DNA of 51,161 bases, taken from Atractiella rhizophila (lineage: Eukaryota). Position numbers and translations under genes: made by a program. Below, one piece after another: positions 1-51,161 of this stretch. Below the pieces are notes generated by a model, which did not search any database, was not told where the DNA came from, and saw only the letters and a program-made list of their open reading frames with translations. The DNA is taken from contig MU271240.1 in NCBI GenBank assembly GCA_021432655.1, positions 76,534-127,694 on the forward strand. Direction: 5' to 3'. Positions within the stretch are counted from its first letter, which is position 1. The number at the start of each line of letters is the position of its first letter.

Positions 1-135
1 TACGACACAGCTATCCGCTTCAAAGATACCTTGCGCATGTTATACTTGGTCAAACTCCCCATCGAAGATTACGAAAAAGAGACCTTGGTGAAGAACTTGA
101 CCGATGCGGGAATGACCTTGAAATTGAAGCTCTGA
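1..135 (+). other. Possible 3' end of a coding exon entering from upstream of the window
   Basis: Frame 1 is open from base 1 to TGA 133-135 (YDTAIRFKDTLRMLYLVKLPIEDYEKETLVKNLTDAGMTLKLKL*) and looks protein-like, but no family is recognised. Confidence 0.25.
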
Positions 136-364
136 CGTGATGGCTTGGTATAGGAATGGACCGGAGAATTCAATATCTCCTTCTCTCAAATCGTACTGGT
201 GGTCATGTGGACAAGTGAGGAAGTGAGGCAGACAGGTAGAGGGATGCCTTGTCATTTCTTCGCTCGCCGTTCCGTTTACACAGTGTAGCAGCACTTGAAA
301 AATTGTCATCAACTTGGTTCCGGGGGACTGTGGTGTCAAATTATCTAAGGTATACGTAAACTAA

Positions 365-2583
365 TTAATGCAGAAGATCCGTAAAAGGATCACGTTTTGA
401 AGGCGGAACAACGACATGGGCGGTCTCGAGGGAGGATGATGGGAGGTCGAAAATTATAGTGTCAGGAACGACGACTGGTTTCCTTGAAGGTGGGGCACGG
501 TAACCAGCGAGGATAGAGTCATAGTCGAAGCCTAGAACACTTGTCAGACCGTCGCCAGTTAGCAAAAGTGGACGAACTCGAAGGAGCCTTTTTGGAGGGA
601 ATCGAAGAAGGTTGAGGTTTTGGACTAGCCATTCCAGCGAGTATGAGTCTCCTAAACGCGGGTCCATCCAAAACCTCCACCGGCTTCCCACTCTCCGTCT
701 TCTTTGTTACCTTTAGGGAGGGCAAGAATCACACATCAGCCTCTCTCTCTTGTGACAAAGAGGTAGAACGAACCTTCTCTTCCTTCTTCTTCTTCAAGTC
801 TGGCTTCTCCCCAGTGCTCACGAACCTCAACACGTCCTCCTTGGTCAACCGTCCATCCTTCCCACTCCCTAGCCCAATCTTCTTGCCCGCATCCTCGATC
901 TCGTTGATAGCTAAGAGGCGTGCGACGGCAGGAGAAATGGGTTTAGGATGGGTGGGAGCTGAGAGGAAGTGTGGGGGGCAGGCGCTGTTTGCGATTGCGA
1001 TTGGGGTTTCGGTGTTGTCGGAGAAGTCGGAGAGGGAGGGGACGCTTTTGAGGGTTCCTTCGATTCAGTTTTAGACGAGGAGGGAGCGGCTTCCTCTGGC
1101 AGGGTCAGGTTTGAGATGTCCTCTCCCTTTTCGACGAGGATGGCGATTGGACGTCCGACTTTGATTCCCTCCGCATGGTCTCCCACCTGTAGCCCGAATA
1201 GTCAGTTTTGGATCTGTCTGAGCATTAAAGGGCAAAAGCGGCGTGAACAATAATGTATGTAAGAAAGAGCGAATGACGTGGGTAAAGCTACATGTTAGAG
1301 AAAATGGCCCAAGCAATGGAAGGTTGGCACAGAACCAGTCCGTAATCTGGCATCATGTGTAAATGATGGATATGAACCCTTTTACGAGGGGAGGGACCTC
1401 TCTGATATTCTGAGTGAGACTGCATACGGTGAGCTGCGAGCAAACAAAGCGTAGCTTCGATCCATCCACACAGGACTCTCTCAAACGGTCGTCTTTATAT
1501 TTTGGACGAACTCATCTGATCTTCGATGGCGAGCTGTAGCTAGTTGACGTAGTCGCGCACTGATGACTTGAAGCAGAAGTCCACAAACCCAACACCCAAT
1601 ATCATCTATTCCTTCGGGTTTCATTCTTCCTTTCTGCAGCCACACCATACTTTGTACGCTTGCGATCCCTGGTAGAAATATACCAGGTGTCAAAGAGGTC
1701 ATGAGTCTCTCTGGGTAGGGCTGCAAGACCCTGGCCGATTGAAATTGAATGCAGGCGACAATGGCAAGCTCATTCTTTCTCTCTCCCGCGAAGAGAAAGA
1801 ATGAATTTCCGATTGATTTGTAGTTCACAAGCGTAGCTACCAACGGCAGGCATGATGTGAAGAAGAAAATAAACGGGAAGAATACTCAGGTCGCGATCCG
1901 AGGATCACTCACTTTACAATCCACCCTAGAAGGTTGAAACTTTCTTTCTTTCTCAGGAGGCGAATTATATGCGTGATAATGAAATGTAGCTGAAATTGGA
2001 TATGAGCAACAGGAAAACATCATCGACGAAATGTGCTACACAGATATTCCAGAACAAACGGATAGCTCGACATTTCGCACACCCGGCTTCGACACGCTCA
2101 TTTGTTCTGTAAATGAGGTATAAGATAAGCAATAACGCTGAATGGCGGCTTTAGGTAAATAGAAGGCACTTCTTTCTCCCTCTATCCAGCTTGTCGCAGC
2201 CAGCTCAAAATTGCCCTAGCAATCCCACGCATTCCTTATATTGATACAAGGAACATCGAGTGTCGCCACTCTCTCCTCACCGCGCACCAACAGACTGAGC
2301 AGAGTGAAAGCAAAGAAAGAATACACACCAACACCTTTCCGACCCTCCCCTCCTCCTGCGCCTCCACCTCCACCTCCGCCTTATCAGTCTCGACGCTGAG
2401 CAGTATGTCACCCTCGTTAAACTCGTCCCCCTCCTTAAACCGCCACGTGCCTATCTTCCCCTCTTCCATCGTCGGCGAGAGAGAGGGCATGAGGAAGGTC
2501 GTTTGCGCGTACCGTGGGCGGACGGTTGAAAGGAAGCGGGCGCGCGCACTGTGGCGGAAGAGGGAGGGCGGGAGACGGTGCAT
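365..2583 (-). CDS. PDX1: Mitochondrial pyruvate dehydrogenase complex protein X (E3-binding protein), 4 exons, apparent frameshift near 975
   Basis: Arg/Ser-rich presequence; lipoyl domain ([13 protein letters not shown]...[39 protein letters not shown]); E3-binding domain ([10 protein letters not shown]...[14 protein letters not shown]); no acetyltransferase domain. Exons 2583-2329, 1186-774, 710-578, 531-365, with GT-AG introns and CTGAC/GCTGAT/GCTAAC branch sites. Confidence 0.85.
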
Positions 2584-3865
2584 GACGCTGGATGGGTTGG
2601 ATGGGAAGTTACGAAGAGGAGCAACTCAAAACAAGAGAGCAAAAGTGTTGGGGAGCAAGAAGATTACGGCGCTAGTGAGGGAACTTTAGTCTTCTATTGA
2701 TTCAAAGCATCAGCATGGGTACAAAAAAATGGGCATCTGCGTCCAACGTCCCGACGTTATCTTCTCTCCTATTAGGAGCTAACTCACCGATATCTGCATT
2801 ATTTGACTTCTCCATCGAACTGGTCTGATTTGTGCTGAGATGGTTACATCGTAAAATGGCTGAAGTTTCGTCCTCTGGGTGTGTAACAGAGGCACATTCT
2901 CAGGCATTTTCTTTCTGTTTCCTTTTCTCATTGCAATCTAACATGGATTGTGGCCCCTAGTCTAGCATCGAAATGATGGAGCAGATCCCAAGATGGTACT
3001 TTCGGCCTGATGACCCCTGGCTTGAAGATGCTTTCTGTCCAAATTCATCCGCAGAAGCCAACGAGGAACCAATATCTCACCTCGCAACCTCAATCTATCC
3101 TAAATTGCATACGTTACTGACAAGCTCGAATGCGCTCCACTTCATCAAGAATGGCAACTGGTCCTATGCTAGTGCCTCCTCAGGGCCTTTTGGATTGCGC
3201 GGGACCTTTCGGTCCGCTTGGCTCAATGTTGGATTTAAGATTGTTCCTCGGCCTAATTTGTGGACTGCTGGCGAATTCGCACTGCTCTAATGATTCTTTT
3301 GGTAATCATTCTGTCTGTTGACTGTTTGAAGACTGACTTAGTTCTTGCGTTTAGGTGAAGTAAATTTGATGTGATGATGATGATGAAATCATATCAACAA
3401 GCTTTTTGGGACCGGAAGGTCATGAAGCTCTCCATTTGGATTGTAGATACAAGGCCACGTGGGTTAGTTGCCTTGGCCATTTGACTAGACTCTTCTCCCT
3501 TTCAATTTCATTTGCTTCCTACTCCTCTCCAAACCCAGGGGCCTTTGCAGGGTGGTGTGTTCACCTGGTTTTGGGATGATTGCGACTGTATCCAAGAGAT
3601 GTTAGATGTGTGTTCTGTAAACGGGGGCAGTGGAAGTAGAAATACAAAGAATACACTGAAGCCAATGAGGAAGAAAGGGAGTTAAAAGAAAGAGTAAAAG
3701 GTGTTGTAAAGCGAAAGAAGACCGAATCTAAGGGGTTAAAGAGAAGGATTCAGAAAGGCTTAGCTTCAGAATATGTGGGCATGAGGAGGTTGAGTGCGCC
3801 TTCTTATCCTACCCCAACCTGGATGCCAGATGGCAGGGCAGCGTCATGCGCTTTCTTCTTGTGTC

Positions 3866-6800
3866 TTAGGACCCTCTCCGTGGCTCGAGTGTGGGTAGGA
3901 AACCTCCTGGATGCACGGATGAACTTCCAAAGTGGTGGAAGGGCGTCAGGGTTGGAAAGGACCACGGTGTAGCTCGTAAGGCGTATTCCTGCTTTGGCCA
4001 AGTTCGACTTAAGGGTGTTGCGGTGCTTCCGGTATCTCCCACACGACAAAAGGTAACGACAAAACTCACAGAGGGGGACCCCTGTACCTTCCTTTGATGC
4101 AGGTAGTCCCCAAGTCCAATGTGCCCTGATCTAAGCAGAACCACCGCGGAGGCTACCGGTCTTGGCAGTTCTGAAAGCATCTTGTAGGTGGCAGCTGATG
4201 ACAGTTTGCCTTTGGCCTTGTCGTGGTGTTTGGATGTGTTGGGATTCGAAGGCAGAGAGGGAGCAAGGGAGCAAATGGTTTGGGAAAAGGAGGACGGACT
4301 GAAGGGGAAAGGATAAGGGGGGTGGTCTCCTACTGACTCCGGCGCTTTTCGTGCCAGACTGTCAGCTGCTTCGTTTCCCTCTAAGTCGCAGTGGCCCGGG
4401 ATCCACTGAAGGCGGACGCGAACGTGGGGATGTAGCTCAGAAAGAATAGCGAGGGAAGCGTGGATATCCAGGAGGATGTGTTGACCAGGGCGCGCGTTAG
4501 GGCGGCCTGCAAGGGATATGATGGCACTTTGGTTGTCCGAGAAGATGGCAACATTTGGGGGGAGGACTTCGTCTTGTAAGAGGCGCCCTAGCACGACCTT
4601 GATAGCTGTCAACTCCACCTCGATGACCAAGTTTCTCCCTGCTTCTCCCAGCCTAACATATCTGCCCCATCCTGACTCCAGCTCCACCGCGGCCACACCC
4701 ACTCCTTTGTCACCACTCGAGCCATCAGAAAATATATGCAGGTCCATCCTATTGTTAGCAATCTCGTTATACGCTTCAAGCGCGAGTTCTTTAGTGTCAG
4801 GTATCAAGGTTACGAAGAGCAGGAGAAAGTCGGAGGGGAGGGGAAGAGGGTTTAGGATCTCAAGGTCGACAGGGAAGGAAATGTTGGAAGAGTGAAAGAT
4901 GTGGTGAAGCGGGGCGGGGAACTTATTAACGAAAGAAATCCTGCGGGAGCGAGCCAGCACTCCAGCAGGGTTGGAATCAGGGAGGGTAAGTAAGCGGAGA
5001 GCACAGTGGAGGACTAGCTTGTCGAGGCGGGCAAGGGGTCGAGGAGGTTGGAGTCGAAGGAGAGAGCAGATATGGGTGTCGACTTAAAGGCTCCCAGCAT
5101 AATTCGTTGGGTCGTGTGGTGTAGGACTTCCAGTCTTCTGACGATGGCTGAATGGGTGTGAGGGCGATGCCAAAAGACGGCGGCATCGTCTATGGCGGCG
5201 CAGACTGTGGAGATGTAGAGGCGACGGAACTGAGCCAAGGAATGCCTTCAGTGGTCTTGGCTAGTGACGTGATTGTCATCAGGTGCTTTCTTCCCTTCTC
5301 CTCGATAGAGACAAGTTGGGGCTTCCAGCGGAGGTCCTTATCGAGAACGACCCTGAGGAGGGTTGCATTGTCAGACATCTCTAGTCTCTCACCTCAGAAC
5401 CGAAGTCTAAGTCCAGCAGTTATCCTTCGACGATTGCGAGCAAAGATGACAAACTTAGATTTGTTTCTCTCAAATAGTGCTCCGTGGGAACTCCCTCACT
5501 CCTCTACCTCATCAATCATCCCCTCAAGTCCCCTTATGGCTAGCATTACTGATGACGACCTGTACAAATAGGACACATCGTCGATAAAGCCAGTTGATTG
5601 GGAATCCCGTTCGGCTGCTACCTTAAGCAAGGAGGCATTGCAGAACAGGTAAAGGATAGGGGAGAGCAGAGAGCCCTGGACCAGGTCGATTTTGATGGGT
5701 AGTTGGGATGAAATGAAGCCATCGAATAAGTAGGAGGTGGACTGTCCAACAAGCTATGAAGAAACCAAGTCACAGAAGCGTGAGTCAACCTTTGCCTTCC
5801 GGAGGTCGTCGACTAGCCTGCTGTAGATGACAGAGGGGAAGGCAGCTTTCACGCCGAGGAACACAGCTGCAGTCACTTGCCCCTTTCACCATCCTTCCAT
5901 AACGAATTCGATTACTGAAAGAAGAGCGTCCGTTGTGCTGTGACCTGACCGACCTCCAAAGCGCTGGTTGGGTAGAAGGAGATGCTTTTCAGCATAGAAT
6001 ACAAGTTTCGCAGCCAGAACTCCATCAAAAACTTTAGCGAGGCACTTCAGAAGAGCGATCAGGCGGTAGGCTTTGGGAATGGAGTAATCCGGTTTCTTGG
6101 GCTTTTTTAATATTGCCGTAGAGAAACATTTCCACTTTTGCGGATAATAAGAGAGATCATAGCATGAAATAATAATGTGAAAAAGTACTTCCCTGATTTT
6201 GGGCCATAGTTTTTTGAGGACCCAGTTAGAGATCCCATCATTCCCTGGTGCCGACTTCTTTTTGGGGTTTTCGATATATCAATCCAGCTCTTGGATTTCA
6301 ATTTCACTGAAGTCTATCCAGCCTTCATTCGTAGATCTTTCCTGTTGTAAGTCATCTGGTTTGGGATTGGGGTGTGAGGCGCTGAAGGTGTCATGAAACA
6401 CCCTCGTCTTTCCCTCATTGTTAAAAGTGAAGGAATTATCAGGATTCTGGAGTGGCGGGATTTGTCTTTCGCGGCTCTCATGTTTAGCGTATGATGAAGC
6501 AGTCCAGAGCAACTGTTTATCGAAGCTGGCTAGGAAGTTGTTCCAGTGTGAACGCTTGCGTGCTTTGACCACACGATGGAAGGTCTGAAGGGAACTTTGC
6601 CACAATGCATAGTCCCCTTCGCTTTCCGTCTTCTGGAACCTGTTCCTTCGCTTGCTTGCATTCGCACAGAGATCCGTGAGTTCCTCGTCCCACCACCTCT
6701 TGGAAAACTTCGATTTCTTCACTTTTTTGGTCGACACCCCAGCGCTGATTGCATAGAAAAAGTGAGGTACTCAACTGCAGCTTCAATGTCTTCTTCACGG

Positions 6801-7135
6801 TTCAGAGGAGTTTCTTGTTCAAAGGGATAACTCTTCAAATGAGCTTCAACATCCTCTCTCATCTTGTTCCAATCTGCCTTGGTCAGATTGAGGTATAGGA
6901 GAGATTATTTGAGAGGTGGACGAGCTGTGAATCGTCTCAGAGTTGACTAAAATGGCAGAACGAGCGGAGGGAGATGTAGAGAAACGGCGCCAGCTTGGGT
7001 AAAACGGAAGAGATTGACCCGGAGTGACGTAAGGTTCCTACAGAAGTAAAATATCGAAATTGGTATGGGCAGAAGAAAGGAGTGAGTGGAAAGTGGCTGG
7101 AGATTTTTGTGTGTTGTATTGAAAGACTCGTAGAT
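3866..7135 (-). pseudogene. LINE ORF2 (truncated APE endonuclease, reverse transcriptase, RNase H)
   Basis: APE start LRVFQYNTQKS...DILLL*EPY (TAG 7038-7040); KADW and RWWDEEL linker; RT YRLIALLKCLAK...QGSLLSPILY...GFIDDV; RNase H IFSDGS...EVELTAI...IFSDNQSAI...WIPGH...GNEAADSLA. Multiple stops and frameshifts. Confidence 0.9.
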
Positions 7136-7389
7136 GGGCTGGTTTAAAGAAGGATGAAGCGAAGGAGTTTCCTGATGAGAGTTCCATGGGCTGTTTCCAA
7201 GACCAGGATCATCAGTGTAGGTAGACTGGTTGCTGGATGATGTGAGAAAGGGATTACAGAATGGAGATTGGTCTTGTGTAGGGGGAGGAGGGATCGGAAG
7301 GGGAAGAGGAGGAGGGCTATTTGGAAGTAGGGGAGATGGAGTGGGGAAAGGGAAAGGGATAGAAGAGGAATGAAAAGAAACAGGGGAAC

Positions 7390-8911
7390 TTAGCTGGATA
7401 AAAGAGTCTTCGGGAACAGGTGTAATGCTGTCGTTCGTTTCAGATAGAATCTGGAAGAACCAACTTGAATTCGATGCGAGAGCCTTGTTTTGTTCAGGAC
7501 ATCACACTCCAAACCCTTGCAAAGAGCGTTGTGTTTTGTAGAATTACATAAAGAACACCTAATTGGTCTATGGGAGCAAGATTGTGCATCGCGACATGAA
7601 ATTGTATTTGCACCTAAAATGGAGCAGGACTTAGTGAAGTGGGGGCTGGCACAAACCCCACAGAACGGGTGCCTTGCATCTCGCGGCGGTAGACCAGGTT
7701 GTTGACACTTAAAGCAATGGAGGACATCTCTGATCGATTTCTCCACCGTATATGCTTTCTTCTTCAAGTCGACTCTGAAGAAGAAATTCGAAGACGAATC
7801 GGCCGCTTCAACCTTAATCTCAGCGACCACATTTCTAAGTTAACCTGGTGCCGAACTAAGAAGAATTCAACCTCCTCCAATCAGGAGAAAGTGAAAACTC
7901 ACTCTTCCCTCATCATAATCCTCAACAACGCCTCAGCCGCCAACACACTGATACAGTTCGGTCTCATCATCGACTGGAAAGTGGGGACGGCATGAACTAT
8001 GGCCGGGAAAGCTTTGCATTTGATGGACCATCTGCTCTCGAGGTGGGGAATCCACTGTTCCTGAGTCTCAATCACGACTTGAGCTTCAGCTGCATTGTAG
8101 AAGTGTAGGCGGAGGTCGCCGCTTTTGAGTCGTTGGGCTGCTCGTACTCTGACGTGCGGACTTTGCGAGGGGTCGGACGTGGTGGCTTTCTCTTTCCTTG
8201 GTGTCTTTTTATAGACTGGACTTGGGATGTTTCTGGCTATGAAGAGGTCATTGATTATCAGGACCAATTTCTGGGGCTCCTCTTTAATGAGGGTGTACTC
8301 CGGAATGGCTCCTTCTTCGAGCAGGTCGTTGAGAGGGGAGGCTGCCACAGGGTCCAGGGGGGCCTTCAGTGTGAGCTGTAGAGCCTCGTTAGCAGCGATT
8401 TGAGCAAGGGGGGAGGGAGGTTTTGGGTGGGAGATAGAGTGGGGAGGAGAGAAGGTAAGTGCTTAGCATTGGGGTCCCCATGCAGCTTCTGCAGGTGGCT
8501 AGCCATGCTCTCTGCTGTCTTCGCTCCCAACGTAGCCAGATTGACGGATAATGAGAGCGCAGCTACTGCGTCTTTCAGGTCTGCCACCTGTCCTTTCAGA
8601 GTATCAACTCCTTGCTTGATAGCAGAACCTATTTCTGTTGGAGAACTGAGTAGATCGGCCGGGTGGTTGACTAGGCTGTCAAGAAAGTCGAACTCCTGGT
8701 TCTTGAATGTCATCGATGTTTGATTCTTTTTAGCCTGCGTGTGTTGTAGAGGAAGTCTCGTAGGAGCTATAGGACCTTCGTGGGATCGTTGTAGTTGGTT
8801 GGGCTGGGGAGGAGGTCGGGTAGGAATCTTTTGGCTTTTGGTGTCTTGGGCAGGAGAGGAGCGTTGTTGGCATAGTCCGGATGCCTTTTGTCCCTGACAG
8901 CAGCGGCCCAT
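7390..8911 (-). pseudogene. LINE ORF1 (gag-like, zinc knuckles), frameshifted
   Basis: Broken ORFs 8366-8911, 7899-8348 (RAAQRLKSGDLRL...AIVHAVP) and 7390-7830 (HCFKCQQPG...CGVCASPH...CSLCNSTKH). Confidence 0.75.
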
Positions 8912-10508
8912 GTTGATTTAGAATCTGCCTCAACATCCAATCTCGCTGGAGCAGGAGTTGGGGATGCTGGCTCCTCCCTTCCAGCTTGAGAGCCTGGTGG
9001 AAGGAGGGCCTGGAAGAGGTGGTACAGAGTTTGTTTCGGTGGAATTTTGGCGGAGTTGTTGGTAGAGGGGAAGGGGTTATTTTGTTTGTTTAAAAAAAAA
9101 TTTACTGAGAGGGTGGATGTTTGCGATGTTGGTCGTTTTTTCTAAATTTGACGTGTGCATTGTTGAGAACAAATGAGTGAATCCATTATTTACACAGCTC
9201 TACGACATTGGGCCTGATGAATCGCTTATCAACTTTGGCAGTGAACCCACACCCCTTCGATCAGATCTGCTAACCACGTGTCTAGCCCAACTTCAGTTTG
9301 TTCACCAGTTTGCCAGCAGTAATCGTTCAGATACACGAGATGTTATCACGGCTTTTGGTCTGAGCCATACTTCTTACCCTCGTCCTCATTTCCTGCCTTC
9401 TTTAACTCCCCATAGGAGTCCAAATTGGACAAATCCAACCTCAACTGCTTGGCAAACAAGTCATTAGGGGGAATGGCTACAGCAGTGATGTCGAAAACTT
9501 CTTTGGCGGTGCGACCAGAGGACCCGGACCGCACACTGTTTTCGACTACACATTCCTGTATCGCACCATGTTCTCCGTACGAACCTACGAACCTCTTCAA
9601 AATCCAATGCCCCCCCTCTCTCCTCTTCCAAGACAGTATTCCGGCACTCCCAGAGTCATGCTGTCTGACAAAAGGCTCATATGCACACCTGCAAAAGGAG
9701 AGAGAGTGGGAGTGGGAGCCAGAGGTTGAACTCTCTAACAAGAGGATGCAGATTGAGCCTGCTCCCCCACCTTGGGATCCAAATGGAATGCCTCCTGAGC
9801 TTCAAGAGAGTCGCATGCAGTCGCACAGCCATGAGTTTCAAGACATTCGCATGCACTCGCACATCCATCATCCCCCACTACCATCAGTGACGAACGGAAG
9901 AGGATACAATCAAGATCAGTCATGGGAGAACAAGTTGAATCAGTCTGAACTCGGTGAGCATGCTTTGTATTACCAGAGGAGAGTTCGAACAGAGTGGTGA
10001 TTTTTGATTCGTCTTTGACCGTCACAATTTTATCTCCTTGCCAAGACAATAACCCACATTCCTATCCATATTCTACCACTTGCGCTCCGAGTAGTCTTGC
10101 TGACATCAATTCGCAAATGCAAAATCTCTTGTAGCGAAGTGCAAGGCAAAGCTTCAATATCACCCAAATTGAGATTAGTAAATGTGACAGCAGCTCGCAG
10201 GTTGATCTAACTCCCACGATCGAACAACTATTCGGCGGTTCAAACGAAACGCATACTACTGCCTCTGTCAATTCACACGCTCCGGATCACTTTTGTCTTG
10301 CCTTATTTCATGAAATGACTAGATCTAGATCTGGATTCGAATGTGACAATGAATATTTGCCCTCGAAATTGTCCTACTTTTCACTTGGATCTTTTGAGAA
10401 TGGGGTTAAAGCGAGAGTGAAGCAAATCTTCAGGTCATCTTCAGTTCGAAACAAGTCGGGGTAATCTTTGGGGACATCATACAAACTGTATCTGTTGATA
10501 GGGCAGAG

Positions 10509-11720
10509 ATGTTAACTCGCACTGCTTCACTCCCAGAAAATCGCTCTCTGGCGACCTTGGCTCCGATCGCTAACTACATCCAATCTCGGTGTGTTCCCAG
10601 TGATAATGATGATCCATACCCCTTGCCTGCGCATCTTGTCCAACTCTCATTCTCACCCGGTGATATGCCATGTTATATCTCATGCCTGCCTAATGAGATC
10701 TTTGATCTCATCTGCCATTTCCTCAGAGATGGAGAGTGTTCTTATGAGGAGACCAACTGTGATGCGCTCGCTAAAGTCTGCAAACTCTGGTGGACCCTTT
10801 CAGCTGCTTATATGGAAGAACCTTCGCATACAAGGGACAAGCACGATCGTTTGGGAGATTATCCAGGTGCACCTCTGGAGACGTCTCCTGCTTAGAGATG
10901 GTAAGAGCTCTTGGATGACAAAGGAGGTCACTTTAGGCTTGCCGAATCTTACGCAGGTGTACATGGATGCATTTTGGCATGGAGAGGAAACAAAGATGGT
11001 GTTGAATGCAATTGCAACCTGGCAACCCTAGAGGCAGTTACCTTTGGATGTCAGGGTTCAACATTGTGGAGGACGGAGGATGTGGAGCACCTGACACAGA
11101 GGAGGAGTACTGGGGTTAGGCAACTCAGTTCTTTTGGCAGTAGATGACAGAACTTCCTCCTCTTCTGCCCCTTCTGCATTGGCAGGGCTGGGATTACCTC
11201 CTGGCTTGATGTCCCTCATCCTTCTTAATTATCAATCCCTCTGCCTCCCAGGTACCTTCGGGAGCTGGCTGCTCTGACCAATCGATGTTGCCGACCTCCC
11301 TCTATCTTCGGTAACTGTCTACCACATGGTCTAAACCGTCTCATGCTGCAGCTTGATTGCTTTAGTGCTGATGAAAACACCTTCAACTTGCCCATTCCAT
11401 TCAACTTCTCACACCTCATACACCTCGCGTGCCTCCATCTTACGGGCAGTGAAGAAACTTTGAATCTTGTTTCCCCTTCGTTCTTCAGCACCCTCAGATA
11501 TGCGGAGGCAATAACAGAGATGTCAGTTATGTACTGTGTGGTAGACTGGAGTGGTTTTACAGGTTCACCCACTGGGTCTTCAGGGTTCGGGACAGGACAT
11601 ATCCTAGACTAGACGTTCTGCTATTCTTTGGAGAATGGCCAGAGGAGGAGATTGGAAAAGCATTGAAAACAATGAGTGTAAAGGTTAGACGGTTTTACGA
11701 CTAGACTTTACAAAGTATAT
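10509..11720 (+). pseudogene. F-box/LRR-like gene relic
   Basis: F-box-like YISCLPNEIFDLICHFL...LAKVCKLW; frameshift near 10870 into HLWRRLLL...LPNLTQVYMD; later Leu-rich segments (FSHLIHLACLHLTG) in broken frames. Confidence 0.6.
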
Positions 11721-13411
11721 GTCCTTTGATCTCTTTCACACTAGGTTTAAACAACAATCCTTTCATAAGCTAGGCACAAGACTTGACATCATTGGTTGTC
11801 GGTAATCCTTATGTTATTCCGAAGAAGTGCTATAAGATGAAATGTATACCAGTGGTTCAAAGGGTTGGTTGCAGAGGTGTTGATCCAGTCTCTGGAATGT
11901 GTTGAAGAGTAGAATGGTTGGAATACCTCAGATCCTTGCTTGTTTGAGCTCCTTTTACGTGGTTACAGAACTGTTTCAGAATATTCTAGACATTATGGGG
12001 ATGGCAGTTAAAGGTATTCAGAGAATGTTCCAGACTGTTCTACCATATTCCAGAGTAATTGTTCTTGACTGTTCTAAGATGTTCCGGAAGGTTCCGGTCC
12101 TAAGGCCTAACTATTACAGTGGTTAGAACACTGTGGACAAGGACCAGAACGAGGGCTCTTTTGATGTGAATGTTCACCATTTCTTCTCCTGGAAACAACT
12201 GTGGATACAAAAGTCAAGCTTGAGCTGACCGGATGCCATCAGTGTTGACTAGCTGATATATCAAAAACAAACCTCAAGCGTGCAATCCTTTGTCTCTGGC
12301 AGAAAGAAAAAAGCCCAAATCCATGCGATTGCATTACTTCCAAACCATATATAACCTGCATAACATCACGGTGTGAGTTTGCTTAATGGAAATGTCTTTC
12401 ACGACAAACGAAAAGCAATTAAACCTCCAGGGTGAAGGTTGGCGAACTGATCGCACAGTTACCCCTTTGAACTTAGACATATCGAGCCTCTATGAAATGT
12501 GGGCACAATGAGAAGGACAAGCATGTTCACCCTATTTAGGTTCCCAATTCAACTCCCTGAGAGTTTTGGAGCATTAGCTACAACTACCGTCACAAGGGAT
12601 GGGATGGTACTTGCGTGTATAAATGAAATACGGTGCTGTGTACGCTGATCAAGGTACCCAGAAGTGAGTTGTCTATGCACCTAAGGAAGGAAGCAACTAA
12701 CCAGCAACCCAGCCAAAGAGGAAACCCAATGCCGCACTGTTCTGCCGTTGTGAGCATCTAGGTTTATCAGAATTATCAACATACCCTAGACCTAAGGTGT
12801 ATGATCTGCAGCCTAAAGTCAGTTCAGGTAGACTGGACACAGCTCATACCGCAGTCTTTGAGATGAGATCTCGCCAGCTAAACACTAGTTAGGAACTTCA
12901 AGTATTCTTCAAGGAATTACCCACTAAGGACCCAACTGGCCGGCCCTACAAGTAGCCACATGGCAATTCGGAGAGAATTGTGCTTACCAGACCATCCAGC
13001 TGCCAACATGATTGATGTCAGAATGTTATATCGATCGATATGGAGTCTTACTGTAGAAGAAGAGATACATGGAGGTCTAGACACACCTGTTAAGCGGCAA
13101 AGGAACAGATGCTTACACTTACCATGGCTATCAGGGTATTGAGCGCCTTTGGATCTATCGGCATAGCAGTATAAATTATTCCATGCTGATGATTAGCTGT
13201 GTCAAAAGGCAAAACTACCGTATTTACCCAATAGTCAGCATCGTTAACCCTTGTACAGCAACAGCAATCAATATGATCTTTCCCCTCCGCAGCAGACGGA
13301 TAACGTGGCCCATGCAAATAATGGAAACTAGGCCAATAACGGTCAATACGATGTGGTTCTCGAATGGTTCTGAAATCTCAGTGACAATCATGTACCAATC
13401 CGCTAGCGTAT

Positions 13412-13859
13412 TGTCAGGTTTGCATCTTACACAAATCAGTGCCCATTCATCGGATTGCATCTCCCATCGCGCATTTGCGTTCCTCACGAATCGGCACTTG
13501 TTCGCCCGTCAGCATTCTCTCGTCTCCCGTCGGCAGTCTCTGCGTCTCCCAGTCGCCCATTTGCGCCTGCATCACCACTTAGCCCAATTGTGTCTATTCT
13601 CCCCTCATCAACCCCGCGTCATCCCACTGTCACTTTCCCCTTTTAGTTCTCTTACATGTTTCATCTGCTCTTCTCTACACTCTGTGGCAGTGTTATTCCG
13701 CTTGTATATAGATCGGAGAGTAGTGGAGGTGACCTTAGAGTATTCTCTTAGGTTTTATCTCCACTACAAGTTAGTCTTCATGTCATATCATGCTCTTAGG
13801 TTTATCTCCACTACAGACGCATCACCCGTCGGCGAGCGTACATATTGTCAGCCCTAACA
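13412..13859 (+). mobile_element. Solo LTR (family A: TGTCAGG...GCCCTAACA)
   Basis: TG...CA termini; perfect 5-bp TSD CGTAT (13407-13411, 13860-13864); homologous copies at 32274, 32644, 34007, 35854 and 41932. Confidence 0.9.
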
Positions 13860-14240
13860 CGTATGAACGAGCCCACAACTGTGAAGAAATAAGTGCAGTA
13901 AGATCTGTGAACGAGTTAGGATGAAACCCTGCGTGGTATGGGTGCAGACTTGAATTCACAAAAGAAACATTGAGCCGCTCGCGGGATGCAACATATAAGC
14001 CCCCAGTGCGGTGAGAGTTCTCCTACGATTTACACCCCTATGTTGATGAGCAGAACATTAGGCTGCTCTCTCGCTTTTCGAAGGAGAATGTACACGCCGG
14101 AAGGGCTTGAAAATATGGGCTCAGGTTCCAGTAGGTGAAGTTCACGTTCCAGACTCAGGTTCGCATCTTGGAGGCCAAGGTTAGTTCACTTCGTTGGATG
14201 GTATCCCATAAGTGCTCTGACCTCTAAGGGGCCACAGATG

Positions 14241-14700
14241 CAGAGCCGAAGTGTTCACAGTCAGTTTGCACGAAGTGAAATTTGTGAAGGGCAGAGAACT
14301 AGACCTGTTATAGCTAGTTCCTGTACAAAAGTGACAATTTTTGTGAAATGGGCAAATCTCGCTTTGCAGGTCATAGCCAACTGCCCCTTGAAGTGGTTAA
14401 TTCTCGAATGGAGGTCGTTTGCAGCCCAACCTAAGTCCCAACAGGTTTTTTCGTGACTGGAGGCACACTTCACAGGTCGCAGCCTGTTGCTGAACCAAAC
14501 TTGTTATTTTGCAACTGGAAGGCGCTTTGCAAGTTGCAGCCAGTTGCAACCTAAAGCATGTGAAATGAAAGTTGGGACAGAGGGTGGACTTTGCAGGTTG
14601 CAGCCAACCAGCTACCTGAAGTGCCCACTTCGTGACAGGTAGCGAACTTGGTGCCTTCGCAATGAACCTCGCATGTTTGGGCAAGTTCGCATCAGGGCTG
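14241..14700. repeat. Possible non-autonomous DNA transposon relic with dense short subterminal motifs
   Basis: Many TTCGC/TTCAC/TTGCA/GTGAA/GCGAA variants; weak CAG...CTG termini (8/13 match); no TSD found. Confidence 0.35.
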
Positions 14701-15161
14701 ATCCCACCTTTACAAAACAATGTTGCCATGAGAGTCAATAGTGCGTTCCGTCCCCGCCATCATGTTGGTTCCGTCAATCAGAGCCTCGCGACTGGCTGAC
14801 AGGACTCACCCTGTCCGTCCCTGACCCTAACTCTGTTCCCCAGCCTTTTTCACTGACAGAACAGTTCCGTCATGAAGGAATAGGAGTAGGATTCAGCCAA
14901 GATCCTTTTCCGGACAGAGGCAGGGTTGAACCCTAAAGTACTGAACTGATGCAGGTCCTAATATTCCAAAACTTCAGTGTTACATAAACCAATGACAACT
15001 TTTTAGGACTCTTCCAGCCTCAGTTGCTTTGCTCATCACTGCCTGCTCATAACCCTAGTGGAATTGTGACTGCAACTGCTTTATCCTAAGAAACTTCAGT
15101 AAGTCAACCCACCAACCTAGAATGAGCAAATGGAGTTGGCTTACCACATCTTATTCTCAAC

Positions 15162-16055
15162 TTACTTCTTCCCATAAAAAACCTTAAACTCCTTGGAATC
15201 CTTCAGTCTCCAGGTCTGGAGAATCTGTTTCCCAACCAAAGGGACCTTCCACCAAGTTGCTATCGCCTTAAACTGGATCGCAAACTCCAATTCCTTCCCA
15301 ACTGCTTCTTCTCCTAAAATCATAATGGTTTCATAACCACCAACCAAACCTCTTCCATCCTTCAAAGAACTCCCTGCATTTGTCAAAATCTCCCTGCCAT
15401 GTTCAAACACACTCGTCCTTACTCCCTCCGTATCGACTGTATCATAGTTCTCTGTTTTTGAATGCACCAACTTCCCTGTTGCTGACAATTTAGTCAAAAC
15501 ATCTTGCCATCCGATATCTAATTCCTTCTGCTTGTTTGTCTCCAGGTTCACAGTGATTTCGGTGCCTTGGCTGTGCCAGGAGGTGGCTTCGAGGACTCTG
15601 AAGTTGGGGGTAGCGTTGACAGGAGGATGGAGGTGGAGTGTAAGGGTGGCAGATTTGAATTTTTGTTGTGCAGGGTTGATGGTGAAACAAATAGACAAGA
15701 TATGGAAGCATCGATTATCAGAGGTTCGAACAATGGTTCGGGTGTTCCAACTGATGGAGATGATGCCATTGTTCTTGATGATATGCCCGATGTCGTCTCC
15801 TTGTGTGTGTGTTTTTTCAGCCTTGTCCAAAATCCCGACAAGTTGTTCGTCAGCGGCAGTTCCTTTGTGAATGACGGCAGTTCCTCCGTCCCATTCGGCG
15901 AGAAAGGTACCGGTGACCTCAGCGGACTCAATGTCATAGTCGGCAGAGACAGCACCGCAGTCGGAGGCGACGACGGTAAAGGGAGGGATGGATGTTTTGG
16001 ATGTAGCGGCGGCGAACTCGTCCAAGAAGTCGTTGAGAGAGTCGATAGTAGACAT
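15162..16055 (-). CDS. 297-aa uncharacterised protein: acidic N-terminal segment plus beta-rich domain, putative beta-pore-forming effector
   Basis: Uninterrupted ATG-TAA ORF with AAAATG start context; no signal peptide; strand-like segments HILSICFTI, KFKSATLTLHL, EITVNLETNKQKELDIG...KLSATGKLVHSKTENYDT. The function is inferred. Confidence 0.8.
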   Translation of the reverse strand: MSTIDSLNDFLDEFAAATSKTSIPPFTVVASDCGAVSADYDIESAEVTGTFLAEWDGGTAVIHKGTAADEQLVGILDKAEKTHTQGDDIGHIIKNNGIISISWNTRTIVRTSDNRCFHILSICFTINPAQQKFKSATLTLHLHPPVNATPNFRVLEATSWHSQGTEITVNLETNKQKELDIGWQDVLTKLSATGKLVHSKTENYDTVDTEGVRTSVFEHGREILTNAGSSLKDGRGLVGGYETIMILGEEAVGKELEFAIQFKAIATWWKVPLVGKQILQTWRLKDSKEFKVFYGKK

Positions 16056-16156
16056 TTTATTTTACCAGCCTGCAAAATTGAGGTTTGTGCAAGCTGTGGA
16101 TCTAAAGTGCACTTGTTCTGTGCCAGTCAAGGAGATGTTTGACAACCTGGGCATCG

Positions 16157-16186
16157 ATTGTAATTAGAATCATTGTAATTAGAATC
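16157..16186. repeat. Perfect 15-bp tandem duplication (ATTGTAATTAGAATC x2)
   Basis: Read directly: 16157-16171 and 16172-16186, in the divergent intergenic region. Confidence 0.9.
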
Positions 16187-16268
16187 ATGCGAACATCTCA
16201 ATGCCCTGTTTGTCATGTCACTGACTATCGAAAAGCTCTTGGCACACTCCTTCCACGTCTTATCTTTG

Positions 16269-16296
16269 TGCCCATCGGATTATGCCCATCGGATTA
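16269..16296. repeat. Perfect 14-bp tandem duplication (TGCCCATCGGATTA x2)
   Basis: Read directly: 16269-16282 and 16283-16296. Confidence 0.9.
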
Positions 16297-16640
16297 AACC
16301 GTCTCTCTCTGGTGTGGTTCTCAAGCTTGAACATATTGTCATCGACTTCTTTCAAGTCAGTATTTTCGCGCGATTTTGAGAGCTTTTCCTCACACTTCAT
16401 TGAAGAAAGGAATCCAATTCGGATAGGTCTGGAATCACCAATCCTGAAAGTCACACCTCGGCGCTTTCAAACTTATCAGGCCCACGGTGTTGTTGAGGAT
16501 AGCCCCTTTGGCTCCATTCTACAGCACCACTCACCGTAATCCGCTTCAGGCTTCAAAAAAGGCACAGGTGCGACATCGCTCCAGCCCTGAGAGGGTACAA
16601 CTGATCCATAATAGAAAGTCTTCCTTGCGCAACCATTACA

Positions 16641-19600
16641 TTGATCCCGCTTATATTACATTACTGTATGGACCCGATTTCACCTCAGCGAGAGCCTCTG
16701 GATCGCATCCTCCAAATTTTACACTCCCTTGATAACACTCCTGCATCGCTTTCTCAAACAATTTACGTTCAAATTCAAACACTCTGCAGCTTTGGACATT
16801 ATGTTCAAGCGAACAGGTCCATCGACAAGTGGAGCTCCTCTTGTAGTGGGAATTCATTTGTGGTGGCGTTCTGCAAATCTGCTATCTGCAATAGGAGAGG
16901 AGACTACTGCCAGTCGAAGGAGCATCTCAGTCGAGAATTTTCAAACCTCCACCCTTTGGACTCCCTCTTGCTTCGCCTGGCCATTTGCATCCTTGATCTT
17001 CGAGTGTTCCGGGAGGTACGAGGCACGATGCAGCTTGTTCAGCAGATCAGTGATGATCTCTTGAAGGACTTAGAAGATTCTGTAACGAAAGAGCCCTCCG
17101 GTTCACTCCTCGGAGTTTATACCGCACTCGAAATTTACCGTCTCATCACAATGGCTAGGGTTATAGCTCGCAACCTAGCGGAGCCAAATCAACCTGATAT
17201 GCCGACCATCATTAAGGATCTAGAAAGAATTTCAATCGAGTACTTGAGGATCGATGCGGACTCCTTGGCTTTCATGACCTACAGCGAGCAAGCCAAGTTG
17301 CAGCAGGACCCGGCAGACAAGATGCGCATGCACGCGTTAGCCGCTCGTGAAAGGGGTCACGAGGGAGAATATGTCCGTCTGCTTGTGATGGGACTATCCA
17401 TGGACCTCAAGGCGGCAATATCCCCTAAGTCGGACGATCCTATTTACCTCCACTTAGAATCGGAATGCAACCGTGTCGGATGGGATGGAGGAGCAATCGA
17501 GGTCCGAGCACACAAGGATGCCGCAAAGTATGAGGGACTGTTCGGTAACAGTTCAATCGAGGAGGAATTCGTTGAACGCATGCGAGTACACCGAGCTGCA
17601 TATCAAGCTCTTGGCGACTTTCTTGGGGAATGGATGGCAATGAACCTAATCATGGAACGGATCCCCAAGTTCATTGACACGATCCTCGTTCAGCAGTGTC
17701 ATCGCGAAGCTTTGGAGCTCATCGCTCGTTGGGGCCCCACTTCAGCTGGATTAACTCTTCGCTTGGACTTTGTTCCTTGGTTTCTCCTCCATGGATACCG
17801 AGCATCTGCTTACGAACATGCCAAGTTCGTATATGACAATACTCCAGGTTGTAATCTGCTCCAAACTTCGGCCGCGGCCGCATTAGCAACTGTGGCTGCA
17901 GAAGGAGACCGGTTTGGCTGGGCCACGAAGGCATACAATAAATCGAAGGACCTAGAAGAAGGTCACACCCTCCGTCGAGAAGCGGCTCGGATGCTAGCCA
18001 TGTTATCAGATTTCCAACATGCCTTAGACCTCCTTCGAACCTACATCAACCAAGATGCGGAGAAAGGGGACGTCGAGGGAGTGATGCAAATGATGCAAGT
18101 GCTCTATGTTTCTGCAGCGAACGAAGAGCAGAGTGGCAATTTAGGGCCATCTGATGACATGTTGAAGCTTATACCTAAGCTGATCGCCATGGCGAAGGAC
18201 GCTCAGACCCGCGGGACTTTGGTCCTGATGCAACAAACCATTTGTGGAAGGCTTCATCTCCTCAAAGGCGAATACGAGGGTGCCATCGCCAGCTGGCAAA
18301 TCGGTCTCAAGGCGGCAGAAGTACTTGTGCCGCAGTCTACAACCACAATGTCTACTCGTTTGGGACTGGCAGAGGTCTATGGAATGCGAAGCCGTTTTGA
18401 AGAATCTCAGCAGGAGCTCAAGGGATGCCTTGCAGTCGCTCGTCGTGCAGGAATGGAGCTTATCATCTTTGAATGCTGCAATGCCTTGGCAAGATCGTTC
18501 AACCGCCGCTTATGGAACTTGGTCAAAGCCATTCAGTCTGGAGAGCTGTCAAGAGACTTAGCCGAACCTTTGGTCCTGGAGATGATCACGGAAGCTCTAA
18601 GATACTCTGCAGAGGCAGAGGCTAGCTTGGACTCTATGCGACGAGACTTCAACACCATGACTCCAGGGGACGCAATAGTTGCCAAAGGCGAGCTTAGTCT
18701 GAAGACCGACCAACTCTATCGAGGGATCATTCCCCTTGTTCACGCTTTTCGATCGTCTCCTGAGCTCTGGTGCTGGGTTCAAGCATCGAAGTCCCGCAAC
18801 TTTCTCGAGGTTGCGGCGGTGATCAAATACCACCATAACCGCACGAGAAATGCTGAGAACCTTGACCACATACAAGCATTGGATTGGCAAGACCAACTGC
18901 GATCGGCTCGAGCACCTCTAGCCGACTCGGCCCAAGTCCTCACTGAGGCCACTGCTCTCTCAAGGTACCAAGAGGTACTTGCCAACCTTCCTGACGGAGC
19001 AGCCGTCGTGGAATGGATCACAATACTGGATGGCCTTTATGTCATGATATCCAATCGTTCTGCGAACCAGCCGTTCCTGATCGACCTGAATAAGGATTAC
19101 TTGAGCGAGATTCACAAAATGAGAGAGCTTGGTGAATCGGAGGCCTGGTATGCAGAAGGAGCTAATCTTCTGGAAAACTTTGCCTATCTCATCCAACCGC
19201 TACAGGATCACACAGAGCCCGATCAGCACCTGATTCTGATCCCAACTAAGGAGATGTACCGCATTCCTTTGCATGCGCTCAAACTCAATGACCAATACCT
19301 TCTTGTGCGCAATCCAATCTCATACAGCCTTTCGCTGCTCTCGCTGGTCGGTCTACGAGCGACAAGAGCCCGCTTAGAGGGTGAAACAACCTCAAACGAG
19401 CTCCTAATAGCGTTCCCTGCTGGCCGCCATTTCGATCCGGATCCTGTTGAGCAGGAACGATGCGAGCAAGCCTTTCGAGAATTGCACCAAGAGCACTCCC
19501 CCTCAACCCTTCTTCTTGGAGTGCATGCGACGGTTCAAAGATGCGTCCACGTCATGCCGAAAGCGGACTTGATATACCTCTTGAGCCATGCGGATCCCAC

Positions 19601-20021
19601 TATCGACCGACTTGATCCCCTTTCGGCTGCTTTCCTTATGGCGGATAATGGGCTCCTCACAGCTCGTCGGGTAACAGAACTTCAACTTGGGGCAACGACA
19701 ACCATCTTGGCTGGGTGTAGAAGCCTGCAAGGTCGAAACTCCCCAACTGACGACTATCTCGGATTCATCAACTCCTTCATCTTGGCTGGGTCACAAAGTG
19801 TACTGGGAACTCTTCACAAGGTGCTGCAAGAAGATACGGTTCCAATTTCGACAAGCTTGCTGCGTAAGATCCGACTATCACGCGGGCTTGGAGTCAAGTC
19901 GATGGCGGAGCTGGTCAGAGAGACCTTAACGGAGTACATGCAGGTGCCTGGACGAGCGGAACCGAGGCACTGGGCTTCGTTCGCGCTATATGGGGATGGC
20001 AGTGTGACGTTTGATGTATAA
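16641..20021 (+). CDS. TPR/helical-repeat protein with C-terminal CHAT (caspase/HetF-associated, clan CD) protease domain
   Basis: 3.4-kb uninterrupted ORF. CHAT motifs WVQASKSRNF, AVVEW, LILIPTKEMYRIPLHAL, catalytic His in LLSHA (19587-19589), Cys in LAGCRS (19716-19718), LGFINSFILAGSQSVLGTLHKV, PRHWASFALYG. First ATG is 16668; a possible upstream intron (16568-16614) leaves the true start uncertain. Confidence 0.92.
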   Translation: MIPLILHYCMDPISPQREPLDRILQILHSLDNTPASLSQTIYVQIQTLCSFGHYVQANRSIDKWSSSCSGNSFVVAFCKSAICNRRGDYCQSKEHLSREFSNLHPLDSLLLRLAICILDLRVFREVRGTMQLVQQISDDLLKDLEDSVTKEPSGSLLGVYTALEIYRLITMARVIARNLAEPNQPDMPTIIKDLERISIEYLRIDADSLAFMTYSEQAKLQQDPADKMRMHALAARERGHEGEYVRLLVMGLSMDLKAAISPKSDDPIYLHLESECNRVGWDGGAIEVRAHKDAAKYEGLFGNSSIEEEFVERMRVHRAAYQALGDFLGEWMAMNLIMERIPKFIDTILVQQCHREALELIARWGPTSAGLTLRLDFVPWFLLHGYRASAYEHAKFVYDNTPGCNLLQTSAAAALATVAAEGDRFGWATKAYNKSKDLEEGHTLRREAARMLAMLSDFQHALDLLRTYINQDAEKGDVEGVMQMMQVLYVSAANEEQSGNLGPSDDMLKLIPKLIAMAKDAQTRGTLVLMQQTICGRLHLLKGEYEGAIASWQIGLKAAEVLVPQSTTTMSTRLGLAEVYGMRSRFEESQQELKGCLAVARRAGMELIIFECCNALARSFNRRLWNLVKAIQSGELSRDLAEPLVLEMITEALRYSAEAEASLDSMRRDFNTMTPGDAIVAKGELSLKTDQLYRGIIPLVHAFRSSPELWCWVQASKSRNFLEVAAVIKYHHNRTRNAENLDHIQALDWQDQLRSARAPLADSAQVLTEATALSRYQEVLANLPDGAAVVEWITILDGLYVMISNRSANQPFLIDLNKDYLSEIHKMRELGESEAWYAEGANLLENFAYLIQPLQDHTEPDQHLILIPTKEMYRIPLHALKLNDQYLLVRNPISYSLSLLSLVGLRATRARLEGETTSNELLIAFPAGRHFDPDPVEQERCEQAFRELHQEHSPSTLLLGVHATVQRCVHVMPKADLIYLLSHADPTIDRLDPLSAAFLMADNGLLTARRVTELQLGATTTILAGCRSLQGRNSPTDDYLGFINSFILAGSQSVLGTLHKVLQEDTVPISTSLLRKIRLSRGLGVKSMAELVRETLTEYMQVPGRAEPRHWASFALYGDGSVTFDV

Positions 20022-22273
20022 GGGTCAGACGTCAGAGCCTGAAAAGCTGATGAGATAAGTGTGATGTTCCGCTTTGACCATGCTTTCTTTCGACCCTAAC
20101 CGAACTACCTCAAGCGTCACAACAAAAGAGATAAGTTCCTGTATATGTTTATTTAAGACTCCTTCAAGAACTAGGATCTCTTTGATTTGCGTAAAAGCAG
20201 TTGCGGCAGGTTGCGGTGTATTCGATGTCTTGAAATCTGAGCGGTGGATTGCTCAAAGGATTGAGTTTGATCGATCACGTAGCACATCATCATTCCCAGT
20301 GTAGGCTTTTCCAAGTGGGTTGAGGGAGCCTTCGTGTTCAGGTGTCCCTGACATGCATCGAGACAGTACAAGACCGCAACTCATCCTCTCCGTCTTCCCA
20401 TCTACACGAGATGGAATCTGAACAACCATCCAGCCTGTGCAGTATGGACGGAAACTCACATCAGCCTTGCATCAGTCACCAACGACGTCGGCGGGGCTTC
20501 AACGAGGCCTCCCCGAAGGACATGTTCATTCATCTCCCACGGGTTCCAATCAAGTCACCTCCGCTTCCGCTCCCAACCATCCCAACACGACCCATGGGAA
20601 CTCGGCTGAGGGAGAATCGCTGTCGGCGCCTGCGAAGCAGAAGCGTGAAAGGATCCTGTCTCCACCTCCTCCCTGGCTTCATCAAGGCCTAACCTCTCCC
20701 CTGCTGTCCGATCCAGAGACCAGAGATCTTACTCGGCTTCTCCGGTAACAGCAATCACCGTGGACAACAGTGTGGTGGCGCTAGAGATAGAGAAGGCCGT
20801 TCTGAACTTGACTTCCACGTCGGTGTGTTTGGAACCGGATCCTAGCTCTGTTACAACGGCGAATTGGCAGTGAGGAGATCGAAGTGGAAGGAAGAGGTGG
20901 GGACGGAAGGAGAGCAGAGATGGGCAAAGGCAAGGCTAGGAAGAAGATTATGTCGAGGAGGCTGCGAGAAGGGCAGAGAAGTGGAGACGAAGAGAAGATG
21001 GCGAGGTGGAGGAGAAATACAAGTGCGTCTTACTTTCTTCTGATTTTCCCCATCTTGGATGATTCCCCTGCTGGAATGGAGGGTTAATGGTGACTGACTA
21101 TCGCATTGTTACAACAGGTGGTCCTTCCTGGACGCCGTCATGGCCTCGGACGTATGCGAGAAGCTCAAAGCAGCAAAAGAGCATCCGAAACTTCTCGTGC
21201 CATCCGTCGCGCAATCCGCCGAATCGTAACACTCTACAACCAACAGAGCTTCGGCCTTCCACCCGCTCGCAGTCACAGGACAATGCGGGCTCAATACGGT
21301 GAAAAATTTGAAGGATAGATAGCCCAAAGAGCTCTCAGGCCTTGACGACGATGATCTTCATTTGCGGAAGCATGGATTGAGATCCATGGTGAAATCGAGC
21401 AGCCGCGCCAAACTAACTGGAGAAACTGACGCAACAGCCGTATCAAAGACGGCGAAGTGAAAGTTGGATAACCCGTCCTGCACGATTTGACAAAGCGATA
21501 GGTCAAAGCCGGAGGCAGTAATTCCACGAACGCGAAGAAGAAAGGGAAGAAAAAGTCCTCATCAGAGGAGAAGAAAGACCTCGGCCTCCTGAAGTTTGCA
21601 AGCTTGTCAGGTGGGTTCTTACTTTTACTATGCAAGTTTCCCTTGAAGGTTCTTTTGCCAAAGCGAGCACTTAAAACGCTCCTCCCCGTAATGCCAAGAG
21701 TCAGGCAACCCATATTTTGCTCAGAAGGCTACAGATGAGAGTGAACAGGACAGCGAGGACGAGGATAAACAGGAACATTTGGATCTGAGGCTCCGGCAAA
21801 GCCAAATCGGTTCACATCTACAGTTTCGTTCAAGGGCCACTTGCCTGGCGTGTAACAGGAGCAAACCTGCTGACGAGACGGAAGGTGACGATGTGACCGC
21901 CCAACCGAGTATTTTCGTTCTCCCAGCTTGTATTCTTCTAAAACGGAGAGTAGGGATCCCATCAACGACTCACGCTGTAGCGGTTCTCAAGGTGGGATGG
22001 GATGTGAGTGAGAGATCGTGGTTGTATCTTAGCTTTCATTCTATGGATTGTACATGTTTGTGCCTGCCACAGGTGCCAGCTCATGAAGAAGATAAAATAG
22101 GTGGCAGGCTGAATAAAATGGTGACATGAGATGAGTAAAATGATAAGATATGTGATAATGAAATATGAGATAGGGTCTGATAATACTGTAGCTAAACCCC
22201 TTCCACTTCAGGGTCCCTCGTGTGAAGCGTTTAAGGCATTGGTTGTGGAAATATCCACCTACTCTCACTCCGG

Positions 22274-22714
22274 TTAATGTTTCCAAAATCCAAGAATGCA
22301 CATTTGCTGATTCTTCTCCATCGATGTTTCCTCTTTTCCGAACGATTTTGAACAGTCCAACCACCTGACTTCGAGTTTTCGCGAGTGTTGCGTGCGGATA
22401 GTGCTGTCCAGCACCCTGACCAGATCATTCACCTTGAACTCGACTGGGTCCACGTGTTTATCGAAATTCTCTTTCATCTTTGCCATGTACTTGACCCTGT
22501 TAATGAATGCTTGTTCCCTTTTTGCCTCTAACTGTCCTAGATATACCTTGACCTCCTTTCTTGTCAGTTCCTTTTCGCACTCCACCAGGTCGCTCACATC
22601 CTCCGGCGTAAATGTGCACCGGTCCAATGGGTTCCATCTGTGGAGTAGCTCCGTGGGCATGAAGCAATGGCTTCTAATCTTGTTTTGGTTGAAGGAGTTT
22701 ACGTCTTCATCCAA
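22274..22714 (-). pseudogene. Gypsy integrase C-terminal fragment
   Basis: MPTELLH...KMKENFDKHVDPVEFKVNDLVRV...KLEVRW (GPF/Y region); a close paralogue lies at 43054-43200. Confidence 0.75.
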
Positions 22715-22726
22715 CCTGAGGGCCTA

Positions 22727-25110
22727 GGTGCTGCTCACATCGGTTTCCCCGCAGGTGTGTTTTTCCTGCACCACTCAAGGTAGATGTGGTTTTTGCAGCG
22801 CTCCCACCCATAGAGTATATGGGTATTGCAGTACCAATACTGACCGTACATGCTTCTTTTCAAGTGATACGGATACGGAAGTGAAATGAAGTTAATTTCC
22901 AAAATTCTTACTTGTACGGAAGGTACATTATACGGTGTATACGGCATACGGAACAGAAAAAAATGGAATCACCATATCTGCAGTTTCTCGACACCTTGCA
23001 TTAACCATGCCTTCATTGTCATGGTCTCTGAAAGAGTTTCCGCTGACATTGAGCCTCGTTGGTTCATATGGATAAACTTTGCTCATGAGAAAGTCGCTCA
23101 ATACCTGCTGTTGAAGCTGGTATTGCAAGAAGATCTCTTGAAATGAGCTGCAGAATGGGATATGGATCCTCATGTCGCTAAACAAAGCATCATTTAAGTA
23201 ACTAGAATAAAGAAAATAGAAGATATCTAACCTTCCACCATTTGAGAGGGTCACGGTCCTTTTTGAGCTTGACAGCAGAGAACTGGTCAATTTCATGGAG
23301 GCTATCCTCAAGGTCTTCATGCAATGGGAGATCAACGAGAACACCATACTCCTCTCCATTTTCATCTGAACCCATGCCCTTAAGCTCCTTCCCCGCTCTC
23401 TGATCCTCTTCTTCACTCATGTCTTCCCTGCTTCCGGCAGTCTTCACCTGACGGTTGTACTCCATCTTAACCTTCCCCTTTACCAAATCTTTGAACTCTT
23501 GATCGTAAACTTCTTCAAAGAAAGCCAGCCCATAACGTGGATCCATAGCTATGACAAAACCACATTTTAAAGGCATCAGATTGCATTTGAGGCATGCTAA
23601 GAGAGGCCAAGTTGATCAGACGAACCTGTAGCAAGTTGGTAGCATCACTTGTCTTTCATAATGTTGTAGCATTTGTCGAGCTTCTTGATGGATGCTTCGG
23701 CTGCCGAATGCCATGCTGCCATTGGTGGGTCATTTTTGAGCTTGAACTGTATGCACCGCAAGCATTCGAACATGGGGAGGACTTGGGACAGACATGCATC
23801 TTCTTTCTCCAGGAGGAGAGTTGTCTCCCTGAAGGGCTGAGCATAAGCACGTTGTTGATGATGAGACAGCGCAAGTTCGGGATGAATGTAAGAAGACGCA
23901 CCTTTCGGCCAGGAGCAACAACTTTTACTTCCTTCCACTGAGACTCTGTCATTGCATACCATCCCTAGTTATCAATGAATTTATAGACAAATTTATGAAG
24001 TGCCTGTGCAGATAGGACACATTAGTAATATACAAAGGTGTCAAGCAGGAGACATACCTGTTTTAAACAAACCCTCTGGTTAAACATTATACTCTGAGTT
24101 CCATCGGGTAGTATTGTTACGCTTTGGCATAACGCCACGCTTAATATGGCTGTCTGGGTAGGTCTCTTGTAAGACTTTCTTGAACTCCGACCCGATTCAG
24201 TGTTGAACGGATGATGTGACAGAGTTTGAAGAGCTAGAATTACAATCACAATGTTGAAACATAGAATAAGGTGAGTAAGCACTGATTCTGTGTCTGCCAT
24301 TTACTCTTCTTCACAAAAAGACGTTGCTTTAGGCAATTCTCCCCATCTTCTTCTTCCACACCCTACAACACATCCTCCCAGTCCAACTCTTCAATGTCAG
24401 AGAGCTGGTCATTACCAGTGCACAACTCCACCTCTTCTTCTTCAACCATATCCGTTTCATCTGTTCCCCACAGACCTAGGTTTTTATCCTTTAGGTAATG
24501 ATCTTCAACATCAGGAGAATTCCCAACCCCCATGGCAGAAAGACCAGCCTAAGCAGAAGGGCAATGGCATGAAGGGAACAGCCATTGTGTCGCTTGTTGG
24601 CTTCCCAAAGATCATCCGGATCGGAGGAGATAAGGCCCGCTTGTAGGAATAACATAGCAGTGACGATATTTGAAGTGTGATCTGATCCAATGTTTCCTAG
24701 CCATCCATATGCCACATTAAAACTTGCAACTCACGGAATTAAAAAAAATAGTTATGGACGCACCTAACTTATTACTTATCCGCCAATCAATGATGGTTTG
24801 CTTTAGCCTTCTTGGCAGGTTGAGAGACGTGTGCGATTCCTCTAAGACAGAGCAACGCAGCACTCATTTAATACGCCGCCAGTCTTCATCAATCCAGTAT
24901 CCAATCATGGCGCTGACCACATGCATCGACCCAAGCTCGTCCAGCAGTCTGTATTAATGTGGATTTCGCCGTTATATGCCTTTGACCGTTGAGTTAAGAA
25001 ACTTCTTTAACCTCAAGCAAGGACTTACATCTATCTCTTGTTGCATCTGCACCTTCAATGCAGAGTGAAGGCGGGAGGCCCAAGTTCATGCTGTTGTCAT
25101 GGCGTAAACC
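22727..25110 (-). mobile_element. hAT DNA transposon relic with an intron-containing transposase pseudogene
   Basis: IDCWTS (first D), IGSDHTSN (second D), GCSLHAIAL (CxxH), TRWNS, LQPFRETT, MDPRY, DPLKWWK, LAIPASTAGIER (dimerisation domain); TACGG subterminal repeats 22867-22950; candidate terminus TAGGTGCTG at about 22727. Confidence 0.8.
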
Positions 25111-25494
25111 TTAACGGTCTCATCAAGAAATCCTCTAAGGTCCTTGAACCCAGTTACTCTGAGGAATAGTAGTAGGGTTAACGGATCGCCAGAACTCGTT
25201 GAATGAGATATTTGTGGACGTGCCACAGGAACAGAGCGCAGCTAGATGCCGATGGTGAGATAGATGGAGTTGGATCGGAGCAGCAGTGTGCATTCCGTTG
25301 CAGTAGATTAAAGTCTTCCGTATGGTGAAGAGTCATACCATTTACGCAAGGTACCATCCTGCTTAAAGACATCATCTCCCATGTGGGCATGTGGGCTTTC
25401 GGATACCAGGAGGATAGTTTCGACATTCTAAGGTAATTAAAACTTCCGTTGTTTATGATTTTATGATATATGACAGCATTGCATAAGCAAAATC

Positions 25495-28400
25495 TTACAT
25501 CCTGGAACGGGACGTCAGCTTTGGAGCGACAGTGACGCGAGGGGAAAGCATCGAACCATTTCGACAATGTCTCACAAATCGCTCCTCCTGTATGATCTTC
25601 TGAAGCAGATCGTCACATTCTGGTACCCTGGAACTGGCACCGCAATCTGCGTAAAGCTGAATGGCGCAAGTGATTTCTGCCTTCGCGTGGCCGAATTTGG
25701 ACAAATTGAAGAGTGTTTTGGCCAGGTTCTGTCTGCTGCAAGCTTCGTAGTAGCCGCCAGCCGCCTTACTCAACTCGACTGCTTCCTCACTAAAGTGGAT
25801 GGCCTTGAACTTGTTCTGGGAGTCTCGAGAGTAAACGCAACTGATGCTGATAAGGCAGGTCACTTGACCTCCAATGTCTTCCACCAGGAAATACAGGTCC
25901 TTCGCAGCCTTATAATGTTTCAGCGCTTCGTCAATCCGCCCGCGCTGTCGTTCAATGTCTCCAATGTGAAGAATGCAGTGGGCTTGCCCCCGTCGATCTT
26001 CTACCGTCAGATAGAGCTTTTTCGCCTCTTCGATGCATTTCAGCGCTTCTTTCATCCTCCCACAATGCCGCTCAATCTCTCCCAACTTGCGAATGCGGTC
26101 AGCTTGCCCCTGTCGACTTCTACCTTCAAATAGAGCTCCTTTGCCTCTTCGAAACTCTTCAACGCTTTCGCCATTCGCCCGCGCTGCTTCTCCATGTCTC
26201 CCACGGTGTGCATGCTGTGGGCTAGCCGCTGCTGATCTTCCAATACCAGATTCAGCCTCTTTGCCTCGTCAAAATGTTCCAGTGCCTGATGCTCAATACC
26301 CTGATGCTGGAATGCTGAGCTTAGTGCCTTGTTCAGTGCGGCTGTGGATTTTGCTTGGTACTTCATAGATTCTGTGATAGTCAGGGCACATTGGAGCAGT
26401 TTGATCGAGAGAAGATGCTGGTGATCGAGAAAAGGCGCGATTTCCAGTACGAAATGAACCATTGCCATGGGAGCCTCCAAATGTTGAAAGGTAGCAAGAA
26501 GAACATATTCCAGATTTGGATAGTCTTTACAGAAAGTCAGCAGCCCTATCTGATCACCTTCTTTGAACAGTTTGACACTTTCCCGAGCTTTATCAATGAC
26601 ATGCTGAGCCACAAGTTCAAGAGATGAGGCAATGACTTTGGAAGAAGTTCTCTGGACCAAATGGTCGTTGATGTATTCGCGAATTGGCACAAGCATGCCC
26701 AACCGTGTTGAATGTGCGAAGGGATCGTCAGTTTGTTCAGCCAGTCCGACAGACAAAATCGAATTGATGATCCTATCTGACTCATTCACATCATTAGGAA
26801 GTCGGGCTTTGTCCATAATAGCTATGATATCACTTTCGAGAAGCCCGTCCGGAGTCCAGGACAGGATGGCGAGGATAAACTCGCTTAAGTCCCATTGCTT
26901 TCGGAGCAGAGGTGAAGCGAGTGAAAGTTTTATCGATGCCACAAGAGGTGAGGCTTTCTCGACGTAACTCCTTCCCCCCCATCCGAAATATTGCCATGCC
27001 CCCCTCTCCTGCTCCCACTCACGTGACAAAGTTGAGATACTTCTTGTGGATTCGTTCGCACGGAGGAGAAAAAGCTTGATAAGCAAGGCATGATGATCCA
27101 AATACCCGAAAAGTCTGTCAAGCAGCGTTTGCGAGCACACTTCTTTTCCAGTGTATGTGAACCTGAACAACTCCAACCCGGCAGCATTGCTCAGGCCTCC
27201 AATGTTCAGTTCTTCATATTTCACAGCTGTGGCATCCACTGTATAGACCCGGTATCCTCGATGCGCAACAATGAGAATGGATCCCGAGGCATAGCTGGCA
27301 GAAAGAAGTGCTTGAAAAAATACCTGGAGGTTGCCCTCGTCCGAACCTGCGGGGGTCTCAAAGTTATCCAAGACAAGGAGACACGTGTGATCGTTGAAAT
27401 ATTTTGCAATGGCAGCGAGTTCTTTTTCACTGGGTTGAGGGACTATTCCGAAGACTTCCCTGCAAAGTTTGGTTCAGAGCAATGAAAACGTTGTGCAAGC
27501 GTCGCATTGCACCCAAAAGCGAAAATCTTGCTTCCGATCATCATGATTAGTTATGAATCTATCTCTGACATCCCTGGCATGCAAGACATGTCGAGCCACG
27601 GTAGACTTTCCGTTGCCAGCACCGCCAATGATTGCAAGATGTTTCCTGTCAGTGAGGATGCAATTGACGGCCTTCTTAATTTCGTCATCTCTTCCATAAC
27701 AAACTCCTGGAATTGGCAGTGGAAGCTTCGTTCGCACTGCAATGCGATCTGTACAGACTAAACGGGAAAAATCAGCATGCAGCCATCATGCAGTCACCAA
27801 GAATACCTTGCACGAGCGACTTAGCCGCGGCGGTCACTTCATGATGCATCGATTCCATGTAAGCCTTCGTGCACCTACAACATCGCTCTTTTGCGTCATT
27901 TTATCCCATTGGATGTCCTCAAATGTATCAACTGAGAACCGATGATAGCAATGACCCATCTCACGGTCCTGCATCTTCACCCTTACTTGGAATTGTGAGG
28001 ATAAATTGTTGTAGTGGTTGGTGGTGGTGTCGAAGTAGAATATGGTCGCAGAAGTGAGTAATTTGATGATGTCGAGGGGGTTTAATGGGAGGTTTCGAGG
28101 TGGTTTTGATCCAATGATTTCGTTCCTATAACATTTCCAAGTCTTGCTGTCATCCGTTGGCGCAAAGCATATGACCTCCCATTTGTGAAGTGAATCGCTT
28201 GCATGTCTTCTTTCCATCCCTTGCTGACGAGTACGTCAAACGATCACCCTGCATCCAGAATCTCGAACTGCATCTTGGCCAGTTGTGGGTTGTTGATAAC
28301 TGCTGGCCAAGTTGTTATCCGGCCAATTGGTAAAGCTACTGATCTATTCCCAATTATCAGCGAACTGTTTGACGGAAGGGAGGGGGGGCAGGTTTCTTTG

Positions 28401-29005
28401 GTTCTTTAGATAAAAGTCCTTGCTCATCAGAATTTTTGGTAACCTCCTCAACCATGATCACCCACGTTGATGCGAACCCTTCCAGTGTCCCTGTCCGAGC
28501 TGTTCCAACTTCAATAGTGATGCGATGCGAAACAACTTCCCACTTGTCCACTTTTTTAGCGCTTCTAAGTGTTCTTCCGTTGTCGCCTCTCGAGGAGCCT
28601 TTCTCAGCAGTTCATATCCTTGTGCCAATAGTCTCTGTTCTTCGGTTATGATTGGTATTCCTTCGTCCTCGTGCATGGTTCAGTTTGACACTGCCGATAG
28701 TGCAGGGGGTCGCAGTGGTAGCTGACAGAATCTCACATGTTGCCTTGTTCTCATTTTCGGTAGGCTTTCATTTGATTCTGTACTCAATTCTGAGTTGGCT
28801 AATGCAGCCGGGGGGGTATATGTGGCTGGTGCCGTTTCCGCACAATCTGTCGTTGTACCTCTGCTGGGTTCACTTTATTGGTTCTTGCCTTGCTATTGAC
28901 TGCAACCTCTGTCGATGGGGAAGTTGGTTTTTGTCTTGGTGGCGGTGTTTGCATGTCGGATGGGTTATAAGGTGGTGATATCTCTCAATCTGATTCGTCA
29001 GACAT
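25495..29005 (-). pseudogene. NLR-like gene: degenerate patatin-like N-terminus, STAND/NB-ARC-type NTPase, TPR repeats
   Basis: Patatin-like remnants (LLTSATIFYFD; YHRFSVDTFEDIQWD); CYGRDDEI; Walker A GGAGNGKST; Walker B LLVLDNFETP; IKLSLASP; MLVPIREYI; 40-aa TPR repeats. In-frame TGA at 27474-27476, 1-bp deletion at 26116/26117, several N-terminal stops. Confidence 0.8.
25860..26300 (-). repeat. 120-bp (40-aa) TPR tandem repeats of the NLR
   Basis: GCTTGCCCC recurs at 25982 and 26102; peptide unit AL..FEEAK.LYL.VED..GQA.C...IGDIE...GR. Confidence 0.85.
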
Positions 29006-29094
29006 GAGAGATGGTGTGTTGCTCTCCAACCAGTACTGGTGATTCACTTACTCCCAAACCAGTGGTGGTCTGGGAGGGCATGCTCTTGCAAGGC

Positions 29095-30880
29095 TTAGGC
29101 AAGAGCCTGCACCATCCCACCAGTTGTTGCCTGCCGAAATTCCATTCGAAAACTAGACCGGACCTGCCCGCTAGAGGGGACCGACACTAGGAATTTTTCT
29201 ATCCCTCTTCTCTTTAAACTCTCTACTAACTTCTTCGGCGGCAGGAACAACCCATCTATTTTGATGAATGAGGAGATTTTATTCTTGATAGGAGTAACAA
29301 CAGGTATTTCCCTTTTCTCTAGAATGTTTGACCATCCTACCACCTCATCTATCCTTGCCTTAGGTGCTAGATACGTAAGATGATAAGCGGACCGTATCAG
29401 TTTGCAGGAGGCAGATACTCGCCTTTCTTCATGGTCTGTGACTTTGAGATCCTTTCCCAGTTCCTCCGTGATGAACATGTACTCCCACTCCCATCCTTCC
29501 ATCACTTCATCCTCGGCCTCCTTGTCCCCTTCCCATTCCACTGACTCCGCTAGCCATCTTGATTCATGAAGAACTTCCAGCTTCTGCAACTCCATCAAAA
29601 TTGCTTTTCAATTTGGGGGACCAGTGGCACATTACAACGGTGGCTTCTACCTCCCCATTCCATACCGCAAATGTTACACTCGTTTGTGTTGGCTGGAAGG
29701 ATTCCTGGCAAGAGGGGAAACAGGCTTAGAGGAGACCCTGCTATGCCCCTGTCAACGAATCATTTGAATGTTGTGTTCTATGCTGCTCACTCGTTCGAAA
29801 GGTAGTTTCTCCACGCTCTGTGTTCAATTCTGGTTGGAATTAAGGGTGAGGATAGTCGCAGTTCGATGATCGTCCTGTGCATTACAAGGGAATGTTGAAA
29901 TGATGGATTCGGACAGTTCTGCGTAAAGGGTTGCTGTGTCGTTGAAGGTTTGAATGACATCTTACTGCTTTTCCATATCGCGAACATCTCCTTCTTCTCC
30001 TTTGCTCTCTCCTCTTTCTCTTTCAGTCGCTCCTCTTTTTCCTTTCTTGCTTCCCTAAAGTCCGGCCCCAGGCTCACCTCTGACAGTTTCGCAACCGTAT
30101 CCGCTACTTTTCTAACCATCATAAGGCCGATGAGGTGGGTTCGGATAGTCGAGGGAAAGAATCCTTGAGTTTCTGAGCTAGCACAGGTTCGTTCTGATAA
30201 TCACCCAAGAGGGCCACAAATCGCAACTTGACTTGGAGGGCATATGAGATGTGTTGTAGTACCTGCTGGCATTCTGGGTTTGATGGGTCAAGCAGAACCC
30301 TCTTTTCAAGTTCCTGTCCCTCGCTTCCGTATTTGTCTAGCAGTGCCTCCAATTCCTGATACTGCATGAGACCTTGCTGCACCTACACTCTTGGTGGTGT
30401 AAACACCCCCTCTATCTGTTTGCACACCTCTTCCAGCGACTGCTAACTTGTTCCACAAACCCTCATGTCCCTCCTTCGTTGTTGAAGCGCATACAGAATG
30501 TGATCGTTGGCCTGGAGCAACCTCTCCAACCACTCCATAGCCTTCATCAGACTATACCGTTCTACCTCCCTGACCTCTCCGACTTCATCCTCTTTTTCAA
30601 CCATACTTCGAAATACCCCCCCTTCTCTCCCCTTCTGCTCCTTATGGTAGGCTAGGACGTTAACCAGGAAACTTCTCAATTCCTCCCGTTTCCCGCTCCA
30701 AGCTGTTACGTTTTAATACTTACCTCCCTCTCTCTCCTCCGACGTTCCTCTCTCTCTCTGTTCCTTATTATCCGTTCTTAATTCGCTCAACTCCATTAAA
30801 AGTGTCATCTGCATTCTGTCTTCTCCTTCTCCCCCCTCATCATCCATCCCTGATCTTCCTTCCCCTTGCTCCTGATCCAT
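29095..30880 (-). pseudogene. Gypsy gag (and protease start) relic
   Basis: Broken ORFs (TAWSGKREELRSFL...AMEWL; CNICG..H..C) directly downstream of the 5' LTR. Confidence 0.55.
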
Positions 30881-31160
30881 CAGGAATCTCTTGTTGAATG
30901 TGAGGTCTAAGGTGTGAATTGTCAGTAGGGGTGTTAGTGTGTCGGAGGTTTGTTCTGGTGACGGTGAGCTGATCAGTGAGATCTGTGTGAGGAGGGGGTG
31001 CTCTTCGTTCAGCTATGGGAGAGAGACGATGTGTGAGACTCTACTGCAAAAAGCGAGTTCTTTTAGCTTGACTAGAACAAGAACTAAGAGGCTCAATCAA
31101 TAAATGAGAGCTTAAACGAAAAGGAGAGACAGGAACCAGCTTTTGCTAGCCACACTGAAG

Positions 31161-31955
31161 TGTAGGGCCGCTTATCAAGCTATTTGGTCTCAGAATAAAG
31201 ACAATGGATCTTACAGGGGCGCTTCTACGGCCCCGGGAACTTACCTCGATTCTTACCGCGCTTTCTGCTCTGAGTGCCACGTAAGATGATGAGGAATAAG
31301 ATGAATTTACATTAACAAGTGAGGCCTCTTTTATAGGCCAATGAATCAGAAAAAAGATCAAACAACATCGCGGGAAAACCCGTAATACATGGGTAGATAG
31401 AAATATGGAATAATCAGAAAGCATGGAACGAAGAGGAAGCTGAAGGAAATCAAATGAGTCTCACCAGGGAATCGACGGATCTAGCCTTCCAGCTTCTGGA
31501 TAAGGCTAAAATACCATGCAGTTATCCTTCCCCTTTCACCCGGTCGATTGTACGCACTTGGAGCCGACAGGAGAGGTATAGAGAGACAGGAGGAGTTGTG
31601 AGATGTCAAGTGGTCGATGGGGCTTCCAAATTAGGCAGTAGCCGCTTCCAGAATAGGAAGGTGTTGCTGCATTTGAGTGAGTTGACCCTTGTATCTCACA
31701 CGATGAGAGGGGGGGTATGGGCAGGAGCGGCGGGTGTTCTTGATAAGGTGCGAGGTGGGTGAGTGTGATCGCAGCAAGGTGAGATGGGAGGGGTCCTGAT
31801 GGTACGATTTCTGGGGGCCGGCGCGGCTGTGGCCAGGTTCAGGTGCAGGCTAGCCACCTATAGCGGTTCTCAAGATGGGGATTGGGTGTGAGCGAGAGAT
31901 GGTGGATGTAGCTTAGCTTTCATTCTATGGATTGTACATGTTTGTGCCTGACACA
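31161..31955 (-). repeat. 5' LTR of the Gypsy relic
   Basis: Starts TG at 31955; TATA-like CCTATAAAAG near 31330; probable end GCCCTACA at 31161; first ~97 bp repeated at 21975-22071. Confidence 0.6.
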
Positions 31956-32273
31956 CCGGTAGGACGGTTGGCGATTTTGGTCTCGTGTAAGGAAGTGGAG
32001 CTCAGGCTGCTTGCTGTTAGGTGCCAGAAGGTGCTTAGTCTCCTACCTAACGTTCTCGGATGAGTTTGAGATTAAGTCGCCCATTGAAGGCCTTGCTACA
32101 CATTATTCAAAGTGTGAAAAAGCCCCGCTCTGTGTCTCAGAAGGTTGGGAAGTCCACCTGGTTCTCGCTTGTTCTCGCCTGGCCATGCTGGTTTCAGGTT
32201 TGATTCATTCCGTGAGCACTTTCTTTCCCTGATCCAAGATATTGAAATGCTGATCATGCCCTTTAGATATATC

Positions 32274-33264
32274 TGTTAGGGCTGACACTATGTGCGGTCG
32301 CTGAAGGGCAATACGTCTGTAGTGGAGGTAAACCTAAGTGAACAGTATGGCATGAAAAGACTAACCTGTAGTGGAGGTAAACCTAAGAGAATACTCTGAG
32401 GTCACCACCACTACATCTCGATGTATATATACATATGTGAAGGCACTGCCATAAACTGTAACATACGTTTCTTGAAACATGTAAGATAGCTAGATCAGGA
32501 AAGTAATAAAGGGAATACTCGGAAATAAGATATACTGGGTAGTACTAGTGAGAAAGGACAATAAGGCGAAAATGGAGACGGTGCAGACCGGCGAAATGTA
32601 TAAGGTTTGCTGAGCGGCGATTCGCATGAGAAAGGGGAAAGCGTGTCAGGCTTGCCCCTACGCATTACCGAAATGCACCATCCGAAGTCACGTGACCTAC
32701 TTTACCACGCCATAGGATCACGCTCCTGCCCATCGCCGCTTTGCTCACGTTCTCGCTGATCGCCGCCTTCCCCTGTCTCACACGAATCGCCGCTCAGCAA
32801 ACCTTAAACATTTCGCCGGTCTGCACCGTCTCCATTATTGCTTTATTGTCCTTTCTCATTTGTACTGCTTAGTATGTCTTATTTCCGAGTTTTCCCTTTA
32901 TTGCCTTCCTGATCTAGCTCTCTTACATGTTTCAAGAAACTTATGATACAGTTTATGGCAGTGCTTTTACATACGTATATATACATCGAGATGTAGTGGT
33001 GGTGACCTCAGAGTATTCTCTTAGGTTTACCTCCACTACAGGTTAGTCTCCTCATGCCATACTATTCGCTTAGGTTTACCTCCACTACAGATACAGACGC
33101 ATCGCCCGTTGGCGACTGCACATAGTGTCAGCCCTAACAAAGCGGCAAACAGCGCAGACATGAGCAAAGCGGCGATGGGTAGGCACGTGATCTCATGATG
33201 TGGTAAAGTGGGTCACGTGACCTCAGATGATGCATTTCGGTACTGCGTAGGGGCAAGTCTGACA
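32274..33264 (-). mobile_element. Solo LTR (family A, minus), interrupted by a second copy
   Basis: TGTTAGGGCTGACA at 32274 and ...GTCTGACA ending 33264; perfect TSD ATATC (32269-32273, 33265-33269). Confidence 0.9.
32644..33139 (+). mobile_element. Solo LTR (family A, plus) nested antisense inside the previous LTR
   Basis: TGTCAGG...GCCCTAACA; perfect TSD AAGCG (32639-32643, 33140-33144). Confidence 0.92.
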
Positions 33265-33285
33265 ATATCAATGTAAATTCCGCAA

Positions 33286-33483
33286 TCTATTCTTCTAAGA
33301 GCGTTGCGTTTCTTGGCATGAGTCATAAGATGCACTTTTAACCCCTCGCACCTCCCTCACCATGCCCAGTAGAATGAAATGAAATATGCCATCATAACCC
33401 ATATGCTTGCCCCATCTGAACCTGCAAGGAAATTTTATTCTGAAGGTGTAAAAAATGTGTTTCATATTGGACTCAAACCCTTA
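33286..33483 (+). repeat. ~200-bp repeat with an inverted copy at 41462-41660
   Basis: Shared blocks TTCTTGGCATGAGT, CCATATGCTTGCC, TCTGAACCTGCAAG, TTTTATTCTGAA and TGGACTCAAAC in opposite orientations. Confidence 0.85.
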
Positions 33484-34006
33484 CATGAGTCAGAGTAGGG
33501 TTCAAGGGGCCATGCCCTTGCGAGTGGGTTGGGCGGCCTGAGGGACGAAGGCTGCTGATGCACTTGTTTTACCCAAACCTTGTCCAAGCATCTTTCGCTC
33601 AGAAAAGCGGCTACCTCTCCTTCCTTGTCCCCTCATCAACAACTGTCTTGTATTTTGTTCTTCGTTGTCATAAAATGGCTGAACCCACCACCAGACCATC
33701 ACAGCAGCAGACCTTCATTGATATGGTGAAGAAGAATACAGCTCTTAGTGACAAACTCGGAAAAGGAAGGAGCAAAAGGCGAAGTAAGGATCCTTTGCAC
33801 TTTGTTGGATATACTGTATACTGATACTAATCTAATTGGTGAGATAGGCATGCTAAGATTCCCGGTTATGAGCATCTCCAGCTTCTCATAAGTGCCTCTC
33901 ACAACATGAGAAAGCACAATGACTATGAACATTGGCCCTTGATTTTGCCACTACACATTTCTTCATTTTCTATGGATAATGTATGGGCCTAACTACAAAG
34001 ACAGGT

Positions 34007-34440
34007 TGTCAGGCTTGCCCCTGCACATTACCGAAATGCACCAATCTAAGTCACATGACCTACTTCATAGAATCACGTGTCTACTCATCGTCGCATTGCG
34101 AACAACTACGCTCTCCGCCGCTTTCCCTCTTCTCATACGAATCGCCACTCAGTAAACGTTGTACATTTCGCCAGTCTGCACCCTCACCATTTTCGTCTTG
34201 AAGTCCTTTCTCACTTGTCCCACTTAGGATATCTTATTTCCGATTATTCCCTATGTTACTTTCCTGATTTAGATACTCTATATGTTTCACGAGATATACT
34301 TCGCAGTTTATGGCGGTGCCATTACATATGTATATATACATCAAGATGTAGTGGTGATGACCTTAGAGTATTCTCTTAGGTTTATCTCCCATTACAGACG
34401 CATCGCCCGTCGGCAACCATATATCGTATCAGCCCTAACA
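34007..34440 (+). mobile_element. Solo LTR (family A)
   Basis: TGTCAGG...GCCCTAACA; TSD CAGGT/CAAGT (1 mismatch). Confidence 0.88.
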
Positions 34441-34489
34441 CAAGTATTCAGGTCAATGTACCATTTTTAAGAAAGTGACATCACTTCTT

Positions 34490-35800
34490 TATGATCTTGA
34501 ATCCATGGCAGAAGACAATGAAGCCTATTCCACTTGGCATTATCCGGTTGGTGACCTACAGCAGCTGTTATCAGTTTTTAGCAGGGCATCAAAGCCCTTT
34601 ATACTCTGTTGGATGCTCTGCTGAAGCTGAATGCCTTATAGGTAGTGCCCAAAGTCTTGTTCTATGGGCTACATGTGCTCTGCTGCTCAGCATATTCATG
34701 CAGGTTTGGCTGTGAAAGGTCTGGTCAACCACATCAAAGAAGACACAGCCTTTCAGGATGAATCTGAAGACTCTGCTATCGTCATGCTAGACCATGAAGC
34801 GGGAACCCCAGGCAAGAAGATTGACAATGACGAAGTGGCAGACAATCTTTAAAAGAAGCAGGTGCCAAAGTGGAGAAACTAGAAGAGGCAAAAGGTATGT
34901 CGTCATCATACTTAGTTCCCTTGCCCTTACTTAGATCCATATAGGTTACTAGAGGTATAGAACAGGGCTCAGACGGAGAAGGAGTTGTTCCCACTTCCTT
35001 ACTCAAAACAACAGCGCAAGAAAAGTTGGTGATGGATTTGATATGATATGTTTTGATTCCAGCCGATAAGTTCTCTATTGTTGATCCTCTATTTTCACAA
35101 GCTGACAACAGTCAACCGTGCAAGTGCCACAGTTTGAGCACAACATCAAGAGGTGCTAGGTATTATCAATGTAACCATTGCATACACATTGTCTGTGTCT
35201 CCAAAGCAAGCAATTCCAACCACAAAGGCTTGTCAAACATCTTCACAATCTTCCAGCCATCAGAATTCTCTGGTACAGTTTTATGCTCTTCTTAAGACCA
35301 AGAAGGACAATAATCTGGAGAGAACACAAGAGGACCTTGACAAGGCAGCCAGAGGAACCAAGGTCTGTCACCTTTTGACCTAGTGTTTGGCTATAACTAC
35401 TGAGCTGCCTCCTCTAAATAGATCACAGATTCAGATGGCAAAACTGCTCTCATGCAATCTGAGCATGTCGATAATATCCTACAGTGCTTAGAACAGCTGT
35501 ATAGGTCTCAGGTTTGTCTTTTGTCCGCACTAGATGCTCCATGTCCTTGACATCTGATTACAGCAGTTTGACTAACGGGTCTTCGACAACGTCCTTCAAA
35601 AACTTATCGTATCAACGAACCAACCTTTCTCCTTAATGGAGGATCCCAAGTTCATAGAGTTGGTCTGCTATGCACACTGGACTCCGTCAACCCTGAAAGA
35701 TGTTATAACAAGTGCCAACAGTACTCAAGATGCCACTGTGTACATAGACCAGAAGGATGCCAAGGGCACAAAGAAGCTTGAGTTTCCAAGCTGAAAAGTT
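34490..35800 (+). pseudogene. Scrambled hAT transposase fragments
   Basis: Dimerisation-like GCSAEAECLIGSAQSLVLW (~34610-34680); Cys pair YYQCNHC (BED-like, ~35160); LIVSTNQPFSLMEDPKFIELVCYA (~35600-35675). Confidence 0.55.
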
Positions 35801-35853
35801 ATGAAGAAGAGAATCATGAAGATATGAGAGCAGAGGATTGATGAACTTGGAAA

Positions 35854-36300
35854 TGTTAGGGCTAACGTTACTTACAGTCGCCAATCAGCAATGTAGCTGT
35901 AGTGGAGATGAACCTAAGAGAATACTCTATGGTCACCTCCACTACTATTCAATCTATATACAAGCGGAATAACACTGCCACAGAGTGTAGAAAGAGTAGA
36001 TGAAACATGTAAGAGAACTAAAGGGAAAGTGACAGTGGGATGACACAGGGTTAATAAGAGGAGAATAGACACAATTGGGCTAAGTGGTGATGGAGGCGCA
36101 AATGGGCGAATGGGCGACTGGGAGACCCAGAGCAGAGGAGAGTATACAAAACATATAAGAGAACCAAAAAGGGAAAGCAACAGTGGGATTACATAGGGTT
36201 GATAAGAGGAGAGTAGACACAATTGGGTTAGGTCGTGATAGAAGCACAAATAGCTGAGCAGACGTATGGGCACCAATTTGCACAGGACACAAACCTGACA
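35854..36300 (-). mobile_element. LTR (family A, minus) with an internal ~145-bp-period duplication; no TSD
   Basis: TGTTAGGGCT at 35854 and AAACCTGACA ending 36300; the block ACAGTGGGAT...ATAAGAGGAG..TAGACACAATTGGG occurs twice. Confidence 0.8.
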
Positions 36301-36563
36301 GCTAGGTCCCTATGACTTGGAATGTAGACCAAGAGATAGGAAGTCAGTTATTACACTGTAAAGCATCGGCCTTCAGAGTATTCAAACTTATTACTTCGAC
36401 ATTTAACCATGTTAGTAGGTTCTCCAACACTGCCCTTATTCCCTTCATCAATATCCATCTCAGTTTTCCTTGCATCAGTGCCTGTTTCATGATATCATGC
36501 CTTGAGCTAAACTAAAATGAAAACAACCATGAAGTCAGTTTCTTCATAGTATATTATATCACA

Positions 36564-39500
36564 CAAGTGTGTCAGTGCCCTTGTCCCTTAGGCATCCCTC
36601 CCGCCAGGTGCTTCGTCCCTTGGACTCCAGCCTCTGGTGGCCACTGCGTGGGGCTTCGCCTTCGGCAAGCCGGCATGTACACGGGTTTTGGTATAAATTT
36701 GTATGATTTCATTATAGGTAGGTCTACATGCATTCGATCGTGAAATTCAAAACTTCTCTGTACACTATATTTTCCGTCCTCTTATTCTCTGTCCCTTGCA
36801 CTTAGTGTAAATAAACTCGAAGATTCTTTGCGTTCAAAACTCTAGAAAGTCCTGCGTAAAGTTGTCCATGCACAAAAACTGGTGTGTCCAAATACAATCC
36901 AACAGTCTCCACCAACTGGCCCTATGGCTTGTTGATGGTGAGATAGAAAGCCAATTTGACAGGGAATTGAAACCAGCGTAAGGTAAATGGGAATGAATTT
37001 GTGGCCTTGCTATCCAATGCAATGGGTGGGATAAGGACTGAGGTGCCTGTGAATCTGCCTGTAATGATGGTAGCCTCAATGATACAGGAGAGCAGCTGGG
37101 TGATGATCAACCGTATACCATTACAGATCCCAGCTGAAGGATTGAGGTTTCATATTAGGATAATAGAGGCTCGAACTTTGAGATGAAGACGATGAAGAGG
37201 GAGACCCATCATATTAAGAGTATTAAGGTATTTAACTGTGAAGCCTTGTTGAATGTTCTCACTGTCGTCCATCAATCCGTCAGCACTAAGGTAGATTCGT
37301 TCCTGTCTGGACACAAATTGTCGAATAAGCTGATCGTTTATCATGTCAACATCAACATTCCGGGCCATAAGGAGCAATACTCTTGAAAGTATTGCCTCAA
37401 CTCGACTGGTTTGACATCTTGCGTTATGGTGCTCAGTCCAGGGTAGACCACGATCGCCAGACTATTGTTTGGTCCTTCATAGTCAGTGGACCATGGCCAC
37501 AGTCTTCTGGGTTATCCGTTGCGCCATTACCAACTAATAACAACCATCCAGCAAAGCCAGAGGCAATAGCAAAGTCTCAGCTACTCATTTCGGCCTGACA
37601 ACGGAGCAGGCTTATAATTACTGTGAGTGGGAGGACTCAAACTGCTGGCCAACAGGGGCTGTTGATGACACATGCATCGATGATCTGTACACATGAAGCT
37701 TTGGGGAGGACTGAGAGGCATTGTCCCACGTCGCCTAATTATTTATCAGACATGAACTCTTTGATTCGATGCACTTACCACCAAGAACCAAAATAAACTC
37801 CACCGAAAGGCACATCCACCTTACGTATATCTCTCAGCATCCGGTCAACTGCTTCAAAGCACCATTGATGACTCATTCCCACTTTGTCCCAAATTATCAA
37901 TTCTGCCTCTTGACAAAGTCGACCGTGATCACTTTGAGCCGTAAAACCGCAGACGGAATCAGTTTCAATGTCCAATGGGATCCGGAAGCGAGTATGGGCT
38001 GTTCGTCCACCTTCCAGCAGAATAGCAGCAATACTAGAAGAGACCACTGCCAGCGCAATTTTCCCTGCCGAAGACACCCCGGCAAGTAATAGGTTTTTGA
38101 CTAAAGTCTTTCCAGTCCCTCGTGGCCCATCAATAAAAAATAATCCACCATTTCCACTTTGCCATGCTTCTACAACCATGTCATAAGCATGACATTGGTC
38201 CTTAATAATGGTAACTCTGTCCGAATATGTGCGTGAAGTAGTGGTCGATCATATGCAAGATCTTCTCGAGTAATCCTTGTCTCACCTCCCCATCTTTCTA
38301 GTCGCTCTGCGGGTTGTGGTAATCCAAAATTACTTAGGGATTTACCATGAGCTTGGAGGAGATCTTCAATTTCGAGGAGACAGAGGCTGATAATTTGCTT
38401 GTTCGTTGGATTATCTACACCATATTCTGTGCGTAGAAGGTGTTTACAATCGTCACTGAGTTGCTCACGATGGCTGTCCCATAATCTTCTGGGTTCGCTG
38501 GCGACTCCAAATAGCAGGATGTAGACAAAACAGAGATCACATTGCAAAGCCATTCTTGACCCTGCTGGCTTCATTAAGATAATAATCCCATTCTTCGTCA
38601 CTTTCTAACAGCCCAAGAGCCACACATGTAGCCTTGAAAGTCTTATAGACAGTTCCCTCGACTATTTGGATATCGTCAAAAGATTTTGGGCTGACGTCCT
38701 GATGCAGAAGTATTCAGAGATAGAATAACTTCCCTTGTGACGGTGCAACATAGTGGATATGGCCGATGGCTTTTTGTCTCTCCCCTATTTTCCAAGAGCA
38801 TGAGCCTGACTTCCAGGTAAGGAATTGAGGAGCCTTAGGATAGGCAAGGTCTTCAGTAATGTTGGGTTTTTCCCAACAGTAAGTGAAGAACTCTGTCAAC
38901 ATTGTTTTAGCAATGTTGTTCCTGCCAAGAATGTCACCCGGGAACTCATCTTGAGGATTAAAGGTCACAGAATGCTGATCAGGGAGGGTACTGCCAAGCG
39001 AATAACCACAGGAAAATGCTGGTGTAAAGTAAAATGGAAAATCCTATAACAGGCCGTAAGTTGTATCAAATAAGCCCTAACATCATCTCAGGAGTAGTTC
39101 TTAACACTTACCTTCAGAAGATGCAATGAATCTAGCATCCAAATACTCTTGAATCTCATCCATTACCCTAACATCACCCTGGCCGCTATGAAGGACAGCT
39201 TGCTCCCGATCATTTCTTTTGTAGATGTATTTGAAGAGGTACTTGATTGATTGGATGGAGATGCAGAGTTCCACATTGATATGAGCTATAAAGCCCTGAA
39301 GGACATAGGCATTAAACGGTACAACCCAACGATTATGGTAAATAAATCCATTCCGTGATTTCTGAAAGGCACATCCATTGTTATGGCAATGGTAGGTGGG
39401 ATAGCCATCTTTGTTGATGCCTGTTTCTTCCACGAATGGCTTCGGAAACTCTTTTCCACAGATCTTTCTTCCAGGATCTTTAGGATCATCTATGATACAT

Positions 39501-41100
39501 GGAGCATCTGGGTTGATGTCTCCACAGGGTCCATGAAGCATATGATTGCAGACAATCTCAAACAATTCAGGTTCCGTATCCTTGTCAGGCAATTCGGCAG
39601 ATACTATGCGGTAGATCACCTCGACATCCCTGATGGTATCTTCAGGATTGAGGATGATGAGGATGTGAGCATGAGGAAGGCCACGTTTCTGAAATTCAAT
39701 CACCCAGACGAAGCCAACTGACCATCCGAAGATTGAGTTATCCTTGATGTCCTGCATGTAAGCCTTCACCTTTGCATTGAAAATTCTAGAGACCAAGTCT
39801 GGTCGATCAGCAGCTGTTTGCCCAGGAAGTAGAGCTTCTATGATTTCTGGCCACTGTGGATTGCAAGTGAAAGTTGTGATGATAACAGGTGAACCTCGGT
39901 TCCCAACAATCACCATAGCATCTTGGAATTGCTGGCCCATTCGGCGGGGACTTCCAGTGTGTGACGATGGTAGAATAGTCCAGCAGACCTCCATGACTGA
40001 GGGGGATATATGCGTGCCAACCTTGCTCGGCGTAGGGGAACAAAAGTGGGAAGTGTAGAGGAATATAGTTGGTGTCCTGATCACTAAATCTTTCAAAGAA
40101 ATTCTGACCATCAGGACATTGAAGTTTAACCACAATGTCCCTTGTGATACCTGCTGTAGCTCCTGACTGTTCCCCTATGAGAAGCACTGCAATCTCTCCT
40201 ATGCCATGACCTGTAGGCCGATTGTATCGTCGAGGGTCCTGATCAGTAGGATTAATAGTTTGAAGGCGGAGGTTCAAAGTCGGATTATCTTCCATGTGCT
40301 CTGTTGCTGTTTTATATTTTTCTGGCCAGGGATTGACATGTCACATCATTCCTTGAAACTTCCTCAAAGTTACTTCATTGAGCTTGTGCTGTCCAACGGC
40401 CTCTACTCTTTGTCAAATCTGCTCTTCAGAATCCAGCATGTAGATTTGTACGAACCATTCATCTCCGTCAGAATCAGGTAACAAAGCTCTAATGCGATGG
40501 CACAGCTCCCCTTGAATCCGAAAAGAGTAAACTCCTTGCCCAGGAATAGGAGGCCGCTTGACTCCAAGAGAAGTAAAGGAAAGAGCATTATTGTAGAAGC
40601 GGAAGTTCTCTTGAAACTGCTTTGATTCTTGGGTATCTGGGTTGATTAATAGCTGATGTAATTCTGCTGGTGGTTCTTCATAAGCATGAATAATAATCTT
40701 TCCCAGAGAACAACAGTTAGAAAACTTTGGATTCCGCTAAGAGCTCCTTGCTATCCGTTCCTCAAGCCAATGCAAAGCACCACATTCTGAGCAAAAGGCT
40801 TCATTCCATCCCAAAAGTCGGACAGCCTCCACTGTGTCTGGTAAGTAGTTGAATGTGGAAAAAGGATGCTGATCTTGTCTTGCATCCTGAGAAGCTATTA
40901 CCGTTTGGTCAGGAAGATTGGGAATCTCAAATCCTCCCTCCTGCTGCCCATCAGAGAGACCGTCATCGATTTCTTCATGTAAAGGTGGAGGGTCTGGCCG
41001 ACGACAGTATCAGCGTCCTTGAGGAGGTTCCTGTTGCATACAAATTTGACACGTCAAATATTGAGGAGGTGTGGGTCGTGTAAGCTGAAAGCGCTGAGGC
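36564..41100 (-). mobile_element. Helitron with degenerate Rep/Pif1-helicase gene
   Basis: N-terminal Cys region (NPKFSNCC...YNNALSFTSLG); Rep motifs TFTCNPQWPEI, DRPDLVSRIF, IEFQKRGLPHAHIL, HGPCG, YLFKYIYK; helicase FIDGPRGTGKT, GGRTAHTRFRIP, QFPVKLAF. 3' hairpin TGCCT-AAGGGACA-AGGGCA followed by CTTG|T at 36564. The 5' end is unresolved. Confidence 0.9.
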
Positions 41101-41931
41101 AACCCCGCAACACGCCTCTCTGAACGGCGGGGAATCAACAGGGCTATCTTCTCGCCTCTGTTGTTGGGCCCCAATTCATGTCTCAGTACCCTTTTTTTTG
41201 CTTGGGATGGGCATAATGAGTCTACTTGGCCATCAGAAGGATGCAAGAGGCTGTATTTCACTTACTTACATGTCAGTGCTTTCCTTCCTTCATGAATGGC
41301 AAAAGCCAACTTTTCGCATACAACCTGAGAAACCTCAGAAATGATCAAAGCAGGCTATAAAAAATTGCATGCATTCAGGGCAATTGGCAAGGCTGCAGCG
41401 GCGGAATTTGGTTTATTGCGGGGGCTGCTGCGGCGACAGAGTTGGGTATTTTCTTGCTTTCAAGAGTTTGAGTCCAGTACAAAACACATTTTTCAACCCT
41501 TTCAGAATAAAACCTTCTTGCAGGTTCAGAAAGAGGCAAGCATATGGGATATGATGGTATATTGCATTTCATTCCATTATGCATGGTGAGGAAGGTGTGA
41601 GGGCTCAAAAGTGCTTCTTATAACTCATGCCAAGAACTGATGAATCTTAGAGAATAGGATTATAGATCAAGACATGCCTTTTATTTCAAGACAGAAATAT
41701 CCTTGCACATTTCCTGGATACAAAACTGCCTTTGAACAGCCTTGCAGCCTCAGCCCTCATTTCAACTATGAAGAATAACAACTGTAGCAGCTGGACTCCA
41801 ATGTATAAGCTCAACTTGATGAGGACCTTCAAATTGGTTTACCAGGAGTGTCCCAACCTAAATCTTATTCAGTTGTATATGGGCTACCATCCTTCTCAAG
41901 CATATGAGACACATCTGTTCAGTAATCCTGT

Positions 41932-42135
41932 TGTTAGGGCTGACACTATGTGAGGTCGCTGACGGGCGATATAGTGGAGATGATATGACATAAGAAGACT
42001 AACCTGTAGTGGAAATAAATCTAAGAGAATACTCTAAGGTCACCTCCACTACTCTTCGATCTTTATATATCATATATATACAAGCAGAATAAGACTGCCA
42101 CAAAGTGTAGAGGAGAGCAGGCAAAACATGTAAGA
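41932..42135 (-). repeat. Truncated LTR (family A, 3' half)
   Basis: TGTTAGGGCTGACAC...CTAAGAGAATACTCTAAGGTCACCTCCACTAC matches the other copies; the match breaks off near 42135. Confidence 0.8.
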
Positions 42136-42139
42136 CAAC

Positions 42140-43711
42140 CACATTGCCTGTCACCTGTTGCAGAGCAACATTCTACGTTTACCGGAAGGAAAAGATCCTA
42201 TTCGTCCAAAAGGGAAGGAAGTACAAATGTATACTGAAAAAGGAAGCAAAAAAGTGGGTCACACCGACACACAAGAAGCAAAGGCACGAAGGATAAGACC
42301 TAACACTGTGGCATATCAAACAGGAGTTCTATTGGCCAACAATCCAAGTGGATGTAATGGAGCACATCCTCTCCTGCCCAACATATGGACCTTCCTGCCA
42401 CAACTACCTCCTGCACCTTATCCTCAAACTTGTGCCACTTTTCTTGGCCTTGTTCAATGTCTTATTACTACCCAAATGCAAGAAGGTACAAATGTTCGGG
42501 AAACTGGTATGCAAGGCAGTGATACCGTGCGATAACTTCACAGGTTTCTGAGGGGCATTGATGTCGTCAAATGAAAAGGCAGGCATATGAACCTTCAACG
42601 AAGTTGTCAACCATGCAGGACCGCATGCAATATTAGATGGAGAAGGAATGGTTAACAATGAGGAATTCAAGTCATGGGTGAAAGAGTAAGGACGGTAGCT
42701 CACGTCATGCCAACCCTGGAACTATCTGTGAACAAATTCCTCAAGAACAATACCTTGAAGGATGCCGAAAGAATGTGCCTCCAGGTAAAACGGATGCAAA
42801 CAGCTCTTGGACAATAGGATGAAGGCTGACATCAACTCCCTCAACTGTGACAGGAGCAGGAGCCATGGATTTATGCCTACTAAACTACTTTAAAGATGGA
42901 ACCCACCTGACAAGCAGGCAGTGATACAAGAGGACATTATGGATTTGTGGAGGAAGGGAAGGAGCTGTCTAGGAAGGACATTGAGGTGTATTTGGGTCAG
43001 ATGGGGGCGAAGAGGGAGCAGGCATTTGCAACAAGGTCAAGTACACTACAAAAATGAAGGAGAATTTCGACAAGCATGCCCACCCCATCAATTTCAAGCT
43101 GAAAGAGCTTGTAATGGTGCTAGACAGCACAATTCGAACACAACACTTGCAAAAACTTGAGGCACAATGGATGGGCCGATTTAGGTCACCGGGAAGAGAG
43201 GAAATGTCGAAGGGGAGGACTCCACAGAGAGACGCTCGATGGGATCAGGGTAGGAGGGTACTTCCACACACAACGGCTTAAACACTGTTATACAAGAGAT
43301 CCAGAAGAAGAAGGTCGTAGGAGGAAGGATTAGAAGCAAAGGATAGCTAGCAACACTAGCAGCGGTTCGTCTCACCTTTTCACTGTCATTTCATTCCCAT
43401 ATCAGCTACCTATATATATCACTTTATTCTCACGCTGTCCCACTGAATCTCTTTTGTTTCTTTTCTTGAGCGGGTAATATGTGGCAAGTGGTCTGGAAGG
43501 TTCTGTCAGGCATGTGGCAAATAGGGTTAAAAGTAGAATATGCTGGAACATTCTGAAACTTATGGCTGTCTGTGTATAAATACCCCTGCCAATGGAGTGA
43601 GATATCCAGATTGGTTCTCTTCGGATATCCACTCTACTTGGCAGGTTAGTATCTCTCTTGTATTGTTGTAATAATACTTAGGTTATCCACTCTACTGTCG
43701 GGGTGGCCACA
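42140..43711 (+). mobile_element. Gypsy relic: integrase pseudogene plus 3' LTR (43480-43711)
   Basis: EFYWPTIQVDVMEHILSCPT (H2C2 zinc domain); MKENFDKHAHPINFKLKELVMV...KLEAQWMGRF; LTR bounded by TGTGGC...GCCACA with TATAAATA near 43575. Confidence 0.75.
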
Positions 43712-43869
43712 GACCAACAGCTATACAACTGAACTAATGATGTGTGTTTACACCCATCTTGGTCTGTACTTAAGGTATATCAAGGGCTTGAACCATGACA
43801 TCTACTTGGCAACCTCCCTACTCAATGGCCTTATAGAGTATCAGCCCTAACAAGTGGCCTCACTAATAA

Positions 43870-45113
43870 TATGGATGTGGATCCTTAACCATACCAGATG
43901 GATCTATTATTCTACCCCAGGAAGGACTAGATAGTCAGTTATGCTCAATTTATGGATAACTAGATTCTATGTGAAATATCTCTGCTGTGAGCCTGCTTCA
44001 AGAATACTTCCAGATTTGCATGATTTTATCAGTAGGGAATGTAGATGTGGATGACATCCATGAGTGCTTGGTTCAGTGGTTTGAATGCTACAGGAGATTT
44101 GGTATATCAAAGTGCAGATCAAAATCATAGATGATGAGGAAGATCTCAGAAACCACTTCTCTGTTAAGGAATACCCTGGAGCTCTCTGGATTCCCTTCAC
44201 ATTCGTTTGCCCCTCGAGACCTGTGCATCCATCATTCTGGCCTGTGTAACAGCATACACCTCAGTGTGACTCAGCGTCTCCTGTATGTCATTGAGGCAAG
44301 CATCATTACAAGTGTACGCAGTGATGAATCAGTTCCTGTTACTCGAAATGGCATTGACAGTGCAGTATCAAAGTAGCTTCCTTTTTAATTCTTGTGCTTT
44401 CATTCCGTGTATCCTTAGTTCCATGTATGTTTACCATTTGCCTCGACTCTGAATAAAGTGCAAGGAAAAAGTGTCAAACATCTGTTGAACATGTCAGTTT
44501 GTACTTAGAGCCTTCTCCTTTCTCTCATGGGCAGCTTTACATTGGTCTTTCACACATTTCAAATGCAAACAATTTATAGGTATTGGTCAAACCGAAGAAG
44601 GAGAAGAAACAAGCAAACAGACAATGAAGTTTATAAGGAAACAGTGAGAATTTGGCTAATCGAGGGAGCTAAATTCCCCAGCCACGTACAAAACGATACG
44701 AGTAAGATAAACGGAAAGTGGTTTGTCATTACAATAGATATGTGTACCTAAATTCCCCAGCCACGTACAAAACGATACGAGTAAGATAAACGGAAAGTGG
44801 TTGGGGAAAAGGAAACGAATAAGAAAGGAAGAAAAGCTTTAATAGTGCTGCAGAGCGGAGGAGTGAAATGCAAAGATAAATCCGCAATAAACAAAACATG
44901 CATAAGTTAGTGTGGTGTGTTCCAGTCTGTCGTGTCTGCTTCCCGATTCACATTTCCATCTTCAACAGAAACGTTATGAGCACTCAATCACTAATTATCT
45001 CTCAGCATGTTCCTAAGAGTATAGTCAAACACTCAGCTTCTACTGTTTGTTAAAAACAGTAGAATTGATGTAGTCCCCCAAGGGACGAGGGGAGCCCCTC
45101 GGCTTGGTTTTAG
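43870..45113 (+). mobile_element. Second Helitron, 3' fragment (Pif1 helicase C-terminus and terminus)
   Basis: SGFPSH...GLCNS...VIEASIIT; PFASTLNKVQGKS; PFSHGQLYIGLS; TDNEVYKE; terminal hairpin TCCCC-CAAGGGACGA-GGGGA then ...TTAG|T near 45113. Confidence 0.7.
44669..44802 (+). repeat. Perfect 55-bp direct repeat with a 24-bp spacer
   Basis: CTAAATTCCCCAGCCACGTACAAAACGATACGAGTAAGATAAACGGAAAGTGGTT at 44669-44723 and 44748-44802. Confidence 0.9.
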
Positions 45114-45325
45114 TTCGACTATTGTTCATCTCCACTCCAGTCCCAACGCATTGCACGAAAGTAAAAGAGACTAGGCTCTACATATTAATGCATGCTTGAT
45201 AGGCTGAGTGTGTCTGCAGCGGCCTGTTCCAAACGTAGGTAGAGACAGAACACGCACAATAAGCCAATCATCATCACTCCAACATCTTTCCAACGACGCG
45301 GGTTTCTTGACTGAACCACTGCTCC

Positions 45326-46255
45326 ATGTCGCTTCTAAACACGCTGGCAACTCCCGAACAGGCCTCAAGCACGCCTTCTCGCCAAGATGGCATTCCCCTC
45401 GAGATGGAAACCTCTCTTCGCCTCTGTCAGTCCTGTTCCCAACATCGACAAGTGTAAGCTGACAAAACTCTGGGGACAGTTGGTAGTTTACTCATCCAAC
45501 AAGCCTCCCACTCCTGTTCTCTCCCTCAAGCCGTCCGAACCACGGCTTGCACACTCTACCAGCGCTTCTTCTACGTCTCCTCCTTCCGCTCCTTCTCCGC
45601 ACCCGACATCGCTCTCTCCTCCCTCTTTCTCGCTTCCAAACTCGAAGAATCTCCCCTGCGCATTCGGGATCTCATCAACACCTTTGATTACATTCTAGAT
45701 TACATCGCATGGATACGAGAAGAAGAGACGGCAGGTGGTAGTAGCAGGAAAGGGTGGAAGTACGAGACGATGGGGTATCATGATCCCAAGTACTATGAGT
45801 ATCGGGACGAAGCGGCTGCAGGGGAGATGCAAATCCTCAAGCGGTTAGGGTTCCACGTCTCAGTACAACCTTCCCATCCGATCCTAGCGAACTACCTCCA
45901 AGTCCTATCCCTCGTTTCACACCCCACAATACCCCAAGACGCCTGGTCCCTCCTCAACGACAGCCTCCTAACACCTCTTCCCGCCCTACACCCGCCCACT
46001 CTCCTCGCTGCAACGGCAATCTACCTCGCCTCGAGAATGGCGGACCCTCCGGTCCCATTACCTCTGAATCCGAGACCGTGGTGGGAACTGTTCGATGTTG
46101 AAAGCGAAGGGGAGATGGAGGAGGTCGGAAGGACGATTTTGGAGGTTAGAAAGAGGGGCGAGGCGGAGGGAGACGTTTGGACTTGGATGGCTAGTCTGCC
46201 GGTGGGTAAGAAAGGTGTGAGGGAGTGGTTGGAGATGAGAGGGAATGAAAGTTGA
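45326..46255 (+). CDS. Cyclin L-like transcriptional cyclin (2 exons)
   Basis: Exons 45326-45425 and 45480-46255 join in frame: TPSRQDGIP...LIQQA...LYQRFFYVSS...LFLASKLEESPLRIRDLIN...EMQILKRLGFHV...AWSLLNDSL...PWWELFD. Confidence 0.88.
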
Positions 46256-46859
46256 TTCAGTTTGTGTGCGTTCAACTCGTTTCATTTTTTTGAGCGTAAC
46301 AGGCTTTGTTGTTTAATCTACTTACCAAACATGTTAGGTGACATCTACTACTCACGGTCCTATTCTATTCCATAGGTGCCGCCGATTGTAAAGTATCTAC
46401 TACGGAGATCTACTCCCTCTACCACAAGCCATACTTCTGTCAATTCACACACGCTAGAACTTGAACTTCGGACTGCCTCTACATATACAACGGAACATCT
46501 ACGGATCTATTCTCGAATAATATGGAATGCGACAGCTGGGAAATATGACGATGCACCACGTGCAAGGAATTGTATGGCAGCGCTCTTAAAAACACTAACA
46601 TTGGCATTTTCGCCCATCTTCCACTTATGCACAGTATACATTTTGTAATTCCATTGGAGCCTCAGGCTGTAGGAGGAACGAGGAAGGAAAACATAAAAAC
46701 TCGGCTCGGCACGTGCCACAGTTCGGAGTCAGCCACAAAACTTGGCTCCGCTTCCGTCCTCGGCAACGTTTCCACCAACAACGACCACCTTCTTGACCTC
46801 ACTCGAATTCCCTCTCTTCTCTCTTTAAACCCTCACACTACCACTACCAGAATATAAAG

Positions 46860-47335
46860 ATGAAATTCGTCCTGATCGCCTCTCTCGTCGCTCTTGCCGT
46901 CGCTGTGCCCCAGGCTCCTCAGGTATTGTATCCTTGTATCCCTTCACTTGGCATAGCCTGACTAACGTCTGGGTGGGATAGGATGGCAAACGTTTGTTTT
47001 GTCTCTTCTTTCGACGAATGTCGCTGAAGCGTTGGTGGATGGTGATGGTGGAATAGGGATTGAGAAGCGAAGGATCTATAACGATGTGATGGACCAGATG
47101 AAGAACGGGGGTTTCAAGGTCTGTACCCAATTATACCTCTCCGAACCGGCCTCGAATCAACCTCTCGAACCAACCTCCTTTCGTCCTTTGAAGATCAACT
47201 AGCTAACGCATGGTGCGCTGTGGATAGGTCGACGCCGACATCAGCCTCCCTGGAACTGAGGGCCAGAAGTTTAAGATCGACGAGGTGCAGCACTGGCAAC
47301 AAGCGTGGAAGAGGGACGTCTCCGAGGACGCCTGA
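46860..47335 (+). CDS. 80-aa small secreted protein with Kex2-type KR sites (4 exons including a 10-bp microexon)
   Basis: Signal peptide MKFVLIASLVALAVA; exons 46860-46922, 46982-46991, 47057-47118 and 47228-47335 splice GT-AG in frame to a TGA. Confidence 0.7.
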
Positions 47336-47893
47336 TCTCATACCACGTCCATCCTCCACCTCCCCAATCGCTTTCATACAGGCATTTGCGACTGAAGAGG
47401 GGAGGACACTCGTTTGATTTGATATAGTTGCTTCGTCGCAGCAGGATTGATGGTTTCTTTTCTTTCGACTTCGATATGATGGATAGTCGTTGAAATATTA
47501 GCTTTCTTTTAGTTTCCTATTACATTCTCCATCTCTCTTGCCCCCCCTCTGCTCTCATCCTATGGCCACAGAACCTCCCTCAAACAAAAAGTTGAGGAGT
47601 GAAGTACCGTACCCACGTGACTATGGTCATGCACCTGAGGAGAAGAGATTCCAGCGACGAATTCAGTCTTCATCTTCGCATCTTCCGACTTGAACCTCGC
47701 GATTTCGTGCTCGAGCTCTCGAACGATTAACGAACTGTACGACTTACGAGTTTATCAGTAGTCTCCATCCTCAGCCCCAGCCACCAGCCATCCCGATCAT
47801 CCATCTCTGCCAATATCCCAACGTCATACCTACCTATCCACAGCAATATCTATCCGCTGCAAAAGGACTGCCATAAGAAGAGCTGTCTAAACG

Positions 47894-50268
47894 ATGAGCG
47901 ATCTCAACACTTCGAACGGCAATCTCTCGCCCTCTCAATCGGGTCTAAAATCTGTACGTTCTCGTTCTCTAGACATCTCAACATCGCAATAATGGGTTCC
48001 TGTGAAGAAACGGTCCCAACGGTTCACCGTCCAGTCCTCTGCGCCAGGTCAAAACATCCCATCACCCCCCCTCCCAAACAACGGAGCCGTAGCAGCCGCG
48101 TCCTATCCCCAACAGGTGCAATCGCAGTCCATCCCGCCCGCACCACAAACTGGAGGGTTGAACAATACGTTTTCCCTCCTCTCCAAGGGATCGGGCTCGC
48201 CTCCGTACGGAGGAGTGGGTGGAGTTCCAATTGGAGGAGGTGGAGGGGGAGGAGGAGGGGGGAAGCGGGACAGCTATGCGGGGTCGCAGGACTCGAATCC
48301 GTATTCGAGTGGAAGTCCGACGAGCTCGAACGACAATCCACTCATGGGACACTTCTTTCCGCATTCCCAACAACAACAACAACAACAGACGCCGACACAC
48401 CATCACAACCACAACCACACGCCCGGTCTCGTAGGCGGAGGAGGCGGGAGTGGGTTGTACAGTTCTCCCCAACAAGGCCAATACTTCCTGAACACCCCGC
48501 CGCTCCCCACGCAGAGTCAGGCGTACCATCTCTCCTCCGGTATATTGGGAGGGGGTGCAGGTGGGATGAGTCCTATGGGCTCCCTGAAAGCGATGAGGGC
48601 GAACACGAGCCCGATGCCGAGCATTGGAAGGTCGGGACTCCCCCAGGATTGGATGGGCTCTCCGGGTGCCGGTGGAGGGTATGGAGCGGTGGGCGGAGGA
48701 CTGGGAGCACTCAGTTCGGAAGATGAGGTTATACCGACTGCGGTGGTCGTGAAAAATATCCCGTTCAATGTGAAAAGGGAACAACTCTTGCAGATCTTTG
48801 TACGTGCCTTCTTCCCTTCCTCAATTATTTGTTGGATTGGGATGGGATGTTGATGTAGTATAATGCATGTAGGAAGACCTCCAGATCCCCTCGCCCTACG
48901 CTTTCAACTACCACTTCGACGACGGAATCTTCCGCGGCCTCGCCTTCGCCAACTTCCGCACACCAGCCGAAACCGACGCGGCGGTGGCGGCCTTGAACGG
49001 GTTCGACGTGCAGGGAAGGAAGCTGCGGGTGGAGTACAAGAAGGTGCTGAAGGAAGGAGAGAAGGAGAGGATCGAGAGGGAGAAGGCGATCAAGCGCATG
49101 AGGAGCGCCGTCATGGAGAGCCAGAGGAGAGAACGCGAGGCGTCCACCGGGTTGAGCGGCGTCGAGGACGTGTTTGGAGGGATGAGCATCGGTGGCGCTG
49201 GTGCTGGACCGGGAAGCGGGTTTAGAGACCCCGTGACACCTGGTGGGGGGAGTGGGTTTAGAGAGGGGTTGCAGAGACAGAATACGATGGGAAATACTGG
49301 GATTCAGGTTAATGTGGCGTCTTCAAGCCCTTCTGATGGGAGCGACAGGGGTTCGAAATATGGTATGTCTTCCCTCCCTTCCTCCTTACGTTCCAATACA
49401 AATGAACTGACGGTCGTGATGATATATAGAATTGGACATGAACGATCCTCAGACCCTCGAAATCTACTCACGCGTCCTCCTCTTCAAAGACGACTCCTTC
49501 CGTGACGAGCTCGCCTTCGCACGCTCCCTCGGAGCGACCCAGAGACGGATCGTGCACCTCATCGCGCAAAAGTTGGATCTGGACCACAAGTCTGTGGGCG
49601 GTGGAGAGGATAGGCATGTGGTCGTATACAAGCGGAATAAGGTGCGTCTTCCTCCTCATTCGAAATGAGGGCGTTATGCCGATAGCATATGATTGGTACA
49701 GAGACAAGACACCTTGTCACCTGAGAGCGCTTACCCTCCGGCCACCGGCGCAAGACTGCAAGCGAAAAAGTCGATGCCGGACATGCGGACGTACTCGCCT
49801 TCGTCTTCCTCTCCTTCCGCTTCTGGAATCGGAGGTCGAAAGAGCAACACGAACCTCCGCGAAGGTTATGCGACGGTCGGGAGGAAAGTGTCGAATTCGG
49901 CTCTGCGCGGAAACCTGCAAAACGTCTTTGGCGGATACTACAACAATAATGCCAATGGAGGAGGAGGGATGAGCCTCGGTGTGCTTGGTGAAAGGGCAGA
50001 GAGGAGGGTGGCCTCCACGCCTGGAGGTGATGCGTATGGAGGCGGATACTTTGGCGCGGATGGAGACGAGGCGAGTGGACTTAAAGATGGAGCGCCTTCC
50101 ACACCGATGAGCTCTGTGCCGCTGAGACAGCCCAAGGGACCGGATAGTGGGAACGGAGGAAACTTTGCGCAGAGGTCGGTGGGGAGGAAGAGCGGGCAGG
50201 GTCTCTTGGGCGGTGGTGGTGGAGGAGAGGGGGAGGAGATGCAGACGACGAAGCCGCTCGAATTTTGA
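47894..50268 (+). CDS. PIN4: Pin4/Cip1-Cip2-like RNA-binding protein (RRM + R3H), 5 exons
   Basis: RRM IPTAVVVKNIPF...PYAFNYHFDDGIFRGLAFANF...GRKLRVEYKK; R3H LDMNDPQTLEIYSRVLLFK...QRRIVHLIAQKLDLDHKS. Exons 47894-47953, 48008-48799, 48873-49362, 49430-49641, 49702-50268. Confidence 0.88.
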
Positions 50269-50565
50269 GCGTCTCGTACTCGCTCCGCTTTCTGCGACTC
50301 AACCATCTTGTCTGCTCGCCCGGTTTACGTTTGCAACTTGTCGACTTGTCAACTCTTGGTCGACAATGGTGCAAGGGAGGTGGAGGAGGATGGAACCACA
50401 AAACACTACTGATTTTACGATTCAAGAAACCAAGCCAAACCAAACCAAACCAATCCATTGCAGTCTTACTACGTCCGAATTCAAATTCTTGAGAGCCTGG
50501 AAGATTGATTACAGTACAATAATCCAAGAGAGGGAAGATCGTTTGAGTAGACCTCGTTTTTATTT

Positions 50566-50592
<27 letters not shown>
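50566..50592. repeat. (CT)n microsatellite
   Basis: Run of TC dinucleotides read directly. Confidence 0.9.
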
Positions 50593-50596
<4 letters not shown>

Positions 50597-51161
50597 ATAT
50601 TGAGAAGTATATTGAGGAGATAATTGCCCCCCGTCCCCCGTCTTTGTGTAGGCTTCTACTCGTTTGCAGTCGCAAATGTGATTTGTCTTTGATTTTATCC
50701 AGCCGGATCTAACTGCCTTCCTGCTCCTCCAGCCTTCTCTTGATTGACTAAATCAATGGAGGCTTGAATCAGTTTTGCGCGAGCGACCTCAAAATGCTGA
50801 ACACTGAACCAAGGAGCAGAGATGGTGACCTTAATGAGCGCTCTTGGTCAAATATCCAGAATCATGAAGGATCTGATATTGCTGATCTGGGTAACTTAAA
50901 CTTGCAGATAAGTCTCACGAGAGAGTGAGGAGAAAGAAGCGACGTGGTAAGCAGGGCAGATCACCGCCTGGCATGTAAAAATCATTCGCTCACACTGCAA
51001 AATCTGGTTGCATTACTCTCCAAATTTCACAACCTTTACATCCAAACTCTTCAAGCTAACGAGGACCAGCTCACCCGTTTGTCGAAATCTTGGGAGCATC
51101 ACTATTCGCACTTTCTGTCCCTGTTCCCCTTTCATTCCGATTTCATTAGCGACAGATATTA

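Follow-up and report, generated by a model that had tools for sequence, protein, structure and literature searches.

A head-to-head CHAT protease gene and a 297-residue neighbor in Atractiella rhizophila: a candidate sensor protease–latent effector pair

Introduction

Do two genes lying head to head in the genome of Atractiella rhizophila, one coding for a CHAT protease and the other for a protein of 297 residues, constitute a functional unit, or are they neighbors by chance? The window (i.e., the whole stretch of 51,161 nucleotides that was analyzed) derives from a basidiomycete of the Pucciniomycotina. A first-pass annotation of this DNA had read the two genes as a protease and its substrate or effector. 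Gene pairs of this general kind have been described from fungi: Clave et al. (2022, PMC8851545) count 353 fungal gasdermin genes, out of 1,884, that have a CHAT-type protease gene no more than 10 kb away, and in P. anserina the ~35-kDa protein Q1-6 is processed by the product of the neighboring gene, the TPR-CHAT protein Q2L-6 (CHAT domain, residues 701-1005). The features of the Atractiella locus are as follows:

15162..16055, minus strand: small ORF (ORF A), ATG start, TAA stop, 297 aa, 32.7 kDa, pI 5.6; candidate protease partner or target
16056..16667, no strand: spacer between the start codons, 612 bp, presumed shared bidirectional promoter region
16668..20021, plus strand: large ORF (ORF B), first ATG at 16668, TAA stop ending at 20021, 1117 aa, one uninterrupted ORF; helical-repeat plus CHAT protease of HET-Q2-like architecture
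16668..18983, plus strand: N-terminal helical region, residues 1-772, TPR-like, presumed sensor or regulatory part (AF2 secondary structure, low confidence)
19185..19997, plus strand: CHAT domain (caspase-like, clan CD), residues 840-1110, PF12770
19587..19589, plus strand: catalytic His974 codon CAT, invariant in 6/6 aligned CHAT proteins
19716..19718, plus strand: catalytic Cys1017 codon TGT, invariant in 6/6 aligned CHAT proteins

The large gene codes for a predicted CHAT protease

Both genes are real and intact, and their head-to-head start codons lie 612 bp apart, in agreement with the first-pass description of two intact divergent ORFs. In the rest of the window, the retroelement and Helitron pieces are indeed fragmentary; the earlier statement that every other recognizable gene is broken is nonetheless right only in part, as a lipoyl/E3-binding acyltransferase, a cyclin and an RRM gene appear as ordinary exon-sized pieces, which may be split either by introns or by damage.

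The reading frame of ORF B is open already from 16641 (TTG), and an unbroken X3 contig spans 16613-18983. An annotated paralogue of 1119 aa (P0002) shares its start Met and is 81% identical over 100% of the length, while a deposited 825-aa model (P0003) covers just 70% of ORF B. The C-terminal part matches PF12770 with an E-value of 4.4e-30 and 105.6 bits, the cut-off being 24; the match takes up profile positions 10-289 out of 289 (residues 849-1119 when numbered over 1126 aa). The CAT and TGT codons begin exactly at the positions formerly proposed for the CHAT His and Cys. Going by its sequence, ORF B is a CHAT protease with an intact His974/Cys1017 dyad placed after a long helical region, and proteolysis is its predicted activity. 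In the AF2 model the N-terminal ~770 residues are all-helical, at low confidence (mean pLDDT 51.9), and the CHAT domain is the best-modeled part, with pLDDT blocks up to 82. Because the Pfam TPR families score below threshold (TPR_9 at 18.4 bits against a cut-off of 35; TPR_12 at 15.6 against 30.1) and the helical model is of low confidence, TPR-like is a fair description of this region and TPR is too strong. The helical region is 77% identical to the paralogue, as against 87% for the protease domain. HET-Q2-like proteins are marked by an S8 or CHAT domain attached to a long region of repeat type, and ORF B displays this as ~770 helical residues followed by CHAT. A Foldseek search with the model returned 41 matches at E<=0.001, led by the TPR-CHAT protein Csx29 (E 4.7e-12, target-normalized TM 0.44-0.50 for the top hits) and followed by separases and DdvA; the overall fold, as modeled, is TPR-CHAT/separase-like.

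A second copy, RNA-labelled libraries and the case for chance neighbors

Assembled public runs contain a second, diverged copy of the pair in the same head-to-head order, and conservation between the two copies is, within the pair, confined to the two ORFs, the spacer having decayed. In a single X1 contig (depth 124.2), similarity is lost at 16056, 1 nt past the start codon of the small gene, and is back at 16668, where the start codon of the CHAT gene begins; in between, just short patches align at >=80% (joints at 16056>16316, 16335>16499 and 16586>16668). The same contig carries AGG inserted at 15979 within the small ORF and the diverged copy a 3-nt deletion at 15484, both in frame and both among the indels listed; another 25 indels are spread over the 7-kb stretch as a whole. 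Over 15297-15669, where an exact contig also lies, X3 record 8 shows 40 differences together with 3 gap positions, and X1 record 5 has ~14-15% differences in the CHAT gene. The diverged contigs run on rightward past the CHAT stop to at least ~20945; hence, the duplication took in more than the pair, and the co-duplication could be a passive segmental event. Further, the second copy of the small gene may be damaged, or merely unannotated, since it is absent from the protein collection among proteins of 163-520 aa, has lost 1 nt at 15165, within the final codon of the small ORF, and lies in a stretch with those further indels.

Two RNA-labelled libraries, X5 (a metatranscriptome) and X4 (guessed to be RNA, its kind not being on record), contain both ORFs, whereas neither the spacer nor the left flank is represented in them. 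Contigs lie on both ORFs in X5 and X4, those on the small ORF at 15270-15420, 15844-16025, 15350-15563 and 15673-15912, although contigs as such are no proof of transcription. Depth is 0 in the spacer bins at 16106-16573, and the left-flank bins stand at 0 in 4/5 cases for X4 and 5/5 for X5. In X3, whose kind is likewise not on record, depth is 24-34 on the small ORF, 21 on the CHAT ORF and ~0-4 in the left flank.

These observations bear on the alternative that the two genes are chance neighbors, with the 297-aa gene being young, lineage-restricted and unrelated to the protease, and the two having been copied together via a larger segmental duplication in a repeat-rich region. We regard this as a serious contender, if on balance a doubtful one. 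It would fit the extension of the diverged copy beyond the CHAT stop, the transposon remains in the window, the high-copy repeat that adjoins the small gene (X1 depth 3100-4100 at 14468-14935 as against ~200-270 for exact, main-copy contigs) and the restriction of the 297-aa protein to this genome in the collections searched; moreover, fungal genes are not known to be generally arranged as functional pairs. It fits less well with a second copy that is conserved in the two ORFs around a decayed spacer, with the similar X3 depths over both, and with a head-to-head layout that combines a short 612-bp spacer with sizes matching those of published protease/effector pairs.

What the small protein might be

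Three protein searches with the 297-aa protein recovered only itself, with no relatives elsewhere in the collections searched, and four profile and solved-structure sequence scans gave nothing significant. There were 0 PADLOC models, 0 NCBIfam matches and 3 weak matches at E<=10 among PDB sequences, none of them a gasdermin chain. The Pfam scan gave 0 families at E<=10, with no match to Leukocidin, Aerolysin/ETX_MTX2 or Monalysin; this count is to be read with the proviso that, although the Atlas's Pfam release lists Bact_GSDM (PF26164) and the library should include Gasdermin (PF04598), either may be missing from the copy scanned. The earlier remark that the protein is not recognizable as a gasdermin is thus borne out. 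In the remainder of the window, no gasdermin family was found at E<=0.001 among 77 stop-to-stop frames of >=110 aa (85 were found, with 8 between 15165 and 18558 left out). Likewise, no het-Q1 (gasdermin) homologue was detected by sequence within 10 kb of ORF B, where the only intact neighbor is the 297-aa protein with no gasdermin match. Of the structure predictions suggested by the first-pass annotation, that of the large protein led to the TPR-CHAT matches, and that of the small one gave no usable fold from two predictors: mean pLDDT was 33.1 with AF2 run without an alignment, and the 297-aa partner stayed at pLDDT <50 in an ESMFold2 complex run.

A protein language model places the 297-aa protein nearest to unnamed clusters of ~300-aa proteins (~294-327 aa), mostly from Ascomycota, with scores of 0.96-0.97; among the top ones, one has 43% bacterial members. 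The named neighbors include Leukocidin (0.88, with 152/256 features in common), Aerolysin/ETX_MTX2 (0.81), Monalysin (0.78) and a cluster with Bact_GSDM in 13% of its members (0.77, with 102/256 features in common, the most among the seven named neighbors listed when Leukocidin is left aside). As every named neighbor falls below the model's line of 0.9, the beta-pore-forming ones are leads only. The sequence also shows three amphipathic segments of beta type (residues 134-148, 163-172 and 253-262), and an amphipathic helix lies near its N-terminus (residues 2-15). The beta-pore-former label is drawn entirely from these sub-threshold neighbors and the beta-type segments, and a pore-forming role is accordingly treated here as a lead only.

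Could the protein nevertheless have a gasdermin fold too diverged for sequence methods, making the locus an ordinary het-Q1/het-Q2-like cluster (fGSDM plus TPR-CHAT)? We count this unlikely case as a part of the protease-target reading set out below. The genomic context is that published for 19% of fungal gasdermins, the size is like that of Q1-6, the Bact_GSDM cluster is among the language-model neighbors, and the mix of Ascomycota and bacteria in the top unnamed clusters would fit gasdermins. Against this stand the empty Pfam and PADLOC scans, subject to the above proviso on the library, and PDB matches with gasdermin chains in 0/3. Moreover, gasdermins typically have a basic N-terminus, and the N-terminal helix of the 297-aa protein is acidic. 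Finally, all 27 Basidiomycota rows of Dataset S3 of PMC8851545 record 0 gasdermins, and the three datasets of that study hold no entries for Atractiella.

A bolder reading, which we consider improbable, is that the protein is the first member to be seen of a non-gasdermin, beta-rich class of death effector activated by CHAT cleavage. It would then represent the sequence-diverged tip of a large family of ~300-aa proteins, as yet without a name, from Ascomycota and bacteria, deployed in a basidiomycete lineage with no recorded gasdermins. If true, protease-activated pore formation in fungi would be wider than gasdermins.

TPR-CHAT and separase-type enzymes also have dedicated partners that are regulatory or signaling proteins and not pores, namely securin, Csx30 and DdvS. 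Against this backdrop, the two Atractiella proteins might cooperate with the small one serving as the protease's regulator, inhibitor, bait or guarded target instead of as a death effector. The linkage evidence is the same for this as for a protease-effector pair and the known non-pore partners lend it some color; we nonetheless give it little credence, as nothing specific points to it and the Pfam and NCBIfam profile scans gave no inhibitor-like or sigma-factor-like family match. That the 297-aa ORF is no functional protein-coding gene at all is scarcely credible: it has no relatives or predicted fold and is overlapped by ORFs of 175 and 191 aa in other frames, but it is longer than any ORF in 30 window shuffles (longest ATG ORF 146 aa on average, 194 at most), of the six frames at the locus only the annotated one scores above zero for codon usage when the model is trained on ORF B (+0.083, the other five being at -0.07 to -0.36), the diverged copy has in-frame indels and loses similarity at the ORF A start codon, and RNA-library contigs cover it.

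A proposed mode of action

We favor, at a little short of an even chance, a functional protease-target pair, a reading that takes in an effector outside the gasdermins as well as a gasdermin whose divergence hides it from sequence searches. It is preferred because: (i) the CHAT architecture is intact and the model TPR-CHAT-like; (ii) the published layout of P. anserina Q1-6/Q2L-6 has matching sizes and domain order; (iii) the diverged second copy retains both genes; (iv) both ORFs are covered in RNA-labelled libraries; (v) codon usage backs the annotated frame of the small ORF; and (vi), as leads only, there are the language-model neighbors and the amphipathic segments of the small protein. 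Counted against it are a duplicated block that exceeds the pair, the possible damage to the second small-gene copy, and a small protein that is acidic (pI 5.6), with neither relatives elsewhere in the collections searched nor a confident fold. The protease half of the first-pass reading stands, with its dyad and a model resembling TPR-CHAT proteins, separases and DdvA, and the support for the small protein as substrate or effector (second copy, RNA-library cover, published layout) is circumstantial.

Briefly, such a pair might act as follows. By default, the TPR-like region of the 1117-aa HET-Q2-like enzyme would keep its C-terminal CHAT protease inactive. Sensing of a trigger would then activate the protease, which would cut the 297-aa protein, its dedicated target from the divergent gene, and thereby convert it to a form that is active and probably directed to membranes. 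Sensing, cutting of the neighboring gene's product and any attack on membranes are inferred steps.

Comparison with known systems

Csx29, separase and DdvA each cut or control one dedicated partner protein. The best structural match of the ORF B model is Csx29 of the type III-E CRISPR Craspase (E 4.7e-12 to 1e-10, target-normalized TM 0.39-0.50, 729-863 aligned columns), with which it shares helical repeats followed by CHAT; Csx29 cleaves Csx30, a dedicated protein encoded nearby. Unlike Csx29, ORF B has no CRISPR context, and its identity to it is 11-15%; membership of the Csx29 family is ruled out by a score of 16.1 bits against the NCBIfam cut-off of 300. Separase (Peptidase C50) and the anti-sigma TPR-CHAT protein DdvA likewise join a helical N-terminus to a caspase-like domain; their E-values in Foldseek are 4e-11 to 4e-9, and their low TM scores of 0.17-0.26 indicate a likeness of general architecture only. 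Pfam Peptidase_C50 is correspondingly weak on ORF B (17.4 bits against a cut-off of 27.8), which is half the size of separase and has no DdvA-like membrane anchor.

The bacterial operons that couple a gasdermin with a CHAT or caspase-like protease (Johnson et al., 10.1101/2021.06.07.447441) follow the same general logic as proposed here, with a protease gene beside that of a latent pore-former of ~250-300 aa; the present locus differs in being eukaryotic and in coding for a small protein that matched neither Bact_GSDM nor any PADLOC model. The closest parallel in layout is with Q1-6/Q2L-6 and the other het-Q1/het-Q2-like clusters, in which a fungal gasdermin is coupled to a TPR-CHAT or S8 protease. 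The locus differs from them in its basidiomycete host, in a neighbor with no gasdermin match by sequence and in a cleavage that is only proposed. As in those clusters, a protein of ~1000 aa with helical repeats and a C-terminal CHAT domain, here with its dyad intact, is encoded beside a protein of ~300 aa. Hence, the locus is a plausible new candidate for the two-gene fungal sensor protease plus latent effector kind, in a layout already familiar from fungal cell-death gene pairs.

A divergent pair of intact ORFs amid mobile-element remains

The window is eukaryotic, with the host placed, from the protein names in a homologue search, as the basidiomycete Atractiella rhizophila, and its principal features are as follows:

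3869-5083, minus strand: RNase H fragment recognized by a family match, retroelement/Helitron remains
15162-16055, minus strand: small gene, an ATG-to-TAA ORF of 297 aa
16668-20021, plus strand: CHAT gene, first ATG at 16668, frame open from 16641, TAA ending at 20021, 1117 aa
37778-38248, minus strand: PIF1-like helicase, Helitron remnant (E 6e-40)
39104-40174, minus strand: Helitron_like_N, Helitron remnant in a frame separate from PIF1 (E 6e-37)

The small and CHAT genes diverge, with 612 bp between their two start codons, in agreement with the first-pass annotation, which had described two intact, divergent ORFs about 0.6 kb apart. Its further claim that every other recognizable gene here is broken holds for the retroelement and Helitron fragments; it is an overstatement, since the acyltransferase, cyclin and RRM exons in the window look ordinary. 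These exon-sized pieces lie to either side of the island, at 732-2625 (minus; E3_binding and Biotin_lipoyl, of the 2-oxoacid dehydrogenase acyltransferase type), 45458-46252 (plus; Cyclin_N) and 48873-49502 (plus; RRM_1). A second TPR-bearing gene is found at 25498-27473 (minus), some 5.5 kb away from the CHAT gene. Either an intron or a frameshift divides it between two frames; TPR_12 is matched in two overlapping frames (E 1.2e-12 and 3.7e-06, respectively), and an N-terminal stretch of about 375 residues has no family. Within the window there is no second copy of either the CHAT or the small gene.

A CHAT-family protein with a diverging helical region

The large protein belongs to the CHAT family, with predicted proteolytic activity: it presents both the profile match (Pfam E 4.4e-30; 105.6 bits as against a cut-off of 24) and the catalytic-type dyad, H974 and C1017, which is invariant in 6/6 aligned proteins (the CHAT protein, its paralogue, one ascomycete protein and three other CHAT proteins). 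The codons of this His and Cys sit exactly at 19587 and 19716, where they had originally been placed. Pfam matches to TPR_9, TPR_12 and Peptidase_C50 are all below their cut-offs. The shallow alignment of six proteins yielded an AF2 model with a mean pLDDT of 51.9, a low to moderate confidence, in which residues through 772 are exclusively helical and an alpha/beta domain starts at 778. Foldseek with this model recovered 41 matches in the PDB at E<=0.001, led by Csx29, the TPR-CHAT component of Craspase (E 4.7e-12; target-normalized TM 0.44-0.50), and followed by separases and DdvA. Membership of the Csx29 family itself was rejected (NCBIfam 16.1 bits versus a cut-off of 300).

The annotated paralogue P0002 (1119 aa) is 81% identical across 100% of the CHAT-protein query, with 77% identity in the helical region (69-73% over residues 401-700) versus 87% in the protease region. 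The greater divergence of the helical part is the pattern that would be expected of a faster-evolving, ligand-facing part. The model deposited at this locus (P0003, 825 aa) takes its first ~38 residues from another frame and joins the ORF only at residue ~331, the part affected being 16668-17660, the N-terminal third of the CHAT ORF. The uninterrupted ORF, the 1119-aa length of P0002 and a contig from the public run X3 that is unbroken on 16613-18983 together suggest that the deposited model is truncated and that the full-length reading is 1117 aa. This X3 contig of 2616 letters matches the window from its letter 246, with the initial 245 letters being unlike it; the window reads AG at 16613-16614, where the similarity begins, and this may mark either an acceptor site of an intron in the 5' leader or variation between strains.

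A 33-kDa neighbor of no recognizable family

The small ORF is a real coding candidate, both by its length and by its codon usage: it is longer than the longest ATG ORF in each of 30 window shuffles, which averaged 146 aa and did not exceed 194, and among the six frames the annotated one alone scores positively under a codon-usage model trained on the CHAT ORF. Its product is a Thr-rich protein of 32.7 kDa (pI 5.6). In its sequence, residues 2-15 make up an amphipathic helix at the N-terminus, and beta-type segments with pronounced alternation are seen at 134-148, 163-172 and 253-262. No internal repeat was detected by a half-against-half comparison (score 28; shuffle mean 28.9).

Searches for its relatives returned the protein itself and nothing else, whether by a word-indexed search at E<=0.001 and E<=10 (956 candidates each) or by phmmer against 1.84 billion representatives, which are clustered at 50% identity so that a paralogue from the same genome could not show as a separate match. 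Pattern scans likewise found no relative in metagenome contigs (160 stretches fitting the pattern) or prokaryote genome contigs (84 stretches), and a scan of metagenome contigs with the CHAT pair alignment A2 found none for that alignment (164 stretches). A further scan, with the bacterial CHAT protein P0007 as the query, gave two short loci, and these had no small-protein-like frame among their 62 stop-to-stop frames of at least 90 aa (best E 2.7, with a negative bit score). There was no family match in Pfam (E 0.1 and 10), PADLOC or NCBIfam, and the PDB sequence matches, namely two to CD276 (E 0.055 and 0.063) and one to a ubiquitin variant (E 0.82), were taken as noise. On sequence grounds, the protein finds no place among the gasdermins or in any beta-pore-former family; the original remark that the protein is not recognizable as a gasdermin stands in all sequence tests.

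A protein language model placed it at 0.96-0.97 to three unnamed clusters (203-210 of 256 features in common), on a scale where shuffled proteins attain 0.95 about once in 100. These clusters comprise proteins of 294-327 aa, mostly from Ascomycota, one with 43% bacterial members; a common Pfam family is absent from all 30 matches listed, of which these are the best three. The nearest clusters with a name all belong to beta-pore-formers or gasdermin, namely Leukocidin (0.88), Aerolysin/ETX_MTX2 (0.81), Monalysin (0.78) and Bact_GSDM (0.77); since all fall below the tool's line of 0.9, they serve as leads only. Structure prediction was uninformative: AF2 run on the single sequence gave a pLDDT of 33.1, and two ESMFold2 runs on the complex with CHAT residues 760-1117 scored 0.00, the small partner having a pLDDT below 50, a result that speaks neither way on binding.

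A diverged second copy and apparent transcription of the pair

Four public runs were examined, all as assembled contigs, so that depth and strand say little, with cover and bridging remaining readable. Both X1 and X3 contain, beside contigs matching the window exactly, diverged ones:

15297-15669: X3 record 8, 40 differences and 3 gap positions
17808-18104 and 18217-18636: X1 record 5, 42 and 62 differences, respectively
18954-19251: X3 record 12, 28 differences

Therefore, the genome contains each of the two genes a second time, at a nucleotide identity of roughly 85-90%, and for the protease this copy agrees with P0002. In one X1 contig (depth 124.2), AGG is inserted behind 15979, within the small ORF; the contig then aligns in patches (joints 16056>16316, 16335>16499 and 16586>16668), its similarity ending 1 nt past the start codon of the small gene and resuming with the first letter of the CHAT ATG. 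Thus, the second copy is likewise head-to-head, with a spacer far more diverged than either ORF. Of the indels listed for the second small ORF, two have lengths divisible by three (3 nt lost at 15484 and the AGG at 15979), and a 1-nt deletion at 15165 falls in its last codon; 25 more fall somewhere across the 7-kb stretch compared. A word-indexed search of the protein collection in the 163-520-aa range found no second small protein. As the diverged copy reaches at least about 20945, the duplicated block exceeds the two genes. In X1, the depth of the diverged contigs is roughly half that of the exact ones (114-145 versus 200-272), which may reflect a paralogue in half the nuclei or have other explanations.

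Just beyond the CHAT stop, 20023-20945 shows dense differences and replaced stretches in the diverged copy and X3 (20023>20079 with 18 other letters; 20027>20157 with 28), and in X3 the diverged version is the deeper one (40.6-52.2 of 52.2-62.3). Directly downstream of the small gene, a high-copy repeat (14468-14935) has an X1 depth of 3100-4100 versus ~200-270 for exact contigs, with many loose ends and back-joints, and a depth of ~1 in X3.

Cover from X5, a metatranscriptome, and X4, guessed to be RNA, falls on both genes. The X5 contigs cover 15270-15420 and 15844-16025 of the small ORF and 18626-18798 and 19080-19292 of the CHAT ORF, whose stop codon is spanned by another (19984-20135); those of X4 lie at 15350-15563, 15673-15912 and 17334-17532, with four pieces within 19129-20123. 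Depth is zero in both runs in the spacer bins (16106-16573), and in 5/5 (X5) and 4/5 (X4) of the left-flank bins (14000-15169). X3, for which the kind of library is unrecorded, has a depth of 0-4 in the left flank, where X1 reaches thousands, 24-34 over the small ORF and a flat 21 over the CHAT ORF, a profile that looks like that of a transcriptome. These data provide weak but consistent evidence that both genes are transcribed.

A putative sensor protease and its proposed neighbor-encoded target

Briefly, we advance the following tentative mechanism. The large protein would act as a sensor protease and the small protein as its dedicated, neighbor-encoded target, a latent effector that proteolysis would free; the sensing, the cut and the attack on membranes are each steps that we infer. 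Since the sizes, domain order and adjacency are as in the Podospora anserina pair Q1-6/Q2L-6, this is the most likely of the readings considered, even if we hold it, on circumstantial evidence, at somewhat short of an even chance.

Its main rival, to which we accord a sizeable probability, is that the two genes are chance neighbors copied together in a repeat-rich region; the duplicated block does extend past both. Were this so, the locus would amount to an orphan gene adjoining a CHAT paralogue of the ordinary sort.

If the protease-target reading is correct, the small protein could be a gasdermin invisible to sequence methods, toward which the Bact_GSDM cluster is a lead. We regard this as rather unlikely: the protein is negative in every sequence test, and Dataset S3 of PMC8851545 records 0 gasdermins in 27/27 rows of Basidiomycota lineages, with Atractiella itself being absent from all three datasets of that study. 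Alternatively, the target may be a different beta-rich effector. A role as a regulator or bait appears improbable. That the small ORF is non-functional, for all its lack of relatives, is very improbable for an apparently transcribed coding candidate.

Comparison with known fungal systems

Of the parallels that tie cell death in fungi to pyroptosis in animals, gene pairs of a protease and a gasdermin are the best supported, and in Ascomycota they are described as ubiquitous. About 80% of fungal gasdermin genes are reported to adjoin a protease gene (Clave et al. 2022, PMC8851545, and reviews). Of 1,884 such genes, 353 adjoin one for a CHAT-type protease, usually fused to TPR, ANK or WD40 repeats (PMC8851545). 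In the titles, abstract openings and passages of the literature surveyed, no fungal CHAT protease is coupled to a non-gasdermin effector.

Against this backdrop, the Atractiella pair, which belongs to a basidiomycete, joins an intact, duplicated and apparently transcribed TPR-like/CHAT gene to a 33-kDa protein that defies classification, and hence points to either a sequence-invisible gasdermin or a different effector within the same protease logic. Either, if true, would widen the known range of such systems, and the pair is small enough for direct testing in yeast. It differs from the HET-Q2-like group, the fungal proteases that cut a neighboring gasdermin (het-Q1), in that no recognizable het-Q1 gasdermin was found by sequence within 10 kb. 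By architecture, the Atractiella protease resembles the HET-Q2-like enzymes, its cleavage activity being predicted by analogy. The closest likeness is to Q2L-6 of P. anserina, whose CHAT domain (residues 701-1005) processes its ~35-kDa neighbor Q1-6 (PMC8851545), and which the Atractiella locus matches in sizes, domain order and adjacency.
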